In this document: piece after piece, positions 1 to 64,000 of the stretch
Layout: every line of letters starts with the position of its first letter
Position numbering within the stretch: position 1 is the first letter of the stretch
The notes under the pieces: generated by a model
What the model saw: the letters and a program-made list of their open reading frames with translations, nothing else
Told to the model about the DNA's origin: nothing
The model's database searches: none
From: Pseudomonadota bacterium
GTDB lineage: Bacteria; Pseudomonadota; Gammaproteobacteria; Pseudomonadales; JADFDG01
NCBI GenBank assembly: GCA_049324495.1
Contig: JBMOOP010000110.1
Coordinates: 26,027 to 90,026 of the forward strand
Direction of reading: 5' to 3'
Length of the DNA: 64,000 nucleotides
Translations under genes and position numbers: made by a program

Positions 1-1
1 G

Positions 2-604
2 CCGGCATCGGCCGATTGCCAGGCGTCGTGGGCGGCGCTGTGTCGCGGCGTGATCCATTACGAAACGCACATTCATCCGTTGTGGAGCGTCGATCGTCGC
101 CTGTTTGCCGGCGACGGCGTGACGGTGCTTGCCGACCATACCTGCACTACCTGCCACAATTCGCGTACCGCGATGGGAATGCCGCAGGTGCCGGCGGCGC
201 AACTCGATCTGCGCGATGGCATGTCCGGCGAAGTCGCCGACCACATGGCCGCGTACCGCGAATTACTGGCCACCGATGCACAGCAGGAAATTGTCGACGG
301 CACGTTGGTCGACAAGCTGGTGCAGGCGGTCGATGCCAGCGGCAGCTTGGTGTTCGAAACCGACGCCAGTGGCAACCTCTTCCTCGACAGCAACGGCCAG
401 CCGATCCCGGTGATGGTCACCGTTCCCCTCATGCCGTCGCTGGTCGCGGGTAATGCGCGCGGCAGCCAGCGCTTCTTCCTGTCGTTCGCCGCCGGCGGCA
501 ACCACGCCGGCTGGCTCACCGATGCCGAGTTGCGTCTGCTCGCCGAGTGGGTCGATATTGGCGCCCAGTATTTCAACGATCCATTCGCAGCGCCGCTGAA
601 TTAA
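2..604 (+). CDS. 3' part of a larger secreted protein with one CxxCH (heme-c type) motif; family not recognised
   Basis: Frame is open from the window edge (no stop from nt 2). It ends at TAA 602-604 and contains CTTCH. The listed start at 50 is only an internal GTG. Confidence 0.55.
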   Translation, partial: PASADCQASWAALCRGVIHYETHIHPLWSVDRRLFAGDGVTVLADHTCTTCHNSRTAMGMPQVPAAQLDLRDGMSGEVADHMAAYRELLATDAQQEIVDGTLVDKLVQAVDASGSLVFETDASGNLFLDSNGQPIPVMVTVPLMPSLVAGNARGSQRFFLSFAAGGNHAGWLTDAELRLLAEWVDIGAQYFNDPFAAPLN

Positions 605-1368
605 TGATGCTGACCGCAGCGGTACGCCACATGATTTTCTTTTGCTGCATGCTGGTTGCGCTGCAGGCGTTACTGGCAACGGCCGCGCACGCGGCTTCGC
701 CGGGAAAAGTCACGGTGGTCGACCCGTTCGTCGAATTGCACAGCGGTGCTGGGCGCGGCTACCCGGTGCTGGAGATCGTTGAGCAAGGCGGCGAGGTCGA
801 GGTGCTCGAAAGCCGTACCACCTGGTATCGCCTGCGCACCCGGCGCGGTACCGAAGGCTGGGCATCGCGTGTGCAAATGTTGCGCACGCTGACGCCCGCT
901 GGCGAAACGTTCCACGAGGACGAAACCACTGCGGAAGACTTCATTGATCATCGCCATGAAATTGGCGCGCTGCTTGGTGATTTCGACGGCAGCGCGCTGA
1001 TGGGCCTGTACGGCGCGTGGCGTTTTACGCCGAACCTGACTACCGAACTTGCCGCCGGACAGGCGATTGGCCGCTCCGCCGACAGCCTGGTGATTGACGT
1101 GTCGCTCGCTGGCTATCCGTTTCCGGCGATGAAGTATTCGCCCTATGCCGGCATTGGCACCGGCCTCGTGCAGACGCGGCCATCTTCCATTCTGGTTGGC
1201 GCGAATCGCCGCGAAGACCAGTCGCTCAGCGTCGCGCTGGGTGTCAAAGGCTGGGTTTCGCGGGCTTTCGTCCTGCGCCTTGAATATCGACAGTACCTGC
1301 TGCTCACCAGCCGGGAAGAACACGAGAAACTCGACACATGGAAAGCCGGACTCGCCGTATTTTTCTAA
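604..1368 (+). CDS. SH3b-like domain / outer-membrane beta-barrel protein
   Basis: ATG 604 overlaps the upstream stop (TAATG). Signal peptide MMLTAAVRHMIFFCCMLVALQALLATAAHA. SH3-like segment GYPVLEIVEQGGEVEVLESRTTWYRLRTRRGTEGW. C-terminus ...GLAVFF, typical of an OM barrel. Confidence 0.7.
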   Translation: MMLTAAVRHMIFFCCMLVALQALLATAAHAASPGKVTVVDPFVELHSGAGRGYPVLEIVEQGGEVEVLESRTTWYRLRTRRGTEGWASRVQMLRTLTPAGETFHEDETTAEDFIDHRHEIGALLGDFDGSALMGLYGAWRFTPNLTTELAAGQAIGRSADSLVIDVSLAGYPFPAMKYSPYAGIGTGLVQTRPSSILVGANRREDQSLSVALGVKGWVSRAFVLRLEYRQYLLLTSREEHEKLDTWKAGLAVFF

Positions 1369-2036
1369 GTGCCGTGCAGCGCGCCATTCCGGTCGCGCTG
1401 CTGGCGGCATCACTCGTCATGCCGGTCGGATTCGCGCGCGCGGACGAACCGCCGGTCGATCCGCTGGATCCGTCGTCTGAAGCGCCGCTGGTCGATCCGG
1501 ATGTTGCGCGTCGCGAAGTCGACGAGGTGAAGATCGACAAACAGGACCTTGAACTCGGCGTTTACGGCGGCATGCTGTCGATCGAGGATTTCGGCAGCGC
1601 ACCAATGGTGGGCGTGATGCTTGCCTGGCATTTTACCGAAGACCTGTTCTTGCAGGGCCACGTCTATTCCTCGCAGGCCGGACTTACCAGCTACGAAGTG
1701 TTGAGCGGCTCGGCGCGCCTGTTGACCGACAGTGAGCGCGATTACTCCGGCTACGATCTCTCGGTAGGCTATAACCTGTTTCCTGGCGAAGCATTCATTG
1801 GCCGCAAGCGCGCCTACAACACCGCGTTCTACCTGCTTTCCGGCATCGGCTCGACGAAGTTCGGCGGCGACGACCGTTTCACGCTCAATCTCGGCGTCGG
1901 CTACCGTCTGTTGCTCACCGACTGGTTGGCCTGGCATATCGGCTTTCGCGACCACGTGTTCGCCTCTGACATCACCGGCCAGGACAAGAACACGCACAAC
2001 ATGGAAATACAGACCGGAATTTCCAGCTTTTTCTGA
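1338..2036 (+). CDS. outer-membrane beta-barrel protein
   Basis: Signal peptide ...ALLAASLVMPVGFARA, alternating beta-strand pattern, C-terminal ...TGISSFF. The start could instead be GTG 1374, which avoids the 31-nt overlap. Confidence 0.7.
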   Translation: MESRTRRIFLSAVQRAIPVALLAASLVMPVGFARADEPPVDPLDPSSEAPLVDPDVARREVDEVKIDKQDLELGVYGGMLSIEDFGSAPMVGVMLAWHFTEDLFLQGHVYSSQAGLTSYEVLSGSARLLTDSERDYSGYDLSVGYNLFPGEAFIGRKRAYNTAFYLLSGIGSTKFGGDDRFTLNLGVGYRLLLTDWLAWHIGFRDHVFASDITGQDKNTHNMEIQTGISSFF

Positions 2037-2083
2037 AAGCCGGATTGTTGCGAAGAAATCACCTTGTTGACGAGGAACAGAAC

Positions 2084-2584
2084 ATGACGCGCGATATCTT
2101 CCGGATATTCCTGCTTGGCGCTTTCCTGCTCGCGTCGTTCGCCGCATCCGGCGCCGACACCACAGGCAAGACCGCGCCGGACTTCACACTGAAGAGCACC
2201 ACCGGCAAGAACGTGCGGCTTGCCGAGCATCGCGGCGACGTGATGATGGTCAATTTCTGGGCGACCTGGTGCGGCCCGTGCCGGCAGGAAATGCCGCTGC
2301 TCGAAAAGATCAACAAGAAATACAAGGGCCTCGGGTTCACGCTGCTCGGCGTCAATGTGGAAGCCGATTCGTCGAACATGGAGAAATATCTGAAGGACGT
2401 ACCGGTGACTTTCCCTATCCTCAAAGATGACGCCAATAGCGTCGCGAAACTCTATGGAGTTGACGGCATGCCGAGCACTGTGATCATCGACCGCAACGGC
2501 ATCGTGCGTTTCATCCACCGCGGCTACAAGCCCGGCTACGAGCAGAAGTACGAGCAACAGGTCAAGCAATTGGTGATGGAGTAA
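2084..2584 (+). CDS. TlpA/ResA-family periplasmic thiol:disulfide oxidoreductase
   Basis: Thioredoxin-fold motif NFWATWCGPCRQEMP. Signal peptide MTRDIFRIFLLGAFLLASFAASGA. GAGGAA RBS lies 7 nt upstream of ATG 2084. Confidence 0.85.
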   Translation: MTRDIFRIFLLGAFLLASFAASGADTTGKTAPDFTLKSTTGKNVRLAEHRGDVMMVNFWATWCGPCRQEMPLLEKINKKYKGLGFTLLGVNVEADSSNMEKYLKDVPVTFPILKDDANSVAKLYGVDGMPSTVIIDRNGIVRFIHRGYKPGYEQKYEQQVKQLVME

Positions 2585-2586
2585 GT

Positions 2587-2805
2587 ATGCAACGGTTTCT
2601 CGCGCTGCTTCTTGCTGCAACCATGTTGGGCGGCTGCGCAATCAAGCCGTGGGTGGCGCCGTACGAGCGCAACCTGCTGGCCGAGCCGTCGATGAGCTTC
2701 GGCCGCGACCCGGTGAGCGACAATTACATGAATCATGTGTTCGAGGCGCGTGAAGGCGCGCGTGGCGCGGCAGGCGGTGGCGGGGGCGGTTGTGGCTGCA
2801 GTTGA
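2587..2805 (+). CDS. DUF4266-like small lipoprotein (72 aa)
   Basis: Lipobox LLAATMLGGC. C-terminal tail AAGGGGGGCGCS. Its position directly before a DUF3570-like gene matches the remembered DUF4266/DUF3570 pairing. Confidence 0.7.
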   Translation: MQRFLALLLAATMLGGCAIKPWVAPYERNLLAEPSMSFGRDPVSDNYMNHVFEAREGARGAAGGGGGGCGCS

Positions 2806-2818
2806 CGGTCGCGACGAC

Positions 2819-3955
2819 GTGTTGCGGGAGTTGCGGCAGGCAGTTGCCGCTGTGCTTGCCGTTGCGGCATTTCCGGCGTGCGCCACTGTCCTGCCCGAAG
2901 AGCGCGCCGACGTGCTCTATCACCACTACCACGGCGGCGGCATGGACATTTCCGGCCCGTCGGTGCTGGTGCGCAAGAACTGGCGCGACAAGGTGTCGGT
3001 GTCGGCGAATTATTATGTCGACAGTGTCACCAGCGCCTCGATTGACGTGATGACCACGGCCAGTCCTTACACCGAACAGCGCAACGAGACCCGGTTCGGC
3101 GTTGATTACCTGCACGACAAAACCGTGATGGGCGTTAGCTGGGTGCGCTCCGAGGAAAACGATTACTCGGCCAGCACAGCCGGCTTTTCCTTCAGCCAGG
3201 ATTTTTTCGGCGACCTGACCACGCTCAATTTCGGTTATGCGCTCGGCAACGACGAAGTGCGGCGCAATGGCGATCCGTCATTCGCCGAACCCGTCAATCG
3301 CCAGACGTTCAATCTCGGGCTTGCACAGGTGTTGTCGAAACGCGCCGTGCTTGGTCTTGCCTGGGATGTCACCGCCGACCAGGGTTATCTGCACAACGCC
3401 TATCGTTCTGTGCGCTTTGCCGATCCAGCCAGCACGCTTGGTTACGGTTATCAGGGCGAGGTGTATCCGCACACCCGCACCAGCAATGCCGCCGCGCTGC
3501 GCGTCGCGTACCATCTGCCGTGGCAGGACGCATTGCGCGCCGAGTACCGTATCTATACCGATACCTGGGGTGTCGGCGCGCAAAACCTCGAGCTGGCCTA
3601 CACCCGCAACATTTCGCCGAACTGGCGCATCGATACGCGCGTGCGAACCTACAGCCAGGATCGCGCCGATTTCTACAGCGACATATTCCCGTATCGCGAC
3701 GCGCAAAACTACTTGGCGCGCGACAAAGAGCTGTCGACCTTCGACTCGTTGTTGTTCGGGTTTGGCGCCAGTTACCAGCTAAAGGCGCCGGAAGCCAGCC
3801 GCTGGAAGCAGATGAGCTTCAATCTGCAACTGGATTTGATCCAGTTCGACTATGCCGATTTTCGTGATGTGCGCGTGATTTCTGCGCCTGGCACCGAGCC
3901 GCCGTACGGCTACGATGCGACCGTCACGCGGCTGTACTGGTCGCTCTGGTACTAA
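2819..3955 (+). CDS. DUF3570-like outer-membrane beta-barrel protein
   Basis: GTG 2819 gives signal peptide MLRELRQAVAAVLAVAAFPACA. Motif ERADVLYHHYHGGGMDISGPSVLVRK. C-terminal aromatic ...YWSLWY. The ORF-track start at 2735 overlaps the upstream gene and was rejected. Confidence 0.7.
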   Translation: MLRELRQAVAAVLAVAAFPACATVLPEERADVLYHHYHGGGMDISGPSVLVRKNWRDKVSVSANYYVDSVTSASIDVMTTASPYTEQRNETRFGVDYLHDKTVMGVSWVRSEENDYSASTAGFSFSQDFFGDLTTLNFGYALGNDEVRRNGDPSFAEPVNRQTFNLGLAQVLSKRAVLGLAWDVTADQGYLHNAYRSVRFADPASTLGYGYQGEVYPHTRTSNAAALRVAYHLPWQDALRAEYRIYTDTWGVGAQNLELAYTRNISPNWRIDTRVRTYSQDRADFYSDIFPYRDAQNYLARDKELSTFDSLLFGFGASYQLKAPEASRWKQMSFNLQLDLIQFDYADFRDVRVISAPGTEPPYGYDATVTRLYWSLWY

Positions 3956-3960
3956 TTCTT

Positions 3961-5277
3961 TTACCGCGAGTGCAACACCCGGTTCCCCAGCATCGTGAAC
4001 AACACCCGGCCCTGCATCTGTTCGCCGAGAAACGGTGAGTTGCGTCCCGCCGATACCATCGCGTCCGGGCCTTCGTTGCCGAGCGTGTAGCGCGCTTGCG
4101 GGTCGAACAGGCAGAAATCCGCGCGTTCGTTGACGCGCAGGCTGCCGCCGGCAACGCCGAAACAGGCAGCGGGCCGGCTGGTGAGTGCGCCGATTGCCTG
4201 CGACAGCGTCAATACGCCTTCTTCAACCAGTCGCAGTGTCAGCGAAAGCAGCGTTTCCGTGCCGCTGATGCCCGGGCGCGCTGCCGGGAACGGCGCCTGT
4301 TTGTCGGAGCTTTCGCAGGGTTGGTGATCCGAACAGATTGCGTCGATGGTGCCATCGGCAACCGCCTGGCGCAGGGCATCGCGGTCGGCGAGCGAACGCA
4401 GCGGCGGGCGAACATGCGCCAGCGCGTTGAAACCCTCAATCGCGCTTTCGGTAAGCAGCAGCTGGTGCACGGCGACATCCGCCGTCACTTTCAACCCCTT
4501 GCGGCGCGCCTCGGCGATCATCGCGACGGCACCGGCAGTCGACAGCTGCGCGAAGTGCGCGCGTACCCCGGTGTGTGCGACCAGCTCAAGATCGCGCGCC
4601 ACAGCAACGGTTTCCGCCATCGCCGGAATGCCCGGCAGGCCCAGACGCGTGGCGACGGCTCCTTCATGCGCGCAACCGCCGGCGGCGAGATCCACGTCTT
4701 CTGGATGAAATACGACGGCAAGATCGAATGTTGCCGCGTATTCGAGCGCGCGGCGCAGCACCTGATTGCTGGCCATCGCGCGCCGCCGATTGCTCACAGC
4801 CACACAGCCGGCCTGCTTGAGCGCGGCCATGTCGGCGAGTTGTTCGCCGGCGAGGCCTTGCGTCATCGCGCCGACCACCCACACCCAGCTGCGCCGTGCA
4901 CTTGAGGCGGTCTCGTGCATCTGGCGGACAACGGCGGTGGTGTCGGCAATCGGGAAAGTATCTGGAGGACAAACTGCGTGGGTGACGCCGCCGGCGGCGC
5001 AGGCGGCCAGTTCGCGGATCATGCCCTTGCTGTGCTCGGCGCCCGGTTTTTTCAGGCTGACTGACGTGTCGATGAGGCCCGGTGCGGCGATGAGGCCGCT
5101 GGCGTCGACTTCGCGCTCGGCAAGGAAGCCGCTCGCCGTCGCGCCGATGGCAACCAGCTTGCCGTCAAGAACGTAAAGGTCAGCGATAACATCCAGTTGT
5201 TGCGATGGGTCGATGACGCGCGCACCGCGGATCGCGAGGCGGCCATTGAGCTTGCCTTCAGCCGGTAAGTCACTCAT
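3961..5277 (-). CDS. pyrC': dihydroorotase-like protein, probably the non-catalytic PyrC' partner of aspartate carbamoyltransferase
   Basis: Amidohydrolase-fold N-terminus (IRGARVIDP...LDGKLVAIG...[15 protein letters not shown]). The usual HxH metal site is replaced by TSVS. It lies directly downstream of pyrB. GGAG RBS precedes ATG 5277. Confidence 0.8.
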
Positions 5278-5302
5278 TGCCCGCTCCGTAAGCTCGCCGT
5301 CT

Positions 5303-6325
5303 TCATTCGGTGGCCGGGGCGTGGCCCTGGCCATTCATGCACATTGCCATCACCGCCATGCGCACCGCGATGCCGAACGTCACCTGCTGTAAAATCACCG
5401 ACTGCGGGCCGTCGGCGATATCGCTGGCAATTTCGACGCCGCGATTGATCGGGCCCGGGTGCATCACGATCGCATCCGGTTTCGCTACGCGCATCTTTTC
5501 ACCGGTGAGACCATAGAGCCGGTAAAACTCCTGCTCGGAAGGCAGCAGGGCTGTCTGCATGCGTTCTTTCTGCAGCCGCAGTGCCATCACCACGTCGGCA
5601 TCGCGGATGCCCTCGACGAGATTGGTATAAACCTTCGCGCCCAGCGACTCGGCATCGGCCGGCAACAAGGTGCGTGGCGCGACAATACGCACGTCCGGGC
5701 AGCCGAGCGCGCGCAGCGCAGCGATGCCGGAGCGTGCGACCCGCGAGTGCAGGATGTCGCCGATGATCGTCACAGTGAGTTTGGTGAAGTCGCCCTTGCA
5801 ATGGCGGATGGTGAACATGTCGAGCATCGCTTGAGTTGGATGCGCGTGGCGGCCGTCGCCGGCATTGATCACAGCGACTTTCGGCGTCACATGCCGGGCA
5901 ATGAAATCCGGCGCGCCGGGATCACCATGGCGCACGATGAACATATCGGCGCCCATCGCTTCAAGATTCCAGAGCATGTCCATCAGTGTCTCGCCCTTGG
6001 AAGTCGAGGAGCGGCCGATATCGATGTTGAGTACGTCGGCAGACAGACGTTTGGCGGCCACCTCGAAGGTGGTGCGGGTGCGGGTACTGGGTTCGAAGAA
6101 CAGGTTCACCACGGTCTTGCCACGCAGCAGGGGCAATTTTTTCGCCGCGCGTTCGCCGGCGATAACAAAAGATGCGGCGGTGTCGAGGATTTCGGTGAGA
6201 GTTGCGCGCGACAGGCCATCAATGGTGAGGAAGTGCCTCAGCCGGCCTTCTTTGTCCAGTTGCAGATCATCGAGTTGCGGGCGCGCGTGGACTGCACTGC
6301 TTTCGGCAAAATCGGCGGTCGTCAT
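5303..6325 (-). CDS. pyrB: aspartate carbamoyltransferase catalytic subunit
   Basis: Motifs STRTRTTFE and [10 protein letters not shown], full-length similarity to PyrB. The internal ATG 6325 has an AGGA RBS. The longer ORF to 6448 would overlap ruvX. Confidence 0.93.
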
Positions 6326-6420
6326 GCAAAGATTCCTGTCAGGACCGGTGCTTTGCCCGAGCTGGGCTTGTCGTGTCGCTGGCGGTGCAATTCTAGCCGG
6401 GCTGCGCTCCGGGTGCGAGT

Positions 6421-6879
6421 CTAGCTGTGGGGCTGTTGTGCCAGCCACGCCTCGACGATCAGCGCTGCTGCCAGCGCATCGACTGCCGGCTGGCCGCGCT
6501 TTTGTTCCGCGCGCAGCAACGCGTTGCGAGCTTCGAAACTCGACAGCCGTTCGTCGATAACCGCGACCGGCAGGACCAGACGGCCGGCGAGCTTGCGCGC
6601 AAAGCTGCGCGCGCAGGTCGACATTTCACTTTCGCTGCCATCCATATTCAATGGCAGCCCGACCACCAGCTGGTCGGGCTGCCATTCGGCGACCAGCTTG
6701 CCGATCTGCTCCCAGTCCGGTGCGCCGTCGCGCGTCGGCAGTACGGTGAGCGGTCGTGCGGTGCCGGTCAGGGTATTGCCAATGGCAATGCCGATACGTT
6801 TGGTGCCGAAATCGAAACCCAGGATGGTGGCTTCCCGGTGACCGGACGACGGGTTGCAAGGAGAGTGGTTGCCGGACAT
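6421..6879 (-). CDS. ruvX: Holliday-junction resolvase-like RuvX/YqgF
   Basis: [18 protein letters not shown] motif, about 150 aa, conserved position next to pyrB. Confidence 0.9.
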
Positions 6880-7764
6880 TCAGCCGCCCTCCGATGACAC
6901 CGCGCGCCGCTCATCGAATTTCCAGGTACGGATGACCTCGAGAATGTCGGTGATCTTGCGCATCTCCGGCGGGAATGGCGCAAACGGTGCCGCCAGTCGC
7001 ACGCTGCGCATGGCGGCTTCGTCGAGAAAGCGATGTCCTGATGATTTCAGTATCTCGATGGCGCGCACCTCACCGTTCGGGTTGAGCGCGACCATCAGGC
7101 GCACCTGACCGAAGATCTGGTTGCGCAACGCCTGCTCGGGAAAATTGCGCGTACCCACTTCCTCTACCTCGCGGCGGAAGGCTTCAACATACAGCGCGTC
7201 GAAACTCTCGCGGGTCGATACCGAGGTCAGCTGACGCACTTTCGGCCGTTTTGCGTAGGCTTCTTTCTCGCGTGCCAGCTGCGCTTCGAGGCTGGCAATC
7301 TCACGCTGCTGGCGTTCGGCTGCGTCGACCTCTGCCTTGCGGGCATCCTTTGCATCGCGCTGCTGACGTGTCTTGCCGGTCTTGCGCGCCTTGGTGTTGT
7401 GGGTGACCACAAGGTTGTGCCGCGTTGCGGTGGCGGGTGCGCGGGCGGACTCCTCTTCCTGGAGTGTCTCGCGGATTGTGTTGTCTTCGATCGGGGCGTG
7501 TTCGGTGGTGGTCAGCAGCCGCTTGTCGATTTCAGTGCCGGAGCCGATCTGGTTGGCCTGGGCAACGAAATCGGCCTCGCGCGGGGCCTGCGTACTGCGG
7601 AAGTGGGCCAGCGTGACTTCGAGGACACTCGGACTGCGTTTGGCGTCCTCGGGAATAAATCCCACGGTCAGCGCGACCAATGCATGCAGGCTCATTGCGG
7701 CGACGATCGCCCAGGTCAGGCGGTCGCCGGATTGGTGCCAGGGCAGCGGCAAGGCGTCGTTCAT
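6880..7764 (-). CDS. TonB-family energy transducer (TonB3-like position)
   Basis: N-terminal TM helix WAIVAAMSLHALVALTVGFI, charged Lys/Glu-rich linker. TonB C-terminal domain (GQVRLMVALNPNGEVRAIEILKSSGHRFLDEAAMRSVRLAAPFAPFP). ATGA overlap with gshB. Confidence 0.8.
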   Translation of the reverse strand: MNDALPLPWHQSGDRLTWAIVAAMSLHALVALTVGFIPEDAKRSPSVLEVTLAHFRSTQAPREADFVAQANQIGSGTEIDKRLLTTTEHAPIEDNTIRETLQEEESARAPATATRHNLVVTHNTKARKTGKTRQQRDAKDARKAEVDAAERQQREIASLEAQLAREKEAYAKRPKVRQLTSVSTRESFDALYVEAFRREVEEVGTRNFPEQALRNQIFGQVRLMVALNPNGEVRAIEILKSSGHRFLDEAAMRSVRLAAPFAPFPPEMRKITDILEVIRTWKFDERRAVSSEGG

Positions 7765-8726
7765 CGCATTCGTTTGCCGCCGGTCAGGCGGGCGGCGAGG
7801 TGCTCGAGCAGCTGCCCGGCGATGTCGAGGCCGAAAGCGGCGTCGAGCTCACGAATACAAGTCGGGCTGGTTACGTTGATCTCGGTGAGATAGTCACCGA
7901 TCACGTCTATGCCGACGAAAAAAAGCCCTTTTTCCCGGAGAGTTGGCCCCACTTGCGCGGCGATCCAGCGATCACGGGCGGTCAGTTCCCGGCCCTCGCC
8001 CCGGCCACCGGCGGCGAGATTGCCGCGGGTCTCTCCGTCCTGCGGGATGCGAGCGAGGGCGAACGGTATCGGTTCGCCGTTGATCAGCAGGATGCGCTTG
8101 TCGCCGGTGCGGATTTCCGGGATGTAGCGCTGGGCCATCACATGCAGGGTGTCGAGTGCGGTGAGGATTTCCAGGGTGGCGCCGATGTTGGGGCCGTCGG
8201 CGGTCAACCGAAAGACGCCAGCGCCACCCATCGCGTCCAGCGGCTTGACGATCACATCGCCCTGCTCGCGGATGAACTGGCGCAGGCGGGCGCTGTCGCT
8301 GCTGACCAGGGTCGGCACCATGCATTGCGGGAAGCGGGCGGCAAACAGCTTCTCGTTGGCATCGCGGACGCTGCCCGGACGGTTGGCGATCAACGCCCCG
8401 GCGGCCTCGGCACACTCGAGGATGTAGGTGATGTACAGGTAGGCATTGGTGATCGGTGGGTCCTGGCGCATCAGGATGATGTCGATCTCGGCCAGCGCGA
8501 TGTCGCCGCCGGCGGACAGCGTGTACCAGTCGGTCCGGTCGTCGCGAACCTCGAGAGCGCGCCAGCGGCCGCGCGCAACGCCGTCGCGCATGTAAAGGTC
8601 GCCGGGCTCGAAATAACGGATGTGCCAGCCGCGCGCGCGCGCGGCCAGCAACATGGCAAAGGTCGAATCCTTGTATGGCTTGATGCCCTGGATGGGGTCC
8701 ATCACCACACCGAGAGTCACGGGCAT
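7761..8726 (-). CDS. gshB: glutathione synthetase (ATP-grasp)
   Basis: MPVTLGVVMDPIQGIKPYKDSTFAMLLAA... and the ATP-grasp C-terminal half. Full-length GshB-like. Confidence 0.93.
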   Translation of the reverse strand: MPVTLGVVMDPIQGIKPYKDSTFAMLLAARARGWHIRYFEPGDLYMRDGVARGRWRALEVRDDRTDWYTLSAGGDIALAEIDIILMRQDPPITNAYLYITYILECAEAAGALIANRPGSVRDANEKLFAARFPQCMVPTLVSSDSARLRQFIREQGDVIVKPLDAMGGAGVFRLTADGPNIGATLEILTALDTLHVMAQRYIPEIRTGDKRILLINGEPIPFALARIPQDGETRGNLAAGGRGEGRELTARDRWIAAQVGPTLREKGLFFVGIDVIGDYLTEINVTSPTCIRELDAAFGLDIAGQLLEHLAARLTGGKRMR

Positions 8727-9031
8727 CGCAGTTGTCGCCGGAAGTTTGGGGGTGAATCGAGGGGCGCATCGCCGGGTGAATCGCAGCGCGCCCGGCGGCT
8801 ATCGTAGCCAATGCCCGTACTGGCCGATAGGGCCGTTGAAAATGGTGCGCGCCGGCAGCGCGCAGAGAGGCATTTTCCCCGTGTTTATGGGGGGTTATAG
8901 CTTGAACATGGAAACTGTGTTAAAAACGCCCCTTGATGTATTTCAGGCCTTTTTCGTAAGGCTGGCCGACTCCGGAAGAACAATTTTCCGGGCGGTGGAT
9001 ACCAACCACAGACACGCAAGGCTGCCTGACG

Positions 9032-9415
9032 ATGAGCCAGAATCTCGAAGGTCTGAAGGTCATGGTCATTGATGACTCAAAGACCATTCGCCGTACCGCT
9101 GAAACCCTTTTGCAGAAAGCCGGTTGCGAGGTGATCACCGCCACCGATGGCTTCGATGCCCTGGCCAAGATTGCCGACACCCGCCCCGACATCATCTTCG
9201 TTGATATCATGATGCCGCGCCTGGATGGCTATCAAACCTGTGCCCTGATCAAGAACAACAGCAATTTCAAGAGTACCCCGGTGATCATGCTGTCCTCCAA
9301 GGACGGCCTGTTCGACAAGGCCAAGGGCCGCATTGTCGGTTCCGATCAGTACCTCACCAAACCCTTCAGCAAGGACGAACTGCTCGGCGCTATTGAGCAG
9401 CACGTCAAGAAGTAA
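9032..9415 (+). CDS. pilG: twitching-motility CheY-like response regulator PilG
   Basis: Near-identical stretches to remembered P. aeruginosa PilG (LKVMVIDDSKTIRRTAETLL...IIFVDIMMPRLDGYQTCALIKNN...GSDQYLTKPFSK). Confidence 0.95.
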   Translation: MSQNLEGLKVMVIDDSKTIRRTAETLLQKAGCEVITATDGFDALAKIADTRPDIIFVDIMMPRLDGYQTCALIKNNSNFKSTPVIMLSSKDGLFDKAKGRIVGSDQYLTKPFSKDELLGAIEQHVKK

Positions 9416-9432
9416 TCACGCAAAGGCAGGCC

Positions 9433-9801
9433 ATGGCGCGCATCCTGATCGTCGATGATTCGCCCACCGAGACCTACAAGTTTCGTGAAATTCTGGAGCG
9501 TAACGGACACCAGGTGCTGGAGGCGGGCAACGGCGCCGATGGCGTCGCGGTGGCGCGCCAGGAAAAGCCGGATGTGGTGCTGATGGATGTTGTCATGCCG
9601 GGCCTCAACGGCTTTCAGGCGACGCGGCAGCTCACCAAAGGTCCGGATACCGCGCACATTCCCGTGATTATCGTTACCACCAAGGATCAGGAAACCGATC
9701 GCGTCTGGGGCAAACGCCAGGGCGCTCGCGACTACCTGACCAAGCCGGTGGATGAAGCGATGTTGCTGGATGTGATCCGCCGTGCGCTGGCGGGCGTCTG
9801 A
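9433..9801 (+). CDS. pilH: CheY-like response regulator PilH
   Basis: Receiver domain (ILIVDDSPTE...VVLMDVVMPGLNGFQ...DYLTKP). Second gene of the pilG operon. Confidence 0.92.
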   Translation: MARILIVDDSPTETYKFREILERNGHQVLEAGNGADGVAVARQEKPDVVLMDVVMPGLNGFQATRQLTKGPDTAHIPVIIVTTKDQETDRVWGKRQGARDYLTKPVDEAMLLDVIRRALAGV

Positions 9802-9813
9802 CGGTGCGCAACG

Positions 9814-10359
9814 ATGGCTGATGCCCAGGGCGTTTTCACCAGGCTCGTCGCGTTGCAGCGGCTTTGTCGCGAGCATGCTGTTGGTCTGCCGCAGCAGGAT
9901 GACATCGTCGAGTACTGGAGTGGCATAGGCTTTACCATGGATGGCGTGAAATACGTTTCGCCCATTCCGGAAGTGTCGGAAATCCTGCATGTGCCGCGCT
10001 ATACGCGCGTGCCCGGTGTGTTGGGCTGGATGAAAGGCATTGCCAATGTGCGTGGCCGCCTGCTGCCAATCATGGATCTGATCGGTTATTTCAACCGCAA
10101 ATCCGGGCTTCAGGAAAAGAAACGTCGCCTGCTGGTGCTTGATCATGGCGATGTCTACTCGGGTCTGGTGGTTGATGATGTGATGGGTATGCAGCATTTC
10201 CCCGTCGATTCCTACGCGCGCGATTCCGGCGAGCGGGATCCGGTGATTTCGCCCTATACCGACGGCTCTTACGAGCGCGAGGACGGCACGTGGATCGTGT
10301 TCAGCCCACACCGCCTTGCCGAGGATCCACGATTCATGCAGGTTGCGCGCGCCGGCTGA
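9814..10359 (+). CDS. pilI: CheW-like coupling protein PilI
   Basis: CheW-domain pattern (GIANVRGRLLPIMDL...LLVLD...GLVVDDVMGM). Synteny. Confidence 0.88.
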   Translation: MADAQGVFTRLVALQRLCREHAVGLPQQDDIVEYWSGIGFTMDGVKYVSPIPEVSEILHVPRYTRVPGVLGWMKGIANVRGRLLPIMDLIGYFNRKSGLQEKKRRLLVLDHGDVYSGLVVDDVMGMQHFPVDSYARDSGERDPVISPYTDGSYEREDGTWIVFSPHRLAEDPRFMQVARAG

Positions 10360-10412
10360 TGCCGGTGCCGTGAAAACAACAAACGAAGAATGATGAGGCC
10401 GGGAGCCTACAT

Positions 10413-12521
10413 ATGAAGCAGGTTCAATTATCCCCGCTCGGCCAGTTCCGCCGCAGGTTTGCCCAGATCGGCGCCAGCGTCCGTGAATTGCTCGGCAGGG
10501 TGACGGGTAATTTCGGCGGAACTGCCGAGCAGGGCGCTGGCGCGCAGGTTGGCGGTCTGCGTGTGTACCTGGGTGTTGGCGGCGCGCTGTTGGTGGTGAT
10601 CGCGCTGGTCATCTTCGGTGTCGTGTACGTGCGATCTGCCGGCGTTACCGATGCAGTACAGGACGCGTCCGAGTTGCGCGTGCTGTCGCAGAACCTTGCG
10701 AAGAATGCCCTGGAGGCGGCTGCCGGCAACCCGGCTGCGTTCGGAGCGTTGGGCGAGGCGCGCGCGGAATTCGACGCCAAGTGGCAATCACTCAAGGACT
10801 CTTCCGCTGCGGCCAACATCGAAGAGATGAAGAAGCTTGAGGAGGTGTGGGCGCGTGTAGGCCCGGACACCGACACCATTCTCGCCGGTGAAGATACGGT
10901 GATCGACCTGCACGACGTGGCCAAAACGCTTGCCGAAACGATCCCGAAGTTACAGGCCGAGTACGAGACGGTGGTCGATACGCTGGTGGAGGCGGAGGCG
11001 TCGGCCGATCAGGTCGCCATCGCCCAGCGCCAGAGTTGGCTGGCTGAGCGCATTGTCCGCTCGATCGCGAAGGTGCTTGAGGGTGGCGCGGGCGCCGTGG
11101 TGGCCGCCGATGCCTTCGGTCGCGATGCCAATCTTTTCGATCGCGTCCTGAAGGGCATGATCAACGGTGACAGGGCTCTCGAGATTGAGAAGGTAACTGA
11201 CGAGGACGCCATCGACGCTCTCTCCGAAATTTCCGATCTGTTTAGCGAGTACGTGCAGGGTTCGGTCGATGAGATTCTCGAGACTTCGCCGGAATTGTTC
11301 CGGGTGCGTGATGCGGCCGGCAAGATCTATACCGAATCGCAGGCGCTGCTCGACTCCGCCACAATCGTCTCCCAGGAGACCGCCGACAAACAGGCCGGCG
11401 GTATCTGGGTGTACGTGGGCACATTCTGTGCGGTATCCGGTCTTGCGCTGTTCGTGGTCCTGTTTTTCAGGCAGCGCGGCGAAGACCGCGACCGTCGTGA
11501 GTCGGTTGAAACGGAAAACCAGCGCAACCAGCAGGCCATTTTGCGACTGCTCGACGAGCTTGGCGACCTTGCCGACGGTGACCTTACCGTTGCTGCGACG
11601 GTATCCGAAGATTTTACCGGCGCAATCGCCGACTCGATCAACTTCGCTATCGACCAGCTGCGCAGTCTGGTATCCACCATCAACCAGACAGCCCTGCAGG
11701 TGTCATCTGCAGCCCAGGAAACGCAGTCCACCGCCATGCATCTGGCCGAAGCGGCTGAGCATCAGGCGCAGGAGATCGCCGGCGCCTCTGCCGCCATCAA
11801 CGAAATGGCGGTATCCATTGACCAGGTGTCCGCGAACGCATCCGAATCGGCTGCGGTAGCAGAACGTTCGGTAGCGATCGCCAACAAGGGTGCCGAAGTC
11901 GTACAGGCAACGATTCGCGGCATGGACACCATCCGCGAGCAGATTCAGGAGACTTCGAAGCGGATTAAGCGACTTGGTGAATCGTCGCAGGAGATCGGTG
12001 ACATCGTCTCGCTGATTACCGACATTGCCGATCAGACCAACATTCTTGCTCTGAACGCGGCGATTCAGGCGTCGATGGCCGGCGATGCGGGCCGCGGCTT
12101 CGCGGTCGTAGCCGACGAAGTACAGCGTCTTGCCGAGCGCTCGTCTGCTGCTGCAAAGCAGATCGAAACGCTGGTTAAAACAATTCAGACCGACACCAAC
12201 GAAGCTGTTATCTCCATGGAGCAAACGACTTCGGAAGTAGTACGCGGTGCGCGTCTCGCGCAGGACGCAGGTGTCGCGCTTGAAGAGATTGAGAGCGTAT
12301 CGGAAACGCTTGCCGAGCTGATTCAGAATATTTCGAACGCTGCGCGCCAGCAGGCGGCTTCAGCCGGCCATATCTCCAACACGATGAACGTCATTCAGGA
12401 GATCACGTCACAAACCTCTGCCGGTACAACAGCTACTGCGAAGTCAATCGGCAATCTTGCCGAGATGGCGGCCGAACTGCGTAATTCGGTGGCCGGCTTC
12501 AAGCTACCGGAATACATGTAA
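10413..12521 (+). CDS. pilJ: methyl-accepting chemotaxis protein PilJ
   Basis: Two TM segments. Conserved MCP signalling hairpin ([40 protein letters not shown]). Synteny. Confidence 0.93.
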
Positions 12522-12570
12522 TGCCGACGACGCATGACGTTGCCGATTGACAAGAGAGTGGTGACGCGCT

Positions 12571-13437
12571 GTGGCCCAGCATTGGTCGATGCGCAATCTG
12601 CCGGAAATGGACGGCGAACAGTTCCGTCTGTGGCAGGCGTTGCTTGAAGATCGCACCGGCATGGCGCTCGCGGTCGAACGCAAGAGTTTTCTGGAGGCCA
12701 GTCTCGCCATCCGTACGCGCGAGCTTGGCCTGCAGACATACGAGGCGTATTACGAGCAACTCGTAAACCGCTCGCCGGCCGACTCCGTCATGGAGTGGTC
12801 GATTCTGATCGACCGGTTGACGATCCAGGAAACGAGTTTTTTCCGGCATCGCAGCTCTTACGAACTCGTTGAGAAATATGTCCGCGACCGTGTTGTTACA
12901 GGCAAAGCGCCGAAGAATTTCAATGTCTGGTCGGTTGGCTGTTCCTCCGGAGAGGAGCCGTACTCGCTGGCCATACTTCTCACCGAAATGTTTGCCACGC
13001 TCAACGTCGTGCCGTACTGGGGCATCACCGCCACCGATATCAGTCTGCCGGTGCTGGCCAAGGCGCGTCGGGGTGTCTACGGTGCCCGCAAGGTGGATCT
13101 GCTTGATGCGGCGCTCAAAGAGCGCTATTTCCGGAAAATAAGCGACCGGGAATACGAGATATCCGCCGAGCTGAAGACACGCATCTGTTTTGCGCGTGTT
13201 AACGTGCTGGAGTTGGATAAGGTGCCGTTTCAGGATATCGACCTGATTTACTGCCAGAACATGCTGATTTACTTCCGCCGCTGGCGTAAGCGCGAGATTG
13301 TCACTCGCCTCGCCGACCGGCTGGCCCCGGGCGGACTGCTGGTCCTCGGTCTTGGTGAAGTGGTCGATTGGCAGCACCCGAACATGGACAGGGTCCGGTT
13401 CGATGACTCCCTGGCATTCATGCGGCGCGCGCACTGA
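12571..13437 (+). CDS. pilK: CheR-type protein-glutamate methyltransferase PilK
   Basis: CheR motifs (TSFFRH, VWSVGCSSGEEPYSLA, DLIYCQNMLIYF). Start is GTG 12571 or ATG 12589. Confidence 0.88.
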   Translation: MAQHWSMRNLPEMDGEQFRLWQALLEDRTGMALAVERKSFLEASLAIRTRELGLQTYEAYYEQLVNRSPADSVMEWSILIDRLTIQETSFFRHRSSYELVEKYVRDRVVTGKAPKNFNVWSVGCSSGEEPYSLAILLTEMFATLNVVPYWGITATDISLPVLAKARRGVYGARKVDLLDAALKERYFRKISDREYEISAELKTRICFARVNVLELDKVPFQDIDLIYCQNMLIYFRRWRKREIVTRLADRLAPGGLLVLGLGEVVDWQHPNMDRVRFDDSLAFMRRAH

Positions 13438-13501
13438 AGATGCTGTGCCAGAGTGGGTGTCTTGAACGCAGGTATCCCGGTCGGAAAATAGAGACGCAGT
13501 G

Positions 13502-16500
13502 ATGGCTGAGACGCACGATTTCCTCGCGCTCGACTGGGTCAAGGGAGAGATCGAGGAAACCCTGAAGCAGGCACAACAGGCTCTGGAGGCTCACGTTGAG
13601 AATCCGGAGGATCAGACGCGCCTGCGATTCTGTCTGACCTATCTGCATCAGGTGTACGGCACGCTGCAGATGGTCGAGTTCTACGGCGCTGCGTTGCTGG
13701 CCGAAGAAATGGAGAAGCTCACCCAGGCACTGTTGAGCGGAAAAGTGCCGCGTGTGGCTGATGCCCAGGAAACGCTGATGCGCGGTATGCTCCAGCTGCC
13801 TGCGTATCTCGATCGCATCAAGGCCAGCCGGCGCGACATGCCGGTCGTATTATTGCCGCTGCTTAATGATCTGCGTGCCGCGCGCGGCGAAAAATTCCTC
13901 TCCGAGGGCTCGCTGTTCAAGCCAGACATGACGGGCTCCGGCGGCGATGGCGAGGTGCTCGTCGCCGTGGCTGCAGATCCGAATCTCGCCGAGTTGTTGC
14001 GCAAGATTCGGCAGATGTTCCAGATCGCGCTGGTCGGATTCATTCGTGGCGAGAATCTGCCGACCAATATCGGCCATATGGCCAAGGTTTCGGCGAAGCT
14101 GGTAAAGGTTGCCGGAGACTCCGCGATCGCACCGCTGTGGAAAGTCACCGGCGCCATTGCCGAAGGGCTCGCCAGCGCATCGATAGAAGGCAGCACCGCG
14201 ATCAAACTCCTGCTTGGTCAGGTTGATCGACAGATCAAGTTGCTGGTCGAGCAAGGTGCGCCGGGCTTTGCGCAGAAGCCTGCTCCGGATCTGTTCAAGA
14301 ATCTTCTCTTTTATGTTGCGCGCAGTGAAGCCGATTCGCCGTTGATTGCGCAGGTGCGCAAGATATACAAGCTGGATGAGGCGTTGCCATCGGATGAGAC
14401 AATCGATGCGGAACGCTTGAAGCTTGCCGGGCCTGACCGGCAGACGATGACGACTGTTGCGCGGGCAATTTCTGAAGAACTGGCACGCGTCAAGGAAGCG
14501 CTGGACATCTTCATGCGCGGTGGCCCGCAGAGCAAGGTTACGGACCTTTCCCCGCATATCGGCACGCTCAAGCAGATTGCCGACACTATCGCCATGCTGG
14601 GTCTTGGTCAGCAACGCAAGCTGGTGCAGGAACAACACGACATCCTTGAGCAGATCGTCAAGGACGGCAAGCTGGAGAATCCCGCTCTGTTGATGGATGT
14701 CGCTGGCGCCCTGCTTTATGTTGAAGCGACGCTGTCTGGCGGGGACGGCCGGCCGCAGGCGCGGGTGCCGGCGACACCGCAGGACGCTCTTGCCCAGGAT
14801 GGGCTTGCGAAAGCGCGTGAGGCAGTCGTGCGCGAATGCCGTGCCGGTCTTGAATTCACCAAAGACAAGATCGTCGAGTACATTGCGTCGCAATGGGATC
14901 GGGTTCATATCCAGGATGTCCCGGACACGCTGGTCATGGTGCGCGGCGGCCTGCAGATGATTGGGCTGGATCGTGCCGCAATGGTGCTCGTGCAGGCGGC
15001 GAATTTTTTCCGAGCGGAATTGCTTGGCGAAGATGCACAGCCGGACTGGAAGCGTATGGACACGCTTGCCGACGCCATCAGTTCGGTCGAGTATTTTCTT
15101 GAGCGGATCATCGAAGATCCGGAAAGTGGCGATCATATTCTCGAAATTGCAGAAAAATCCGCCGCAGATCTCGGCTACCCGGTATCTGACGTTTCAAAAC
15201 CAATCATGGAGTTCGACATACCTGCTGTTGTCATGAAGCAGGAGCCGGATGCGTTTGCTCCTGATGCCGATGAGGAGATCGAGGCGCACGCGAAATATGA
15301 GATACCAGCCGTCATTTTCAGCAATGAGTTGAGCGACGAGCTGGTTGCCGAGCCGACGCTCGATGTACCAATGACGGCAGCCGAGGAAGGCAAAACCTCG
15401 TTCGCCGACGAGGAATCGCCGCTGATTGATGAAGACATGCTGGCGCTTGCAGACTTGATGGATGAGAGCTCGGCTCCAGGCGAGCATGCGAACGAGATTC
15501 CAGCTGAGGAGATTGTTGCGACAGATATTCTTCCGGTTGCCGATCAGGGGATTGAGGATGCCTCTGTCGATGCCGAAATCGTCGAAATTTTCGTCGAGGA
15601 AATCGGCGAAGTTATGGAGAATTTTGACGAGTACTTTCCGCAGTGGGTTGCCAATCAGCAGGATGAGGTGTCGCTCAAGGAGTTTCGCCGCGCTTTCCAC
15701 ACGCTCAAGGGTAGCGGTCGGATGGTTGGCGCGAAATATGTCGGTGAATTGGCGTGGGCAGTCGAAAACATGCTCAACCGTGTTATCGACAAGACAATTC
15801 TGCCAACACCGGTGATGGTCGAGCTGATCCGCACGGTCAAGGGAATTGTCCCCGACCTGGTCGATGCCTTTGCGCAACGGCGCAAGCCGCCGTACGCTGT
15901 TGAGGCGCTGATGGCGTGCGCAAGCGCATTTGCGCGCGGCGAGAGTCCGGATTTCGTACCATCGCTTGCTCAGCATGACGCCCTGCTGGCAGCAGAAGGT
16001 GCTCCGGATACAGAAATTGCAGTAGCCGACTCCTTGTTGGCGATATCGACCGAAGAAGATGTATTTGCGCCGTCGTCACTTGCCGGGGAGGATGTTCCCG
16101 CGCCTGAGGATGAGGTGAAGGCCGAATACGACATGGCGTTGATGGAGGTGTTCTCCGGCGAGGCCGAGCAGCACATCGCCACGCTAGACGCATATCTGGC
16201 AAGCCTCGATCCGGATGTTGCATATCATCCGATTACAGACGAGTTGCTGCGCGCATTGCATACGCTCAAGGGCAGTGCGCGCATGGCTGGCATCATGCCG
16301 GTTGCCGAGGTGGCCGGGCCTACCGAGAAATTCTGCAAGGAATTGCGCAACAACGGCGAACTTGCCGACGCCGACGTGATTGCGCTGGTGCGCGAGGCGA
16401 CGAACCTTGTGCGGCTGCGGGTGAGATACTTGTTGCCGGATCCGTACGCGCCGATTCCCGGTGCCCAATCCTATCTTGAGATGCTGTTCGCGATTCAGGA

Positions 16501-19500
16501 TGCGCGGCATGCGCCGCGCGCAGCCACTGTTTCGGTTGAGGCGCCGGCAAAGCATGCCGTGCAGCCGCGGCCCGGCATGATCAACGCGTTGCTTGCCGAG
16601 GGCATTGAACATGTGCTCGATGGCGGCGATTACGCCGCGCAATGGTCGCAGCAGGGTGTGGTTGGGCAGGATCTTGATGCGCTGCGCGAGCAGTTGCGAC
16701 GCTTGCACAATACCGCCACGAGCGGCGGTATTGTGCCCATTGCGGATATTGCCCGGCGACTTAGTCGAGTTTATGACGCGATTCATGAAAGTCACCTGAT
16801 GCTCGCCAATAATGTGCTGGATGCCCTGCAGCAGGGGCATGAGGCGATTATTGGAATGATGGACTGCATGGCTGCGCACCAGAGCATCTGGCCGGCGACA
16901 GAAGTCGAGCAGTTGCTTGATGCTGTTACTGCGGGTTTGCCGAGTGATGGTTCATACGGTGATCAGGCGCTGTCCGGGAATACGCCGACAGGCATATCGA
17001 CGGATACGGAACAAGTATCTTCGTATGACGAAGAAGAGGTGTTGTTCTCTGCTGACGAGTTTGCAGTTTCCGAAGCGGAGGTGATTGCAGCCACGGGGAC
17101 GGTCGAGCCGGAAGATGCATTCGACGATGTCGAGCTGTCTGCCGACGATGTGAGTCTCTCAGAGGAGGAAGTGCTCCGGCTGACCGGCAGTGTCGAGCCG
17201 TCGATCCCGGCGCCAGAGGGCGCGCTGACTGAGAACATCGTGGCGGGTGGCGGTGAGGGCCCGATCAACGTGCCGGAGCGTGATCCGGAGCTGGTCGAAA
17301 TTTTTCTGGAGGAAGCCGGCGAGCTTGTCGAGAGTTCGGGCGAATCCTTGTCGATATGGCTGCGCAATGCCGACAATCTGATTGAAGTCCAGAAACTTCA
17401 ACGCGACCTGCATACGCTCAAGGGCGGTGCACGGATGGCGGAAATTGCGGAACTGGGCGATCTGGCACACGAACTTGAAAACCTGTACGAAGGCCTCAGC
17501 CAGGGCACGCTGCCTGTGCGGCCGGTGCTGTTCGAATTGCTCAATCGCTGCCATGACCGTATTGCGGATATGGTGGACGATATTCGTAGCAAGGGCTGGT
17601 GCAAGGACGGCAGACAATTGATTGCGCAGATTCATGCGTATATCAAGAATCCGGAACAGTTCAGCATGGATGCTCTGGCGGCGCCACTCAAGGTGGCAAC
17701 CGTACCCGTGCCGGTAACGGAAGGGCAGGCTTCTGCTGCGAGCGAAGTGCCACGCATGATTCTCCCGGCAGCGCGACCTGCGGAAGAAAGTGAGCCGGTC
17801 GTCGATGCCGACATTCTGGAGATATTCCTTGAGGAAGCCGAGGATCTCACGGCACAACTCGATGCGGCGATAAGTGGTTGGCAATCAGAACCGGGCAATA
17901 GCGCGCATGCCGACCAGATCAAGCGAGTTTTGCACACGCTGAAGGGCGGTGCGCGGCTCGCTGGTCTTAAGCGTCTTGGTGATGTCAGCCACGAATTCGA
18001 GACGCGGGTGATCGACCTTGTTCCGCGGGCACCGGACGCGGCATTCTTCGCTGCAATCGTGGCGTATCACGACAATATTTCTGCGCAGGTCGAACGCATT
18101 CGTGCCGGCGGCGCTGCCGCAGCAGCGACCAATGCTGCTAGTACCACCGCGAAAGCGGCGGAGGTACCCGTTGTATCGGCCCCTGCTGCGTTGCCGCCGG
18201 AACAGTCGGCTGCAGAGCCGGCCACCGGCCTTGTTCCACATGACCGCAAGGAAGATAAGGATGAGGATCGCCGCGGGCCGGTGCAAACGGCAGTGCGGCA
18301 GGCGCAGCCGCAGGAAATGGTCAAGGTGCCGTCAGATTTGCTGGAGAAACTCGTTAACCTCGCGGGTGAAACCTCCATCAACCGCAGCCGTATCGAAACG
18401 CAGGTGACCGATTTCCGCTACACGCTGGGCGAAATGGGGTCGACAATCTCGCGGCTTGCCGCGCAGTTGCGTCGTCTCGATGCGGAAGCAGATTCGCAGG
18501 TCAAGGCGAACTGGGAGAAGGGTGTTGCCGAAGGTAAATACTCAGGCGAGTTCGATCCACTGGAGATGGATCAGTACTCTGCGCTGCATCAGCTGACCAA
18601 ACAGTTGTTCGAATCGGCATCTGACCTGCTCGACATTCGTGACACGCTGACCAGCAAGTCGCGTGATACCGAAACGCTGTTGCTGCAGCAGTCGCGCGTC
18701 AATACCGAGCTGCAGGAAGGCCTGATGCGCTCGCGCATGGTGCCCTTCTCGCGGCTGATCCCGCGCTTGCGCCGCATTGTCCGCCAGGTGTCCGGTGAAC
18801 TGAAGAAGCAAGTCGATATTGACTTCATCAATCCGGAAGGCGAGATGGATCGAGCGTTGCTCGAGCGTATCGTCGCGCCGCTTGAGCACATGCTACGCAA
18901 TGCCTGCGACCATGGCGTGGAGAGTCCGCAGGTGCGCATTGCCGCCGGCAAGCCGGCGATGGGTCGTATTCGCCTTGCGCTGACGCGTGAGGGTGGTGAG
19001 GTCGTGCTGAGTATTTCCGACGATGGCAATGGCATCAATGTCGACGCCGTGCGCAAGAAAGCGATGGAGCGCGGCTTGATGGATGCGACTTCCGAGTTGT
19101 CCGATCAGGAGGTGATGCAGTTCATCCTTGAGGCCGGATTCTCTACTGCCGAGAAAGTGACGCAGATTTCTGGGCGCGGTGTCGGTATGGACGTCGTGTC
19201 CAGTGAGATCAGGCAGATGGGCGGGGTATTGACGATCCGTTCTGAAGTCAATCAGGGCACGACTTTCGAGATTCGCCTGCCATTCACTGTGTCGGTGAAT
19301 CGTGCGCTGATGGTGCGCATTGGCGAGGAGCAGTTCGCGATCCCTCTGGTGCAGATCGAGGGTATCGTGCGCGTGTCGCCCTACGAACTTGAAGCCTATT
19401 ACCAGCCGAACGCGCCGGCTTTCGAATATGCCGGGGAGTCATATCGCCTTGATTATCTCGGCGGTTTTGTGCACGGCGTTGCTGCGCCGGATCTGCGTGG

Positions 19501-20194
19501 CGCGGCAATGCCGTTGCCGGTGTTGCTGGTGCGCGGTTCCGAACACACTGTTGCCGTGCAGGTCGACCAGTTGATCGGTTCGCGCGAAGTGGTGGTGAAA
19601 GCGGTTGGGCCGCAGTTGTCCACGGTGGCCGGCATTTCCGGCGCAACGATCCTCGGCGATGGCCGGGTGGTGATCATTCTCGATTTGTTGTCGCTGATTC
19701 GTGCTGCGCACCTGCAGCATGAGATGGCGCTTGCTACACAGCGCCGCCTTGTGATGCGGCGTGGCGAGGCAACGGGTGTTGGCGGTCTGGCTACAGCCGT
19801 ACGCGAAACGCCACTCATCATGGTGACAGACGACTCGGTGACGGTGCGCAAGGTCACGGGCCGTTTCCTTGAGCGCCAGGGGTTTGAGGTTATTACCGCG
19901 AAAGATGGTATGGACGCAGTTGCGCAACTTGCCGATATCAAGCCGGATATCATGCTGCTCGATATCGAGATGCCGCGCATGGACGGTTTCGAGGTGGCAT
20001 CACACTGCCGCCACGACAGCCGCCTCAAGGATTTGCCGATCATCATGATTACGTCACGCACCGGTGAGAAGCACCGTGAGCGTGCGATGGAGCTCGGGGT
20101 CAATGCCTATCTTGGTAAGCCCTTCCAGGAAAACGAATTGCTGGCGAAGATCCAGGAATTGTTGGCGGAGCGGCGCGCGCAAGCGTCGCCCTGA
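13502..20194 (+). CDS. chpA: hybrid histidine kinase ChpA (multi-Hpt, HATPase, CheW-like, C-terminal receiver)
   Basis: Four canonical H-T-L-K-G Hpt motifs (His codons at 15698, 16259, 17411, 17933) plus degenerate Hpt-like helices. G1/G2 boxes DDGNGI / GRGVGMD. Receiver LIMVTDDS...IMLLDIEMPRMDGFE. Confidence 0.93.
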   Translation: MAETHDFLALDWVKGEIEETLKQAQQALEAHVENPEDQTRLRFCLTYLHQVYGTLQMVEFYGAALLAEEMEKLTQALLSGKVPRVADAQETLMRGMLQLPAYLDRIKASRRDMPVVLLPLLNDLRAARGEKFLSEGSLFKPDMTGSGGDGEVLVAVAADPNLAELLRKIRQMFQIALVGFIRGENLPTNIGHMAKVSAKLVKVAGDSAIAPLWKVTGAIAEGLASASIEGSTAIKLLLGQVDRQIKLLVEQGAPGFAQKPAPDLFKNLLFYVARSEADSPLIAQVRKIYKLDEALPSDETIDAERLKLAGPDRQTMTTVARAISEELARVKEALDIFMRGGPQSKVTDLSPHIGTLKQIADTIAMLGLGQQRKLVQEQHDILEQIVKDGKLENPALLMDVAGALLYVEATLSGGDGRPQARVPATPQDALAQDGLAKAREAVVRECRAGLEFTKDKIVEYIASQWDRVHIQDVPDTLVMVRGGLQMIGLDRAAMVLVQAANFFRAELLGEDAQPDWKRMDTLADAISSVEYFLERIIEDPESGDHILEIAEKSAADLGYPVSDVSKPIMEFDIPAVVMKQEPDAFAPDADEEIEAHAKYEIPAVIFSNELSDELVAEPTLDVPMTAAEEGKTSFADEESPLIDEDMLALADLMDESSAPGEHANEIPAEEIVATDILPVADQGIEDASVDAEIVEIFVEEIGEVMENFDEYFPQWVANQQDEVSLKEFRRAFHTLKGSGRMVGAKYVGELAWAVENMLNRVIDKTILPTPVMVELIRTVKGIVPDLVDAFAQRRKPPYAVEALMACASAFARGESPDFVPSLAQHDALLAAEGAPDTEIAVADSLLAISTEEDVFAPSSLAGEDVPAPEDEVKAEYDMALMEVFSGEAEQHIATLDAYLASLDPDVAYHPITDELLRALHTLKGSARMAGIMPVAEVAGPTEKFCKELRNNGELADADVIALVREATNLVRLRVRYLLPDPYAPIPGAQSYLEMLFAIQDARHAPRAATVSVEAPAKHAVQPRPGMINALLAEGIEHVLDGGDYAAQWSQQGVVGQDLDALREQLRRLHNTATSGGIVPIADIARRLSRVYDAIHESHLMLANNVLDALQQGHEAIIGMMDCMAAHQSIWPATEVEQLLDAVTAGLPSDGSYGDQALSGNTPTGISTDTEQVSSYDEEEVLFSADEFAVSEAEVIAATGTVEPEDAFDDVELSADDVSLSEEEVLRLTGSVEPSIPAPEGALTENIVAGGGEGPINVPERDPELVEIFLEEAGELVESSGESLSIWLRNADNLIEVQKLQRDLHTLKGGARMAEIAELGDLAHELENLYEGLSQGTLPVRPVLFELLNRCHDRIADMVDDIRSKGWCKDGRQLIAQIHAYIKNPEQFSMDALAAPLKVATVPVPVTEGQASAASEVPRMILPAARPAEESEPVVDADILEIFLEEAEDLTAQLDAAISGWQSEPGNSAHADQIKRVLHTLKGGARLAGLKRLGDVSHEFETRVIDLVPRAPDAAFFAAIVAYHDNISAQVERIRAGGAAAAATNAASTTAKAAEVPVVSAPAALPPEQSAAEPATGLVPHDRKEDKDEDRRGPVQTAVRQAQPQEMVKVPSDLLEKLVNLAGETSINRSRIETQVTDFRYTLGEMGSTISRLAAQLRRLDAEADSQVKANWEKGVAEGKYSGEFDPLEMDQYSALHQLTKQLFESASDLLDIRDTLTSKSRDTETLLLQQSRVNTELQEGLMRSRMVPFSRLIPRLRRIVRQVSGELKKQVDIDFINPEGEMDRALLERIVAPLEHMLRNACDHGVESPQVRIAAGKPAMGRIRLALTREGGEVVLSISDDGNGINVDAVRKKAMERGLMDATSELSDQEVMQFILEAGFSTAEKVTQISGRGVGMDVVSSEIRQMGGVLTIRSEVNQGTTFEIRLPFTVSVNRALMVRIGEEQFAIPLVQIEGIVRVSPYELEAYYQPNAPAFEYAGESYRLDYLGGFVHGVAAPDLRGAAMPLPVLLVRGSEHTVAVQVDQLIGSREVVVKAVGPQLSTVAGISGATILGDGRVVIILDLLSLIRAAHLQHEMALATQRRLVMRRGEATGVGGLATAVRETPLIMVTDDSVTVRKVTGRFLERQGFEVITAKDGMDAVAQLADIKPDIMLLDIEMPRMDGFEVASHCRHDSRLKDLPIIMITSRTGEKHRERAMELGVNAYLGKPFQENELLAKIQELLAERRAQASP

Positions 20195-20209
20195 GGGTTG
20201 GCTCGCAGT

Positions 20210-21268
20210 ATGGGAGAAGAAGTCAACCCTCGTCTTGGTGTCATCTCCGACACACTCCTGCAAGGCAGTTTGCTGGCGAATGCGGCGAAGGCGCTGGGCT
20301 ATGATGTGGTCATCAATACCCAGCCGGGCAATCTTGATACTGTCAAATGGGTCGACAAGGGTGTCGTCGAGTGCTGGCTGATCGATCTGCACGATCAGGA
20401 GAAGTGGGCAGACTTTCTTGATCTTCTGCTCGATCAGACGGATGCACCGCTGATTTTTGGCGATGGTGCCGCGCCGCCGAAAAACCACGAGGAGTATCCG
20501 CGTTGGGAGCGCCGTCTGTTTCAGACCCTGATCAAAAGCGTTGGCCGGCCGGTGATTGCAAAAGTAAATCTGAATGTGCCGGAGAAAACGCAGGCCAGGC
20601 CGCGTTCCACGCTCGTTATTCCGGAGGAGTTCAAGGATCCGTCGCTCACCTCGGGCCGACCACAGCGCGTGTGGGTCCTCGGTGCGTCAGCGGGTGGCCC
20701 GGCAGCGGTGAAGTTGTTTCTCGATTCATTGCCGAAAGAGTTGCCGGTGGCATTCGTGCTTGCCCAGCACATTGATCCGAAAATGCTCGAAGGCCTGGCG
20801 CAATCGCTTATCCGGCATAACTGGTTCAAGATGCGCATCGGTCGTTCCGGCGAGCCGTTGCGTTATGGCGATATCGTCGTTGCGCCCTGCGATGCCGAGA
20901 TTACATTTGATGAAACCGATTGCATCGTTAAAACCGGCAAGCCCTGGGAAGGGCCCTATGCGCCATCAATTGACCAGGTGATGGCCAATGTGTCGTCGCG
21001 CTATGGCAGCCAGGCCGGTGCCATCCTGTTCTCGGGCATGGGCAACGATGGCTCCATTGCCGGGCCGATGATGGCCGCGCGTGGTGGTACCGTATGGGCG
21101 CAATCCGCCGAAACCTGTACGGTCAGCTCGCAGCCTGACTCGGTGCGCGATACCGGCTGCGTGAGTTACAGTGGATCGCCGGAATTTCTTGCTCAACAGT
21201 TGATAGAGAGTGTACGTCAGCAACTCAAGGGCAGGTCCAAGCCGCCCGGTGAGGCGCTTGCCTCCTGA
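20210..21268 (+). CDS. chpB: CheB-type protein-glutamate methylesterase ChpB
   Basis: CheB catalytic domain (VWVLGASAGGPAAV...LAQHI...GMGNDG). Divergent N-terminal receiver-like domain. Start is ATG 20210 or TTG 20198. Confidence 0.88.
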   Translation: MGEEVNPRLGVISDTLLQGSLLANAAKALGYDVVINTQPGNLDTVKWVDKGVVECWLIDLHDQEKWADFLDLLLDQTDAPLIFGDGAAPPKNHEEYPRWERRLFQTLIKSVGRPVIAKVNLNVPEKTQARPRSTLVIPEEFKDPSLTSGRPQRVWVLGASAGGPAAVKLFLDSLPKELPVAFVLAQHIDPKMLEGLAQSLIRHNWFKMRIGRSGEPLRYGDIVVAPCDAEITFDETDCIVKTGKPWEGPYAPSIDQVMANVSSRYGSQAGAILFSGMGNDGSIAGPMMAARGGTVWAQSAETCTVSSQPDSVRDTGCVSYSGSPEFLAQQLIESVRQQLKGRSKPPGEALAS

Positions 21269-21306
21269 CCCGATACATCCTGCATGCCAGACCGGATGAC
21301 ACCCCC

Positions 21307-21783
21307 ATGAGCCAGATGATCCCGCGCGCCCCCGTTTCGAAAACACCCGTCCCGCAGGCCGAAGTGCCAAGCCTGATGGTGCCGCAACAGGGGCGCCCGT
21401 TGCTGGTACCGAATATCGCAGTGGCGGAAATCGTGCCGTTCAGTGCGCCATTGCCGGAAGTCGGCAAACCGCAGTGGTTTCTCGGCCACATCATGTGGCG
21501 TGGCGAGAAGGTGCCGGTGATATCTGTAGTGCAGTTGCGCGGCGAAGAGGAGGACATTCCGTCCGAAGCGCGAATCGCGGTATTCAACGGGCTGGGGGGC
21601 GCGCTGCGGTTCTATGGCGTAATCACCCACGGAATTCCGCGACTGGTGCGTGTGCGTGAACAGGACATCGAGAGTACCGACGGCATGTACACGTCGGTCG
21701 ATGATGCTTTTGTTGCTGTTGGTGGGGAACTTGCGGTCATTCCCAACCTCATTCAGATCGAGACGATGATTGCCGGCGTGTGA
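21307..21783 (+). CDS. chpC: CheW-like protein ChpC
   Basis: CheW-like pattern (PLLVPNIAVAEIV...FLGHIMWRGEKVPVISV). Synteny after chpB. Confidence 0.8.
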   Translation: MSQMIPRAPVSKTPVPQAEVPSLMVPQQGRPLLVPNIAVAEIVPFSAPLPEVGKPQWFLGHIMWRGEKVPVISVVQLRGEEEDIPSEARIAVFNGLGGALRFYGVITHGIPRLVRVREQDIESTDGMYTSVDDAFVAVGGELAVIPNLIQIETMIAGV

Positions 21784-21795
21784 GTCTGCCAGACC

Positions 21796-22851
21796 ATGAC
21801 AGGTTCAATAAATCATGTGCAGCTCGCGGCATTGCGCGCGGAAAGGCGGCAGCATGGCGAAAACTGGTTTCGCAACAATTACAACAGGGATCGTCGCGGT
21901 GTTGCCGACTTCATACGCTGGATGCGCGACAAGCGTGGCTTGTGGCCAGCGCCAAAACGGTTTCCTGTTGACCGTCCGGACAGCAACTGGCTCGCCGTCA
22001 ATCGCAGCGACAGCACGCTGACATGGATTGGGCATGTCACCTTTCTTTTTCAGCATCGTGGCCTGAACGTACTCACTGATCCGGTATTCAGTGAACGCGC
22101 CTCACCGCTGTCCTTCGTCGGACCAAAACGCTATACGCCGCCGGCGATGCATGTCGATCATCTGCCGCCGATTGATATCGTTCTGATTTCACACAATCAC
22201 TACGACCATCTTGATCGCGATGCGGTGCGCCACATCGCCAGGCGCAACGAGGGCCGCACGCGTTTCCTTGTGCCGCTGAGGCTCGCCGGCTGGTTTCGGC
22301 GCGAAGGGATCGACAATGTTGTTGAGCTGGATTGGTGGGATGAAACGCTTCCGCTGGGCGAAAAACCAGGAAGTGTCGGGCGCAACAAGGTATATGCCTG
22401 GTTTGTACCGGCACAACATTTCAGTGGTCGCGGTGTGAATGACCGCAATGCGACGTTGTGGGGTGGTTGGGTACTGGAGATCGACGGGTTCCGCCTGTAT
22501 TTCGCCGGTGATACCGGTTACGGGAAAGATTTTGCCGATATCGGCGCGGTATTTGGCGGTTTCGATTTATCCCTGATTCCGATTGGCGCCTATGAGCCGC
22601 AGTGGTTGATGGGTTCCGTGCATGTGAATCCTGAAGATGCTGTGCGTATCCATCGCGACGTAAAATCGAAACATTCGATTGGCATGCATTGGGGCACGTT
22701 TATTCTTACCGACGAACCGGTTGACGAGCCACCACGCCGTCTTGCACGTGCGCGCAGCGATCAGGGCCTCGCCGACGGTGACTTCGTTGTGATGCGGCAC
22801 GGTGAAGTGCGGCGCTGGTCGCCCGGCTGCGTGCCTGGCTACAATCTGTAG
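21796..22851 (+). CDS. MBL-fold metallo-hydrolase (NAPE-PLD-like)
   Basis: HxHxDH motif ISHNHYDHLD. Later metal ligands (FAGDTGY, HWGTF). Confidence 0.85.
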   Translation: MTGSINHVQLAALRAERRQHGENWFRNNYNRDRRGVADFIRWMRDKRGLWPAPKRFPVDRPDSNWLAVNRSDSTLTWIGHVTFLFQHRGLNVLTDPVFSERASPLSFVGPKRYTPPAMHVDHLPPIDIVLISHNHYDHLDRDAVRHIARRNEGRTRFLVPLRLAGWFRREGIDNVVELDWWDETLPLGEKPGSVGRNKVYAWFVPAQHFSGRGVNDRNATLWGGWVLEIDGFRLYFAGDTGYGKDFADIGAVFGGFDLSLIPIGAYEPQWLMGSVHVNPEDAVRIHRDVKSKHSIGMHWGTFILTDEPVDEPPRRLARARSDQGLADGDFVVMRHGEVRRWSPGCVPGYNL

Positions 22852-22889
22852 CTGTAGCGCGCTAATCAGGCAGCAGAGGGAAAGACGCC

Positions 22890-23435
22890 ATGAACATGAC
22901 CAACACCGACAAGCGTTGGGGGCTCATCGCCCAGAGTTTTCACTGGCTGATGTTCTTGTTGATCATCGGCTCCTGGTTTGCAGTTGACGCGCGTGAAGGT
23001 TTCCCGAAGGGCAGCCCGGAACGTGACGCCTGGATGCTGCTGCACAAATCGTTGGGACTTAGCATATTTTTCCTGGTGTGGTTGCGCATCGGGGTGCGGT
23101 TCACGCAAGTAACGCCGGCCGATATTGGCGCGGTTTGGCAGCAGAAAGCAGCGAAGCTGATTCACTTTTGTCTCTATACTGCGATGATCGCCATGCCGAT
23201 TACCGGCATGCTTGCCAGTCAGTTCTTCGGCAAGCCAGTCGGTTGGTTTGGTGTATTCGAGTTGCCGATGTTGGTCGGCGAAAATAAGGATCTTGGCGAA
23301 GTCTTGGAGGAAGTGCATGAGGCCGGCTTTATCGCGCTGCTTGTGCTGCTCGCAGCACACTTTGGCGCTGCGCTTCACCATCACTTCATACTCAAGGACG
23401 ACGTGCTGAAGCGTATGTTGCCGTGGGGTAAATGA
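22890..23435 (+). CDS. cytochrome b561 family protein
   Basis: Four TM helices with conserved His (QSFHWLMFLL, LHKSLG, EVHEAGF, ALHHHF). Confidence 0.85.
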   Translation: MNMTNTDKRWGLIAQSFHWLMFLLIIGSWFAVDAREGFPKGSPERDAWMLLHKSLGLSIFFLVWLRIGVRFTQVTPADIGAVWQQKAAKLIHFCLYTAMIAMPITGMLASQFFGKPVGWFGVFELPMLVGENKDLGEVLEEVHEAGFIALLVLLAAHFGAALHHHFILKDDVLKRMLPWGK

Positions 23436-23448
23436 CGCGGCAGGTTCC

Positions 23449-24177
23449 TTAGCCAGAATCACCGTAACGCGCCTGCAGCACAGCGAGTGCCGCCACTGGC
23501 GCGGTTTCCGTGCGCAGCACGCGCGGGCCGAGGGTGAAGGTGATGAAGCCCTTGCCCTGCGCAGCAGCAATTTCTTCCGGCGTCAGCCCACCTTCCGGCC
23601 CGATCAGCAAGGCGCTGCTTCGGCATTTTTCCGGCAGTGCTGATTTGCCATTGCCGGGATGCAGCACCAGTTTCAGTTGCGCCTCGACCTTCGCAATCCA
23701 TTTCACGAGATCTACCGGTGGATGAACTTCCGGTACGCGCACGCGCCCCGATTGTTCGCAGGCTGCGGCCGCGACCATCTGCAGGTGCTCGCGTTTTTTC
23801 TCAAAGCGATCGCCATCAAGCTTCACGTCGCAACGGCTACTGGAAAGCAGGGTAATTTCAGTAACGCCCAGTTCTGCGGCTTTTTGCACCGCGTACTCCA
23901 TGCGGTCGCCCTTGCTCATCACCTGGCCCAGATGCGTGAGCAACGGCGACTCTGTCGCAGGCTCGCGACGCGCCATGATCCGGACAATGGCCTCGCGCTT
24001 GCCGGCACTGATGATTTGCGCAGTGTACTCGCTACCGTTGCCGTTGAAGATGCAGAAGGCATCCCCTGGCGCCATGCGCAGCACGCGTACCAGGTGTTGC
24101 TGGTTGCGTTCGCCGAGGACAATTTCGGCGTCTGTGGCGAGTTCCTGTTGCTCAAAAATGCGCGTGGCCATGCTCAA
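23449..24177 (-). CDS. rsmE: 16S rRNA (uracil1498-N3)-methyltransferase
   Basis: RsmE-like length and motifs (HLVRVLRM, LLIGPEGGLTPEE). Confidence 0.88.
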   Translation of the reverse strand: MSMATRIFEQQELATDAEIVLGERNQQHLVRVLRMAPGDAFCIFNGNGSEYTAQIISAGKREAIVRIMARREPATESPLLTHLGQVMSKGDRMEYAVQKAAELGVTEITLLSSSRCDVKLDGDRFEKKREHLQMVAAAACEQSGRVRVPEVHPPVDLVKWIAKVEAQLKLVLHPGNGKSALPEKCRSSALLIGPEGGLTPEEIAAAQGKGFITFTLGPRVLRTETAPVAALAVLQARYGDSG

Positions 24178-24186
24178 TCTCCCGGC

Positions 24187-25539
24187 TCAATCACGGGTCG
24201 CTATATCGATGCTCTCGGCTGCGATCTGTGCCAACAGGTTGATCTGCTCCGGCGTGATCACGTAGGGTGGCATGAAATAAACCACGTTGCCCAGTGGTCT
24301 GAGCAGGGCGCCGCGTTGTAGCGCGTGCTGGTAAACGCGCAAGCCGCGGCGCTCGGTCCAGTCGTACGGCGTTTGCGTGGCCCTGTCCTTCACCAGTTCG
24401 ATGGCGGCGATCATACCGGTCTGGCGCACCTCCGCCACGTGCGGGTGGGCAACAAATGGCGCCAGTGCTACGCCCATGCGGGCAGCGAGCACGCGGTTGT
24501 TTGCCAGCACATCGTCATCCGCAAAGATTTTTAGCGTGGCGAGCGCAGCGGTGCAGGCCAGCGCATTGCCGGTGTAACTGTGCGAATGCAGAAAGGCGCG
24601 CAATGTTGTGTAGTCCGCGTAGAAAGCGTCGTAAACCTTGTCGGTGGTGAGCACAACTGACAGCGGCAGATAGCCGCCGGTCAATCCTTTGGAAAGACAG
24701 AGAAAATCCGGTGTGATGCCGGCCTGCTCGCAGGCGAACAGGGTGCCGGTGCGGCCGAAACCGACGGCAATTTCGTCGGCAATCAAATGGACGTTGTGCT
24801 TATTGCACGCCTCCCGCAGCATCTTCAGGTAGACCGGATGATACATGCGCATGTTGCCGGCGCACTGCACCAATGGCTCAACGATCACCGCGCAGGCATC
24901 TTGCGCATGTTGCGCAAGTGTGGCGTCCATGTGCGCAAACATTTTACGGGTGTGCTGCTCCCATGTTTCGCCGGAAGTGCGATAAAAGCAGTCCGGCGAC
25001 GGCACGGTGATCGCCTGCATCAGCAGCGGGGCATAGGTGTCCTTGTACAGGGCGACATCCCCAACGGCGAGTGCGCCCAGCGTTTCGCCGTGATAGCTGT
25101 TGGACAACGTAATAAATTTTGATTTTCTCGGTTGGCCGACATTCTTCCAGTAGTGAAAGCTCATCTTCAGCGCTACTTCGATGGCGCTGGAGCCGTTGTC
25201 GGCATAAAAGCATTTATTAAGACCCGGCGGCGTCATTGCCACCAATGCTTCCGAGAGCTCAACCACCGGTTCGTGGGTAAAGCCGCCGAGAATCACGTGT
25301 TCCAGCTTGTCGATCTGCGCCTTCAGCGCCGCGTTGATGCGCGGATTGGCGTGGCCGAACAGGTTGACCCACCAACTGGATACCGCGTCGATGTAGCGAT
25401 TGCCGTCGAAATCGTGCAGCCAGACGCCTTCGCCGCGCGCAATCGGAATCAGTGGCAACTGCTCGTGATCCTTCATCTGCGTGCAGGGGTGCCACAGGAC
25501 CGCGAGGTCGCGACGCATCAGGTTGGTGTTGCTGCTCAT
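24187..25539 (-). CDS. bioA: adenosylmethionine-8-amino-7-oxononanoate aminotransferase
   Basis: LWHPCTQMKDH...IDAVSSWWVNLFGH, PLP-lysine region LCLSKGLTGGYLPLS. Confidence 0.93.
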   Translation of the reverse strand: MSSNTNLMRRDLAVLWHPCTQMKDHEQLPLIPIARGEGVWLHDFDGNRYIDAVSSWWVNLFGHANPRINAALKAQIDKLEHVILGGFTHEPVVELSEALVAMTPPGLNKCFYADNGSSAIEVALKMSFHYWKNVGQPRKSKFITLSNSYHGETLGALAVGDVALYKDTYAPLLMQAITVPSPDCFYRTSGETWEQHTRKMFAHMDATLAQHAQDACAVIVEPLVQCAGNMRMYHPVYLKMLREACNKHNVHLIADEIAVGFGRTGTLFACEQAGITPDFLCLSKGLTGGYLPLSVVLTTDKVYDAFYADYTTLRAFLHSHSYTGNALACTAALATLKIFADDDVLANNRVLAARMGVALAPFVAHPHVAEVRQTGMIAAIELVKDRATQTPYDWTERRGLRVYQHALQRGALLRPLGNVVYFMPPYVITPEQINLLAQIAAESIDIATRD

Positions 25540-25557
25540 GGGTTTTTCAGAGGTTTC

Positions 25558-26412
25558 CTAACCTTCCAGCCCAAGGTTGCGCAAAATCGCCAGCGTCGGT
25601 TCGGACTGGTTCATCGTGTAGAAATGGATGCCCGGTGCGCCGGCCGCAAGCAGGGTTTCGCACAGGCTGGATACCACGTCGATACCGAAAAGTTTCAGCG
25701 ATTCATCGTCGTCCCCATAAGTTTCCAGTTGCTTGCGCAACCAGCGCGGAATTTCTGCGCCGCAACTGTCGGAGAAGCGGAACAGATTCGTTGCGTTGGT
25801 TATCGGCATGATGCCGGGCACGATCGGAATATCGATACCGTCATCCAGTACGCGATCCATGAAATGGAAGTACGCATCCGGGTTGAAGAAATATTGCGTG
25901 ATCGCCGAGTTCGCGCCGGCTTTTGCCTTGGCAACGAAGTGGGTGATATCGGCATCGAGGTTTACCGCCTGCGGGTGCATCTCTGGATAGGCGGCCACTT
26001 CAATGCGGAAGTGATTGCCGTAATGCCGGCGAATAAAGGCAACAAGATCGTGCGCGTATGGCAGCTCGCCACCGGTCGGCCCCATGCCGCTCGGCAAGTC
26101 GCCGCGCAGGGCGACGATCCGCTGCACGCCGTCGGCCTTGTAGCCATCGAGAATCTCTCGCATCTGGGCTTTGGTGTGGCCGACGCAGGACAGGTGCGGT
26201 GCCGTATCGATGCCGCATTCGCGCACCATCTTCACTGTGTTGAAGGTGCGTTCACGCGTTGAACCGCCCGCGCCATAGGTGACCGAAAAAAACTCCGGTT
26301 GTTCGGCGACGAGGCGATCCCGCACCTCGGCCAGCTTGGCGAAGCCGGCCTCGGTCTTCGGCGGGAAGAACTCGAAGCTGATCTGGACTTCCTGCAGTTC
26401 GTCGTCGCTCAT
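25558..26412 (-). CDS. metF: 5,10-methylenetetrahydrofolate reductase
   Basis: ISFEFFPPKTEAG N-terminus, full-length MetF-like. Confidence 0.93.
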   Translation of the reverse strand: MSDDELQEVQISFEFFPPKTEAGFAKLAEVRDRLVAEQPEFFSVTYGAGGSTRERTFNTVKMVRECGIDTAPHLSCVGHTKAQMREILDGYKADGVQRIVALRGDLPSGMGPTGGELPYAHDLVAFIRRHYGNHFRIEVAAYPEMHPQAVNLDADITHFVAKAKAGANSAITQYFFNPDAYFHFMDRVLDDGIDIPIVPGIMPITNATNLFRFSDSCGAEIPRWLRKQLETYGDDDESLKLFGIDVVSSLCETLLAAGAPGIHFYTMNQSEPTLAILRNLGLEG

Positions 26413-26428
26413 TTCCCGGTTCCTGCCA

Positions 26429-27832
26429 TCAATACTTGTAGTGTTCAGGCTTGAACGGGCCGTCCACGCTCACCTTGATGTAGTCGGCCTGCGCCTTTGT
26501 CAGTTTGGTAACGACGCCGCCAAAGCCCCGCACCATTTCCAGCGCCACTTCTTCGTCGAGTTTTTTCGGCAACACTTCCACCTTCAGCATGGCCGATTGC
26601 ACGGCGGCGGAGTGATCGGCGAAACGCTGCTCGTACAGAAACATCTGCGCCAGCACCTGATTGGCAAAGGAACCGTCCATGATGCGCGATGGGTGGCCGG
26701 TGGCATTGCCAAGATTCACCAGGCGACCCTCGGACAGCAAAATCAGATAATCGTCGGATTCCTGGTTGATCTTCGTGCCCGGCGCCGCATCGCGGAATAC
26801 CTTGTGCACTTGCGGTTTCACCTCAAGCCACGTGAAGTGCTCGCGCAGGTATGCGGTGTCGATTTCTGTATCGAAGTGGCCGATGTTGCAGACCACAGCG
26901 CCTTTTTTCAGCGCGCGCAACATGTTGCGGTCACAAACGTGGTGATTGCCGGTTGTGGTGCAGATCAGATCGGTTTCGCTGAGCAGGCACGTGTTGATGC
27001 AGTCCGGCTTGCCGGTGTTTTCGCCGTTGATGTACGGTGACACCACTTCATAACCGTCCATGCAGGCCTGCATGGCGCAGATCGGATCGATCTCGGAGAT
27101 CTTCACGATCATACCTTCCTGACGCAGCGATTGTGCCGAACCCTTGCCCACGTCGCCATAACCGATCACCAGCGCCTTGCGGCCGGCCAGCAGCATGTCG
27201 GTGCCGCGTTTGATCGCATCATTAAGCGAATGACGACAGCCGTACTTGTTGTCGTTCTTGCTCTTGGTGACCGAGTCGTTGACGTTGATCGCCGGGACTT
27301 TCAGCTCGCCCTTCTGCAGCATTTCGATCAGGCGCTTGACGCCGGTGGTGGTCTCTTCGGTGATGCCGTGGATTTTGTCGAGCATCTGCGGGTATTTATC
27401 GTGGATGAGGCCGGTGAGATCGCCGCCGTCATCAAGGATCATGTTCGCATCCCAGGGCTTGCCGTCCTTGAGGATGGTTTGCTCGACGCACCACCAGTAC
27501 TGCTCTTCGGTTTCGCCTTTCCAGGCAAACACGGGCACGCCACGCGCAGCGATGGCGGCAGCGGCATGGTCCTGCGTCGAGAAAATGTTGCACGAACTCC
27601 AGCGCACCTCCGCACCCAGTACCTGTAGCGTTTCGATCAGCACGGCGGTCTGCACCGTCATGTGGATGCAGCCGATGATTTTTGCGCCGGCCAGCGGCTT
27701 CTGCCTGCCGTACTTGGCACGCAGATTCATCAGTGCCGGCATTTCGCGCTCGGCGAGGATGATTTCCTGACGGCCGTACTCGGCCAGAGAAATATCGGCA
27801 ACCTTGTAATCGACTTTAACGGGAGCATTCAT
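26429..27832 (-). CDS. ahcY: adenosylhomocysteinase
   Basis: [31 protein letters not shown]-binding [15 protein letters not shown]. Confidence 0.95.
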
Positions 27833-27868
27833 GAGTTTTGTTCCTGAACAATGAATTCGGTCGGTTGT

Positions 27869-29062
27869 TTATTTCAGGCCGGCAGCGGCGCGCAATTCTT
27901 CGGCCTTGTCGGTTTTTTCCCAGGTAAAGGTATGGTGCGTGTGGCCACCCACCGTCACCGTGCCGGGTGTGCGGCCAAAGTGGCCGTAGGATGCCGTTGG
28001 CTGATAAATTGGGTGCAGCAAATCGAGTTGCCTGGTCAGGCCATAGGGGCGCAGTTCAAATACTTTGCGCACCAGGGCAACCAGTTTGGTATCGGAAATT
28101 TTTCCTGTGCCAAAAGTATTGATCGAAATGGATGTCGGCTCAGCCACGCCGATGGCATACGACACCTGGATTTCACAGCGATCAGCCAGGCCGGCCGCAA
28201 CAATATTTTTTGCCACATAGCGGCCAGCATAGGCCGCGGAGCGATCAACCTTCGATGGATCTTTTCCGGAGAATGCACCGCCGCCGTGACGGGCCATGCC
28301 GCCGTAGGAATCGACGATGATTTTGCGTCCGGTGAGTCCGCAGTCGCCCATCGGCCCGCCGATCTCGAAACGGCCGGTCGGATTGATGTGCACCTTGGTG
28401 TCCTTGTGCATCCATTCTTTCGGAATGACGTGCTTGATGATGAGTTCCATCACGCCTTCATGGATGTCCTTGTCCTGCACGTCGGCAGCATGTTGTGTGG
28501 ACAACACGATGGCTTCCGCCGCGACCGGCTTGCCGTTTTCATAACGGAACGTCACCTGTGATTTCGCATCCGGGCGCAACCACGGCAGCAAGCCGGATTT
28601 TCGCGCTTCGGCCTGACGCTCGACCAGGCGATGCGCGTATTGAATCGGCGCCGGCATCAACACGTCGGTTTCGTTGCTGGCGTAGCCGAACATCAGGCCC
28701 TGGTCGCCGGCGCCCTGGTCTTCCGGTTTTGCCCGGTCAACCCCCTGGTTGATGTCTGGCGACTGTTTGCCGACCAGATTCAGCACGCCGCAGGTACGGC
28801 CGTCGAAGTGCACTGCCGATGAGTCGTAGCCGATGGCAACGATCACATCGCGAACGATTTTTTCGTAATCAATGTTGGCGGTGGTGGTGATCTCGCCGGC
28901 AATGATGGCGACACCGGTTTTCACCAGCGTTTCGCAGGCGACGCGCGCGTACTTGTCCTGCGCAATGATGGCATCGAGGATGGCATCGGAAACCTGGTCG
29001 GCGAGCTTGTCCGGGTGGCCTTCGGAAACGGATTCGGAGGTGAAGACGCTGTATTCGCTCAT
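27869..29062 (-). CDS. metK: S-adenosylmethionine synthase
   Basis: [53 protein letters not shown]. Confidence 0.96.
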
Positions 29063-29086
29063 GGCGTGCTACCTGTTGTTGCCTGG

Positions 29087-30112
29087 TCAGTGATGGGAAA
29101 ACGCATTTGCAAGAGGAACTGAAAAGCTGCGAAACAACACCTGGAAGCCGTTGCGCAGCCCCAGGTAGAAGCTGTTGCCGGCGATGAAGCCGGCGGTGCG
29201 TGCCCAGCCGTCGAGCTCGGCGTCGTCGAAGCCCTGCCACAAATCGCCGCAGTGCGCGCGCACCCAATCCTGTTCGTGGCGGGACAGATCGGTGACCAGC
29301 ATGACGCCGCCGGGTTTGAGCAACTTTGCGGCGTCGCGAAACAGGTCGGCGGGCGAGGGCACATGGTGCAGCACCATGTTGAACACCACGGCGTCAACGG
29401 CGAGGTGGCGGGCCAGTGCCGCTTTTGTATCGCCTGCCACCAGCGTTACATTGGTCAACCCGTCGGTGTCGATGCGCGCCCGGGCCTTCGAGAGCAGCCC
29501 TTCGCTGATGTCGAAGCCCCAGACCTTTGCATAGCGTCCGGCCAGTTCAGCGAGGTATTCGCCGGCGCCGGGGCCGACTTCCAGCACCTCGGCTGTTGGC
29601 GGCAGCTGCGCGGCAAGCAGCAGGTCGCGGGCGCCGTCGGCGTACTGGCGGTACTCGGCGATCAGGTCCTGGCGCTCGCGGAAGTCGTCGGTATGACGGG
29701 CAAAAAAGGCCCGGCAGACCTCGGCACGCTCGGCGCGGATGCGCTCGATGTTGGCGTTCGCTTCGGCGGCATGCGGCAGTGCGTCAAGGGCAGCGAACAG
29801 CGCTTCCTGCACCGGGCCGGCCGGATCGTCGGCCTGCGGCAGGGCGCGGCGGTAAAAGATGGCGTTGCCTTCGCGACGGGCGGTGACCAGTCCGGTCTGG
29901 GCCAGCACCTTGAGATGATGGCTGATGGCCGGCTGCTTCTGGCCGAAGATCTCGCCAAGCTCCAGCACCCCGAACGAGCCCAGGCCCAGCACCTGCAGAA
30001 TCGCCAGCCGCAGCGGGTCGCCGCCGCCTTTCAGCAGGTGGGCGAGATCGGTGAGGGCGGCGTCGGGAGTTGGGTGCTTCTCATCCAGAGTAGCGACGGG
30101 GAGGAGGGCCAT
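29087..30112 (-). CDS. sahR: ArsR-family wHTH fused to a SAM-methyltransferase-like domain (SahR-like regulator)
   Basis: N-terminal ArsR HTH (DPLRLAILQVL...LGEIFGQKQPAISHHLKVLAQTGLV). C-terminal class-I MTase fold (VLEVGPGAGEY...FDIS...AVVFNMVLHH). Heads the metK-ahcY-metF string. Confidence 0.8.
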   Translation of the reverse strand: MALLPVATLDEKHPTPDAALTDLAHLLKGGGDPLRLAILQVLGLGSFGVLELGEIFGQKQPAISHHLKVLAQTGLVTARREGNAIFYRRALPQADDPAGPVQEALFAALDALPHAAEANANIERIRAERAEVCRAFFARHTDDFRERQDLIAEYRQYADGARDLLLAAQLPPTAEVLEVGPGAGEYLAELAGRYAKVWGFDISEGLLSKARARIDTDGLTNVTLVAGDTKAALARHLAVDAVVFNMVLHHVPSPADLFRDAAKLLKPGGVMLVTDLSRHEQDWVRAHCGDLWQGFDDAELDGWARTAGFIAGNSFYLGLRNGFQVLFRSFSVPLANAFSHH

Positions 30113-30133
30113 AAGCAGGCCAGTCTATGAGCT

Positions 30134-30169
30134 ATATCAAAGGGATTCAATATTGAATCTCTTTGATAT
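30134..30169. promoter_or_regulatory. 36-bp near-perfect palindrome, candidate SahR/ArsR-type operator
   Basis: ATATCAAAGGGATTCAATATTGAATCTCTTTGATAT: 18-nt half-sites with 1 mismatched pair out of 18. Centred 39.5 bp upstream of the regulator start codon (30112). Confidence 0.6.
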
Positions 30170-30204
30170 TTGATCGGATTGCGGGCGCTGCAGCGCTCCC
30201 GGTA

Positions 30205-30606
30205 TTACTGGCAACCAGGAAAGCCCGAGACGAGGACGGTGGCCAGGTTGGTGCCCAGGCCCAGTTCGGTCTGATAGGCCGGGAATTGCGTCTGCAGGCC
30301 GCCTGAGACGGTGTTGGCCAGGCGCAGGCGATTGGCGCAATTGGGTTCGGTGCGCAGCGATGACAGGTTCCCGATCAGGCTGCCGGCCATATTGGCGCGT
30401 GAAGTATTGCCGGCGCTGGATGCCTTGCTCTGTTCGACCGACAGCCAGGTCTGCAGGGCGATGATGGTGGTTTGCATCGCTACGCCGGGCGAGGCTGATG
30501 CAGCCGGGGTTCCGCTTGCGGAAGCGTCAGCGAGCCCCATCATGTTGCACCCTGCCAGCAGGGTGGCAACGGCAATCGTGATGGCGGCAATGAAGGAACG
30601 GGTCAT
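30205..30606 (-). CDS. small lipoprotein of unknown function (133 aa)
   Basis: Lipobox VATLLAGC. GGAG RBS before ATG 30606. The 231-aa ORF-track version has an implausible N-terminal extension. Confidence 0.6.
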   Translation of the reverse strand: MTRSFIAAITIAVATLLAGCNMMGLADASASGTPAASASPGVAMQTTIIALQTWLSVEQSKASSAGNTSRANMAGSLIGNLSSLRTEPNCANRLRLANTVSGGLQTQFPAYQTELGLGTNLATVLVSGFPGCQ

Positions 30607-30906
30607 GGCAGGAGGTCTCCGGCGGCGAGCTTTGAAGAATGCGACGGGGAAGGGCCGCGTGCAGTGCGCAGGGTACCGGAAGTGAGGGTGATTTGCCGAC
30701 TCGGCTGTGGTGCCTTGTGCCTGTGACATTAACTTTACTGCCGGTGCGGGCGAAATCCGGGTCACGCCGGGGTTGGAATTTGGGCACTGTTGCCGGCAGT
30801 CCGGGTCGGCGTCGCAGACGCCGCCGAGCAGTTGGGCGTCGCACCCGGCCTGCTCTACACCTGGCCATGCTTTCCCGACCGGCACAGACACCACCGGCAA
30901 TCTATT

Positions 30907-31116
30907 TCAGATCAATTCCAGACTCTTTTTGCCACCCAGGACAGCATCCGCAGAAATTCGATGATCCATACGAAGCAGCCCATTTTCCGTAATGGGGCAA
31001 GTAACAAAACTCTTTTTTCCCACCCGAGCGAACCACGCATGTGCCTCTTCGTGCTGCACATGTGCAGGATCAACAAGCGCAATCAGGACATTCACATCCA
31101 GTAGGTAAGTGGTCAC
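30907..31116 (-). pseudogene. vapC: truncated PIN-domain VapC toxin
   Basis: N-terminus TTYLLDVNVLIALVDPAHVQHEEAHAWFARVGKKSFVTCPITENGLLR is VapC-like, but the ORF stops at 69 aa where about 130 are expected. The C-terminal acidic residues are missing. Confidence 0.6.
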
Positions 31117-31229
31117 GCCTGCTCATCCCGCAACTGATTGATGAGTTCAAGCGTGACAGGTGAACCACTGGTACCCGCCGCCAGCGCAGGCACCCCATTT
31201 CGGACAGGCTTTGCTGACCGGGAACCCAT
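31113..31229 (-). pseudogene. short (38-aa) remnant of the cognate antitoxin
   Basis: MGSRSAKPVRNGVPALAAGTSGSPVTLELINQLRDEQA. Its TGA overlaps the vapC GTG (GTGA), the classic TA coupling. Too short for a DNA-binding antitoxin. Confidence 0.4.
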
Positions 31230-31288
31230 GCTGATGAGCAGAAAACTCCAACCCGGCAGGCGAATGGCCTGACGGGGCGGCGCTGGAC

Positions 31289-32743
31289 TCAAACAAAATG
31301 CGGGGCGAAGTGATCGCGCCAGGCATCCGGTGTCTGTGCGCGCAACGCGCTGACCAGGGTGCGTGCCAGTACGGCGCCGCGCGGCCCGGCACGATGCAGT
31401 GCGCAGAGGTCGCTGCCGTCGATATCACCAGCGAGCGTGCCGCCGGCGCGGGCCAGTGCGTCCGTCAGTGCCGCAATCGCGTCGCGTGCCGCGCGCGTGC
31501 CGCTGCAGTTCAGCCATGCGGTGACATGACGGAACAGCAAGGCAGGTGCCTGGTGAATATCGTCGCTGTTCGGCGTCGCCAGCACATGCGCAGCCAGGCG
31601 CCGGGCTGCCGCATCGAGCATGCCGTCACAGAAAGCTGGCTCGTTGGTGAGCACAACGGGAATCTGCGTCGGCAGCCAGTCGCGCCAGGCAATCAGTGCA
31701 AAGCGCAGCAGCCCTTCGCCGAGGATGCCGTGGCGCGGTAATGCTGCGAGGCGCGATAGTGCGCGCTGCACATCATCGGGCGATCGCGCAGCAGCACAGG
31801 CGACCAGCCCCAACTCGGCCAGCTCGGCGCCGGCAATCAACCGCTCGCGCACGTCGTCGCTGCATGCAAGGCGGCCGCTGCCATTAGCGAGTGCCGTCAC
31901 GATGCGGGCGCGGAATGCTGGCGTCGAGGCGGCGCTGATGAACAAGGTATCGACATCGACATGGTCGAGCTTACCGTGGGCAAGATTTTCCAGGGCGCGA
32001 TCGAAGAACAACGGATCGAACGCCGGCGATGGCGGCCGCGATGCGGCGAGGGCTTCCGGATCAAGAAAAAATTCCGCCATGCCCGACGTAAACAGCAAAA
32101 CGCGCCGCAGTGCGGTCGGCAGCCCGCGAAATGCATCGTAGTCAAGGCGCGGGTGGCCGGCGTCGCCGGTTATCAGTTTCTGCACGAGGCGGACATGACG
32201 CAGCAGTGCGGCACGGCCTTCGTCCTGCGCGGCGGCAAATTTCAGCAGACGTAGCGTCGATGCTGCCGTTGTCAGCGTACCGGTTTTGGCCAGTTGCGCG
32301 GCCTGCAGTGCCAGCAGGGTATCGGTTTCGACGGGCGCGATTTCCGGTAGCCGGGCGGCCGGCAGCGTGCCATCGCGCAGTAGCCGCCAGTGCGCTGCGA
32401 CCGGCGCGGATGCGTTGTCGAGTAGTGCGCGCCGTGTCGCCAGTAATCCGGTTGTTGGCGTATTGCGTTCGGCGTAACGCAGTGCCAACCAGAGCAGAGG
32501 AAGCTCGGTTTCGCTGCTGGCGGCAATCAGGTCGTTAAGGAATTTACCAAACGTCTGACGACGGTTTTTCGCGGCGTCACGCAGCAGTTCGCCGACGGTG
32601 CCTGCATAAAGTGCGAGTGCATCACGGGCGCGCGCCATCGCATCCGGCCGCGACCAGTCGATGCGGGCGGTCACGGCGACGAGCCGCGCCGCGCCGTAGC
32701 CGTGGTCCTGCAGGAACGTTTTCTCAGCGCGCGGCGTTGGCAT
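31289..32743 (-). CDS. hypothetical Ala/Leu/Arg-rich cytoplasmic protein (484 aa), no motif recognised
   Basis: Longest ORF in any frame here, with GC3-rich codon usage like its neighbours. No signal peptide, P-loop or nuclease motif seen. Start overlaps the maeB 3' end by 20 nt; ATG 32638 is an alternative. Confidence 0.6.
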   Translation of the reverse strand: MPTPRAEKTFLQDHGYGAARLVAVTARIDWSRPDAMARARDALALYAGTVGELLRDAAKNRRQTFGKFLNDLIAASSETELPLLWLALRYAERNTPTTGLLATRRALLDNASAPVAAHWRLLRDGTLPAARLPEIAPVETDTLLALQAAQLAKTGTLTTAASTLRLLKFAAAQDEGRAALLRHVRLVQKLITGDAGHPRLDYDAFRGLPTALRRVLLFTSGMAEFFLDPEALAASRPPSPAFDPLFFDRALENLAHGKLDHVDVDTLFISAASTPAFRARIVTALANGSGRLACSDDVRERLIAGAELAELGLVACAAARSPDDVQRALSRLAALPRHGILGEGLLRFALIAWRDWLPTQIPVVLTNEPAFCDGMLDAAARRLAAHVLATPNSDDIHQAPALLFRHVTAWLNCSGTRAARDAIAALTDALARAGGTLAGDIDGSDLCALHRAGPRGAVLARTLVSALRAQTPDAWRDHFAPHFV

Positions 32744-35018
32744 CGGCGACGGTCACCGCGGTCATGTTGATGATCCGCCGCACGGTCGCCGACGGCGTCA
32801 GGATGTGTACCGGCTTTGCCGCGCCCAGCAACAGCGGGCCGATGGCGATGCCGCCGCCAGCCGCGGTTTTCAGCAGGTTGTAGGCGATGTTGGCGGCATC
32901 CAGGTTGGGCAGCACCAGCAGGTTGGCGTCGCCTTCCAGAGTCGAGGTTGGCATGAGCTTTTTGCGATAGACACCGTCGAGCGCCGCGTCGCCGTGCATT
33001 TCGCCGTCAACTTCCAGCCAGGGGGCGGTGCCCTGCAGAATGGCCAGCGCCTCGCGCATCTTCACTGCCGATGGCTGATTGCTGGTACCGAAATTGCTAT
33101 GCGAGAGCAGTGCCGCTTTCGGGTGCAGGCCGAAGCGCATCATTTCCTCGGCGGCCATCACCGCGATCTCGGCAATCTGTTCGGCAGTCGGATCGTAATT
33201 GACGTGTGTGTCAACCAGCATTACCTGCCGATTCGGCAGGATCAGGCCGTTCATGCAGGCGTAGGTTTTTGCGCCTTCGCGCAGGCCAATTGCCTGATCG
33301 ATGTAGTGCAGATGCAACGGCGTGGTGCCCCAGGTGCCGCAGATCTGACCGTCGACGACGCCTTTGCGCAGCAGCATGGCGCCGATCAGTGTCGTGCGGC
33401 GGCGCATCTCGATCATCGCGTGTTGCTCGGTGATGCCCTTGCGCGCGGTGATACGGTGGTATTCGCGCCAGTATTCGTCGTAGCGATCGTCTTTTTCTAT
33501 GTTGACGATGTCGTAGTCACGGCCGACTTCCAGACGCAAACCGAACTTGGCGATGCGATGGGAAATCACGGCGGGCCGGCCAATCAGTGTCGGTCGCGCC
33601 AGGTTTTCGTCGACCACTACCTGGACGGCACGCAGTACGCGCTCATCCTCGCCTTCGGAATAGGCAACGCGTTTTTTCGTTGATTGCTTGGCGAGCATGA
33701 AGATCGGCTTCATCGTTGCGCCGGAGGCATAGACGAAGGTTTGCAGTTTGTCGCGATAGGCATCCAGGTCGGTGATCGGGCGTGCCGCCACGCCGGAATC
33801 GGCGGCAGCCTGCGCCACGGCTGGCGCGATTCTCATCATCAGTCGCGGGTCGAAGGGTTTCGGAATCAGGTAGTCGCGCCCGAAGGTCAGTGACGTATCG
33901 GCATAGGCCGCTGCCACGACTTCATTCTGCTCAGCCTGCGCCAGCTGGGCTATGGCATGCACGGCTGCTATTTCCATTTCCGATGTAATGGTAGTGGCAC
34001 CGCAATCGAGGGCGCCGCGGAAAATGTACGGGAAGCACAGGACGTTGTTGACCTGGTTCGGGTAGTCGGTACGGCCGGTAGCAATGATGGCGTCGCTACG
34101 CACGGCGAGCACTTCGTCTGGCAGTATCTCTGGCGTCGGATTGGCAAGCGCAAACACCAGCGGCGATGCGTTCATGGTTTTCAGCATGTGCGGTTTCAGT
34201 ACGCCGCCCGCGCTTAAGCCAAGGAAAATATCGGCACCGCCCAGCGCTTCTGCCAGGGTGCGCTGGGCGGTTTTCTGCGCGAAGACTGCCTTGTCTTCAT
34301 CCATCAGCTCGGCACGGCCTTCATAGACAAGCCCGGCAAGATCGGTCGCCCAGATGTTCTCACGCGGCACGCCGAGTTTCACCAGCAGGCCAAGACAGGC
34401 AAGCGCGGCGGCGCCGGCGCCGGAGGTGACGAGCTTTACTTTTTTGATGTCTTTCCCGGTGATCTTGATGCCGTTCAATACAGCGGCACCGACGACGATC
34501 GCCGTACCGTGCTGGTCGTCGTGAAACACCGGAATTTTCATCCGCGCACGCAACTGGCGTTCGACGTAGAAACAATCCGGCGCTTTGATGTCCTCGAGGT
34601 TGACGCCACCGAAAGTGGGTTCCAGCGCGGCGATGGTGTCGACCAATTTGTCGAGATTCGATTCCTGCAATTCGAGATCGAAGACATCAATGCCGGCAAA
34701 TTTTTTGAACAGCACGGCCTTGCCTTCCATCACCGGTTTGGCGGCGAGCGGCCCGATGTTGCCGAGGCCCAATACCGCAGTGCCATTGGTGATGACGGCC
34801 ACCAGGTTGCCGCGCGAGGTGTAGCGGAATGCGTTGGCCGGATCGGCGACGATCTCCTCGCAGGCGGCGGCGACGCCCGGCGAATACGCCATGGCGAGAT
34901 CATGCTGGTTGACCAGTTGCTTGGTTGCCGTAATGGCGAGTTTTCCGGGCGTGGGAAACTCGTGGTATTCGAGCGCGGCGCGCCGCAATTCTGCGCGTTT
35001 GTCGTCGTTGTCGGGCAT
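32724..35018 (-). CDS. maeB: NADP-dependent malic enzyme with C-terminal phosphotransacetylase-like domain
   Basis: [35 protein letters not shown]..., full-length MaeB-like (764 aa). The ORF-track 905-aa version carries a spurious extension. Confidence 0.93.
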
Positions 35019-35234
35019 GGCGTGGATAGCTCGCAGGGCGTGGTGGCCGGGTTGATGGATCCTGATGGAAACGCACTTGATTGTAGGGGCGGCGCACCAC
35101 TGCGGGCCAATGGCAGTGTGCAGACCGTGGTGCAGAGAGTCATTCGCAGGTGGCCGGCAGTCTGATTGCCCCCCCGGTACCCTTCGGGGACAATGGCGGC
35201 CCCCGGCCATACCCCGCCCCAGGAGCCCAGTCCG

Positions 35235-37244
35235 ATGCCCGCAACGCCCAGTCGCCGAGAGCTTGCCAACGCCATCCGTGCCCTGAGCATGGATGCGGTT
35301 CAAAAGGCGAAATCCGGGCACCCCGGCATGCCGATGGGCATGGCCGACATCGCCGAGGTGCTGTGGCGCGATTATCTCGCCCACAACCCGGCCAATCCGC
35401 ACTGGGTCAATCGCGACCGCTTCGTGCTCTCGAATGGCCACGGTTCAATGCTGTTGTATTCGCTGCTGCATCTGACCGGTTACGACGTGTCACTCGATGA
35501 TCTGAAAAATTTCCGTCAGCTGCATTCGAAAACGCCGGGCCACCCGGAATATGGCTACACGCCGGGCATCGAGACGACGACCGGCCCACTCGGCCAGGGA
35601 CTTGCCAACGCCGTCGGCATGGCCATCGCAGAAAAAACGCTGGCGGCGCAGTTCAATCGCGACGGCCTGAACATCGTCGACCACCACACCTATGTATTCG
35701 TTGGCGACGGTTGCCTGATGGAAGGCATCTCGCACGAAGTCTGTTCGCTCGCTGGAACCCTCGGCCTGGGCAAACTGATCGTTTTTTATGATGACAACGG
35801 CATTTCGATTGACGGCGAAGTGCACGGCTGGTTCACCGATGACACGCCGGCGCGTTTCCGCGCCTACGGCTGGCAGGTGATCCCGAATGTCGATGGCCAC
35901 GACACGCAGGAACTGCAAACTGCGATCAATACCGCGCGTACCAATACCGGGCAGCCAACACTGATTTGCTGCAAGACGATCATCGGTTTCGGTGCGCCGA
36001 CCAAGGCCGGCAAGGAAGAGTGTCACGGGTCGCCCCTGGGCGATGAAGAGATCAAGGGTGCGCGCGAGAAACTGGGTTGGAAATTTGCGCCGTTTGAGAT
36101 TCCCGCCAACATTGCCGCCGCCTGGAATGCGCATGATGCCGGCGCAAAACGCGAGGCAACCTGGAATGGGCTGTTCGAGCAGTACAGGACGAAAAATCCG
36201 GCGCTGGCTGCCGAGTTCGTGCGACGCATGCGCAACGAACTGCCGGCCGGCTGGCACGAGAAGGCCAATGCGTTCATCCGCGATGTCGCCGTCAAGGGCG
36301 AAACGATTGCCACCCGCAAGGCCTCACAGAATGCACTCAACGGCTTCGGTGCGCTGCTGCCGGAACTGCTCGGGGGCTCGGCCGATCTCGCCGGCTCTAA
36401 CCTGACGATCTGGAAGGGCTCGAGGGGCATTACCCACGACGACGCCAGCGGTAATTATCTTTATTACGGCGTGCGCGAATTCGGCATGACCGCGATCTGC
36501 AACGGCCTTGCCCTGCACGGCGGGTTTATTCCCTATGGCGCGACATTTTTGATTTTTATGGAATACGCGCGCAACGCCATGCGCATGGCAGCGCTGATGA
36601 GGCAGCGTAATATCCAGGTGTATACGCACGATTCGATTGGCCTGGGCGAAGACGGCCCGACCCACCAGCCGGTCGAGCAGTTGGCCAATTTGCGGCTCAC
36701 GCCGAATATGAGTGTGTGGCGCCCGGCGGACGCAGTGGAGTCGGCGGTAGCGTGGAAGGCAGCGATCGAGCGCAAGACCGGGCCGACGGCGCTGGTTTTT
36801 TCGCGACAGAACCTGCCGCATATACCCCGTAGCGAAACCGCGCTCGCCAACATTGCTCGCGGCGGTTATGTCGTTGAGCCATACAATGCGGCGAATCCGG
36901 ATGCGATCATCATCGCCACCGGTTCGGAAGTGGAACTGGCAATGGCGGCGGCGAAAGTGCTCGGTGAAAAGGGCCGCCATGTGCGCGTTGTGTCGATGCC
37001 GTCCGCCGACGTGTTTGATGCGCAGGAAGCCGCTTACCGCGAATCGGTGTTGCCAAAATCCTGCCGTGTGCGCGTCGCTGTTGAGGCAGGCATCAAGGAA
37101 TACTGGCGCCGTTATGTTGGCCTGGATGGCGCGATCGTCGGCATGGAATCGTTCGGTGAATCAGCACCGGCCGCGCAGCTGTTCCAGCATTTTGGCATCA
37201 CCACGGCGGCGGTCGTCGCCGCCGTTGAGGGCTTGCCGGGATGA
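35235..37244 (+). CDS. tktA: transketolase
   Basis: [30 protein letters not shown], ThDP motif [12 protein letters not shown]. Confidence 0.95.
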
Positions 37245-38251
37245 CCGGACGGGCATTGCGCATCGCGATCAACGGCTACGGCCGCATCGGGCGCAATGTG
37301 TTGCGGGCGCTGCATGAGCGCGGCGAGTACGGTGTTGAAATCGTCGCGATCAACGAGACAGGCCGTGCTGATGCGATTGCACACCTGACGCGCCACGATT
37401 CCACGCACGGGCCGTTCAGTGGTGAGGTTGCCCTGGAAGAAGGCTGCCTCATCGTCAATGGCAAACGCATTGCGCTGTCCGCAATTGCCGATCCCGCCGA
37501 GTGCCCGTGGTATAAGCTGAACGTTGATCTCGTGCTTGAATGCACCGGAGCGTTTCGGGCGCGTGCCGATGCCGCGCGACATCTTGTTGCCGGTGCACAG
37601 CGTGTGGTGATCGGCGCGGTTGGTTTCGATGAGCCGGACGCCACGGTGGTCTACGGCATCAATCACACAACGCTGACTGCCGACCAGCATGTCATCTCGG
37701 CGTCATCCTGCACCACGCACTGTTTGGCGCCGGTGCTGTCGGTTCTCAATGACGCGTTTGGCGTTGAGCGCGTGCTGATGACCGAGATCCATGCCAGCAC
37801 ATCGGATCAGCACCTGCTTGACCATGTGCACCGCGACTTGCGCCGCGCCCGCGCTGCCGGCCAAAGCATTATCCCGACCACATCGAGCAGCATCGGCGCC
37901 GTGCAAAAAGTGTTGCCGTGGCTGGCAGGCCGCATCACCGGCTACTCGGTGCGCGTGCCGACGCAGAATGTTGCACTGGTCGATCTTAGCGTCGAGTTGC
38001 GCACACCGCCGACCGCACAGGCGATCAACGCGCTGTTCAAGCGGGCAAGCGGCGGCGAGTGGCGGGGCCTTGTCGGTTACAACGATGAGCCATTGGTCAG
38101 CATCGATTTCAACCATCGGCGTGAATCGGCGATTTTCGATTCCACGGAAACGCACCTGCTCGGAAATCTCGCCAAATTGATGGTTTGGTATGACAACGAG
38201 TGGGGATATGCGAACAGGTTGGTTGATTTGTGCGTCGCGTTGCGCAAGTGA
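37241..38251 (+). CDS. glyceraldehyde-3-P / erythrose-4-P dehydrogenase family protein
   Basis: [15 protein letters not shown], active site [11 protein letters not shown]. Its position between tkt and pgk is where epd sits in Pseudomonas. Substrate cannot be resolved from sequence alone. Confidence 0.88.
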
Positions 38252-38276
38252 ATGGTAATTCAATCAGGAACCGAGC

Positions 38277-39464
38277 ATGTCCATCATAAAAATGTCTGAT
38301 CTTGACCTCAAAGGAAAGCGCGTTTTGATTCGCGAGGATCTCAACGTACCGGTGAAAAACGGCAAGGTTGCGTCGGATGCGCGCATTCTGGCCTCGCTGC
38401 CCACCATCAGGCTGGCGCTGGAAAAAAGTGCGGCGGTGATGGTGATGTCTCATCTTGGTCGTCCGGAGGAGGGTGTATTCAGCGAGGAGAACTCGATGCA
38501 GCCGGTCGCCGACTATCTGGAAAAGGCGCTGGGCCGGAACGTACCGCTGCTGAAGGAGTATCTCGGCGGTGTTGACGTAAAACCGGGCGAGATCGTGCTG
38601 TTCGAAAACGTGCGCTTCAACAGGGGCGAGAAGAAGAACAAGGACGAGCTGGCGCAGCAGTATGCCGCGCTGTGCGACGTGTTCGTGATGGATGCCTTCG
38701 GCACCGCGCACCGTGCCGAAGGTTCGACGCATGGCGTGGCGAAGTTCGCGAAGATTGCTTGCGCCGGTCCGTTGCTGGCCGCCGAACTGGAAGCACTGGG
38801 CAAGGCGCTGAAGACGCCGGCGCGGCCGATGGTAGCCATCGTCGCCGGCTCCAAGGTATCGACCAAGCTGGACGTACTCACCTCGCTGACCGGCATCTGC
38901 GATCAACTGATCGTCGGCGGCGGCATCGCCAACACCTTTCTGGCGGCGGCCGGCTACAAAGTCGGCAAGTCGCTGTGCGAACACGACCTGATCGACACCG
39001 CGAAGCAGATCGCCTTGAAAGTGAAGGTGCCGCTGCCGGTGGATGTCGTCGTCGCGAAGCTGCCGGACGGCGACGATTTCATGGCACGCGTGGCCGCGTC
39101 GAAGGCCGTGGTGAAGAAAGTGACGGACATCGCCGACGACGAGATGATTCTCGATGTCGGCCCCGAAACGGCGAAGCAGTTCGCCGGCCTGCTGCAGAGC
39201 GCGAAAACCATTTTGTGGAACGGCCCGGTCGGCGTGTTCGAGGCAGACCAGTTCGGCAACGGCACGAAGATGCTGTCGGAAGCGATTGCCGCGTCGAGCG
39301 CGTTCTCGATCGCCGGCGGCGGCGACACGCTGGCGGCGATCGACAAGTACGGTGTCGCCGACCGCATCGGCTACATCTCGACCGGCGGCGGCGCGTTCCT
39401 GGAATTCGTCGAAGGCAAGGTGCTGCCGGCGGTTGAAATTCTGCAGCAGCGGGCAAAGGGATAA
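38277..39464 (+). CDS. pgk: phosphoglycerate kinase
   Basis: [16 protein letters not shown], full-length Pgk-like. Confidence 0.95.
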
Positions 39465-39469
39465 TCGAT

Positions 39470-39850
39470 ATGCGCGCAGGGATGTTCGTGGCGACCATGC
39501 TGGCTTCGGTGCTGGCGCAGGCCGGCGATGGTCTCGACCCGGCCATGAACGGCGACTACCGCTGCGATGGCGGCGTGACGTTCAGTGCGAAGGTGAAGAT
39601 CGCGCCGGACGTGAAGTCGGAGGTTGTTTTCTCCCCCGTAGGCGCCTCGACGACCGGCAGCACCGAGAATGACAGCGGTGCGCGGATGCGGGACAGCATC
39701 CGCGGCACGCGTTACTACGGCGTCCATGTCCGCCATGAGGGCAGGAAGTACAAGCTCTACCCGGTGGATGGCGAGGCGAACGTCTACACTGACAACAACG
39801 GAAAATTCAGGTGGTTCTGGTCGATGGCAGTGCTCCTTACGCCAGCCTGA
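39470..39850 (+). CDS. small secreted hypothetical protein (126 aa)
   Basis: Signal peptide MRAGMFVATMLASVLAQA. Wedged between pgk and fba. No family recognised. Confidence 0.5.
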   Translation: MRAGMFVATMLASVLAQAGDGLDPAMNGDYRCDGGVTFSAKVKIAPDVKSEVVFSPVGASTTGSTENDSGARMRDSIRGTRYYGVHVRHEGRKYKLYPVDGEANVYTDNNGKFRWFWSMAVLLTPA

Positions 39851-39924
39851 TCATGGGCCCCGATGGCAAGACCGTGAACAATTGCCGCCAGGCGGCAGCC
39901 GCGGAAAAACAGTGAGGTAACGAC

Positions 39925-40989
39925 ATGGCACTCATCACCCTGCGTCAATTGCTCGACCACGCGGCTGAAAACAGCTACGGCGTCCCGGCATTCAACGTCA
40001 ACAATCTTGAGCAGATGCGCGCGATCATGGAGGCGGCGCAGAAATGCAACGCGCCGGTGATCGTGCAGGCCTCGGCCGGCGCGCGCAAATACGCCGGCGC
40101 GCCCTTTCTGCGTCACCTGATTCTCGCGGCAATCGAAGAATTTCCGGACATCCCGGTGGTAATGCACCAGGATCACGGCACGTCGCCGGCAATTTGCCAG
40201 CGCTCGATTCAGCTTGGCTTTTCGTCGGTAATGATGGATGGCTCGCTGGGTGAAGATGGCAAGACGCCGATGGATTACGCCTACAACGCGCGCGTGACGA
40301 AGCAGGCGGTCGAGATGGCGCACGCTTGCGGCGTATCAGTGGAAGGTGAGATTGGTTGCCTGGGTTCGCTGGAATCCGGCATGGCCGGCGAGGAAGACGG
40401 CCATGGCGCGGAGGGAACGCTGGATCACTCACAACTGTTGACCGACCCGGAAGAAGCCGCGCAGTTCGTCAAGGACACCGGCGTCGATGCGCTTGCCATC
40501 GCGATCGGCACGTCGCACGGTGCCTACAAGTTCACCCGGCCGCCGACCGGCGACATCCTCGCCATCGAACGCGTCAAGGAAATCAACCGTCGCATTCCGA
40601 ACACTCACCTGGTGATGCACGGTTCGTCGAGCGTGCCGCAGGACTGGTTGAAAATCATCAACGACAACGGCGGCGACATCAAGGAAACCTACGGGGTGCC
40701 GCTTGAGCAGATCGTCGAAGCTATCAAGCACGGTGTGCGCAAAGTGAACATCGATACCGACTTGCGTCTCGCGTCCACCGGCGCGATACGTCGCCACCTG
40801 GCAAAGAATCCGGCCGAGTTCGATCCGCGCAAGTACCTGAAGGATTCAATCACTGCGATGCGCGACATCTGCATCGGGCGTTACGAAGCGTTCGGTTCTG
40901 CCGGCCAGGCCTCGAAGATCAAGGTGGTGTCGCTCGAAAAAATGACCGAGCGTTACGCGAAGGGCGAGTTGGCGCAGAAGGTGAATTGA
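39925..40989 (+). CDS. fba: class II fructose-1,6-bisphosphate aldolase
   Basis: [35 protein letters not shown], 354 aa. Confidence 0.95.
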
Positions 40990-41026
40990 GCGCACGGGTC
41001 AATACGGCGTTTAAGGGGAAGGCTAT

Positions 41027-42004
41027 ATGTTCGATGTTGCCGCCGCGCGTGCCGCGCTTCTCCCGATCGATTGGGCCGACCCGGCACCCGCCAAAGGGGC
41101 GCTGGTCGATTATGTTCGCCACTACGGGCTTGATTTCGGTGGCCGCATACCCGGCCTGCGCCACGGCCTGGGTTTCATCGACGTCAGTACGCCGCAGCTG
41201 AACGACTACCGCATTGCCGTGCAGTTGTTCCAGGTGCCGGCACCGCGCGGTACGGTTCTCGTCGTGCATGGCTATTACGATCACGTCGGTATATTCGATC
41301 ATGCGATCGAGCATCTGTTGGCACGCGATTTCGATGTTGTCGCATTCGATCTGCCCGGCCACGGTCTTTCCAGCGGTGCGCCTGCAGCCATCGACAGTTT
41401 TATGGAATACCAGCACGCGCTGGATGCAGTGCTCACGGGCATGGTGCAGACCCGGTTGGCGGTCCCGCTATCGGTGCTCGTGCAGAGCACCGGCGGCGCG
41501 ATCATTATGGAGTGGCTATTGCGTGCCGGTTCAAGTACGGCGAGCTCGCCGTTTGCTGCTGTTGTTGCACTGGCGCCGCTGGTGCGCCCGGTGCACTGGA
41601 AGCTGAACCGTGTGCTGTACTACCTGCTGCGGCCGTTCCGTCAGCATATCGCCCGAAAATTCGCGGTAAATTCGCACGATGAGAAATTCCTGCGTTTTCT
41701 GCGTGAAGAAGATCCGCTGCAATCTCGACAGTTATCGACGCGCTGGGTCGGGGCGATGAAACGCTGGATCCCCCACATGGAAAACGCCACGCCCTGTGAT
41801 TACCCGCTCGTTGTCGTGCAGGGCGACGCAGATGGCACGGTCGACTGGCAGCATAACCTGGGCATAATCCGCATGAAATTTCCCCGCGCTTCGGTGAACA
41901 TGATTCCTGCTGCGTATCACCAGCTTGTCAATGAATCCCCTGAATTTCGCGCTCAGGTTTTTGCCGTGCTTGATCAGGTTCTGCCGCGCAGCGATGTCGC
42001 CTGA
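41027..42004 (+). CDS. alpha/beta-hydrolase (lysophospholipase-like)
   Basis: VLVVHGYYDH, nucleophile-elbow-like VQSTGG, late DGTVD and His region. Confidence 0.7.
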   Translation: MFDVAAARAALLPIDWADPAPAKGALVDYVRHYGLDFGGRIPGLRHGLGFIDVSTPQLNDYRIAVQLFQVPAPRGTVLVVHGYYDHVGIFDHAIEHLLARDFDVVAFDLPGHGLSSGAPAAIDSFMEYQHALDAVLTGMVQTRLAVPLSVLVQSTGGAIIMEWLLRAGSSTASSPFAAVVALAPLVRPVHWKLNRVLYYLLRPFRQHIARKFAVNSHDEKFLRFLREEDPLQSRQLSTRWVGAMKRWIPHMENATPCDYPLVVVQGDADGTVDWQHNLGIIRMKFPRASVNMIPAAYHQLVNESPEFRAQVFAVLDQVLPRSDVA

Positions 42005-42014
42005 GGAGTTTCGC

Positions 42015-43337
42015 ATGTCGCACATGGACTGGAATAACCTGCTCAACCGTACCCGCTATCGTTCCAGTGATGAAGCGCAGGATGAGTTGGGCCGTTCGCC
42101 GTTCCACAAGGATCACGACAAGATCGTTTTTTCCGACGCGTTTCGTCGTCTGGGGCGAAAAACACAGGTGCATCCGCTCTCGCGCAACGATCATGTGCAT
42201 ACGCGGCTAACGCATTCTCTTGAGGCGAGTTGTGTTGGCCGTTCGCTCGGCATGCGTGTGGGCGAGTTGATGCGCATGGAGCTTCCCGGCGCACTGCCGG
42301 AATGGACGGGCCCCGCCGATCTGGGTGCCATCGTGCAGGCAGCGTGCCTCGCCCACGACATCGGCAACCCGCCGTTCGGCCACGCCGGTGAATATGCGAT
42401 CCGCGACTGGTTTCACAGCGCCGATGCACGCAGCCTGCTGGTGGCGTTGTCCGCCGAGGAGAAGAAGGATCTGCTGAATTTCGAGGGCAATGCCCAGGGT
42501 TTCCGCATGGTGACCCAGATCGAATACAACCAGTTCGAAGGCGGTATGCGGCTTACCTGCGCCACGCTCGGTGCGCTGATGAAGTACCCGTACAGCTCGC
42601 GGCATGTCGATCACGGCAAATACGGCGTCTGTCACACCGAGCTGCATATTTTGCGCGATGTTGCGCAGAAGCTCGGCCTGCTACAAATCGCTGACGAAAA
42701 ATGGTGCCGCCACCCGCTGGCATATCTCACCGAAGCGGCTGACGACATCTGTTATGCAATCATTGATCTTGAGGACGGCAACGAGATGGACATCCTTGAC
42801 TACGAGGATGTTGAACCGATCTTTCAGCTGCTTTCCGACAACGAGCGGCCGGCAGCGGTGGATAAATATTCAGATCGCCGTCGCCTTGCAGCCTGGCGCG
42901 GCAAGGTGGTGGAGCGGTTGGTGACGGAAGTCTCGAACGTGTTCGTGCGGCAGCAGGCGGAATTGTTGCGCGGTGCGCTTGATGGCGACCTGATCGACTA
43001 CTGCCATCCGAATGTGCGCGACGGTATTCGGGCCGCCAAGCAGCTTGCGCGCGAGAAGATTTTCAACAATCACCGCAAAACCCAGATCGAAATCGGCGCG
43101 TTCTCGACCATTGCCGTGTTGCTTGAGGCGTATTCCGGAGCAATCCACGAACTGCATGCGCGTGGCGATTCGAATTTCCGCAATCGCAAGTTGCTGGGGC
43201 TGATCGCGAACAACCAGCCGTCGGCAGCGGAATCGATGTATTTGTCGTATATGCGTGTTGTCGATTTCATCGCCGGCATGACCGACAACTATGCGATCGG
43301 CCTTGCGCACCAGATTACCGGCAACCGGTACGACTGA
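42015..43337 (+). CDS. dgt: dGTPase-family HD-domain triphosphohydrolase
   Basis: RSPFHKDHDKIVFSDAFRRLGRKTQV, HTRLTHSLE, CLAHDIGNPPFGH. GAGGAG RBS before ATG 42015. Confidence 0.88.
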   Translation: MSHMDWNNLLNRTRYRSSDEAQDELGRSPFHKDHDKIVFSDAFRRLGRKTQVHPLSRNDHVHTRLTHSLEASCVGRSLGMRVGELMRMELPGALPEWTGPADLGAIVQAACLAHDIGNPPFGHAGEYAIRDWFHSADARSLLVALSAEEKKDLLNFEGNAQGFRMVTQIEYNQFEGGMRLTCATLGALMKYPYSSRHVDHGKYGVCHTELHILRDVAQKLGLLQIADEKWCRHPLAYLTEAADDICYAIIDLEDGNEMDILDYEDVEPIFQLLSDNERPAAVDKYSDRRRLAAWRGKVVERLVTEVSNVFVRQQAELLRGALDGDLIDYCHPNVRDGIRAAKQLAREKIFNNHRKTQIEIGAFSTIAVLLEAYSGAIHELHARGDSNFRNRKLLGLIANNQPSAAESMYLSYMRVVDFIAGMTDNYAIGLAHQITGNRYD

Positions 43338-43368
43338 GCGTTGCCAGCCCCAGCCGTACCCGTCTGGT

Positions 43369-43464
43369 TCAACCCTTCTTGGCGGCCTTGTCGGCCCGCT
43401 TTTCTTTCAGGGTTTTTTCAGGTTTTTTCTTGGTTTCCTTCCGCTTTTCCATACCCTTTGCCAT
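43369..43464 (-). CDS. candidate 31-aa lysine-rich micro-protein
   Basis: MAKGMEKRKETKKKPEKTLKEKRADKAAKKG. GAGGAG lies 8 nt upstream of the ATG. Sits 58 nt downstream of the 43523 gene on the same strand. Too short to appear in the ORF track. Confidence 0.4.
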   Translation of the reverse strand: MAKGMEKRKETKKKPEKTLKEKRADKAAKKG

Positions 43465-43522
43465 GGCGCGCACTCCTCGTGGTTAATGATCTGTGGGGCC
43501 CTTCATCATGCCATCTTGCGGC

Positions 43523-44506
43523 TCACCAGGTGAGTGGTTTGTCGCTTGATCCCGGGGTTATCGCCGGTGCGGCAGTTGGTGCGGCAGGCATTGCATCTGC
43601 CGGTTCTGCCTCCTGCGCCAGCGCTGCGCCGGCCACCTGCCTGGCCAGTGCGGTGAACAATTCGCCGGCCTCGAAGTCGTTGCGTTTGGTCCACGAATAG
43701 CGGTTCTTCTCCTTGCGCTGGTTGTCGAAAGCAACGTTGCCGGCAGCCAGCAGCTTGCCGGTGGCCGCTTCCACCATGCGCCAGGTGAGGCGAATTTCGT
43801 CGGTCTTCTTCGGCTTGCTGCCGTAGGCGCCCGGTTCGGCTTCGGTACGCGCTTCCTGCACGCGCCCAACCATCAGGAAATCCGCGCCGACCGAGGCGCC
43901 GAGTTTGGTGAGCTCTTCCGGTGCGGCATCGGCGCCGAGTACTGCTTTTTCGAGACCCAGCTCGGCAAAGAAATCGCGGTTCACTACCACCACGCCCTGT
44001 TGCGTGCTTATCTGGGTCACCAGATGATCGGCGAGGCGCTGCGAAAATGCCATCGCGTCGCCATGATCGGCGAGGCGATAGCTGTCGAGTGTTACGCGGA
44101 ACGGCAGCACTGCAATGCGTTTTTTCCCCGCGTCGCTGATCGCCGATTCAAAGCTTGGCACCAGAGCGCGGATGCGCACATAAACGCTTTTGTCCGTCGC
44201 GCGCTGCTCCAGTACCTGATAGCTGCGCACAAAACCGCGCGACTCGGTGTAGACATCCTGCACAGGTTTTGTGGTCTTCTCGATGACCGTGCCGTCGGCA
44301 CCGGCAACAATCGCCAGCGTCTCCTCGACGCTGCGGTCGACACCGGCGGCCGAACCGCGCACCTGGCGCACCGCTTCCACCAGCGCATTGGTCACGGCTT
44401 CCTGCTGGGTTGCGCCGTAGCCTTCCGTTTCCCGGGTAACATCATTCGTTGCCGCGAATGCGGCGGATGACAGCGTCACCAGTACCAGCAACAATGCATG
44501 CCACAT
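43523..44506 (-). CDS. periplasmic LPP20-like / CsgG-FlgO-like two-domain protein
   Basis: Signal peptide MWHALLLVLVTLSSAAFA. N-terminal GYGATQQEAVTNALVEAVRQV (LPP20-like). Central KKRIAVLPFRV...FLMVGRV (CsgG/LpoB-like fold signature). Confidence 0.55.
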   Translation of the reverse strand: MWHALLLVLVTLSSAAFAATNDVTRETEGYGATQQEAVTNALVEAVRQVRGSAAGVDRSVEETLAIVAGADGTVIEKTTKPVQDVYTESRGFVRSYQVLEQRATDKSVYVRIRALVPSFESAISDAGKKRIAVLPFRVTLDSYRLADHGDAMAFSQRLADHLVTQISTQQGVVVVNRDFFAELGLEKAVLGADAAPEELTKLGASVGADFLMVGRVQEARTEAEPGAYGSKPKKTDEIRLTWRMVEAATGKLLAAGNVAFDNQRKEKNRYSWTKRNDFEAGELFTALARQVAGAALAQEAEPADAMPAAPTAAPAITPGSSDKPLTW

Positions 44507-44558
44507 GGCGGCATCCTCCCTGTGTCGATCAGGCGGGCGAGCGATTTGCGGATGCCAA

Positions 44559-45164
44559 CTACATGCCCAGCAGTGACTTGCTCTTGGTCTTGCGAATTTC
44601 CTTCTCGCCCTGCCACTCGACGATGCCGCTCTGCAGGTGCATCAATTTCAGGGTGAACTTGTAATACACATCCCGGGTTTTACCGGCCTGCTTGACGATG
44701 CTCGACAGGTTGCCATACAGCATGTATTCGGCGCCGATCTGCTGACCGATCTTCACCGCAGTTTTGGCGTCGACATTGCCGGATTCCTGCTGGAAGTCGA
44801 GTTGCTCCTGCACCTGCTTCACGGCTGTCATGTCAACGAAACGGAACTTGCCGGAGTTGATCACCTTGGTCTGGATGGTGTCGGTAATCGATTCGGTATC
44901 AATGTGTTCGGTCGTCTTGTTCTTGACCTTGTCGACAAAAATGACCGGGCGACGCTGCGCCGTTACTTGTACAACCGGCGGGAAAGCCAGCATGTCGTCG
45001 GTCATTTTGCCGGCGATCATCTGCAGGTCGGTGGAGCCGAAATCGGTGTTGACGGTTTCAACCGCCTGGGCGTCACCGTAGGCGACCTTGTTGGCGCAAC
45101 CGGTGAGCAAACCGGTACTGATGAGTGTGGCACCGACCAGCGTGGTGACGAAAATGCGCTTCAT
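44559..45164 (-). CDS. lpoB: penicillin-binding-protein activator LpoB-like lipoprotein
   Basis: Lipobox LLTGC. RPVIFVDKVKNKTTEHIDTESITDTIQTKVINSGKFRFVD resembles the LpoB/YcfM core. Confidence 0.75.
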   Translation of the reverse strand: MKRIFVTTLVGATLISTGLLTGCANKVAYGDAQAVETVNTDFGSTDLQMIAGKMTDDMLAFPPVVQVTAQRRPVIFVDKVKNKTTEHIDTESITDTIQTKVINSGKFRFVDMTAVKQVQEQLDFQQESGNVDAKTAVKIGQQIGAEYMLYGNLSSIVKQAGKTRDVYYKFTLKLMHLQSGIVEWQGEKEIRKTKSKSLLGM

Positions 45165-45203
45165 GTTCTTTCTCCTTGTGGGTAAGCGACCGACAGTCGT
45201 GGC

Positions 45204-45608
45204 TTAGGGTTTTTCCTGCAGGAACAGCTTGAACGTGGCGGCGGTGGGATTCGGGGCCAGCGCCTGCAGCGATTTTGTTTCATGCGCCATGATGGCAACC
45301 GGGGTCCAGCCGGTGCTGTCCGGGTTGAGCTCCATGCCGTTGGCGTCATACCACTTGAATCGGTACTCGAAGGTATAGCTGAAGTTGGAGTCGTTCTGCA
45401 GTTCGACGCTGGCCCTGGCCAGATCGCCGGCCCTGGCGGTGACGACCTTGAGCACGTCGAGGCGATCCTTGGTGTCGCCGGCGGTAATCACCTGGTATTT
45501 CACCGGGTCGTCGTCGCCGGCCGACACGGACTTGAGCCCGCTGCAGCCGACGGTGAGGGCGACCATGATCGTGGTGAGAATCGTAGCGAGAAATGCACGG
45601 TATTTCAT
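45204..45608 (-). CDS. ycfL: YcfL-family (DUF1425) lipoprotein
   Basis: Lipobox LTVGC. YRFKWYDANGMEL motif typical of YcfL. Confidence 0.75.
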   Translation of the reverse strand: MKYRAFLATILTTIMVALTVGCSGLKSVSAGDDDPVKYQVITAGDTKDRLDVLKVVTARAGDLARASVELQNDSNFSYTFEYRFKWYDANGMELNPDSTGWTPVAIMAHETKSLQALAPNPTAATFKLFLQEKP

Positions 45609-45626
45609 GGGGTTACTCTCCTTGGG

Positions 45627-46994
45627 TCATAGCGCATACGTCTGGGTGGTCAGCCGCCCGTTCGCTTCGACAACACGGACGATAGTCGTTCTCCCGGCGC
45701 GAACGGCCACCGGCAGTGACAGGCTGCCGGTGGCACCGACAAATTCCAGCGACCGGTTGCCGGCCGGCAGCGCCAGGCGCACGCCCTGGGCATTGGCCGG
45801 CAGCGTCAGCCAACTGCGCAGGTCGGCCTGCTCGGAGACCAGGTTATAGATGTTGGCAGCAAACTGTCCGAGCACTCCGCCCTGTTTGGCCGCCTGTTTC
45901 TGGATTTCATACTTGGAGCGGGCACGCAGGATTTGGCGCACCAGCATGGCGGGCACCTGCTCCCTGAGCGCTTTCATGGCCAGCGCGCCGGTGTCCACCA
46001 GCAGCGCAGTCGTAGCGAGCGTGTTGTCGTCGCTGCGCACGGTCAGGGGCGTCGGCGGTGCGTAGTCGAGGCCGTCGTAAATGGGGAACTGGATGCTGAA
46101 CACCCCGCCGTCCATGGTTGGAATGGGCAGGCCGACCGGCTTTTTGGCCGGCACAAAGCCCTGCTCGAACAGCACCACGACGCTGCCCGTCGGCGGCGAT
46201 GCCGACGTGGTTTTCGCCGCCCGCCCGTCGAAATACTGGTTGGCACGGATCACATCGTCGCGCAGGACTGCGTTGTCCGGTGCGAGTTCGAGGGCCTTTT
46301 TGTAATCGACCAGCGCGTCGTTGTACTCATCGAGTGCTTCCCAGATGACTGCCGAGGTATAGAACGTGTAGCCGTTCTGGAAGGAGTTCTTCAGGCGACC
46401 GGCGATTGAGTCCATGCCGGTGAAATAGTTGTCGAACTCGCTGACGAAGATATTGTTCTGTGTTGCTTCGCCCTGCGCCTTGGCGATCTCGTCGGCGTAC
46501 TTCAGTTCGAGCTCGCGCTGCATCTGTTGCGCCCGGCGCAGCTCGACGGCGGCACCCTGCACATCGCCCAGGCCGAGATAATTGAACGCCTGGAACTGAT
46601 GCGCCATCACCCGCTCGTAAGCGTAGCCCTGGTAGGGAATGGCGTTATCGTTGGTGAGCAGCGCGCTGCCGGTGGCGCCGGCGCCACTGAGCGACAGTGC
46701 GGCCTTGTCGGCCACCGCCTCGAAGCCGGCGATGACGGTCTCGAAATCCTGTTTGCTGGTCGCGTAGTCGCCCTGCAGTTGCGCGAGGCGGGCGCGCTCC
46801 ATCAGGTACAGCATGCGATCGGCGTTGGCGCGTTTCGCATCCAGTTTCGCCATCACCGTTGCGGTATCGGCACCGCCCGGTGTGGCCTGCCGAAATGCCT
46901 GCGCCTGGTTCGGGTAGGGGTTGAACACGCTCGTTGCCGCGCAGCCTGACAGCAGGAGCGCGGTGACGGCGGCGAGCAGCGGGCGCAGCGGCAC
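45627..46994 (-). CDS. TPR-containing lipoprotein (COG3014-like)
   Basis: Lipobox LLLSGC. Helical repeat region (YERVMAHQFQAFNYLGLGDVQGAAVELRRAQ...ALVDYKKALELAPDN). Confidence 0.65.
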   Translation of the reverse strand: MPLRPLLAAVTALLLSGCAATSVFNPYPNQAQAFRQATPGGADTATVMAKLDAKRANADRMLYLMERARLAQLQGDYATSKQDFETVIAGFEAVADKAALSLSGAGATGSALLTNDNAIPYQGYAYERVMAHQFQAFNYLGLGDVQGAAVELRRAQQMQRELELKYADEIAKAQGEATQNNIFVSEFDNYFTGMDSIAGRLKNSFQNGYTFYTSAVIWEALDEYNDALVDYKKALELAPDNAVLRDDVIRANQYFDGRAAKTTSASPPTGSVVVLFEQGFVPAKKPVGLPIPTMDGGVFSIQFPIYDGLDYAPPTPLTVRSDDNTLATTALLVDTGALAMKALREQVPAMLVRQILRARSKYEIQKQAAKQGGVLGQFAANIYNLVSEQADLRSWLTLPANAQGVRLALPAGNRSLEFVGATGSLSLPVAVRAGRTTIVRVVEANGRLTTQTYAL

Positions 46995-47020
46995 AGACTG
47001 TCTTTGCGGTCGGTGTGCGA

Positions 47021-47602
47021 TCAGAACCGGAAGCCAAGACCGACGCGCGGGCCGGCGATGGTGGCGTTGTACGATATGCCCGTATTGCCTTCCATGTCAC
47101 CGTCGAACAGCGAAACGTAGCCGGCATCGGCGAAGAAATGGTCAGCCAGGCGGAACTGCAGACCGGCGCCCCAGGTGACACCCTTGCCGTCGATGTCATC
47201 GATATTCGAGAGCACTTCCGCCGTGCCATAGCCGAGATAGGCATAGCCGGCGACATAGTGATTGAACTCCGCTTGCGCGCCGAGGTTGAAGTTCAGCGCG
47301 GTGCCGAGTTTGGCGTCAAGACCCGATGCGTTGTCGCTGTTGAGCGAGGTGGCGAGGCCGGCGCCGACCCAGAAATTGCTGCCAACCGGCTGACGGATTT
47401 CCAGGGTGAGGCCGTCCGGGCTGGCCGAACCGCTGCCGCTGAGCGAGGGTGACGATGCGTCGGCGTCCGGTGCGTAGATGCTGCCGATGATCGATGGGCC
47501 GGCGCCGGCAGGAGCACTCAGGAGGCCGGCACCCAAGGCGGTGCCCAGGACGAACAAGGGCAGGGCGCGGATCTTCGTGGTGCGGGTCATGGCACAGGTC
47601 AT
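47021..47602 (-). CDS. small outer-membrane beta-barrel protein
   Basis: GGGAGAA RBS before ATG 47602. Signal peptide ...LLSAPAGA. C-terminal GLGFRF. Confidence 0.7.
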   Translation of the reverse strand: MTCAMTRTTKIRALPLFVLGTALGAGLLSAPAGAGPSIIGSIYAPDADASSPSLSGSGSASPDGLTLEIRQPVGSNFWVGAGLATSLNSDNASGLDAKLGTALNFNLGAQAEFNHYVAGYAYLGYGTAEVLSNIDDIDGKGVTWGAGLQFRLADHFFADAGYVSLFDGDMEGNTGISYNATIAGPRVGLGFRF

Positions 47603-47657
47603 GGTGTTGTTCTCCCTAACATGGACAACGAACCCGTCCGGGAGGACGGAGTATGGG

Positions 47658-48887
47658 TTAGAACAGTACGCGGGTACGGATGGTTCCCTCAATGGTCGAG
47701 AGTTTTTCCAGAGCGAGCTTGCTGTACTCGGCTTCAACGTCGATCACCACATAGCCGATATTGGCGTTGGTCATCAGGTACTGGCCGGAGATGTTGATCT
47801 TGTTGTCGGAGAAGACGTTGTTGATCTTCGACAGCACGCCCGGGACATTCTTGTGGATGTGCATCAGGCGGTGCGCGCCCGGGTGCGGCGGCAGGGCGAC
47901 TTCCGGGAAATTGACCGCCGACAGCGTCGAGCCGATGTCGCTGTAGCGGATGAATTTCTCGGAGACCTCCAGGCCGATATTGGCCTGTGCTTCTGCCGTC
48001 GAGCCGCCGATGTGTGGCGTCAGGATGACATTGTCGAATTTGCGCAGCGGCGACATGAACTCTTCGTCATTCGCTTTCGGTTCCACCGGGAACACGTCGA
48101 AGGCAGCGCCGACCAGGCGCAACTCGGCGAGTGCCTCGCAGGCGGCGTCGATATCGACGCAGGTACCGCGCGCGGCGTTGATGAAAATCGAACCGAACTT
48201 CATTTTGCGGAACTGCGCCTGGCCCATCATGTTCTGTGTGCTCGGCAGCTCCGGCACATGCAGGGTGACGACATCGGCGGTTTCCAGCAGCTCGTCCAGC
48301 GAGTTAACCTGTACCGCGTTGCCCAACGGCAGCTTGGTAACGACATCATGGAAGATGACCTTCATGCCGAGGCTTTCGGCCAGCACCGACAGCTGCGTAC
48401 CGATCGAGCCGTAACCGACGATGCCCAGGGTCTTGCCGCGCACTTCCCAGCTGTTTTCCGCCGATTTCACCCATACGCCACGGTGGGCGAGCGCATTTTT
48501 CTCGGGAATGCCGCGCAGCAGCAGAATGGCCTGGCCGAGCACCAGCTCGGCGACCGAGCGGGTATTGGAATAGGGCGCGTTGAACACCGGGATGCCGCGG
48601 ATCAGTGCCGCGTTGAGATCAATCTGGTTGGTGCCGATACAGAACGCGCCAACGCCGATCAGTTTGTGCGCCGCAGCGAATACGTCTTCGGTCAGGTTGG
48701 TGCGCGAACGGATACCGACGAAATGGGCATCGGCAATCGCCTTCTTCAGGTCGTCCCCGGCCAGCGCTTTCTTGTGGTACTCGATGTTGGTGTAGCCATT
48801 GCGCTTGAGGTTGTCGAGCGCGGTCTGGTGCACGCCTTCGAGCAACAGAAACTTGATACGGTCCTTTTCGAGGGACGTCTTCGACAT
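47658..48887 (-). CDS. serA: D-3-phosphoglycerate dehydrogenase with ACT domain
   Basis: KIKFLLLEGVHQTALDNLKRNGYTNIEYHKKAL, GIVGYGSIGTQ, 409 aa from ATG 48887. Confidence 0.93.
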   Translation of the reverse strand: MSKTSLEKDRIKFLLLEGVHQTALDNLKRNGYTNIEYHKKALAGDDLKKAIADAHFVGIRSRTNLTEDVFAAAHKLIGVGAFCIGTNQIDLNAALIRGIPVFNAPYSNTRSVAELVLGQAILLLRGIPEKNALAHRGVWVKSAENSWEVRGKTLGIVGYGSIGTQLSVLAESLGMKVIFHDVVTKLPLGNAVQVNSLDELLETADVVTLHVPELPSTQNMMGQAQFRKMKFGSIFINAARGTCVDIDAACEALAELRLVGAAFDVFPVEPKANDEEFMSPLRKFDNVILTPHIGGSTAEAQANIGLEVSEKFIRYSDIGSTLSAVNFPEVALPPHPGAHRLMHIHKNVPGVLSKINNVFSDNKINISGQYLMTNANIGYVVIDVEAEYSKLALEKLSTIEGTIRTRVLF

Positions 48888-48979
48888 CGGGGGAAATCTC
48901 CAGTGGGTACGGCCTTGAAAAAGGCTGCGCATGATACCATGCGCCCCCCGAATTCGATGATTTCCAAGGGCTTGCGATC

Positions 48980-50380
48980 GTGCCCAGCCTGACCCCCACC
49001 GACACACAGAGCCAGACCGCAGAGCTCTTCCGCTCGGCAGTGCGGCGCATCCTGACCGACGCCGAGAGTCTCCTGCGATACGGCCGCGACTGGACCCGTG
49101 CCCAGGATCCGGCGCCAGCGTGCATCCTGTTGCCGGCTTCGATCGAGGAAGTGCAGGCCATCGTCAAGCTGGCCAACCAGCACCGCATTGCGCTGGTGCC
49201 TTCCGGTGGTCGCACCGGCCTCTCCGGCGGCGCTGTCGCCGCCCATGGCGAAGTGGTAGTTGCCATGGATGCCATGAACAAAGTGCTCGGCTTCAATGCG
49301 CTGGATCGCAGCGTGCAGGTGCAGGCCGGTGTGGTGACACAACAACTGCAGCAGTTTGCCGAAACGCAGGGCCTGTATTACCCGGTCGATTTCGCCTCCG
49401 CAGGCTCCAGCCAGATCGGCGGCAACATCGCCACCAATGCCGGCGGCATCAAGGTGATCCGCTACGGCATGACCCGCAACTGGATCAGCGGTCTTAGGGT
49501 CGTTACCGGCAAGGGCGACGTGCTGGAATTGAACAAGGGTCTCGCCAAAAACGCCACCGGTTACGATCTGCGCCATCTTTTCATTGGCAGCGAAGGTACG
49601 CTCGGCATTATTTGCGAAGCGACCGTGCAATTGACGCGCCCGCCCGCGGGCTTGACGGTGCTGGTATTCGGGGTGCCGGATTTTTCTGCCGTGATGAACG
49701 TATTGCACGCTTATCAGGAAAAAATCGACCTCACCGCCTTTGAATTTTTTTCCGAGCAGGCGCTGCGCCATGTGCTTGCGCACGGCGTGCCGCGCCCGTT
49801 CACGGCGCAGGCGCCGCTCTATGTGCTGCTCGAATTCGAGAACGCAAGTGAGGCGGTGGAAAGCGATGCCATGGCGCTTTTCGAAGCCGGCGTTGAAAGG
49901 GGCTGGGTGCTCGATGGCGTTATGAGCCAGTCGGTGCAACAGCTCAAGGATTTGTGGGCGCTGCGCGAGCGCATCAGCGAGAGCATCTCGAAATACACGC
50001 CGTACAAGAACGACATCTCCGTTACCGTTGCCAACGTGCCGGCCTTCGTGAAGGAGGTCGATAACATCGTGCAGGCGAACTACCCGGATTTCGAGATTGT
50101 CTGGTTCGGCCATATCGGCGATGGCAACATGCACTTGAACATCCTCAAGCCCGAGGCGGTGACGCGTGATGATTTTCTTGCCAGGTGCAAGCACGTCAGT
50201 GGCTGGGTTTACGCTGCGGTGCAGAAGTACAGCGGCTCGATTTCGGCCGAGCACGGGCTGGGCAATATCAAGAAACCGTTTTTGCATTACACGCGGGGTG
50301 AAACGGAGCAAGCGTATTTGCGCGCTATCAGGGCGGCGTTTGATCCGAATGGGGTTATGAATCCGGGTAAGGTGATTTGA
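48980..50380 (+). CDS. FAD-linked oxidase (GlcD / D-2-hydroxyglutarate dehydrogenase-like)
   Basis: FAD-binding PCMH domain (ALVPSGGRTGLSGGAV). Divergent from serA, as for the D2HGDH gene in Pseudomonas. GTG start is inferred. Confidence 0.85.
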   Translation: MPSLTPTDTQSQTAELFRSAVRRILTDAESLLRYGRDWTRAQDPAPACILLPASIEEVQAIVKLANQHRIALVPSGGRTGLSGGAVAAHGEVVVAMDAMNKVLGFNALDRSVQVQAGVVTQQLQQFAETQGLYYPVDFASAGSSQIGGNIATNAGGIKVIRYGMTRNWISGLRVVTGKGDVLELNKGLAKNATGYDLRHLFIGSEGTLGIICEATVQLTRPPAGLTVLVFGVPDFSAVMNVLHAYQEKIDLTAFEFFSEQALRHVLAHGVPRPFTAQAPLYVLLEFENASEAVESDAMALFEAGVERGWVLDGVMSQSVQQLKDLWALRERISESISKYTPYKNDISVTVANVPAFVKEVDNIVQANYPDFEIVWFGHIGDGNMHLNILKPEAVTRDDFLARCKHVSGWVYAAVQKYSGSISAEHGLGNIKKPFLHYTRGETEQAYLRAIRAAFDPNGVMNPGKVI

Positions 50381-51250
50381 ATGGCCCCACCACCTTCCGC
50401 CCGCCCATCACCGGCAGGCGTCAACCCGCACGCGCAACAACCCACCTCGCTGGTGGCCTTGGCAGGCAGCCTGTGGCGCAATCGCCGGCTCATTGCACAG
50501 ATGACCCGGCGCGAAGTGGTGGGGCGCTACAAGGGTTCGGTGATGGGTCTGGCCTGGTCGTTCTTCAACCCGGTATTCATGCTGGCGGTGTACACCTTTG
50601 TTTTTTCCGTCGTCTTCAAGTCGCGCTGGGGCGTTGATGGCGATGAGAGCAAGATGCAGTTCGCTGTCGTGCTGTTTGTCGGCATGATCGTGCACGGTTT
50701 TTTTGCCGAAGTGCTCAACAGGGCACCAGGCCTGGTTCTATCCAACGTCAACTACGTCAAGAAAGTCGTGTTCCCGTTAGAGATACTGCCGGTCATTGCC
50801 ATGGGCGCGGCCTTGTTCCACAGCCTGATCAGTCTTGGCGTGTTGCTGTTCGCCTTTGTGATATTCAACGGTTACGTTCCCTGGACGGTGGTCTTGACGC
50901 CGCTGGTGCTGCTGCCGCTGGTCATCCTCACCCTGGGTTTCGCCTGGATGCTCGCCTCCCTCGGTGTATTTTTGCGCGATGTCGGCCAGACCATCGGCAT
51001 CATCACCATGGTCATGATGTTTCTGGCGCCGGTTTTTTACCCGGTTACGGCGCTGTCGGAAGAATTCCGGCCCTGGATCATGGCCAATCCGCTGACCTTC
51101 ATCATCGAGCAGGCCCGCGAGGTGCTGATCTGGGGGCGTATGCCGAACTGGTTGGGTTTGGGCGCCTATCTGGCGATGGCGATGGCGATGGCGTGGGCGG
51201 GTTACGCCTGGTTCCAGAAAACCAGGAAAGGGTTTGCCGATGTCCTCTGA
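50381..51250 (+). CDS. wzm: ABC-2 type polysaccharide export permease
   Basis: RREVVGRYKGSVMGLAWSFFNP signature, six TM helices. ATG directly abuts the upstream TGA. Confidence 0.88.
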   Translation: MAPPPSARPSPAGVNPHAQQPTSLVALAGSLWRNRRLIAQMTRREVVGRYKGSVMGLAWSFFNPVFMLAVYTFVFSVVFKSRWGVDGDESKMQFAVVLFVGMIVHGFFAEVLNRAPGLVLSNVNYVKKVVFPLEILPVIAMGAALFHSLISLGVLLFAFVIFNGYVPWTVVLTPLVLLPLVILTLGFAWMLASLGVFLRDVGQTIGIITMVMMFLAPVFYPVTALSEEFRPWIMANPLTFIIEQAREVLIWGRMPNWLGLGAYLAMAMAMAWAGYAWFQKTRKGFADVL

Positions 51251-52604
51251 TGCGATTTTTTCTGATGAAATTGCGATTCGCGTGCAAGGTCTGAGCAAGT
51301 GCTACCAGATCTACGAAACGCCGAGCGACCGGCTCAAGCAGTTTGTTGCGCCGCGATTGCAGCGCCTGGTCGGGCGGCCTGCCGGGCAGTATTTCCGTGA
51401 ATTCTGGGCGCTCAAGGATGTTTCGTTTGAGGTCAGGAAAGGCGAGACGGTCGGCATTATCGGGCGCAACGGCTCGGGCAAATCGACCTTGCTGCAAATC
51501 ATTTGCGGCACGCTCTCGCCCACCAGCGGCAGCGTGGAAACCTTTGGTCGGATTGCCGCCTTGCTGGAGTTAGGTTCCGGCTTTAATCCCGAATTCACGG
51601 GGCGTGAGAACGTCTACCTGAATGCCGCTGTATTGGGGCTCAGCAAGGAAGAAGTTGACGCGCGGTTCGATGCTATCGCGGCCTTTGCCGATATCGGCGA
51701 GTTCATCGAGCAGCCGGTAAAAACCTATTCGAGCGGGATGTTTGTGCGACTCGCTTTTGCAATCCAGGCGAATGTCGATCCGGAAATATTGATCGTCGAT
51801 GAGGCGTTGGCTGTTGGCGATGCCTACTTTGTGCATCGGTGCATGGCTCGTTTCCACGAGCTTCAGGAAAAGGGCACGACCATCGTGTTCGTCAGCCACG
51901 ACGCCAGCGCTGTAAAGCGCCTGTGCGCCAGGGCGCTGTGGTTCAAGAATGGGCACTTGATCCTGGACGGGAATGCGACGGTTGTTGTCGATGCATATCT
52001 CCAGGACTTGTTCGGCCTGGACGACAAGAAAACAAGCGGTACGGCTGTGGTGCTTTCCGAGGAAAAAATATCTGGGGGAAATAACGTCAGTCTGAAGCTG
52101 GCTTTGCCGCCAGGCGACGGCCGCCTTGGCGCGGGGGCGCTGGAAATCACCGGCATGCTGCTGTCTGACGCGCGTGGATTACCAGCTGGCACGGTCGGCT
52201 GGAATGAGGTTGTTTGCCTGCTGCTGGAAATACAGAACAAGGACGTGCCACCCGGCCAGGCCATCAGCACCGGTTACATCGTGCGAGACGGCAAGGGCAT
52301 CGAAATCGCCAGCGCGAATACGCGCTGGCAGGACGTCGAGGTTTTTGCGCCGGCGCGGGGCGGGTTTGTTCGCGTGTTGATCGAAGTGACAATCCCGATG
52401 CTGCATCCGGGTCATTACTCGCTGACGCCCAGTGTTTCCTCGATTGCCGGGGATCAGAAACAGGTTGTTCAGGATCGCATCCTGAATGCGCTTATTTTTG
52501 AAGTGACGACCAGCGAGGAAATCGTGACGCCCATTCGGTTTGCAACCAAATACTCTGTGTTGCCTTCGGGGCGACCGGCACCAGGTTCGGAGGAAATCGG
52601 CTGA
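51240..52604 (+). CDS. wzt: polysaccharide ABC exporter ATPase with about 190-aa C-terminal extension (Wzt-C-like)
   Basis: Walker A GRNGSGKST, signature YSSGM, Walker B ILIVDEAL. A beta-rich C-terminal domain follows about residue 255. Confidence 0.88.
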   Translation: MSSDAIFSDEIAIRVQGLSKCYQIYETPSDRLKQFVAPRLQRLVGRPAGQYFREFWALKDVSFEVRKGETVGIIGRNGSGKSTLLQIICGTLSPTSGSVETFGRIAALLELGSGFNPEFTGRENVYLNAAVLGLSKEEVDARFDAIAAFADIGEFIEQPVKTYSSGMFVRLAFAIQANVDPEILIVDEALAVGDAYFVHRCMARFHELQEKGTTIVFVSHDASAVKRLCARALWFKNGHLILDGNATVVVDAYLQDLFGLDDKKTSGTAVVLSEEKISGGNNVSLKLALPPGDGRLGAGALEITGMLLSDARGLPAGTVGWNEVVCLLLEIQNKDVPPGQAISTGYIVRDGKGIEIASANTRWQDVEVFAPARGGFVRVLIEVTIPMLHPGHYSLTPSVSSIAGDQKQVVQDRILNALIFEVTTSEEIVTPIRFATKYSVLPSGRPAPGSEEIG

Positions 52605-53425
52605 TGGATCGTTTCTTTATCTCCGGCTGCCAGCGATCGGGGACGACCATGCTGCGGTTGGTGCTTGAGTCGCATCCCGCGGTGCTGTGTGTCGACGAGG
52701 CGGTTGGTTACGACATCCTCGTCCGCGAATCAAAAGGCGAGCGTTGCGAGATTCCCGCCAAGGCGGGTGCGACGCTTCTCGGGTTCAAGATTCCGCGCTT
52801 CACGGAACAGTTGCTGTGGAAGGAGTTTGTCGATCTGGACTATGGCGCATTTCCGTCTTTCTACAAGGACGAAAAAGTCATTCATATTGTCAGGGATGCG
52901 CTGGACGTGATCGGATCGATGATGAAATTGAAGACCGAGGGCGGCGCGTCGTGGCTCGACCGATACGGCCGCAGCATTCTTCAGGCCCTGGTCAGGCACC
53001 CGAACATCAGTGCGCAATACCGGCAGGCATATGAGGATCTGGAGCACCGGGGGCTGCCGTCTCACCTGGTGGGGGCGCTTTATTGGCAGGTCAAGAACCA
53101 GGGGCTTCTTGACCTGCTTGAACACGGCAAGCCGGTCTACCCGGTCAGGTATGAATCCCTGGTTGGCTCGCCGGGGAGCGAGTTGCTGAAACTCGTTCAA
53201 TTCCTGGGCGTGAACTGGAGCGACTCGTTGCTCAATCACCCCGGAAGCCCGCATGCGGAGATCGATGAAAAGGGGCTGGCGATTGGCGAAACCGATCCGC
53301 TTCGAACCATCGATATGCAATCGATAGGCGGCCATCGTCAGGTGATGACCGAATTGCAGATCCAGGATGTCAGGCAGTACGTTGAATCTTTTTCAAAACG
53401 AATTGATTGCGCGATAACGACATGA
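52604..53425 (+). CDS. sulfotransferase-family protein
   Basis: 5'-PSB-like loop FISGCQRSGTTML. Later RYESLV (3'-PB-like). 273 aa, cytoplasmic. Confidence 0.75.
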   Translation: MDRFFISGCQRSGTTMLRLVLESHPAVLCVDEAVGYDILVRESKGERCEIPAKAGATLLGFKIPRFTEQLLWKEFVDLDYGAFPSFYKDEKVIHIVRDALDVIGSMMKLKTEGGASWLDRYGRSILQALVRHPNISAQYRQAYEDLEHRGLPSHLVGALYWQVKNQGLLDLLEHGKPVYPVRYESLVGSPGSELLKLVQFLGVNWSDSLLNHPGSPHAEIDEKGLAIGETDPLRTIDMQSIGGHRQVMTELQIQDVRQYVESFSKRIDCAITT

Positions 53426-56400
53426 TCTTTGACCAATACAGTCGCTACAAAGCCTGCGCCGATTTGCTTCGGCTTGCCGGCTTTTCTCCAGGTCAGTCTG
53501 TACTCGACGCAGGCAGTGGGCCGGAGTGCCTGTTCGGGCAATTCATGCCGGATGCTGCGATGACCTATGTCGATCCGCTGATCCCGGGCGGTTCCGGATC
53601 GAACCATATCACCGGCGACGTCTTTGCCGGCCAGCTGGATGGGCAGCTTTTTGATTGCGTGTCTTCTGTCGACGTTCTGGAGCATGTGCCGCCGCAAGAT
53701 CGCAAGGCAATGTTGCAGCGCTTGTCATCGTTGAGCCGGCATACCTTGATTCTCGGCTTTCCCACGTCCGACTCTTCCCGTGCGCTGGAGACGGACAGGG
53801 CCATCGAGGATCAATACCGGGCTGTTTATGGCCGGGATTATTCGTGGCTTGAGGAGCACCACAAGTTTGGTCTCCCGTCCCTCGCGGAAACGGTGACGCA
53901 GTTAAGTGAGTTGGGATGGCATTGCCAGTCGGTTGGCCACGGCCACGCGCCCTGGCTGCAGGAACTGCTGGGCTTTGTGATTTGCGCGTGGGAAATCCCC
54001 GGGTTGAAGGATGTCGTTCTGAAGATCAGCGATCGCTTCAATCGCGAATTGTATCCCCATGACTTTTTGTCCCCGCACTACCGGCAGTTTGTCATTGCCA
54101 CGCGCAATCCGGTGCCGCGCATCGTTCCGCCTGCGGGCGCAGGAAGCCGCAGTGATGCCGAGGCTCTCTTCCGGGCACTGATGGAAGATGCGCACCACCA
54201 GTATTTCGCCGCCAGCATGCGGCAACTTGTCGATCGGGAAATCCTGGTTGTCGAGCGGAATGCCGTGCTGGCTGAGCGCGACCACGAGGTCGGCGCCCTC
54301 AACGCGAAGATTCAGGAAGTGTCTGCCTGGGGCAAGAAATTGCAGGGTGAAATGGTCGAGCGCGACCGGCAGGTGGGCGCGCTCAATGCGCAGGTCGAGA
54401 AGGTCTCCATCTGGGGCAAAACCCTGCAGGACAGGGTAGCTGAGCGTAACGCGCAGATCGATGTGCTCAACGCAAAGATTGAAGAAATATCTACCTGGTC
54501 CCAGGCCATGCAGGGCGCGCGAGACGCGGCCCTTGCCGAGAAAGACGCGGCCCTTGCCGAGAAAGACGCGGCTCTTGCCGAGAAAGACGCGGCTCTTGCC
54601 GAGAAAGACGCGGCCCTTGCCGAGAAAGACGCGGCCCTTGCCGAGAAAGACGCGGCCCTTGCCGAGAAAGACGCGGCCCTTGCAGCGAGGGATGCAGCGC
54701 TTGCCGAAACCGGGGTGGTGAGCAACGAACGCGATGACGCGCTGCGCCTGCGCAATGATTACATGCGCCTGGTCGATCTCATGCGCAGCAGCCTGTCATG
54801 GCGCCTGACCATGCCGCTGCGGTTGATTGCCAGAATTTTCCGGCACGGCCTCGTCGGCGATGACCGCCGCCGGGTTGTCGACATGTTGCGGCGCCTGTAC
54901 CACCGGGTGCCGTTGCCGGCGGCAGTGCGATACCGTGTCAGCCAACACATGCAAAGTCGCCGGCGTGGTTTTGTGTTGTCGGTTGAACCGCAGAGGGATT
55001 CGCCGCTGTCGACCATGCCCGATTCTGCAGTCAGGCTGGAGGTTCAGCAGTCGGGCCTTCCGGATTACATCTTTTGGGGCGTGATTGACTGGCATTTCCG
55101 GCACCAGCGCCCGCAGCAGTTGGCGCAGGCGCTGGCCGACAGCGGGCGTCGCGTGTTTTACGTGTCGGAATCGATGGTCGACAATGAAGCGCCGGGCTTC
55201 GATATCGAGCCGCTCGGCGATACCGGCCGGCTGTTCAGCATCAGGTTGTTCGTGAAGGGCGCGCCGGTGATTTATCACTCGGTTCCGACCGGCGACCATA
55301 TCGTGCAGTTGCGGCAAAGCGTGGGCGAATTGCTGGCCTGGGCCAACACCGGCTCGACCGTGTCGATGGTCCAGCACCCGTTCTGGCTCAACGTGGCCGC
55401 TGCGCTGCCTGACGGCCGGCTTGTATACGACTGCATGGATCACCACGAAGGCTTCGGCAACGTGCCGCCGGAAATGATTGCCATGGAGCGGGCGCTGCTC
55501 GCCAGCGCCGACCTCACCATCACGACATCTTCCTGGCTGGACCAGATCGTTGCCGGCAAGACCGCTAACCGCGCCATCATCCGCAATGCCGGCGAGTTCG
55601 AGCATTTTGCACGGGTGCCGGGCGACATCTTCCGCGATCCGAAGGGGCGGCGCGTCATCGGCTACTACGGCGCCATTGCCGAGTGGTTCGATATCGAACT
55701 GGTCGCGGCGATTGCGCAGAAATTTTCGGATTGCTGCATCCTGCTGATCGGCTCCGATACCGTGAACGCCAAGGGCGTGCTCGGCAAATATTCCAACGTC
55801 ACGTTTACCGGCGAGATTCCCTATGCGGAACTGCCGCGCTACCTGCATGCGTTTGATGTGTGCCTGCTGCCGTTCAGGGTCATCCCACTGACGCTGGCCA
55901 CCAACCCGGTGAAGGTCTACGAATACCTGAGTGCGGGAAAGCCGGTCGTGGTCGTGGATCTGCCCGAGATGGCGCAGTTCGGCGACCTGGTCGATGTTGC
56001 GCGGAATCATGACGAGTACTGCGCTGCCATTGAGCGGCACCTCGCACTAAAAGCTGCTCCGGCGGCAGTGGCAGCACGGCAGGAGTTCGGCCGCAACCAG
56101 ACTTGGGGTCACCGTGCGACGAAACTGATCGAGCATGTTGAATCGGCAGCGGGAGATCCGCCGGTCAGCGTGATCGTTGTCACGTACAACAATATCGAAT
56201 TGACCAAGGCTTGCCTCGCGAGCCTCGATGCGCATTCGCACTACGGCAACATCGAGATCATCGTCGTCGATAACGCGTCCAGCGACGGCTCACCGGAATT
56301 TCTTGCCGACTGGGTAAAGCAGGCGGGTAACCGCAAGCTGATCCTGAATACTGACAACCGGGGTTTTGCGGCGGCGAACAACCAGGGCCTGGCGATTGCA

Positions 56401-56940
56401 TCCGGTGATTATCTCGTCCTGCTGAACAATGACACCTACGTTACGCCCGGCTGGGTCAGGACGATGGTGAACCACATGCGTCGCAATACCGGCCTCGGCC
56501 TGCTGGGGCCGGTGACGAACAATATCGGCAACGAAGCGCGCATCGAGATTTCCTACGAGTCGATGGACGAGATGCTGGTTCGGTCTCGCGAACACACGCG
56601 TCGCCGGATCGGCCGGATATTCCCGCTGCGCACTGCCGCGTTTTTCTGCGTGATGATTCCCAGGAAGACGTATGAGGCCGTTGGCCCGCTCGACGAGGCG
56701 TTCGGCCGTGGCTTCTTCGAAGATGACGATTATTGTCGCCGCGTGGAGCAACTCGGATTGCAGGTCGGTTGTGCCGAAGATGTGTTCATTCACCACCACC
56801 TTTCCGCGTCGTTCAACAAGCTGAAGCAGGAAGACCGGCAGCGTCTCTTCGAAGAAAACAAGAAAATCTACGAGGCGAAGTGGGGTGCGTGGATTCCGCA
56901 TACCTATGAACGGGTCGGCGAGGGGGGGGCGCCGCCGTGA
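53422..56940 (+). CDS. four-module protein: class-I SAM methyltransferase / coiled coil / GT4-like (TuaH-like) glycosyltransferase / GT2 glycosyltransferase
   Basis: MTase motifs VLDAGSGPE, FDCVSSVDVLEHV. Heptad repeats 54274-54711. GT4-like VIGYYGAIAEWFDIELV...NPVKVYEYLSAGKPVV. GT2 VSVIVVTYNN...VVDNASSDGS...NNDT...FEDDDY. ATGA overlap with the sulfotransferase gene. Confidence 0.85.
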   Translation: MIFDQYSRYKACADLLRLAGFSPGQSVLDAGSGPECLFGQFMPDAAMTYVDPLIPGGSGSNHITGDVFAGQLDGQLFDCVSSVDVLEHVPPQDRKAMLQRLSSLSRHTLILGFPTSDSSRALETDRAIEDQYRAVYGRDYSWLEEHHKFGLPSLAETVTQLSELGWHCQSVGHGHAPWLQELLGFVICAWEIPGLKDVVLKISDRFNRELYPHDFLSPHYRQFVIATRNPVPRIVPPAGAGSRSDAEALFRALMEDAHHQYFAASMRQLVDREILVVERNAVLAERDHEVGALNAKIQEVSAWGKKLQGEMVERDRQVGALNAQVEKVSIWGKTLQDRVAERNAQIDVLNAKIEEISTWSQAMQGARDAALAEKDAALAEKDAALAEKDAALAEKDAALAEKDAALAEKDAALAEKDAALAARDAALAETGVVSNERDDALRLRNDYMRLVDLMRSSLSWRLTMPLRLIARIFRHGLVGDDRRRVVDMLRRLYHRVPLPAAVRYRVSQHMQSRRRGFVLSVEPQRDSPLSTMPDSAVRLEVQQSGLPDYIFWGVIDWHFRHQRPQQLAQALADSGRRVFYVSESMVDNEAPGFDIEPLGDTGRLFSIRLFVKGAPVIYHSVPTGDHIVQLRQSVGELLAWANTGSTVSMVQHPFWLNVAAALPDGRLVYDCMDHHEGFGNVPPEMIAMERALLASADLTITTSSWLDQIVAGKTANRAIIRNAGEFEHFARVPGDIFRDPKGRRVIGYYGAIAEWFDIELVAAIAQKFSDCCILLIGSDTVNAKGVLGKYSNVTFTGEIPYAELPRYLHAFDVCLLPFRVIPLTLATNPVKVYEYLSAGKPVVVVDLPEMAQFGDLVDVARNHDEYCAAIERHLALKAAPAAVAARQEFGRNQTWGHRATKLIEHVESAAGDPPVSVIVVTYNNIELTKACLASLDAHSHYGNIEIIVVDNASSDGSPEFLADWVKQAGNRKLILNTDNRGFAAANNQGLAIASGDYLVLLNNDTYVTPGWVRTMVNHMRRNTGLGLLGPVTNNIGNEARIEISYESMDEMLVRSREHTRRRIGRIFPLRTAAFFCVMIPRKTYEAVGPLDEAFGRGFFEDDDYCRRVEQLGLQVGCAEDVFIHHHLSASFNKLKQEDRQRLFEENKKIYEAKWGAWIPHTYERVGEGGAPP
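54274..54525 (+). repeat. 3 x 84-bp diverged in-frame tandem repeat (28-aa units = 4 heptads each)
   Basis: ERDHEVGALNAKIQEVSAWGKKLQGEMV / ERDRQVGALNAQVEKVSIWGKTLQDRVA / ERNAQIDVLNAKIEEISTWSQAMQGARD. Units start at 54274, 54358 and 54442. Confidence 0.85.
54523..54711 (+). repeat. 9 x 21-bp in-frame tandem repeat (heptad DAALAEK)
   Basis: Seven copies of GACGCGGC(C/T)CTTGCCGAGAAA (54523-54669) differing only by one synonymous C/T. Two diverged copies follow (DAALAAR, DAALAET). Confidence 0.95.
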
Positions 56941-57311
56941 GCGGCCAGCTCTTCCGGTTCTTGGCAACCGGTGCCCTCGCGACGGCGCTGCAGTATATCG
57001 TGCTCTGGTTCGGCGTCGAGATGCTCGCCTGGCAGCCAGTGCGGGCGTCGGGCGCCGGCTACCTGGCGGGTTCTGTACTGAGTTATGTACTCAACTATTT
57101 CTTCACGTTCGGAAGCGATCGCAGCCATCCCGAAACGGTCATGAAGTTCTATGTAATGGTTGCGATCGGCTGGTGCGTGAATACTGGGTCAATGGCGTTC
57201 CTGACCCAGTTCCTGCACTGGGGTGTCTGGGTTTCCCAGGTCCTCGCTACGATCATCACGCTCGTCTGGAATTTCCTGATTTCCCGTCACATTGTCTTTC
57301 GGTCGAACTGA
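56937..57311 (+). CDS. GtrA-family small membrane protein
   Basis: FRFLATGALATALQYIVLWF..., four TM helices, 124 aa. GTGA overlap with the upstream gene. Confidence 0.8.
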   Translation: MSGQLFRFLATGALATALQYIVLWFGVEMLAWQPVRASGAGYLAGSVLSYVLNYFFTFGSDRSHPETVMKFYVMVAIGWCVNTGSMAFLTQFLHWGVWVSQVLATIITLVWNFLISRHIVFRSN

Positions 57312-57312
57312 T

Positions 57313-58290
57313 ATGAAAAAGCTTATCTCAGTCATTGTCCCCGCCTTCAACGAGGAGGATGTCATCGATATCTTCCACGCCAGCATGAGTGAGGTGTTCG
57401 ACAGGCTGCCGCAATATCGCTGCGAGATGATATTCGTCAACGATGGGAGTTCGGACCGTACCCGGGAGATCATCCTCGCGCTCGCGGGCCGGGATCCGCG
57501 CGTTTCGGTGATTTCCCTGTCACGCAATTTCGGCAAGGAAGCGGCGATGACGGCCGGGTTCGATCATGCGCGCGGCGATGCCGTCGCGATCTTCGACGTC
57601 GACCTGCAGGATCCGCCGGATCTACTCTTCCAGTTCGTCGAACACTGGGAGAAGGGTTATGACGTCGTCTATGCGAAGCGCACCCACCGGGACGGCGAGT
57701 CCTGGGTGAAGAAGGTCACCGCGGCGGCTTTCTACCGCGTGATACAGAAGCTCTCTCGTGTTTCCATCCCGCAGGATACCGGCGACTGCCGCCTGATGAG
57801 CCGCCGGGTCGTGCAGGAACTTATCCGGCTGCGCGAGCATCACCGCTTCATGAAGGGGCTGTTCGCGTGGGTAGGCTTTCCGTCGATCGCGGTTGAGTAC
57901 CGCCGGGATCCCCGCGTCGCCGGGGAAACCAAGTTCAACTACTGGAAGCTCTGGAACTTCGCGCTCGAGGGCATCACGTCATTCACCATCGCGCCGTTGA
58001 AAATCGCCATGTACGTGGGTTTCCTGATCGCGGCAGGCGCTTTTCTCATGGGCGGCTGGATCGTACTCAAGACGCTGCTGTGGGGTGAGGCGGTTCGTGG
58101 TTACCCGACCCTCATCGTCACCGTCCTGTGCATGGGTGGCGTCCAGCTCTTCTTCATCGGGGTGCTGGGCGAGTACTTGGGGCGGATTTTCGGTGAGACC
58201 AAGAATCGGCCGCTCTACCTGGTCGAGTGTTTCCAGCCTTCGGCCGTGAGTGCAGGTGGTCCCGTTGAGCCGGAAACGGATCGGGGTTGA
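57313..58290 (+). CDS. polyprenyl-phosphate glycosyltransferase (GtrB/ArnC-like GT2)
   Basis: ISVIVPAFNEE...FVNDGSSDRT...FDVDLQDPP. Two C-terminal TM helices. Confidence 0.85.
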   Translation: MKKLISVIVPAFNEEDVIDIFHASMSEVFDRLPQYRCEMIFVNDGSSDRTREIILALAGRDPRVSVISLSRNFGKEAAMTAGFDHARGDAVAIFDVDLQDPPDLLFQFVEHWEKGYDVVYAKRTHRDGESWVKKVTAAAFYRVIQKLSRVSIPQDTGDCRLMSRRVVQELIRLREHHRFMKGLFAWVGFPSIAVEYRRDPRVAGETKFNYWKLWNFALEGITSFTIAPLKIAMYVGFLIAAGAFLMGGWIVLKTLLWGEAVRGYPTLIVTVLCMGGVQLFFIGVLGEYLGRIFGETKNRPLYLVECFQPSAVSAGGPVEPETDRG

Positions 58291-58356
58291 ATACTGGATT
58301 GGGCGGCGACGCCTTTCGCGCCGCTGCCAACGGTGAATTGAGGATGTTTCGACGCC

Positions 58357-59388
58357 ATGAAAATGCTGGGTGATCTGTTCAGCGGCCGCGAGAACAACAT
58401 GAACCTGATGCGGCTAGTGGCCGCATTCGCGGTCATATACGGGCATGCCTCCGCCATTACGGGGCATGGTCCGGGAGATATATTCCTGCAGCTTGTTGGT
58501 TTCAAGTTCATCGGTGGCGTCGCAGTCGACGTGTTCTTTGTGTTAAGCGGCTTCCTCGTTTGTGCGAGTGCGATGAGTGTCAACGGGCTCAAGTACTACT
58601 TCGCATCGCGCCTGCTGCGCATCTACCCGGCGTTGTTTGTGTGCGTTGGCTTGTCGGTGCTGGTCATCGGGCCGCTGCTGAGTGTCTCGGATATGTACTG
58701 GTCCGATCCGCAGACCTGGCGGTACCTGTTCAACAACGCCACGGCTTTCCGCACGGAATACTTCCTGCCCGGCGTCTTTACGAGCCTGCATGACCCGGCG
58801 GTGAATGGCTCGCTCTGGTCGCTCCAGGTCGAGGTCAGGCTCTATCTGATCCTCGCGTTGGCGGCGATCCTCGGTGTGTTCCGCAACAGGGCGCTGTTCA
58901 ATTTCCTGTTCTTCGCCACACTGGTCATCGGTTACCTGAAGCCTGACGTCTTTGGCGGTTTTCTCGGTCCGGAGAACCATCGCCACGTCGCGATGATGTT
59001 TCTGATCGGGGCTTTCGCGTGGATCAACCGTGACCAGATTCCGATGAGCCCGGTGTTCATGCTGGCCTTGCTGTTCTTCGCTGCGACCTTGCACGGCACC
59101 GACAAGTTCAACTATGCCTATTCGATCCTCCTGCCCTATGCCGTGCTCTACATCGCGGTAGCTCCGGGTGGGCGCTGGTTTGATCGCTTCGGTGATTACT
59201 CGTACGGCGTGTACCTGTATGGCTGGCTTTCGCAGCAACTGGTGATGGCCGCATATCCCGACGCGAGCAATGCGGCCAACGCCTGGCTCGGCGCTCTGCT
59301 CGCCCTGGCGTTCGCGATGATGTCATGGCATTTCATCGAGAAGCCGTCCCTTGCCTACAAGAAGTTGTTTGCCCGGAAGGTCGCATGA
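58357..59388 (+). CDS. acyltransferase-3 family integral membrane O-acyltransferase
   Basis: NNMNLMRLVAAFAVIYGHA, GVAVDVFFVLSGFL, about 10 TM helices. Confidence 0.85.
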   Translation: MKMLGDLFSGRENNMNLMRLVAAFAVIYGHASAITGHGPGDIFLQLVGFKFIGGVAVDVFFVLSGFLVCASAMSVNGLKYYFASRLLRIYPALFVCVGLSVLVIGPLLSVSDMYWSDPQTWRYLFNNATAFRTEYFLPGVFTSLHDPAVNGSLWSLQVEVRLYLILALAAILGVFRNRALFNFLFFATLVIGYLKPDVFGGFLGPENHRHVAMMFLIGAFAWINRDQIPMSPVFMLALLFFAATLHGTDKFNYAYSILLPYAVLYIAVAPGGRWFDRFGDYSYGVYLYGWLSQQLVMAAYPDASNAANAWLGALLALAFAMMSWHFIEKPSLAYKKLFARKVA

Positions 59389-60803
59389 GCATGTACACGA
59401 ATGCCGGGGTCACGCGTACGCTGCAGGACGTCGCGCTAATTTTCTGCCTGTCGCTGTTGGGGCTGCTGTGGTTGATTGCCAACCCGGGGTACTACAGCCA
59501 CGACGAATTGCAAAAGCTCGATCATGTCGTCCGCTATGGCTTCCAGGAATACCTGAAAGCGTATGTCGTTATCGTCCAAGGCAGTGAGTTTGGCACGCCG
59601 GTGCGGCCGTTCGCCTTCTTCATTCAGGGTGTACTCGCGCTGGGGATGAGGGATTTCCCTTTCCTGGTCCATCTGTTCGACGTGCTCACCCACGCGGCGG
59701 TTGCGGCGCTGGTTTACCTGGCATTGCGGCGGTTCGCCGTCGAACGGCGCGTGGCGCTGGTGGCTGCCGCCGGTTTTGCGCTGAGCCCCATGGCCGTCAT
59801 TGCGGCCGGCTGGTCTGCGGCACTGATGGATCGCTGGTATGTCCTGTTCGGTTTGCTGGCGCTGCTTGCCGTCGAGCGCTTCCTGAGCGGCACACAACAA
59901 AAGCGCTATCTCGTCCTGCTGTTCCTTTGGGCGTCGCTCGCGATCCTGTCCAAGGAAACGGCGATCATGCTGGCCGGGACGATGATGATCTTCATCCTGA
60001 TACGTCCGCAGATCCTGAGGGAACGGAAGTTCTGGGTCGCGCTGGCAGTGTTCGCGCTCCCTGCGCTGCTGTATCTGTTGTATCGCTTGCCGGCCATCGT
60101 TTCCTCGTTCGGCAATCCGGCCGGAGGCGCCTACAAGGCATCGACGGGCAACCTGCCGGAAGGGATCGTCCTCTATCTCGCCTATCCCTTTCTCTATTCG
60201 GTGACGGAGGCAATCAACTGGGTGTTCGTCCCGAAGTTCTGGGTGGGCGTGGCAGTCGCTGCGAACCTTGCCATCCCGCTATTGCTGTGGCGCCTGAAGA
60301 GTGCACGGTTCGCGCTCGGTTATGTCTTTTTCTATTTTCTGTTCCTGCTGCCGGTCCTATTGATCCCGAACCGGGGAGCACATTACCTGTATGGGTCGTC
60401 GATCGTGGTTTGTGTCGCGCTGGCATGCCTGCTCTGCGATCGGGCATCGTGGTTCAGTCCGCACCGTATCGCTGCCCTCGGCCTAGCCGCCGTTTTGCTG
60501 GTGCACACCGTTTACCTGCAGGTATTTGTATATTCGATCGGGTCATGCATGGACTCGGCGATGACTGGCGTCGAAGCGAGCTATCTTGGCATCGACAGGC
60601 CTTCTGCGCTCGAGTTGCGCGCGGAGCCCGGTGCTCCTGGCCATGTTCTTCACCGGTTCACCACCGGGCGCGAGCAGATCGGAGAAAACTATCCGGTGAA
60701 GATGACGGTCGCTGAATGGGATGCACCGTCTGACGGCGCGACGCCGGTTCTGATCATGGACAGGCAGTGTCGGGTTTTTGCCCGCCTTGCACCGAAGCGA
60801 TAG
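59385..60803 (+). CDS. GT-C-fold (ArnT/PMT/GtrC-like) polytopic membrane glycosyltransferase
   Basis: Multiple TM helices. First-loop acidic motif YYSHDELQKLD. ATGA overlap with the acyltransferase gene. Follows the GtrA/GtrB-like pair. Confidence 0.6.
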   Translation: MSMYTNAGVTRTLQDVALIFCLSLLGLLWLIANPGYYSHDELQKLDHVVRYGFQEYLKAYVVIVQGSEFGTPVRPFAFFIQGVLALGMRDFPFLVHLFDVLTHAAVAALVYLALRRFAVERRVALVAAAGFALSPMAVIAAGWSAALMDRWYVLFGLLALLAVERFLSGTQQKRYLVLLFLWASLAILSKETAIMLAGTMMIFILIRPQILRERKFWVALAVFALPALLYLLYRLPAIVSSFGNPAGGAYKASTGNLPEGIVLYLAYPFLYSVTEAINWVFVPKFWVGVAVAANLAIPLLLWRLKSARFALGYVFFYFLFLLPVLLIPNRGAHYLYGSSIVVCVALACLLCDRASWFSPHRIAALGLAAVLLVHTVYLQVFVYSIGSCMDSAMTGVEASYLGIDRPSALELRAEPGAPGHVLHRFTTGREQIGENYPVKMTVAEWDAPSDGATPVLIMDRQCRVFARLAPKR

Positions 60804-60870
60804 GTTTCGCTCAGTGCGAGGCGGCCGTGAGGACGCTGGATTCCAGACAGGCGAGAAGCGAGAATTAATC

Positions 60871-61977
60871 GTGAACAAGGTTTCCAAGATTCTGTGCGTC
60901 GTCGGCACCCGCCCCGAAGCCATCAAAATGGCCCCGGTCATTCTCGCGCTAAAAAAAGAGCCCTGGGCGGAGGTGCGCGTGCTGGCCACGGCGCAGCATC
61001 GCCACATGCTCGACCAGGTGCTGAAGTTTTTCGATATCGAGCCGGACATCGACCTCGACATCATGAAGCCGAACCAGGCGCTGACGACACTGACGGCGCG
61101 CCTGCTGCTCGATCTTGACGATGTGCTGACCGCCGAAAAGCCGGACGTGGTCCTGGTGCAGGGCGATACCACCACCGTCATGACCGCGGCGCTTGCGTCT
61201 TTCTATCACCGCATCCCGATCGGCCACGTCGAGGCCGGGCTGCGTACCGGCGATATGCAGAATCCCTTTCCGGAAGAAGCCAATCGCGTGATTTCCGGTC
61301 GGTTGGCACGCTGGCATTTTGCGCCGACGGAAAGTTCGCGACAGAACCTCCTGCGCGAAGGCGTTGCCGATACCGCCATCGTTGTTACCGGCAATACCGT
61401 CATCGATGCGCTGCTGATGACGGCGTCGCGCGAGCTCACGCTCGATGTCCCGCTGGTTCCGGACAGGCGAATGGTGCTGATCACGGCGCACCGGCGCGAA
61501 AATTTCGGCGAGCCATTCCGCAACATCTGCCGGGCGCTGCACGATCTCGCTGCTCGCAACCCGGATGTGCAGTTTCTGTATCCGGTACATCCGAATCCGA
61601 ACGTCAAGGACGTGGCGCACGAGATGCTGGGCAAGTGCGCCAACTTCATGTTGTGCGATCCGCTCGACTACGCGCCATTCATCGCCGCCATGAAGCGCGC
61701 GCACTTCATCATCAGTGATTCCGGTGGCGTGCAGGAAGAAGCACCGGCGCTGGGCAAGCCGGTGCTGGTGCTGCGCGAGGAAACAGAACGGCCGGAAGCC
61801 GTGGATGCCGGCGTCGTGAAACTGGTGGGGTCCGATTACCAGCGCATCATGACCGAAGCGCAACGGCTGCTCGACGACGACGTTGCGTACCGGGCGATGG
61901 CTCGCGGTGTTTCACCCTACGGCGACGGCCATGGTGCCGAACGCATCGCCAAGGTATTGCGAGAGCATTTTTCTTGA
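60871..61977 (+). CDS. wecB: UDP-N-acetylglucosamine 2-epimerase (non-hydrolysing)
   Basis: KILCVVGTRPEAIKMAPV, HVEAGLRT, DSGGVQEEAP. GTG 60871 start inferred. Confidence 0.9.
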   Translation: MNKVSKILCVVGTRPEAIKMAPVILALKKEPWAEVRVLATAQHRHMLDQVLKFFDIEPDIDLDIMKPNQALTTLTARLLLDLDDVLTAEKPDVVLVQGDTTTVMTAALASFYHRIPIGHVEAGLRTGDMQNPFPEEANRVISGRLARWHFAPTESSRQNLLREGVADTAIVVTGNTVIDALLMTASRELTLDVPLVPDRRMVLITAHRRENFGEPFRNICRALHDLAARNPDVQFLYPVHPNPNVKDVAHEMLGKCANFMLCDPLDYAPFIAAMKRAHFIISDSGGVQEEAPALGKPVLVLREETERPEAVDAGVVKLVGSDYQRIMTEAQRLLDDDVAYRAMARGVSPYGDGHGAERIAKVLREHFS

Positions 61978-63083
61978 GGCGACTGGTTTATCTTTCGCCG
62001 GTTCCGTGGGCGAGCTACGCCCAGCGTCCGCATCACTTCGTGAGATGGTTTCGCGCGCGCACCCGCGGCGAGGTGCTGTGGGTGGATCCGTACCCGACGC
62101 GTTTGCCGACGGCCGCTGACTGGCGACGGGTTGGTCGCGCCGATGAGCCTGTCGATATCGTTGTGCCCGATTGGCTGCGCCTCGTCCGGCCCAGGGCGCT
62201 CCCGATCGAACCATTGCCCGGCTCGACCTTCATCAATCGCCCGTTGTGGTGCAATACCCTGGAGCGTGCCAGCGATTTTCTGGCGGCGGGCGATGCCGTC
62301 ATCTGCATCGGCAAGCCATCCGCGCTCGCGCTGGATGTGTTGCGCGGCGCGGCAGGCGTGCCGGCAGTCTATGACGCGATGGACGATTTTCCGGCGTTCT
62401 ATTCGGGATTGTCGAAGGTATCGATGCGCAGGCGTGAGGGGACAATCCTCGCGCAGGTTTCCCGGGTGCTGGTTTCTTCGACTGCGCTGGCGGGGCGTTT
62501 CGCTGCGCAAGATATCGAGGCGACGCTGGCACTCAATGCCTGCGCGACCGATACGCTACCGCCGGTCGCGGCTCTGCCGCCACGACCGGCGAAAGAGGTG
62601 ATTGGTTACGTGGGTACCATTGGCGCCTGGTTTGACTGGGAATTGGTGACGAGAATCGCAAAAGAGAACCCGCAGGCTCAGCTCAGGTTGATCGGGCCGC
62701 TGTATCTGCCACCGCCAGGCGCCTTGCCGGCAAACGTGTCGCTGGTGCCGGCTTGCGATCATGCAGCGGCGATCCGCGCCATGACGGAATTTTCTGTGGG
62801 CTTGATTCCTTTCCGTCTGACGCCGCTGACGGCATCGGTCGACCCGATAAAATATTACGAGTACCGGGCGCTCGGGTTGCCAGTAGCCTCGACGCGATTT
62901 GGTGAGATGGCGCTGCGCGGGCAAAATGACGGTGTACTTTTGATTGGGGCAGAAGATGAGTTGTCCAATCTGGTAAGGGTAGCGAGTCATCTTGTGCCTA
63001 CGCACGCACAGCAGCTGGAGTTCCGCACGAAGAATTCCTGGGAGGCTCGCTTCGATGCAGCCGGTATTATCGGCGGACTGTGA
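61974..63083 (+). CDS. GT4-like (TuaH-like) glycosyltransferase, paralog of the third module of the 53422 protein
   Basis: VIGYVGTIGAWFDWELV and LIPFRLTPLTASVDPIKYYEYRALGLPVA align with VIGYYGAIAEWFDIELV and LLPFRVIPLTLATNPVKVYEYLSAGKPVV. TTG start overlaps the wecB TGA. Confidence 0.8.
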   Translation: MRRLVYLSPVPWASYAQRPHHFVRWFRARTRGEVLWVDPYPTRLPTAADWRRVGRADEPVDIVVPDWLRLVRPRALPIEPLPGSTFINRPLWCNTLERASDFLAAGDAVICIGKPSALALDVLRGAAGVPAVYDAMDDFPAFYSGLSKVSMRRREGTILAQVSRVLVSSTALAGRFAAQDIEATLALNACATDTLPPVAALPPRPAKEVIGYVGTIGAWFDWELVTRIAKENPQAQLRLIGPLYLPPPGALPANVSLVPACDHAAAIRAMTEFSVGLIPFRLTPLTASVDPIKYYEYRALGLPVASTRFGEMALRGQNDGVLLIGAEDELSNLVRVASHLVPTHAQQLEFRTKNSWEARFDAAGIIGGL

Positions 63084-63966
63084 CATCATCATCGTCAACC
63101 ACAATGCCGGCGCCTTGCTCGCCCGCTGTGTCGGTGCCGTACAGGGTGTCGCATCACGGATTATCGTCGTCGACAATGACTCGCAGGACGACAGCCTGGC
63201 GTTGTTGCAACAGGCAGTGCCGCAGAACGAGCGGCTGCAACTAATCCGCACCGGCCGCAATCTCGGCTTTTCCGCCGGCTGCAACATCGGCATTGCCGCA
63301 TCAACGGCGAATCACCTGCTGTTCCTGAATCCGGATTGCGTCATGCAACCTGGTTCGCTGCAGCGCCTGCTTGCCGTGTTGCAACATGATGCAACGCTCG
63401 GCATGGTCGGCGGGCTGCTGACCAACCCGGACGGCACCGAGCAAGCCGGCGGCCGGCGTTCGGTGCCAACACCTTGGCGATCCTTGGTGCGGGTTCTTGG
63501 CCTTGCACATTTTTCGTCACGCTGGCCGGCATTATTTCCCGATTTCAACCTGCACGAGCAGCCTCTGCCTGCGGAGCCGGTCGAAGTGGAAGCAATTTCC
63601 GGTGCACTCATGCTGGTTCGCCGCCAGGCGATGGAAGATGTCGGTCTGTGGGATGAGGGCTACTTTCTACACTGCGAAGATCTCGATTGGTGCATGCGCT
63701 TTCGCCAGAGTGGCTGGAAAATTTTTTTTGTTCCGGATGCGCCGGTTGTGCACGAGCAGGGTGCATGCAGCAGGGCACGACCGGTATTTGTCGAATGGCA
63801 CAAGCATCGCGGCATGATGCGTTTCTACGGCAAGTTTTTCCGCAATCAATATCCGGGCGTGCTGGGCTGGCTGATCAATCTCGCGGTGTGGCTGCGCTTT
63901 GCTGCCGTGGTGTTGCGCATACAGGCCCGTAAGCTGTTGCCGGGTGCGAAGGTTACGCATGAGTGA
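63055..63966 (+). CDS. GT2 glycosyltransferase (rhamnosyltransferase-like)
   Basis: CDIIIVNHNAG...VVDNDSQDDS...LNPDC...CEDLDWCMR. Confidence 0.85.
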   Translation: MQPVLSADCDIIIVNHNAGALLARCVGAVQGVASRIIVVDNDSQDDSLALLQQAVPQNERLQLIRTGRNLGFSAGCNIGIAASTANHLLFLNPDCVMQPGSLQRLLAVLQHDATLGMVGGLLTNPDGTEQAGGRRSVPTPWRSLVRVLGLAHFSSRWPALFPDFNLHEQPLPAEPVEVEAISGALMLVRRQAMEDVGLWDEGYFLHCEDLDWCMRFRQSGWKIFFVPDAPVVHEQGACSRARPVFVEWHKHRGMMRFYGKFFRNQYPGVLGWLINLAVWLRFAAVVLRIQARKLLPGAKVTHE

Positions 63967-64000
63967 GCGCGTCGTCGGCATCATCGGCGCCAGCAGTCTG
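63959..64000 (+). CDS. 5' end of a further gene (MSERVVGIIGASSL..., possible Rossmann-fold start), truncated by the window
   Basis: ATG 63959 overlaps the upstream stop (ATGAGTGA). Only 14 codons are visible. Confidence 0.35.
   Translation, partial: MSERVVGIIGASSL

What the first reader, a model, noticed from the sequence alone, without database searches (positions are those of the whole stretch)
52604..53425. Cytoplasmic sulfotransferase wedged between wzt and the terminator-like protein: possible sulfate modification or cap on the exported glycan
Seen in sequence: a PAPS-loop-like FISGCQRSGTTML and sulfotransferase-like length. The gene is translationally coupled on both sides (TGATG with wzt, ATGA with the 53422 gene).

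Established: known non-reducing-end caps recognised by Wzt are methyl, phosphomethyl or Kdo. Sulfated bacterial LPS exists (for example in rhizobia) but is uncommon.

Inference: sulfate may be the terminal signal or part of it, alone or with methylation by the neighbouring MTase domain. That would be a new type of cap.
Basis: partly seen in the sequence, partly recalled or inferred. Interest (0 to 1): 0.6.

Follow-up and report, generated by a model that had tools for sequence, protein, structure and literature searches.

The report
Sulfotransferase partnered with O-antigen chain terminator
A genuine sulfate-adding enzyme sits between a cap-reading polysaccharide export pump and the enzyme that builds and end-caps the sugar chain; relatives in which it is fused to that capping module suggest, without proving, that sulfate is part of a previously undescribed "finished, export me" tag.

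Summary
ORF 52604-53425 (+) encodes a 273-aa soluble PAPS-type sulfotransferase (ST). Evidence: Pfam Sulfotransfer_3/1; AF2 pLDDT 93; every top fold match is a PAPS sulfotransferase; the 5'-PSB loop, catalytic Glu and 3'-PB Arg/Ser are invariant. The TGATG and ATGA overlaps are exactly as described.

The gene lies in a horizontally acquired Wzm/Wzt locus. Wzt carries a Wzt_C carbohydrate-binding domain. The next gene encodes a methyltransferase (MT) / coiled coil / GT4 / GT2 polymerase-terminator.

ST next to this MT protein recurs in Gammaproteobacteria, Desulfobulbaceae, Planctomycetota and Nitrosopumilaceae. Several relatives carry an APS kinase inside the cluster.

In one relative (L130) the ST is fused to the homologous MT and a coiled coil. 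This gives a WbdD-like ST-MT-coil protein placed between wzt and a separate GT4-GT2 polymerase. Two other ST/coil/GT fusions exist. In sister loci, unrelated sulfotransferase families occupy the same slot.

I am about 85% sure it sulfates the exported glycan in the cytoplasm. Terminal (cap) sulfation alongside methylation is my best reading (about 0.5). Sulfation of every repeat unit is the main rival (about 0.35).

The cap idea is therefore partly supported and untested. If true, it is a new variant of a known mechanism.

The parts
52604..53425 (+). Stand-alone cytoplasmic PAPS-dependent sulfotransferase, 273 aa. 5'-PSB loop GCQRSGTT at residues 8-15. Putative catalytic base E32. 3'-PB R97...S105.
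   Evidence: Pfam; AF2; Foldseek; invariant columns in a 32-sequence alignment; block alignments to TPST2.
51240..52604 (+). Wzt ABC ATPase with a C-terminal Wzt_C carbohydrate-binding domain (the cap reader). Its stop codon overlaps the ST start codon.
   Evidence: ABC_tran 6e-24 and Wzt_C 7e-15; sequence.
50381..51250 (+). Wzm ABC-2 permease.
   Evidence: ABC2_membrane 6.5e-24.
53422..56940 (+). 1172-aa protein: methyltransferase (about residues 1-270), coiled coil (about 275-438), GT4-like module and GT2 module. Presumed polymerase, ruler and methyl-capping terminator. Its ATG overlaps the ST stop codon.
   Evidence: Pfam and NCBIfam; heptad scan; MT-domain alignment A2.
56937..60803 (+). 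GtrA-like, polyprenyl-P GT2 (57292-58290), acyltransferase-3 (58357-59388) and GT-C/PMT_2 (59325-60803): likely periplasmic decoration genes of the same locus.
Evidence: Pfam.
60778..63966 (+). WecB UDP-GlcNAc 2-epimerase, a GT4-like gene and a GT2 gene: precursor supply and probable primer/adaptor glycosyltransferases of the locus.
   Evidence: Epimerase_2 1.6e-121; ORFs.

Best explanation
The gene encodes an active, soluble, PAPS-dependent carbohydrate O-sulfotransferase.

Proposed mechanism:
- It acts in the cytoplasm on the undecaprenyl-linked glycan made by the next gene's GT4-GT2 polymerase, before export by Wzm/Wzt.
- It works together with the N-terminal methyltransferase at the tip of that protein's coiled coil, on the non-reducing end of the chain.
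- The finished chain therefore carries a composite cap, O-methyl plus O-sulfate on the terminal sugar(s).
- That cap stops elongation and is read by the Wzt C-terminal binding domain as the export licence.
- PAPS comes from the housekeeping APS kinase.

Shown here: enzyme family, intact cofactor and catalytic motifs, operon coupling, conserved partnership with the MT-coiled-coil protein, and fusion of the two in relatives.

Inferred: the acceptor is the glycan; the site is terminal; the Wzt domain reads the sulfate.
For: 1) Enzyme identity.
- establish the fold and family.
- R11/S12/G13/T14/T15, E32, K62, R97 and S105 are invariant or nearly so across 32 homologues of 38-96% identity to the window protein.

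2) PAPS supply.
- APS kinase is present in the window's own genome.
- It is embedded in relatives' clusters: between wzm and wzt in the Methylobacter sp. locus L119, and also in L122 and L127.

3) Conserved synteny across phyla. ST lies next to the homologous FDQYSRY-type MT protein, usually with wzm/wzt, in:
- L001 (Gammaproteobacteria), L003 (Desulfobulbaceae), L005/L097;
- L006 and L010 (Planctomycetota);
- L015, L016 and L093 (Nitrosopumilaceae);
- L089, L119, L122, L127, L128, L129, and the P0086 locus.
The stop/start overlap between ST and the MT gene recurs in L001, L003, L119, L128 and the P0086 locus.

4) Fusions (Rosetta stones).
- P0125 is ST (11-272), a 46-aa linker, an MT domain 29% identical to the window's MT (E 2e-26), then a coil.
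- It is encoded in L130 as wecB-wzm-wzt(Wzt_C)-[ST-MT-coil]-[GT4-GT2]. This is the WbdD/WbdA split, with ST in the terminator protein.
- P0152 is ST-coil-MT-coil-GT2. P0240 is ST-coil-GT.

5) The slot after wzt and the N-terminal tip of the MT protein form a variable platform for extra modifying enzymes.
- Sulfotransfer_1-type ST plus carbamoyltransferase in L083, L090 and L092.
- An extra Sulfotransfer_2-type ST in L127, and a weaker candidate in L122 (E 0.0024, below the Pfam cut-off).
- A GT17 domain fused to the MT in L084.
- A second MT fused in L085, L091 and L101.

6) Precedent. In validated systems the domains at the distal end of the coiled coil are the terminators, and a Wzt CBM accompanies every terminated O-antigen. 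K. pneumoniae O7 ORF6 is MT-kinase-coil-GT-GT (PMC11231755).
Against: - The window's ST is a separate protein without a coiled coil. Nothing positions it at the chain end.
- Close family members sit directly after Wzt proteins that lack a binding domain (L013, L049, L032, L043 and the archaeal loci). Others sit in clusters with no wzm/wzt within 8 kb, for example L009, L011 and L012 next to WbsX and GT2_5. The family is therefore not cap-specific.
- Dedicated PAPS-synthesis genes inside a cluster are the published hallmark of bulk, per-repeat sulfated polysaccharides (PMC11641403).
- Wzt binding-domain sequence clusters do not follow ST family or polymerase type.
- Some loci with this MT-type terminator show no sulfotransferase of the window's family, and none in the slot where it was Pfam-scanned: L084, L085, L086, L088, L098, L103, L105. 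Methyl alone may therefore suffice as a cap.
- No chemistry was measured.
Confidence: 0.5

Rival explanations
1. Repeat-unit decoration. The ST sulfates a sugar in every, or many, repeat units of the growing lipid-linked polymer. This makes an anionic sulfated O-antigen or capsule-like glycan. The cap proper is only the O-methyl group added by the tethered methyltransferase.
For: - The ST is free-standing with no coil.
- The family is common beside CBD-less Wzt and in glycan clusters without an ABC transporter in view.
- APS kinase genes are embedded in relatives' clusters. This matches the published hallmark of bulk-sulfated polysaccharides exported by ABC transporters (Vibrio sp. KMM 8419, PMC11641403).
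- Some loci with this MT-type terminator show no ST of the window's family, and none in the slot where that was Pfam-scanned.
Against: - ST-MT-coil and ST-coil-GT fusions place the ST on the distal, terminator side of the ruler. That is an odd place for an enzyme that must act on every repeat.
- Gene order is tight and recurrent, with stop/start overlap to both the cap reader and the terminator.
Confidence: 0.35
2. The ST acts on another acceptor: the reducing-end primer/adaptor, lipid A-core, or a small molecule or lipid unrelated to the polymer. It is merely co-transcribed with the locus.
For: Acceptor specificity cannot be read from the sequence. The locus also holds a second, free GT4-like plus GT2 pair that may build an adaptor.
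Against: Adjacency to the MT-coil protein is conserved across phyla even when the rest of the locus differs, and the two are fused in relatives.
Confidence: 0.08
3. Protein or peptide tyrosine sulfotransferase (TPST/RaxST-like), since the nearest solved structures are TPST1/2.
For: The best sequence and fold matches in the PDB are TPST2 and TPST1.
Against: - Identity is only 16-19%, and TM-scores of about 0.6 are shared with CurM ST.
- Few bacterial carbohydrate sulfotransferases of this clade have solved structures, so the top hit is uninformative on the acceptor.
- Across more than 20 loci the context is always glycan biosynthesis. There is no RaxX-like peptide gene or peptidase-type ABC exporter.
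Confidence: 0.03

Closest known systems
WbdD of E. coli O9a / K. pneumoniae O3 (kinase plus methyltransferase terminator on a coiled-coil ruler, with a Wzt CBM reading the methyl-phosphate cap)
   Same: - A two-enzyme capping logic next to wzt.
- A coiled-coil ruler and a Wzt C-terminal binding domain.
- The relative L130 has the same split: a terminator protein (ST-MT-coil) and a separate two-module polymerase.
   Different: - A sulfotransferase replaces the kinase.
- In the window the ST is a separate polypeptide and the MT is fused to the polymerase.
- The MT family (FDQYSRY type) gave no PDB hit to WbdD.
- The products are probably separate O-methyl and O-sulfate groups rather than a methylated anion. 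That is an inference.
K. pneumoniae O7 ORF6 (MT-kinase-CBM-coiled coil-GT2-GT2; experimentally a methyl-phosphate terminator plus polymerase; PMC11231755)
   Same: - A single protein with an N-terminal MT, a coiled coil and two C-terminal GT modules.
- The locus has wzm and wzt(CBM).
   Different: - The window protein has no kinase-sized domain between the MT and the coil. The MT ends near residue 270 and the coil starts near residue 275.
- The anion-adding enzyme would be the adjacent ST.
- The GT modules are GT4-like plus GT2 rather than GT2 plus GT2.
Aeromonas salmonicida wb(salmo) ORF19 'Hyp', a 216-aa sulfotransferase-domain protein encoded between wzt and wbbB (PMC4483657)
   Same: - Same position: wzt, then a sulfotransferase-domain gene, then a large polymerase-terminator.
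- Similar accessory genes: WecB, GT2, an ArnT-like GT-C and acyltransferase-3.
- Function unassigned. The authors note that no sulfate appears in the published O-antigen structure, as expected if it were a substoichiometric or labile cap.
   Different: - The terminator there is a WbbB (Kdo-transferase) type.
- The protein is shorter.
Sulfated capsular polysaccharide loci with cysDNC plus sulfotransferases and ABC export (Vibrio sp. KMM 8419, PMC11641403); rhizobial LPS/K-antigen sulfation (LpsS, KpsS; from memory)
   Same: - A cytoplasmic PAPS-dependent ST in a polysaccharide locus with an ABC exporter.
- PAPS genes are embedded in relatives' clusters.
   Different: - Those sulfate every repeat unit, or the core.
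- They have no coiled-coil terminator or Wzt CBM partnership.
- No ST-terminator fusions are reported for them.
TPST1/2 and the CurM/OLS sulfotransferase domains (nearest solved structures)
   Same: The fold, the 5'-PSB and 3'-PB motifs, the Glu base position and the C-terminal YE.LV..P...L....FLG..W.D..L.H block.
   Different: 16-20% identity, with acceptors that are peptides or acyl-ACP. The context here is glycan assembly.

Membership tests
PAPS-dependent sulfotransferase superfamily (Pfam Sulfotransfer_3 / Sulfotransfer_1) | 5'-phosphosulfate-binding loop (GxxRSGTT / PKxGTT type) at the end of strand 1 | tested here: met
   GCQRSGTT at residues 8-15, nearly invariant in 32 homologues. It aligns to GVPRSGTT of TPST2.
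PAPS-dependent sulfotransferase superfamily (Pfam Sulfotransfer_3 / Sulfotransfer_1) | 3'-phosphate-binding motif with conserved Arg and Ser eight residues apart | tested here: met
   VRDALDVIGS. R97 and S105 are invariant. The motif aligns to vRDgrasvhS of TPST2.
PAPS-dependent sulfotransferase superfamily (Pfam Sulfotransfer_3 / Sulfotransfer_1) | Catalytic base | tested here: met
   E32 in the invariant C-x-D-E block aligns with the second Glu of the CGEE block of TPST2. Its identity as TPST2 Glu99 is from memory.
PAPS-dependent sulfotransferase superfamily (Pfam Sulfotransfer_3 / Sulfotransfer_1) | Sulfotransferase alpha/beta fold | tested here: met
   AF2 pLDDT 93.4. Foldseek gives 91 PDB hits at E <= 0.001; all 50 listed are sulfotransferases, the top being TPST2 at E 2e-9, TM 0.60.
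PAPS-dependent sulfotransferase superfamily (Pfam Sulfotransfer_3 / Sulfotransfer_1) | Donor available in the cell (APS kinase) | tested here: met
   PF01583 hit at 4e-70 in the window's own genome. It is a core gene in the genus, 8 of 8 genomes. It lies inside the cluster in L119, L122 and L127.
PAPS-dependent sulfotransferase superfamily (Pfam Sulfotransfer_3 / Sulfotransfer_1) | Measured sulfotransfer activity | not testable with these tools
   Needs an enzyme assay.
Chain-terminating cap enzymes of ABC-transporter-dependent glycans (WbdD / WbbB N-domain / KpO7 ORF6 type) | Partner Wzt carries a C-terminal carbohydrate-binding module | tested here: met
   Wzt_C at 7e-15 in the window's Wzt. 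Also present in L001, L089, L119, L122, L125, L128, L129 and L130.
Chain-terminating cap enzymes of ABC-transporter-dependent glycans (WbdD / WbbB N-domain / KpO7 ORF6 type) | Catalytic domain tethered at the distal end of a coiled-coil ruler | tested here: not met
   The window ST is stand-alone with no heptad segment. The feature is met only in fused homologues: P0125/L130, P0152 and P0240.
Chain-terminating cap enzymes of ABC-transporter-dependent glycans (WbdD / WbbB N-domain / KpO7 ORF6 type) | Strict co-occurrence with cap-reading Wzt | tested here: inconclusive
   - Homologues of >=49% identity whose flanks are in view lie directly beside wzt, with a Wzt_C domain scored in all but L127; an MT-type partner is seen in most. 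L002 and L004 are cut off or unclear.
- More distant members occur with CBD-less Wzt or with no Wzt nearby.
- Binding-domain clusters do not track the ST.
Chain-terminating cap enzymes of ABC-transporter-dependent glycans (WbdD / WbbB N-domain / KpO7 ORF6 type) | Modification confined to the non-reducing terminal residue; it stops elongation and is required for export | not testable with these tools
   Needs glycan structure determination, mutants and in vitro reconstitution.
Protein tyrosine sulfotransferases (TPST / RaxST) | Peptide substrate gene and a dedicated peptide secretion system nearby; Tyr-peptide binding cleft | tested here: not met
   The context is a glycan locus in the window and in every related locus examined. 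Similarity to TPST is limited to the cofactor-binding core.
Repeat-unit polysaccharide sulfotransferases | ST plus PAPS-synthesis genes inside a polysaccharide locus | tested here: met
   Met in relatives L119, L122 and L127. In the window the APS kinase lies elsewhere, on contig C141.
Repeat-unit polysaccharide sulfotransferases | About one sulfate per repeat unit | not testable with these tools
   Needs compositional or NMR analysis.

The most novel reading that the evidence does not exclude
Sulfate esterification of the non-reducing end, here combined with O-methylation, is a further chemical class of chain-terminating, export-licensing cap in ABC-transporter-dependent glycan assembly. The known classes are methyl, methyl-phosphate and Kdo.

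The slot between wzt and the ruler protein, and the tip of the ruler itself, would then be a modular cap-chemistry cassette. Different lineages plug in sulfotransferases of at least two, possibly three, unrelated Pfam families, carbamoyltransferases, extra methyltransferases or a glycosyltransferase. This diversifies the terminal epitope across bacteria and even Nitrosopumilaceae archaea.

A more extreme sub-reading is that the MT methylates the sulfate, as WbdD methylates phosphate. I consider this chemically unlikely, because alkyl methyl sulfates are reactive. Moreover, MT domains 56-64% identical to the window's occur in loci where no ST was found in view (L084, L086).
Probability: 0.45. 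Interest if true: 0.8.

Novelty: new variant of a known kind. Interest (0 to 1): 0.6.

Why it matters
Chain termination coupled to cap-dependent export sets O-antigen length and acts as quality control. Only three cap chemistries (methyl, methyl-phosphate, Kdo) have been demonstrated.

A sulfate-containing cap would:
- add a new chemistry and a new enzyme class (PAPS sulfotransferases) to this paradigm;
- explain orphan sulfotransferase genes next to wzt, such as A. salmonicida ORF19, unexplained since 2015;
- predict a class of Wzt binding domains that read sulfated sugars.

It would also warn that terminal sulfates are being missed in published O-antigen structures, because they are substoichiometric and acid-labile.

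The L130-type ST-MT-coil protein and the window's split version give directly testable constructs.

If the ST instead decorates each repeat, the locus is still a compact, transferable route to a sulfated bacterial polysaccharide.

Tried and rejected
- **Binding-domain covariation.** I asked whether Wzt binding-domain similarity tracks ST presence after allowing for ATPase-domain similarity. First figures looked promising: CBD 45-65% in ST+ loci against 27-33% in L083, L084 and L088 at similar NBD identity. The full matrix shows two CBD clusters that follow neither ST family nor polymerase type. Some 'ST-less' loci in fact carry another ST family. I dropped this as evidence.
- **APS kinase co-acquisition.** Rejected. 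APS kinase is a core gene in all 8 genomes of the genus, while the ST is unique to this one.
- **GC anomaly of the locus.** None.
- **Internal promoters or terminators around the ST.** Counts are at shuffle background.
- **Homology to the A. salmonicida ORF19 sulfotransferase.** A search with the 215-aa Sulfotransfer_2 protein of L127 returned no Aeromonas-named hit among the best 120.
- **Mann, Kimber and Whitfield 2019 (Glycobiology 29:822), and the 2020 JBC O-antigen review that I took PMC7397119 to be.** Neither is held. I could not check whether sulfotransferase terminators were already predicted there.
- **Composite alignment to model the ST-MT-coil fusion with AF2.** MAFFT misplaced the MT rows, so I did not run the model.
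- **Context of the P0240 and P0201 fusions.** The contigs are too short to be informative.
- **Tyrosine-sulfotransferase reading.** Rejected on context.
Full report
**Observation**

The ORF at 52604-53425 (+) is real and encodes 273 aa starting MDRFFISGCQRSGTTML.
- The wzt stop (TGA, 52602-52604) shares one base with the ST start (ATG, 52604-52606).
- The ST stop (TGA, 53423-53425) lies inside the ATGA that starts the next gene at 53422.
- Promoter-like and terminator-like matches in 48.5-58.5 kb are at shuffle background, and there are no intergenic gaps here.

**What the protein is**

- Pfam gives Sulfotransfer_3 (5.2e-16) and Sulfotransfer_1 (1.2e-9), both above their curated cut-offs.
- An AF2 model built on 32 homologues has mean pLDDT 93.4 and pTM 0.90.
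- All 50 listed Foldseek PDB matches (91 at E <= 0.001) are PAPS-dependent sulfotransferases. The list is led by TPST2/TPST1 and the CurM and olefin-synthase ST domains (E 2e-9 to 5e-7, TM about 0.6).
- Homologues range from 96% down to 38% identity. Across them the following are invariant or nearly so: the 5'-PSB loop GCQRSGTT (8-15), the C29-x-D31-E32 block, K62-x-P64-R65, and R97...D101...S105.
- HMMER aligns these blocks onto the corresponding TPST2 blocks: PRSGTT, CGEE, vRD....vhS, and YEqLV..P...L....FLG..W.D..L.H.
- There is no signal peptide, membrane segment or heptad region.

The protein is therefore a soluble, cytoplasmic and apparently catalytically competent sulfotransferase. The family is large: 25,485 cluster representatives (50%-identity clusters) at E <= 1e-3, of which 218 are at E <= 1e-30.

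**Host and locus**

- Housekeeping genes place the genome among uncultured Gammaproteobacteria near Moraxellaceae/Perlucidibaca.
- The genome has an APS kinase, so PAPS is available. That gene is core to the genus, 8 of 8 genomes.
- In the 61 genomes searched (the window's own plus 60 relatives), the ST occurs only in the window's genome and one other. None of the seven congeners has it.
- The FDQYSRY-type methyltransferase of the next gene occurs only in the window's genome.
- The polysaccharide locus is therefore an accessory, horizontally acquired trait, although its G+C is unremarkable.

Gene order in the locus:
- wzm;
- wzt (ABC_tran plus the Wzt_C binding domain);
- the ST;
- a 1172-aa protein with an N-terminal methyltransferase, a coiled coil of roughly 160 residues, a TuaH-like GT4 module and a GT2 module;
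- GtrA/GtrB-like genes, acyltransferase-3 and a GT-C;
- WecB;
- a free GT4-like plus GT2 pair.

**Comparative evidence, ST side**

A scan of species-representative genomes found 322 relatives. For the 80 kept, I mapped the window's locus proteins onto each.

The ST lies next to a homologue of the methyltransferase protein in:
- L001 (Gammaproteobacteria, ST 72% identical);
- L003 (Desulfobulbaceae);
- L005;
- L006 and L010 (Planctomycetota);
- L015 and L016 (Nitrosopumilaceae archaea).

Look-ups of closer metagenomic homologues (49-71% identity) gave the same core each time:
- L119: Methylobacter sp., with the order wzm, APS kinase, wzt, ST, MT-coil-GT4-GT2.
- L122, L127, L128, L129 and L089.
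- The P0086 locus, where the ST overlaps an MT-GT2 protein.

The 1-nt wzt/ST overlap and the 4-nt ST/MT overlap recur in several of these. APS kinase genes lie inside the clusters of L119, L122 and L127. That argues sulfation is a real, selected function of these loci.

More distant family members (below about 45% identity) are less specific:
- Some directly follow Wzt proteins without a binding domain: L013, L049, L032, L043 and the archaeal loci.
- Others sit in glycan clusters with no ABC transporter within 8 kb, for example next to WbsX and GT2_5 in L009, L011 and L012.

**Comparative evidence, terminator side**

Searching metagenomes with the methyltransferase domain (alignment A2) gave 37 loci. 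The space between wzt and the methyltransferase, and the N-terminal tip of the methyltransferase protein, turn out to be a variable platform:
- the window-type ST: L089, L093/L094 and L097 in this set, besides the window and the ST-side loci above;
- a Sulfotransfer_1-type ST of 264-265 aa plus a carbamoyltransferase: L083, L090, L092;
- an additional Sulfotransfer_2-type ST in L127, and a weaker candidate in L122 (E 0.0024, below the Pfam cut-off);
- a GT17-like domain fused in front of the methyltransferase: L084;
- a second methyltransferase fused in front: L085, L091, L101;
- nothing in the slot: L086, and the more distant WbdD(O8)-like loci L107-L117.

Sulfotransferases of two Pfam families (Sulfotransfer_3-type and Sulfotransfer_1-type) have thus been recruited immediately after wzt and before the terminator. 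A Sulfotransfer_2-type ST joins the window-type ST in that stretch in L127.

The published A. salmonicida O-antigen cluster has the same arrangement with a WbbB-type terminator: Wzt, then a 216-aa sulfotransferase-domain protein, then WbbB, WecB, GT2, an ArnT-like protein and acyltransferase-3. The authors could not explain it, because no sulfate is in the reported structure (PMC4483657).

**Fusions**

Among the 150 best family representatives, nine are multidomain.
- **P0125 (640 aa).** It consists of ST (11-272), a 46-residue linker, a methyltransferase domain (319-545) and a heptad segment (584-617).
  - The methyltransferase domain is homologous to the window's: 29% identity over 242 residues, E 2e-26, with the FDQY.RY, LD.G, D.LEH and EEH..GLP motifs.
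  - Its locus L130 reads wecB, wzm, wzt with Wzt_C, [ST-MT-coil], [GT4-GT2, 35% and 49% identical to the window's modules].
  - This is the window's system with the domain boundary moved. The ST is part of a WbdD-like terminator protein and the polymerase is separate.
  - The in-frame linker argues against a sequencing artefact at an ATGA overlap.
- **P0152 (949 aa)** is ST-coil-MT-coil-GT2.
- **P0240** is ST-coil-GT.

In every characterised system the catalytic domains distal to the coiled coil are the terminators, and a Wzt binding module accompanies every terminated O-antigen. K. pneumoniae O7 ORF6 (MT-kinase-coil-GT-GT) is the nearest architecture (PMC11231755).

The window protein has no room for a kinase: the MT ends near residue 270 and the coil begins near 275. 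The neighbouring ST is therefore the natural candidate for the anion-adding partner.

**Interpretation**

I am confident (about 0.85) that the enzyme sulfates the glycan made by this locus, in the cytoplasm, before Wzm/Wzt export.

Where on the glycan it acts is not settled.
- The fusions, the gene order, the coupling to both the cap reader and the terminator, and the modular tip/slot pattern favour action on the non-reducing terminus together with the methyltransferase. That would give a composite methyl plus sulfate cap (about 0.5).
- MT domains 56-64% identical to the window's occur in L084 and L086, where no sulfotransferase was found in view. The methyl group therefore most likely goes onto a sugar hydroxyl, not onto the sulfate. 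A methyl-sulfate diester would also be chemically reactive.
- The main rival (about 0.35) is sulfation of every repeat unit. It is supported by four points:
  - the stand-alone nature of the window's ST;
  - the family's occurrence with CBD-less Wzt and outside ABC systems;
  - in-cluster PAPS genes, which are the published hallmark of bulk-sulfated polysaccharides (PMC11641403);
  - the failure of Wzt binding-domain clusters to track ST presence.
- Minor rivals are another acceptor (0.08) and protein tyrosine sulfation (0.03).

**Relation to earlier notes of this scan**

Word search shows that other agents have repeatedly flagged sulfotransferase/coiled-coil/GT fusions beside Wzt-CBD in other genomes and proposed sulfate caps. 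I treat these as leads only.

The distinctive point of this window is the split, two-enzyme version, with a free ST and the MT on the ruler, and its fused counterpart.

**Novelty and limits**

No sulfate cap has been demonstrated, to my knowledge or in the papers I could read. It may already list sulfotransferase terminators.

I rate this a new variant of a known kind. It is of moderate to high interest because it is directly testable. See the decisive next steps.

Noticed in passing
L119:7972-8661 (Methylobacter sp. GCA_029945545.1 contig): An APS kinase gene is inserted between wzm and wzt of the homologous locus. A KilA-N domain gene (5801-6589) sits inside the rmlBDAC block.
   Followed up: partly
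L083:5657-8977; L092:7452-10011; L090:1674-6605: Sister loci carry a Sulfotransfer_1-type ST plus a NodU/CmcH-type carbamoyltransferase between wzt and the MT-coil terminator (L083 also has an extra MT). This suggests carbamoylated, sulfated and methylated glycan ends, reminiscent of Nod-factor decorations.
   Followed up: partly
L090:2462-4918: An 818-aa SIR2_2-domain protein, of a defence-like type, is inserted in the middle of the polysaccharide locus between the ST and the carbamoyltransferase.
   Followed up: no
L084:7018-7884; L085:4911-5525; L091:9392-10003; L101:3289-4023: The N-terminal tip of the MT-coil protein carries extra fused domains in relatives: a GT17-like glycosyltransferase in L084, and a second class-I methyltransferase in L085, L091 and L101.
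   Followed up: partly
L015, L016, L093/L094 (Nitrosopumilaceae / Nitrosarchaeum): Ammonia-oxidising archaea carry the bacterial-type set: ST, FDQYSRY-MT-GT4, GT2 and wzm/wzt, with a short, CBD-less Wzt. This implies cross-domain transfer of the module.
   Followed up: no
P0218 (1298 aa): A single protein with four tandem sulfotransferase domains of this family.
   Followed up: no
window 53422-56940 versus L003:1562-4688 and L130:2989-7222: The same domain set is partitioned differently in different lineages: ST | MT-coil-GT4-GT2 in the window, ST | MT-coil | GT4-GT2 in L003, and ST-MT-coil | GT4-GT2 in L130. A conserved S-x-S-W-R-L-T-x-P-L-R-like motif follows the coil (window protein residues about 449-460).
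   Followed up: partly
window 47478-48992 (+) and 48746-50311 (-): Long ORFs of 504 and 521 aa lie antisense to serA and the FAD oxidase. They look like spurious high-GC shadow frames, not genes.
   Followed up: no

Follow-up and report, generated by a model that had tools for sequence, protein, structure and literature searches.

The gene at positions 53422..56940 of the window (the whole stretch of 64,000 nucleotides that was analysed) probably encodes a chain terminator, a molecular ruler and a polymerase on a single polypeptide. The glycan assembled by this protein would depend on an ABC transporter for export and is most likely the LPS O-antigen of the host, a member of the Pseudomonadota. 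A sequence-only reading of the DNA had already proposed such a fused polymerase, ruler and terminator. Its functional part is backed by the domain anatomy and by the comparison with relatives, whereas the novelty of the arrangement and an assignment to the WbdD type that goes beyond analogy did not hold.

Domain architecture of the 1172-amino-acid protein

The gene is located on the forward strand, as are all other features of the window described below, and its ATG start codon lies within an ATGA that overlaps the stop codon of the upstream gene. The deduced protein of 1172 amino acids (ORF call, Pfam, NCBIfam, AF2) is identical to a database entry named 'MAG: glycosyltransferase [Pseudomonadota bacterium]' (P0001), and a tblastn search of plasmids returned merely generic 'glycosyltransferase' annotations. 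From the N- to the C-terminus, the protein comprises a SAM methyltransferase domain, a long helix, a GT-B module (GT4-like) and a GT-A module (GT2). When the full protein was compared with the PDB using phmmer, the matches were GT2 relatives only. A kinase domain was matched neither by Pfam nor by NCBIfam, and searches with Pfam and with phmmer against the PDB matched neither Capsule_synth nor GT99.

The N-terminal domain (aa 1-230; 53422..54111) is the proposed chain terminator. The AF2 model of aa 1-245 has a pLDDT of 94, and its best 50 PDB fold matches in Foldseek were without exception class-I SAM methyltransferases (50/50, E 3e-10 to 8e-8), with TM-scores of only ~0.5. The domain displays the Rossmann-like fold, the glycine-rich motif I and the acidic residue after strand 2 that define this enzyme class. 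Both motifs cited in the sequence-only reading are present in the ORF (VLDAGSGPE at aa 27-35 and FDCVSSVDVLEHV at aa 77-89). Across 24 homologs, G31 and G33 of motif I as well as D51, D84, E87 and H88 are invariant, and D29 of LDaGSGPE is nearly so; the identity of the domain amounts to 50-90% across 120 homologs. The Pfam family Methyltransf_23 matched aa 6-118 below the gathering score (E 1e-4). Because of this sub-threshold match and the TM-scores mentioned above, fold and motifs only suggest methyltransferase activity of aa 1-230. The sub-threshold Pfam match had brought a kinase-like or inactive fold into consideration, which was rejected because the SAM motifs are invariant and the fold matches point to methyltransferases. 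Some homologs possess two or even three domains with a methyltransferase fold, and a methyltransferase of this family is therefore not necessarily a terminator. The closest relatives carry a methyltransferase also at the C-terminus, which the protein described here lacks. A frameshift remnant of this domain was rejected, since the stop codon and the next GT2 gene are no more than 124 codons apart, a space taken up by gtrA, and since the genes downstream are not the same.

The second part of the protein is a helical or coiled-coil spacer (aa 243-455; 54148..54786), the proposed molecular ruler. In the full-length AF2 model, it forms a near-unbroken helix of ~210 residues (243-364, 372-429 and 433-455), which was modelled as a monomer with a coil pLDDT of 55-70. 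The heptad repeats, for which about 150 or more residues had been claimed, were recovered with a heptad score of 0.65-0.80 over aa 281-434; nearly everywhere else the score was ≤0.57, the exceptions being single windows of 0.60-0.65 at aa 883-910 and 1093-1120. The spacer is followed by a linker (aa 458-520; 54793..54981) with an SWRLTxPLR motif and cationic amphipathic helices, a putative membrane-proximal anchor. The hydrophobic moment of the whole protein reaches its maxima in this linker (0.58-0.68, net charge +3/+4). The SWRLTxPLR motif is kept family-wide and is also found at the C-terminal end of a stand-alone methyltransferase-coil protein (P0169).

Both glycosyltransferase modules reside in the same reading frame, as proposed earlier; the Pfam domains score above the gathering threshold and the folds agree. 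The GT-B module (aa 548-906; 55063..56139), putatively the first half of the polymerase, contains Glyco_trans_1_4 at aa 758-873 (43.1 bits, cutoff 27) and matched a TuaH-like NCBIfam model over aa 687-904 (E 1.6e-25). Its fold matches in Foldseek include MshA, PglA and glycogen synthase. The GT-A module (aa 915-1154; 56164..56883), the putative second half, contains Glycos_transf_2 at aa 916-1080 (100.1 bits, cutoff 23.3, E 1.7e-28). The K4CP chondroitin polymerase was among its PDB sequence matches, and ppGalNAcT and K4CP were matched by fold. The residues D950, D1004 and E1100-D1103 of this module are invariant.

Gene cluster around the polymerase gene

In agreement with the sequence-only reading, the gene directly follows wzm, wzt and a sulfotransferase gene, and every junction overlaps. 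The first gene, wzm (50381..51250), encodes the ABC-2 permease of a glycan exporter (Pfam ABC2_membrane, E 6.5e-24). The second, wzt (51240..52604), encodes an ATPase (ABC_tran, E 6e-24) with a C-terminal carbohydrate-binding domain (Wzt_C, E 7e-15), which covers approximately nt 52125..52517 and scores 55.7 bits at a cutoff of 30.4. The third gene (52604..53425) encodes a free-standing sulfotransferase (Sulfotransfer_3, E 5e-16; Sulfotransfer_1, E 1e-9) with the PAPS-loop-like motifs CQRSGTTML and HIVRDALDVIGS; this enzyme is a candidate for a contribution to capping or for modification of the chain. The overlaps amount to 11 nt between wzm and wzt (ATG of wzt at 51240), 1 nt between wzt and the sulfotransferase gene, and 4 nt between the latter and the polymerase gene. 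Judged from these junctions, the three genes are predicted to be translationally coupled to the polymerase gene.

Downstream, the GTG start codon of a gene for a gtrA-like small membrane protein (56937..57311; GtrA_DPMS_TM, E 1e-22) overlaps the stop codon of the polymerase gene by 4 nt. It is followed by a gene for a putative polyprenyl-phosphate sugar synthase (57292..58290), a GtrB/PgfS/ArnC-like GT2 protein, whose NCBIfam matches to PgfS (E 1.6e-90) and ArnC-like (E 1e-46) are full length and lie below the equivalog cutoffs. The next genes encode an Acyl_transf_3 O-acyltransferase (58357..59388; Pfam, E 9e-26), a periplasmic glycosyltransferase of the GT-C type (PMT_2/ArnT-like, 59325..60803; Pfam PMT_2, E 1e-10) and WecB (60778..61977), the non-hydrolysing UDP-GlcNAc 2-epimerase that makes UDP-ManNAc (TIGR00236, 491 bits, cutoff 210). 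The GT4 module has a stand-alone GT-B paralog (U369, 61974..63083), a candidate adaptor glycosyltransferase that shows weak tblastn cross-matches to GT4 modules and is encoded beside wecB in most loci; the C-terminal half of U369 is TuaH-like (NCBIfam, E 8e-10). The last gene (62992..63966) encodes a further GT2 glycosyltransferase (Glycos_transf_2, E 1.7e-21) with weak similarity to the rhamnosyltransferase subfamily TIGR01556, and the gene cluster appears to extend beyond the end of the window. O-antigen clusters usually combine wzm and a wzt that encodes Wzt_C with GtrA/GtrB/GT-C genes for decoration.

Proposed mechanism of chain assembly

From the domain anatomy and the gene context we infer a cap chemistry, a ruler function, an oligomeric state and sugar identities that would fit together as follows. 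On the cytoplasmic side of the inner membrane, the GT-B and GT-A modules would alternate in extending a chain of disaccharide repeats that is built on undecaprenyl diphosphate. ManNAc is suggested as one of the sugars because the wecB neighbour is conserved. The polymerase end would be held to the membrane by the cationic amphipathic helices of the linker (aa 458-520), and the ~210-residue helical spacer, which probably oligomerises as a coiled coil of roughly 25-30 nm, would keep the N-terminal SAM methyltransferase distant from the polymerase. Chains would be methylated at the non-reducing end only once they are long enough to reach the methyltransferase, and this methylation would halt chain growth. 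The capped end might then be recognised by the carbohydrate-binding domain of Wzt, and the chain would be exported by Wzm/Wzt. The adjacent sulfotransferase may have a share in the cap or in decorating the chain, and the products of the downstream GtrA, GtrB-like, GT-C and acyltransferase genes may decorate it further in the periplasm.

Homologs and natural module swaps

The survey of homologs for the domain layout revealed the chassis of coil, GT4 and GT2 modules in at least 585 species genomes or loci, with a variable N-terminal module; as far as sequence matches indicate, relatives of the protein are widespread in bacteria. For comparison, 82 loci were used, 80 from the scan for the GT4-GT2 chassis plus L001 and L002. 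In nearly all of them, wzm/wzt relatives and a wecB homolog are located near the polymerase gene. The cassettes preceding the coil comprise the methyltransferase described here, canonical methyltransferases, a sulfotransferase, a pyruvyltransferase, GT17 combined with the methyltransferase described here, DUF4915, an extra GT4, and an acetyltransferase combined with a KpsC/WbbB-like Kdo transferase (L052). The module N-terminal to the coil thus appears to be interchangeable across the family. The sulfotransferase occupies this position in 18 of the 82 loci, mostly as a fusion and in two cases as an adjacent gene.

One swap concerns P0004, which is 87% identical to the protein described here over coil and glycosyltransferases and has a pyruvyltransferase in place of the methyltransferase. 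Its locus (L002) lacks the sulfotransferase gene and encodes a Wzt with a conserved ATPase part and an unrelated binding domain. The syntenic locus L001 encodes a methyltransferase-bearing ortholog, and its Wzt is 94% identical along the whole length. A Wzt binding domain resembling that of the window was found in six of nine loci with the methyltransferase versus two of 57 without it (p = 2e-5), most of these matches being just 22-35% identical.

An alternative assigns the terminating or export signal to the upstream sulfotransferase, either alone or as part of a sulfate-plus-methyl cap, with the methyltransferase as an accessory modifier of terminal or internal sugars. We consider this unlikely, and the module swaps themselves do not tell a methyl cap from a sulfate cap or from a combination of the two, because L002 has lost both enzymes and the 18 loci mentioned above carry a sulfotransferase in the terminator position. 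The latter loci favor the sulfotransferase, as do its disappearance from L002 along with methyltransferase and Wzt binding domain, its predicted translational coupling between wzt and the polymerase gene, and the orthologs in the equivalent position in L001, L008 and L025. Furthermore, L047, which is devoid of the methyltransferase, encodes a weak relative of the sulfotransferase, and the binding domain of its Wzt shares 35% identity with that of the window. A gene with a sulfotransferase domain is also located between wzt and wbbB in the Aeromonas salmonicida cluster; however, sulfate was not detected in the O-antigen of this organism (PMC4483657). The free-standing sulfotransferase of the window lacks a coil, so that the ruler could not gate its action unless the enzyme docks on the large protein. 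Moreover, in a phmmer scan, the sulfotransferase type of the window was missing in eight of the 12 loci with the methyltransferase described here (no match in L007, L009, L010, L019, L021, L077 and L078; a marginal match on the opposite strand in L045), and the fused and the free sulfotransferases are barely related (E 0.004). The methyltransferase remains the preferred terminator.

Stand-alone proteins consisting of methyltransferase, coil and basic tail also occur, for example, P0169 (387 aa). P0169 and its like have the layout of WbdD, and by analogy the stand-alone and the fused versions seem to correspond to WbdD, in which the terminator is a protein by itself, and to WbbB, in which it is part of a fusion. 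The natural swaps provide ready comparisons for the co-evolution of cap chemistry and exporter specificity.

Comparison with characterised systems

The sequence-only reading had taken the combination of methyltransferase, coil and polymerase for new. This layout is already known from ORF6 of Klebsiella pneumoniae O7, which has been characterised biochemically (Kelly et al., JBC 2024, PMC11231755), and from WsaE of Geobacillus, which has been described (PMC2943079), so that the novelty claim fails. ORF6-O7 consists of a methyltransferase, a cryptic kinase, an Ig-like domain, a coiled coil and two C-terminal glycosyltransferases. According to the published layout, it resembles the protein of the window in the N-terminal capping methyltransferase, the central coiled coil and the two C-terminal polymerase modules. 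In ORF6-O7, however, a ~223-aa cryptic kinase and the Ig-like domain lie between methyltransferase and coil, and the cap is a methyl phosphate. There is no room for these domains in the protein of the window, because its helix starts at aa 243, 13 residues past the methyltransferase fold. In addition, ORF6-O7 has two GT2 modules, whereas one GT-B and one GT-A module are present here.

With WbbB (K. pneumoniae O12/Raoultella terrigena), the protein shares a terminator that is followed by a coiled coil and a pair of polymerase modules and, presumably, cap-dependent export. The terminator of WbbB is a GT99 beta-Kdo transferase, in contrast to the SAM methyltransferase fold found here, and its polymerase modules founded the CAZy families GT102 and GT103; the modules of the protein described here are GT4-like and GT2, and the likeness to WbbB is one of layout. 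The WbbB structure in the PDB covers residues 2-401 only. A Kdo-transferase-like variant of the chassis exists in L052, and proteins of Klebsiella, Raoultella or Aeromonas were absent from the results of a database search seeded with it. Taken together with ORF6-O7 and WbbB, the features in common are the wzm/wzt neighbours, Wzt_C, the extended coil, and a distal terminator combined with glycosyltransferase modules.

The designation of the cap as WbdD-type stands as an analogy; homology is not supported, since WbdD was not matched, and a kinase is absent. The proteins would be alike in a methyltransferase-based cap, a coiled-coil ruler and a membrane-proximal basic or amphipathic region (WbdD of Escherichia coli O8/O9a and K. 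pneumoniae O3/O5), and in the WbdD system the Wzt binding domain recognises the cap, as it might here. In contrast to the fused, kinase-free protein of the window, WbdD acts with a separate polymerase (WbdA), and that of O9a carries a kinase. A profile of 24 methyltransferase-domain sequences matched other methyltransferases and did not match WbdD among PDB chains at E ≤ 10, and WbdD was absent from the top 50 Foldseek matches. The methyltransferase of the window and WbdD share the general class-I fold alone.

WsaE of Geobacillus stearothermophilus NRS 2004/3a is an N-terminal capping 2-O-methyltransferase fused to two rhamnosyltransferase domains (PMC2943079). By its published layout it corresponds to the protein described here in the capping methyltransferase and the two glycosyltransferases, and the start and stop codons of wzm, wzt and wsaE overlap as well. 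It differs in belonging to a Gram-positive pathway for a protein-linked S-layer glycan, and a ruler coil is not described in that report (PMC2943079). Since S-layer glycoprotein glycans and other glycan classes use the same strategy, the product might also be a non-LPS polymer (capsule, exopolysaccharide or protein-linked glycan) assembled by identical logic, which we regard as rather improbable. Within the window, no O-antigen ligase and no lipid A-core genes were identified, and the nearest NCBIfam names are those of teichuronic-acid enzymes, which would be in line with such a polymer. On the other hand, the host is a Pseudomonadota MAG, and wzm, the wzt with Wzt_C and the GtrA/GtrB/GT-C decoration genes conform to the O-antigen pattern. 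The O-antigen cluster of A. salmonicida, which contains the gene named 'WbbB', has a nearly identical order of wzt, sulfotransferase, large gene, wecB, GT2, ArnT-like and acyltransferase genes (PMC4483657). A non-LPS product would alter the product and leave the mechanism as it is. LPS O-antigen remains the preferred product. To the known coiled-coil strategy of measuring and capping surface glycans, the protein would contribute an uncharacterised sequence family that is very widespread and in which a divergent capping methyltransferase is joined to a polymerase of one GT-B and one GT-A module.

Length variation of the spacer

Within the ruler, a 21-bp x 7.7 tandem repeat (54522..54683; TRF, 98% matches) encodes (DAALAEK)n. 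At this array, the orthologs P0002, P0003 and P0004, which are 86-91% identical, are shorter than the protein of the window by exactly 28, 35 and 28 aa, respectively, corresponding to exactly 4 or 5 heptads; the gap at the DNA level is 84 nt. Across the family, the coil-coding region recurrently contains tandem repeats whose period is a multiple of 21 bp. The in-house heptad mask at 0.6 gave false positives within globular domains, and spacers were measured motif-to-motif instead. Their length varied from 60 to 232 aa (n = 47 homologs) and fell into two mod-7 classes (chi-square p = 2e-6, uncorrected for shared ancestry). The two heptad-phase classes and the whole-heptad differences between orthologs argue for a structured, in-register rod.

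That the long helix serves oligomerisation or scaffolding only, with chain length set by kinetics or stoichiometry, is very doubtful: the almost four-fold spread of spacer lengths could indicate weak constraint, a coiled-coil protein has also been described as a membrane-associated scaffold (PMC11231755) and WsaE methylates in vitro independently of chain length (PMC2943079), but the spacers keep to their two heptad-phase classes, close orthologs differ by whole heptads, and experiments have demonstrated that WbdD and WbbB act as rulers (PMC11231755).

A function of the helix as a ruler is preferred. More speculatively, and less likely than not, this ruler may be a natural variable-number tandem repeat in heptad units, and sulfation may be a chain-terminating cap in the family, to which the coupled sulfotransferase of the window and the 18 loci with a sulfotransferase in the terminator position would point. 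No description of a sulfate terminator was found in the literature that could be searched. When metagenomes were scanned with a 27-nt flank of the array for alleles with other repeat numbers, there were zero matches. Given the 21-bp array and the differences of exactly four or five heptads, slippage could quickly retune the modal length of the O-chain, in steps of ~1 nm if the repeat number varies in this way. The whole-heptad differences between near-identical orthologs represent a natural experiment on ruler length.

Gene arrangement and domain structure of the fusion protein

The large multidomain gene (53422..56940, +) forms a single reading frame, as proposed in the sequence-only reading, and encodes 1172 amino acids. 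The gene order wzm, wzt, sulfotransferase gene, and large gene with overlapping stop and start codons was also confirmed. The three junctions overlap by 11, 1, and 4 nucleotides, respectively, the start ATG of the large gene lying within an ATGA that is shared with the stop codon of the sulfotransferase gene; another 4 nucleotides overlap with the gtrA-like gene downstream. The wzm product matches Pfam ABC2_membrane, Wzt combines ABC_tran with a carbohydrate-binding Wzt_C domain, and the sulfotransferase was likewise assigned by Pfam.

Both motifs quoted for a class-I SAM methyltransferase were located in the translation (VLDAGSGPE, residues 27–35; FDCVSSVDVLEHV, residues 77–89). A Methyltransf_23 match at residues 6–118 (E 1e-4) stayed under the Pfam threshold. 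The GT4-like and GT2 modules reported for the same frame were recovered over threshold as Glyco_trans_1_4 (758–873) and Glycos_transf_2 (916–1080), and an NCBIfam TuaH-like match covers residues 687–904. The full-length AlphaFold2 model, built with 53 homologs as input, has a mean pLDDT of 83.6. It comprises a confident alpha/beta domain (1–230), a near-unbroken helix (243–364, 372–429, and 433–455), three short helices (458–520), a GT-B domain (548–906), and a GT-A domain (915–1154). The pLDDT of the long helix is 55–70, which would be expected of a coiled coil in a monomer model. In Foldseek searches of the PDB, the GT-B part resembled MshA, PglA, and glycogen synthases, and the GT-A part ppGalNAc-transferases and K4CP.

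Modelled by itself, the N-terminal domain reached a pLDDT of 94.2. Its 50 highest-ranking PDB matches are without exception class-I SAM methyltransferases, among them the sugar O-methyltransferases RebM and AtmM. Across 24 homologs, there is no variation at the motif-I glycines G31 and G33, at D51 following strand 2, or at D84, E87, and H88. From the model and this conservation we conclude that the domain has a methyltransferase fold with a SAM pocket, as the sequence-only reading held, and is presumably an active methyltransferase. The same reading described its capping chemistry as WbdD-type. Of this, the methyltransferase as the proposed capping enzyme stands, but kinship to WbdD was found neither by sequence (profile against the PDB) nor among the top 50 fold matches.

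A heptad-repeat coil of variable length

A heptad-repeat region of about 150 residues or more had been claimed. With a simple heptad score, residues 281–434, which are part of the modelled helix, reach 0.65–0.80; almost everywhere else the score is ≤0.57, apart from isolated windows at 883–910 and 1093–1120 (0.60–0.65). A single register shift near residue 365 coincides with a helix break in the AlphaFold2 model. The first part of the coil consists of three 28-residue repeats (ERDxQvgALNaqvEkVSxWGkxLQ) and the second of eight DAALAEK heptads. The latter are encoded by a tandem array at 54522..54683 (21 bp × 7.7, 98% matches), whose copies differ at one polymorphic site only, which is synonymous. 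At 0.15 nm per residue, some 210 helical residues arranged as a coiled coil would by calculation extend over roughly 25–30 nm.

In alignments with the three closest relatives, gaps of exactly 28, 35, and 28 residues fall within the DAALAEK array; at the DNA level, the gap is 84 nucleotides. Array length differs by exactly four or five heptads between orthologs that are 86–91% identical, which suggests repeat slippage in the 21-bp array as a route to altered ruler length. Judged from these alignments, the ruler looks like a tandem repeat of heptad units that varies in length between near-identical relatives. Among 47 homologs, the stretch separating the methyltransferase domain from the SWR motif behind the coil measures 60 to 232 residues (median 95) and is longest in the window protein. 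Modulo 7, most of these spacer lengths belong to one of two classes (18/47 and 13/47; chi-square p = 2e-6, uncorrected for shared ancestry). In 28 of 83 family members, the coding region ahead of GT4 contains tandem DNA repeats, whose period is mostly 21, 42, 84, or 105 bp.

No other helices of the protein are as amphipathic and cationic as those at residues 458–500, between the coil and the GT-B domain, a composition that would fit a membrane-proximal anchor. In many family members, the coil is directly followed by the motif S-x-S-W-R-L-T-x-P-L-R (54790..54830, residues 457–470), which is also present in stand-alone methyltransferase–coil proteins and may be a docking site for the membrane or a partner.

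Relatives and exchange of terminator modules

The exact window protein was found solely in one Pseudomonadota MAG. The best 120 database homologs share a common plan of an optional extra N-terminal domain, methyltransferase, coil, linker, GT4, and usually GT2. In this set, the methyltransferase domain (50–90% identical) is more conserved than the GT4 module, the coil varies in length, and the linker carries the SWRLTxPLR motif and basic helices. A C-terminal zinc ribbon with a methyltransferase domain is frequent, but absent from the window protein. The N-terminal methyltransferase domain alone has 758 relatives at E ≤ 1e-10 among 50%-identity cluster representatives. In most of the 150 listed among these (77 to 2160 residues, fragments included), it occupies an N-terminal or nearly N-terminal position. 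Also among them are stand-alone methyltransferase–coil–basic-tail proteins such as P0169 (387 residues), which have the layout of WbdD.

When one genome of each species was scanned, at least 585 loci were found to encode GT4–GT2 relatives. Eighty of these were compared together with L001, a locus with a methyltransferase-bearing ortholog, and L002, a locus with a pyruvyltransferase variant. In these 82 loci, the GT4–GT2 gene nearly always has wzm/wzt, a UDP-GlcNAc 2-epimerase gene, and a separately encoded paralog of the GT4 module close by, and the region ahead of the coil varies by lineage. It holds canonical methyltransferases in 16 loci (e.g., Janthinobacterium, Stenotrophomonas), and elsewhere a methyltransferase of the window type, alone or with GT17, DUF4915, an additional GT4 domain, or, in Cupriavidus (L052), a hexapeptide acetyltransferase with a KpsC/WbbB-like Kdo transferase. 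The L052-type pair was also detected in several Pseudomonas species (P0121–P0152) on other polymerase chassis with GT2 Pfam domains only; therefore, terminator modules are shuffled and not only polymerases.

A natural exchange is found in L002. Its protein P0004 (L002:1-5061) shares 87% identity with the window protein across the coil and the two GT modules, yet where the window protein has the methyltransferase it has a 400-residue pyruvyltransferase (PS_pyruv_trans), so that terminal pyruvylation may be another cap. The ATPase part of the L002 Wzt is conserved, whereas its C-terminal binding domain is unrelated to that of the window. In L001, Wzt is 94% identical to the window protein's Wzt end to end and the sulfotransferase 95%. 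That the distal module and the binding domain of Wzt were replaced jointly is as predicted for a cap that is made by the distal enzyme and read by Wzt.

As the main alternative, the cap could come wholly or in part from the coupled sulfotransferase. L002 lacks the sulfotransferase gene, and because methyltransferase and sulfotransferase were exchanged together, this swap cannot separate one from the other. Sulfotransferases recur at or beside the terminator position of the GT4–GT2 chassis family: such a domain precedes the coil in 18 of the 82 loci (L026, L027, L035, L039, and others; Dyella, Rhodanobacter, Frateuria, Thermomonas, and others), adjacent in two and fused in most. This placement points to sulfate as a possible chain terminator, a role for which no description was found in the literature searched. 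In the O-antigen cluster of A. salmonicida, the gene order is strikingly like that of the window, and wzt is separated from the gene of a 1122-residue "WbbB" by one for a sulfotransferase-domain protein (PMC4483657). Strain A450 has this conserved gene, yet its O-antigen is without reported sulfate (PMC4483657); one sulfate group at the end of each chain might have escaped detection.

Proposed function and comparison with known systems

The domain anatomy, the Wzt_C domain, the module swaps, and the whole-heptad length differences support the terminator–coil–polymerase interpretation, and the window protein is quite probably a single-chain terminator, ruler, and polymerase. At the membrane, the GT-B and GT-A modules would build a glycan of disaccharide repeats, with ManNAc suggested as one of the sugars by the ubiquitous wecB, which scores over its NCBIfam cutoff. 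The coil would set the methyltransferase at a distance from the polymerase; growth would halt once the non-reducing end is methylated, and the methylated end would license export by Wzm/Wzt via Wzt_C.

The combination had been put forward as possibly new, which does not hold. ORF6 of K. pneumoniae O7, the subject of a biochemical dissection in 2024, is a single polypeptide with a methyltransferase at its N-terminus, together with a cryptic kinase, an Ig-like domain, a coiled coil, and two GT2 modules; the authors of that study call the strategy widespread (PMC11231755). In WsaE of G. stearothermophilus, a capping methyltransferase is fused with two rhamnosyltransferase domains (PMC2943079). 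The window protein is therefore an uncharacterised addition to known terminator–coil–polymerase systems, and the design itself is not new. It differs in its modules from ORF6, WsaE, and the A. salmonicida "WbbB": kinase and Ig-like domains are lacking, and GT-B is paired with GT-A. The A. salmonicida "WbbB" has Kdo-transferase-like, GT1-like, and GT2 domains (PMC4483657), whereas the proposed terminator of the window protein is a methyltransferase. Of remaining interest are the heptad-unit repeat ruler of varying length and the sulfotransferases recurring in the terminator position or adjacent to it.

Surroundings of the cluster

At 56880..57311, the large gene of the window stops and gtrA follows, then a gtrB-like gene, an acyltransferase gene, and a GT-C gene. 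The region 56937..60803 encodes a GtrA-like protein, a PgfS/ArnC-like polyprenyl-phosphate sugar synthase, an Acyl_transf_3 enzyme, and a GT-C (PMT_2) enzyme, a combination resembling a three-component system for periplasmic glycosylation together with O-acylation of the exported chain. In contrast, the closest relatives, P0002 and P0003, extend beyond GT2 into the zinc ribbon and methyltransferase domain (about 255 residues), followed by an 818-residue protein of unknown function (L001:13400-16800). Beyond this differing block, wecB and the GT4 paralog are again 93–96% identical between the window and L001, which marks the locus as a mosaic with a variable central block. The 369-residue protein encoded at 61974..63083 is distantly paralogous to the GT4 module and has no Pfam match at 1e-3; it accompanies wecB beside the polymerase gene in most related loci and may be the adaptor glycosyltransferase.

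Upstream, a housekeeping block (35166..40989, +) encodes transketolase, GAPDH, phosphoglycerate kinase, and class-II fructose-bisphosphate aldolase, and an FAD-linked oxidase gene is located at 48980..50380; wzm is thus the left edge of the glycan cluster. Far outside the cluster, an open reading frame for 2231 amino acids lies at 13499..20194 (+).

What the first reader, a model, noticed from the sequence alone, without database searches (positions are those of the whole stretch)
54523..54711. Seven near-identical 21-bp heptad-encoding repeats inside the putative ruler: possible slippage-tunable chain length
Seen in sequence:
- GACGCGGC(C/T)CTTGCCGAGAAA occurs seven times head-to-tail, with a single synonymous C/T difference in copies 3 and 4.
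- Two diverged copies follow.
- Each unit encodes exactly one heptad (DAALAEK).

Inference:
- Near-identity at the DNA level, not just the protein level, implies recent expansion or ongoing homogenisation.
- Any gain or loss is in-frame and changes the coil by one heptad, about 1 nm at the textbook 0.15 nm per residue.
- If the coil measures polymer length, this is a built-in contingency locus for modal O-chain length. That would be length variation rather than on/off phase variation.
Basis: partly seen in the sequence, partly recalled or inferred. Interest (0 to 1): 0.78.

Follow-up and report, generated by a model that had tools for sequence, protein, structure and literature searches.

The report
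Repeat-expanded spacer in O-antigen synthase
Seven near-identical 21-bp repeats have recently lengthened the helical spacer between the chain-capping and chain-building parts of an O-antigen synthase, and relatives change this spacer in whole 7-residue steps, so bacteria may tune sugar-chain length this way.

Summary
Window 54523-54711 holds nine in-frame 21-bp units: seven are DAALAEK at 95-100% DNA identity, followed by DAALAAR and DAALAET. It is the only strong tandem repeat in the 64-kb window.

The host gene (53422-56940) encodes a SAM-methyltransferase-fold N-domain, a helical spacer of about 200 aa, a basic amphipathic base, and GT4-like plus GT2 modules. It follows wzm and a wzt carrying a Wzt_C module. 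This is the layout of the known terminator-ruler-polymerase proteins WbbB and K. pneumoniae O7 ORF6.

- Syntenic relatives (polymerase region 89-92% identical) have 4 or 5 diverged heptads, so the window gained 4-5 heptads recently.
- Across the family the spacer is a tandem-repeat hotspot, and 34 of 41 arrays have periods that are multiples of 21 bp.
- Of 26 close homologue pairs that differ in spacer length, 25 differ by a multiple of 7 residues.
- The window has the longest spacer sampled (198 aa, about 29 nm if straight).
- The N-domain swaps together with Wzt_C, which supports its role as terminator.

Not shown: that length sets chain length in this protein, and that copy number varies within a population. 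The "contingency locus" reading therefore remains a hypothesis. I rate this a new variant of a known kind.

The parts
50381..51250 (+). wzm: ABC-2 type permease of the O-polysaccharide exporter
   Evidence: Pfam ABC2_membrane, E=6.5e-24. It is 90-94% identical in the syntenic relatives.
51234..52604 (+). wzt: ABC ATPase with a C-terminal Wzt_C carbohydrate-binding module (aa 298-428, nt ~52125-52517)
   Evidence: Pfam ABC_tran E=6.4e-24 and Wzt_C E=7.1e-15, above the curated cutoff. The C-terminal module co-varies with the N-domain type of the synthase.
52604..53425 (+). Stand-alone sulfotransferase-family gene. Its TGA stop overlaps the ATG of the synthase (ATGA).
   Evidence: Pfam Sulfotransfer_3 E=5.2e-16 and Sulfotransfer_1 E=1.2e-9. 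Overlap read directly in the sequence. It is conserved at 93-95% in L099 and L100 and absent from L001.
53422..56940 (+). Host gene: a 1172-aa single-polypeptide synthase (MTase, helical spacer, basic base, GT4-like module, GT2 module). It equals protein P0001. The mechanical ORF starts at TTG 53407, but homologues start at MIFDQYSRY (ATG 53422).
   Evidence: (homologue N-termini), plus 43.
53422..54111 (+). N-terminal class I SAM-dependent methyltransferase-fold domain (aa 1-230), the putative chain terminator
   Evidence: Pfam Methyltransf_23 gives only a weak hit (E=9.8e-5, below cutoff). The AF2 domain model has pLDDT 95.3. All top 50 Foldseek PDB hits are SAM methyltransferases, the best being 4htf at E=8.7e-11. 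Motif I (VLDAGSGPE) and DVLEHV are readable in the sequence.
54148..54789 (+). Predicted alpha-helical spacer (aa 243-456), the putative ruler
   Evidence: DSSP on the AF2 model gives helices 243-310, 318-396, 403-430 and 435-456, but at low pLDDT because it is a monomer model. The heptad a/d periodicity is constant from aa ~278 to 361, shifts register at MQGARD, and is constant again through the array.
54274..54522 (+). Three older, diverged four-heptad units of 28, 28 and 27 aa (aa 285-367; ERDxxVGALNAKIQEVSAWGKKLQGEMV type) immediately upstream of the array
   Evidence: Visible in the translation. TRF detects them as period-84 arrays in L099 and L001.
54523..54669 (+). Seven near-identical 21-bp units (DAALAEK x7), the recently expanded core of the array
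   Evidence: adjacent-unit identity is 95-100%, and TRF scores 310.
54670..54711 (+). Two diverged units (DAALAAR, DAALAET), orthologous to the last two heptads of relatives
   Evidence: The CTTGCAGCGAGG tail of unit 8 is identical to that of the L100 'AAR' unit, while its 5' half matches the amplified unit.
54796..54822 (+). Conserved post-spacer anchor motif S-W-R-L-T-M-P-L-R (aa 459-467)
   Evidence: Nearly invariant columns in alignment A2. It lies about 92 aa before the GT start motif in most of the homologues where both motifs were found.
54787..54996 (+). Basic amphipathic region (aa 456-525), the putative membrane-proximal base of the spacer
   Evidence: Net charge +12, with 18-residue hydrophobic moments of 0.58-0.68. 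AF2 predicts helices 458-475, 479-495 and 500-521.
55054..56151 (+). GT-B fold glycosyltransferase module (GT4-like, TuaH-like; aa ~545-910)
   Evidence: Pfam Glyco_trans_1_4 E=6.4e-11. NCBIfam TuaH E=1.6e-25, below the equivalog cutoff. Foldseek hits MshA, BshA and PimA at E~1e-13 to 1e-10.
56164..56841 (+). GT-A fold GT2 glycosyltransferase module (aa 915-1140)
   Evidence: Pfam Glycos_transf_2 E=1.7e-28. PDB sequence hits to chondroitin synthase K4CP at 2.9e-12. Foldseek GT-A hits.

Best explanation
The array is a recent, lineage-specific, in-frame expansion inside the long alpha-helical spacer of a single-polypeptide O-polysaccharide synthase of the ABC-transporter (Wzm/Wzt) pathway.

Anatomy of the protein:
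- A SAM-methyltransferase-fold domain sits at the far end of the spacer and is the likely chain terminator.
- A basic amphipathic segment and two glycosyltransferase modules (GT4-like and GT2) sit at the near, membrane end and form the polymerase.

Proposed mechanism, by analogy with WbdD and WbbB: the growing undecaprenyl-linked chain can only be capped once it is long enough to reach the terminator. Spacer length therefore sets the modal chain length. The capped end is then read by the Wzt_C module for export.

In this family the spacer is built from, and evolves by, duplication and loss of 21-, 42- or 84-bp units (1, 2 or 4 heptads). Length therefore changes in steps of about 1 nm without breaking the helical register. 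The window allele gained 4-5 heptads relative to its nearest relatives. It has the longest spacer in the sample (198 aa, about 29 nm if straight) and is predicted to make longer chains than they do.

What is shown: the repeat, its recency, the domain architecture and context, the family-wide heptad-quantised length variation, and the co-variation of the N-domain with Wzt_C.

What is inferred: the terminator activity, the ruler function in this protein, and the effect on chain length.
For: 1. Repeat and frame.

2. Recency. Relatives L099, L100 and L001 are syntenic. Their polymerase region is 89-92% identical to the window's (whole protein 84-88%). They carry 5, 4 and 5 heptads with unit-to-unit DNA identity of 57-64%, against 95-100% in the window.

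3. Architecture. The N-domain is a MTase fold. A helical region spans aa 243-456 with heptad periodicity. The base has charge +12 and is amphipathic. The GT-B and GT-A modules are confident. wzm and a wzt with Wzt_C lie immediately upstream.

4. Literature. An extended coiled coil is described as the characteristic marker of terminator proteins in this pathway. It was shown to act as a ruler in WbdD and WbbB. K. pneumoniae O7 ORF6 has the same layout: N-terminal MTase, coil, two GT modules (PMC11231755). Insertions or truncations in the WbdD coil raise or lower modal length (PMC5082667).

5. Terminator assignment. Three relatives with 87-92% identical polymerase regions carry three different N-domains: MTase fold, sulfotransferase-like, and pyruvyl transferase. 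Each is paired with a different Wzt_C module, while the Wzt NBD stays 70-93% identical.

6. Family-wide lability.
- 33 of 57 homologues have at least 3 consecutive near-identical heptads, and the unit variant differs between lineages.
- The spacer region holds 1.08 TRF arrays per kb against 0.084 elsewhere. Periods are multiples of 21 in 34 of 41 arrays there, against 2 of 57 elsewhere.
- Spacer length ranges from 27 to 198 aa, and its value mod 7 is restricted: counts for residues 0-6 are [0,0,22,0,2,15,6].
- 25 of 26 length-differing pairs at >=80% identity differ by multiples of 7, in at least 5 clades.
Against: - There are no functional data for this protein or any member of its family.
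- The N-domain matches methyltransferases only at fold level (Pfam hit below cutoff; WbdD is not among the top 50 structural hits). Its substrate is unknown.
- A stand-alone sulfotransferase lies next door and could be the true cap-forming enzyme.
- The array is weakly amphipathic: one Leu per heptad, Lys at the other core position, hydrophobic moment 0.11.
- The AF2 monomer model has pLDDT below 50 in the array and breaks the helix there. An extended, rigid geometry is therefore assumed, not shown.
- Differences in multiples of 7 between close relatives follow automatically from slippage of 21-bp units. They do not by themselves prove selection on length or phase.
- In WbdD, chain length also depends on polymerase:terminator stoichiometry (PMC11231755).
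- The copy number comes from a MAG assembly.
Confidence: 0.68

Rival explanations
1. This is a true contingency locus. The array slips at high frequency within a clonal population, so cells with different O-chain modal lengths coexist and selection by phage, complement or grazers picks among them. Variation is in length rather than on/off.
For: - Seven units at 95-100% identity form a good slippage or unequal-recombination substrate.
- The C/C/T/T/C/C/C pattern and the conversion of unit 8 imply several separate duplication or conversion events, not one.
- Bacterial VNTRs of comparable copy number mutate at about 5e-5 to 2e-4 per generation in B. pseudomallei (PMC1853098).
- Lineage-specific homogenised arrays recur across the family.
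- Relatives at 92-94% identity already differ by one heptad.
Against: - There is no within-population or within-species evidence. All observed differences are between lineages whose polymerase regions differ by 6% or more.
- In the nearest relatives the heptads are old and diverged, and their count is stable in pairs at 96-98% identity: P0002/P0122 and P0003/P0123 have equal lengths.
- The VNTR rates cited are for 6-12 bp units with 9-22 copies. A 21-bp unit with 7 copies is probably slower.
- Searches for same-species variants failed.
Confidence: 0.22
2. This is a neutral minisatellite in a tolerant linker. The helical segment only tethers or oligomerises the domains. Its length is unconstrained, and the expansion has no effect on the polysaccharide.
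For: - Spacer length varies 7-fold across the family (27-198 aa) without loss of the gene.
- The array is Ala-rich and of low complexity. Similar Ala/Glu/Lys heptads occur in unrelated proteins.
- The amphipathicity is weak and the model confidence low.
- Multiples of 7 follow from the 21-bp slippage mechanism itself.
Against: - Across deep divergence (about 50-60% identity), spacer length mod 7 stays in a few classes and never takes the values 0, 1 or 3. Array periods are almost exclusively 21, 42 or 84 bp and not other in-frame sizes such as 18 or 24. This suggests the helical phase between the end domains is constrained.
- In the two experimentally tested systems, the equivalent segment does set chain length (PMC11231755, PMC5082667).
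- In a fused polymerase-terminator the stoichiometry is fixed, which leaves spacer length as the obvious variable (inference).
Confidence: 0.2
3. This is an assembly artefact. The true array is shorter or longer, and short-read assembly of a metagenome mis-counted a perfect repeat.
For: The source is a MAG ('MAG: glycosyltransferase [Pseudomonadota bacterium]'). The assembler and read type could not be recovered.
Against: - The two GCT units split the array, so the longest perfect stretch is about 76 bp (units 5-7 plus the start of unit 8). That is within reach of common read and k-mer lengths.
- Comparable arrays exist in isolate genomes: Methylobacter luteus L004, 84 bp x 3.8, and Janthinobacterium sp. 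S3T4 L006, 21 bp x 7.6.
- Even if the count is off by one or two, an expanded homogenised array is still present.
Confidence: 0.07

Closest known systems
WbbB of Klebsiella pneumoniae O12 / Raoultella terrigena (single-protein polymerase, terminator and coiled-coil ruler; Williams et al. 2017, as described in PMC11231755)
   Same: Both are one polypeptide with an N-terminal terminator module, a central extended helical or coiled-coil spacer, and two C-terminal GT modules forming the polymerase. Both belong to the ABC-transporter pathway with a Wzt that reads the capped end.
   Different: - The WbbB terminator is a GT99 beta-Kdo transferase, whereas here it is a SAM-MTase-fold domain.
- The GT modules belong to different families.
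- No sequence homology was demonstrated here.
- WbbB is not reported, in the papers I could read, to carry near-identical DNA-level heptad repeats.
ORF6 of Klebsiella pneumoniae O7 (PMC11231755)
   Same: Both have an N-terminal methyltransferase, a central coiled coil and two C-terminal GT modules. [quoted passage not shown]
   Different: - ORF6(O7) has an extra 223-aa kinase domain and an Ig-like CBM between the MTase and the coil, and it adds methyl-phosphate.
- The window protein goes from the MTase (aa 1-230) almost directly into the helix, so there is no room for a kinase.
- The ORF6 polymerase modules are GT2+GT2, whereas here they are GT4-like+GT2.
WbdD of E. coli O9a/O8 and K. pneumoniae O3/O5 (Hagelueken et al. 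2015, as described in PMC5082667 and PMC11231755)
   Same: Both hold a methyltransferase terminator away from the membrane on an extended coiled coil, with an amphipathic membrane-binding region at the base. Coil insertions and deletions shift the modal O-chain length. Wzt CBM specificity is matched to the cap.
   Different: - In WbdD the polymerase (WbdA) is a separate protein recruited to the base, so stoichiometry also affects length.
- O9a WbdD has a kinase.
- Its coil is a parallel trimer, whereas the oligomeric state here is unknown.
- Length changes in WbdD were engineered, not natural repeat polymorphisms.
In-frame VNTRs and minisatellites in bacterial coding regions
   Same: Both are tandem, near-identical, in-frame units whose gain or loss by slippage or unequal recombination changes protein length without a frameshift. 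B. pseudomallei VNTR loci, some inside coding sequences, mutate at about 5e-5 to 2e-4 per generation (PMC1853098).
   Different: From my own knowledge, not checked with the tools here, the well-known coding examples (streptococcal M protein, Alp-family proteins, adhesin stalks) are surface-exposed proteins in which length itself is the phenotype. Here the repeat lies in a cytoplasmic enzyme. The predicted phenotype is indirect: the length of a polysaccharide made by that enzyme.

Membership tests
Terminator-ruler-polymerase proteins of the ABC-transporter-dependent O-polysaccharide pathway (WbbB / ORF6-O7 layout) | The gene lies in a cluster with the wzm and wzt ABC exporter genes | tested here: met
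   wzm at 50381-51250 (ABC2_membrane, 6.5e-24) and wzt at 51234-52604 (ABC_tran, 6.4e-24) lie directly upstream on the same strand.
Terminator-ruler-polymerase proteins of the ABC-transporter-dependent O-polysaccharide pathway (WbbB / ORF6-O7 layout) | Wzt carries a C-terminal carbohydrate-binding module that recognises the chain-terminating cap | tested here: met
   The domain is present: Pfam Wzt_C at 55.7 bits against a cutoff of 30.4. Its sequence co-varies with the N-domain type of the synthase in L001 and L101. Cap binding itself cannot be tested here.
Terminator-ruler-polymerase proteins of the ABC-transporter-dependent O-polysaccharide pathway (WbbB / ORF6-O7 layout) | A chain-terminating enzyme module at the end of the coil distal from the polymerase | tested here: inconclusive
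   A confident class I SAM-MTase fold sits at the N-terminus. It is swapped for a pyruvyl transferase or a sulfotransferase-like domain in close relatives. Terminator activity is not testable with these tools, and a neighbouring sulfotransferase is an alternative cap enzyme.
Terminator-ruler-polymerase proteins of the ABC-transporter-dependent O-polysaccharide pathway (WbbB / ORF6-O7 layout) | An extended coiled coil between the terminator and the polymerase | tested here: inconclusive
   About 215 residues are predicted helical. Heptad a/d periodicity is clear in the three four-heptad units. The array has only one large hydrophobic residue per heptad. Oligomerisation and extension were not testable (monomer model, low pLDDT). 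No dedicated coiled-coil predictor was available.
Terminator-ruler-polymerase proteins of the ABC-transporter-dependent O-polysaccharide pathway (WbbB / ORF6-O7 layout) | Polymerase GT modules fused C-terminal to the coil | tested here: met
   A GT-B (GT4-like) module at aa ~545-910 and a GT2 module at aa 915-1140, from Pfam, PDB sequence search and Foldseek.
Terminator-ruler-polymerase proteins of the ABC-transporter-dependent O-polysaccharide pathway (WbbB / ORF6-O7 layout) | Changing coil length changes the modal chain length | not testable with these tools
   This needs engineered alleles and LPS gels. It is established only for WbdD and WbbB (PMC11231755, PMC5082667).
WbdD family (sequence or structural homologue) | Homology of the terminator domain to the WbdD methyltransferase (and kinase) | tested here: not met
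   The PDB sequence search found no WbdD hit; the only N-domain hit was a marginal Mg-protoporphyrin MTase at E=0.041. WbdD is not among the top 50 Foldseek hits of the N-domain model. There is no kinase domain. The protein shares the same fold superfamily only.
Contingency locus (hypermutable simple-sequence repeat) | A tract of near-identical tandem repeats | tested here: met
   7.7 copies at 98% identity.
Contingency locus (hypermutable simple-sequence repeat) | Short unit (typically 1-8 nt) whose slippage switches expression on or off by frameshift or promoter spacing | tested here: not met
   The unit is 21 nt and always in frame, so any change is a length change and not an on/off switch.
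Contingency locus (hypermutable simple-sequence repeat) | Copy number varies at high frequency within clonal populations | not testable with these tools
   No same-species sequences or reads were available. Variation is shown only between lineages.

The most novel reading that the evidence does not exclude
Heptad-unit minisatellites are a built-in, family-wide tuning knob of O-antigen rulers. In fused terminator-spacer-polymerase synthases, slippage of 21-bp units changes spacer length in steps of about 1 nm often enough to create standing variation in O-chain modal length within populations. This would be 'length-phase variation' of LPS driven by a cytoplasmic enzyme, and the window allele (9 heptads, the longest spacer seen) would be a recent product of it.
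Probability: 0.25. Interest if true: 0.8.

Novelty: new variant of a known kind. Interest (0 to 1): 0.6.

Why it matters
O-antigen chain length affects resistance to complement, phage and antimicrobials. In the ABC-transporter pathway the ruler principle rests, in the papers I could read, on two prototypes (WbdD and WbbB), with engineered length changes described for WbdD.

This family offers natural allelic series of one ruler. Close relatives with nearly identical polymerases have spacers differing by 1 to 5 heptads. That turns two questions into direct comparisons: whether spacer length sets chain length outside the model systems, and how linear the relation is.

It also suggests a simple genetic route, repeat slippage, by which bacteria could retune chain length without touching the catalytic domains. 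The same proteins show swapping of terminator domains together with the matching Wzt reader module. This points to new candidate chain caps (pyruvate, sulfate).

If the repeat turns out to vary within populations, it would be a new kind of surface variation.

Tried and rejected
- **Metagenome scan for same-species variants** with the spacer region. Only relatives at 51% identity or less were found, so there was no population information.
- **Cluster look-up**. The window protein is a singleton cluster. The other clusters gave P0121-P0123, useful for between-lineage comparison only.
- **Protein search with the coil plus anchor only**. It was swamped by unrelated low-complexity Ala/Glu/Lys repeat proteins (Rpn/PDDEXK-type, RNase Y N-terminal-like) and was not informative.
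- **Protein search with an array-deleted synthetic query**. Nothing passed the threshold, not even the source protein. This is a limitation of the tool's word index.
- **Look-up of the window's own contig** to learn the assembler. It is not on record.
- **Primary ruler papers** (Hagelueken 2015, Williams 2017). They are not held, so I relied on their description in PMC11231755 and PMC5082667.
- **PDB sequence search**. It identified only the GT2 module and nothing significant for the N-domain or spacer. A fold search on a separate N-domain model was needed.
- **A C->T mutation followed by duplication as the only history**, considered and rejected. GCT is also the state in the orthologous units of relatives, so the C/T pattern may be partly ancestral. 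The conclusion kept is only that several duplication or conversion events occurred.
- **An overlapping minus-strand ORF** (54312-54755), considered and rejected. It is one of many mechanical ORFs in this GC-rich DNA, and nothing supports it.
- **The exhaustive representative-protein search** was not run, because it would not resolve close variants.
Full report
**1. The observation**

Reading window 54300-54900 and laying the region out codon by codon shows nine consecutive 21-bp units from 54523 to 54711.
- Units 1, 2, 5, 6 and 7 are GACGCGGCCCTTGCCGAGAAA.
- Units 3 and 4 differ only by a synonymous GCC>GCT change. All seven encode DAALAEK.
- Units 8 and 9 (DAALAAR, DAALAET) are diverged.

Tandem Repeats Finder reports 54522-54683, period 21, 7.7 copies, 98% matches, no indels, score 310. 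It is the only strong tandem repeat in the 64-kb window.

**2. The host gene**

The array lies in frame in a long ORF (mechanical start TTG 53407, stop at 56940). Homologues begin at MIFDQYSRY, so the real start is ATG 53422. This ATG overlaps the TGA stop of the upstream gene as ATGA. The 1172-aa product is identical to P0001, from an NCBI MAG labelled Pseudomonadota bacterium.

Its domains are as follows.
- **N-domain, aa 1-230.** Pfam gives only a weak Methyltransf_23 hit. A separate AlphaFold2 model is very confident (pLDDT 95.3). All top 50 Foldseek PDB matches are class I SAM-dependent methyltransferases, the best at E=8.7e-11.
- **Helical region, aa 243-456.** It is predicted almost entirely helical, but with low confidence, as expected for a monomer model.
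- **Anchor and base.** A nearly invariant motif SWRLTxPLR (aa 459-467) opens a 70-residue segment with net charge +12. That segment contains helices with hydrophobic moments of 0.58-0.68. I read it as a membrane-proximal base.
- **Polymerase modules.** A GT-B module (GT4-like; Foldseek hits to MshA, BshA and PimA) and a GT2 GT-A module follow.

Directly upstream on the same strand are wzm, a wzt with a Wzt_C carbohydrate-binding module above Pfam's cutoff, and a sulfotransferase-family gene.

**3. Comparison with known systems**

Kelly et al. (PMC11231755) make three relevant points.
- An extended coiled coil is a characteristic marker of chain-terminating proteins in ABC-transporter-dependent glycan assembly.
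- The coil was established as a molecular ruler in WbdD and WbbB.

They describe K. pneumoniae O7 ORF6 as an N-terminal methyltransferase, a central coil and two C-terminal GT modules. That is the window protein's layout, except that ORF6 has an extra kinase and CBM, and its GTs are GT2+GT2. A review (PMC5082667) summarises that insertions or truncations in the WbdD coil raise or lower the modal chain length.

The window protein therefore works like these proteins by architecture. It is not a demonstrable sequence homologue of WbdD.

**4. Is the N-domain the terminator?**

An internal comparison supports it. Close relatives with 87-92% identical polymerase regions carry three different N-domains:
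- the MTase fold (window, P0002, P0003);
- a sulfotransferase-like domain (P0121 = L001; Pfam 25.7 bits, just below cutoff);
- a polysaccharide pyruvyl transferase (P0004 = L101; 122 bits).

Where the N-domain is the same (L099, L100), the Wzt C-terminal module is 91% and 88% identical to the window's. Where it is swapped (L001, L101), the Wzt NBD remains 75% and 70% identical. The C-terminal module shows no detectable similarity there, although it is still a Pfam Wzt_C domain.

This pattern fits a cap-forming enzyme and its cap reader moving together as a cassette. The junction lies inside the spacer.

**5. Recency of the expansion**

L099 and L100 are syntenic with the window from the TPR, OMP, serA and FAD-oxidase genes through wzm, wzt and the sulfotransferase. 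At the position of the array they carry the following heptads:
- L099 and L001: DGALAEK DLAIAER NAALAEK DAALAAR DAAL(I)VEA, five heptads;
- L100: DGALAEK DAVLAER STALAAR DAALVEA, four heptads.

Their unit-to-unit DNA identity averages 57-64%, against 95-100% for the window's seven units.

The last two window units are orthologous to the last two units of the relatives. The 5' half of unit 8 has been converted to the amplified type. The window lineage has therefore replaced 2-3 old heptads with seven homogenised ones, a net gain of 28 or 35 residues (about 4.1 or 5.2 nm at 0.148 nm per residue). The arrangement C,C,T,T,C,C,C cannot arise from a single duplication, so several events occurred.

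**6. A trait of the whole family**

In homologues sharing the N-domain, the segment before the SWRLT anchor is mostly made of near-perfect heptads. The unit variant differs from lineage to lineage: ERDAAVA, ERDSAMA, ERDTAIA, ERDRQIV, ERDKQIT, ERDAAVV, ERDAALD, DRDTALA and others.

- Of 57 homologues with the anchor, 33 have at least 3 and 20 have at least 4 consecutive near-identical heptads. The window has the longest run.
- At DNA level, in 55 loci, the 700 nt upstream of the anchor contain 1.08 TRF arrays per kb, against 0.084 per kb elsewhere.
- 34 of 41 arrays there have periods of 21, 42 or 84 bp, against 2 of 57 elsewhere.
- Nine arrays are at least 90% matched. They include arrays from an isolate genome (Methylobacter luteus L004), MAGs (L010, L013, L016, L025) and metagenome contigs (L081, L083).
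- The distance from a conserved YFxxS motif at the helix start to the anchor spans 27-198 residues. Its value mod 7 is 2 in 22 proteins, 5 in 15, 6 in 6 and 4 in 2, and never 0, 1 or 3.
- Among 33 pairs at least 80% identical over the polymerase region, 26 differ in spacer length. In 25 of these the difference is a multiple of 7, in at least five clades.

The window protein has the longest spacer in the sample.

One caveat applies. Multiples of 7 between close relatives follow from slippage of 21-bp units. Only the deep conservation of the mod-7 classes, and the near-absence of other in-frame periods, argue for a constraint on helical phase.

**7. Register and nature of the helix**

The three upstream four-heptad units have a clean a/d pattern, with V/L/I at a, and L/V or the Arg of ERD at d. 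At MQGARD the register shifts by four residues, which is a stutter-type discontinuity. The array then reads E-K(d)-D-A-A-L(a)-A. That gives one large hydrophobic residue per heptad and a basic residue at the other core position.

The array is acidic (net charge -9) and weakly amphipathic. It may be a weak coiled coil or an Ala-rich stable helix. Either would act as a spacer of about 1 nm per heptad, but the extended geometry is assumed.

**8. What remains open**

I could not test whether copy number varies within a population. No same-species sequences turned up and the source contig is not on record. Pairs at 96-98% identity have equal spacer lengths, and pairs at 92-94% already differ.

Bacterial VNTRs with shorter units and more copies mutate at 5e-5 to 2e-4 per generation (PMC1853098). 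The rate for 21 bp x 7 copies is unknown.

I found no paper in the held library describing natural repeat-driven variation of an O-antigen ruler. The library is incomplete, so this is not proof of novelty.

**9. Verdict**

- The recent in-frame heptad expansion in a ruler-type spacer is well supported.
- Evolutionary tunability in heptad quanta is shown across the family.
- A rapidly switching contingency locus, and an actual effect on chain length, are still hypotheses.

I rate this a new variant of a known kind, of moderate to high interest because it supplies natural allelic series for a direct test.

Noticed in passing
L001:2054-2953 (P0121 N-domain); L101:1186-2385 (P0004 N-domain); Wzt C-termini at L001:~1455-2050 and L101:~610-1183: Close relatives with 87-92% identical polymerase regions carry a sulfotransferase-like or a pyruvyl-transferase domain in place of the MTase N-domain. 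Each is paired with a different Wzt_C module. This suggests cap-plus-reader cassettes, and possibly sulfate or pyruvate as chain-terminating caps. Neither is mentioned as a cap in the papers I read.
   Followed up: partly
window 56937-60803: The window synthase lacks the ~265-aa C-terminal Zn-ribbon plus methyltransferase domain that P0002, P0003 and P0005 have; tblastn finds no trace of it in the window. The gene is followed instead by a GtrA-like ORF (56937-57311, GTGA overlap with the synthase stop), a GtrB-like GT2 (57292-58290), an acyltransferase_3 (58357-59388) and a PMT_2/ArnT-like membrane protein (59325-60803). This looks like a three-component periplasmic glycosylation plus O-acetylation set.
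   Followed up: partly
window 52604-53425: A stand-alone sulfotransferase-family gene sits between wzt and the synthase and is translationally coupled to it (ATGA overlap). It is conserved at 93-95% in L099 and L100 and absent from L001, where the synthase N-domain is itself sulfotransferase-like. It could modify the chain terminus, alone or together with the MTase.
   Followed up: partly
window 54274-54522: Three older four-heptad units of 28, 28 and 27 aa (ERDxxVGALNAKIQEVSAWGKKLQGEMV type) lie immediately upstream of the array. The spacer therefore grew at two periodicities. The same 84-bp period recurs at 91-95% identity in other genomes (L004, L025, L038, L029).
   Followed up: partly
Family-wide (proteins P0001-P0123); window aa 362-368 (nt ~54505-54525): Spacer lengths fall into two main register classes (mod 7 = 2 or 5) that differ by 3-4 residues. 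In the window clade this corresponds to a stutter-type shift at MQGARD between the four-heptad units and the heptad array. No explanation was tested for why just these classes occur.
   Followed up: partly
window 51171-51199: A small in-frame hexanucleotide repeat, (TGGCGA) x 3.8, lies in the C-terminal part of wzm and encodes the AMAMAMAW stretch. It is perfect but short (TRF score 46).
   Followed up: no
window 63251-63299: A weak 24-bp x 2.0 tandem repeat (80% match, score 63) lies inside the last GT2 gene (62992-63966). It is probably chance.
   Followed up: no
Proteins P0124-P0241: Ala/Glu/Lys heptads resembling DAALAEK occur in many unrelated proteins, including the PF12784 Rpn/PDDEXK family and the PF12072 RNase Y N-terminal-like family. 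The repeat sequence alone is therefore not diagnostic of this family.
   Followed up: no
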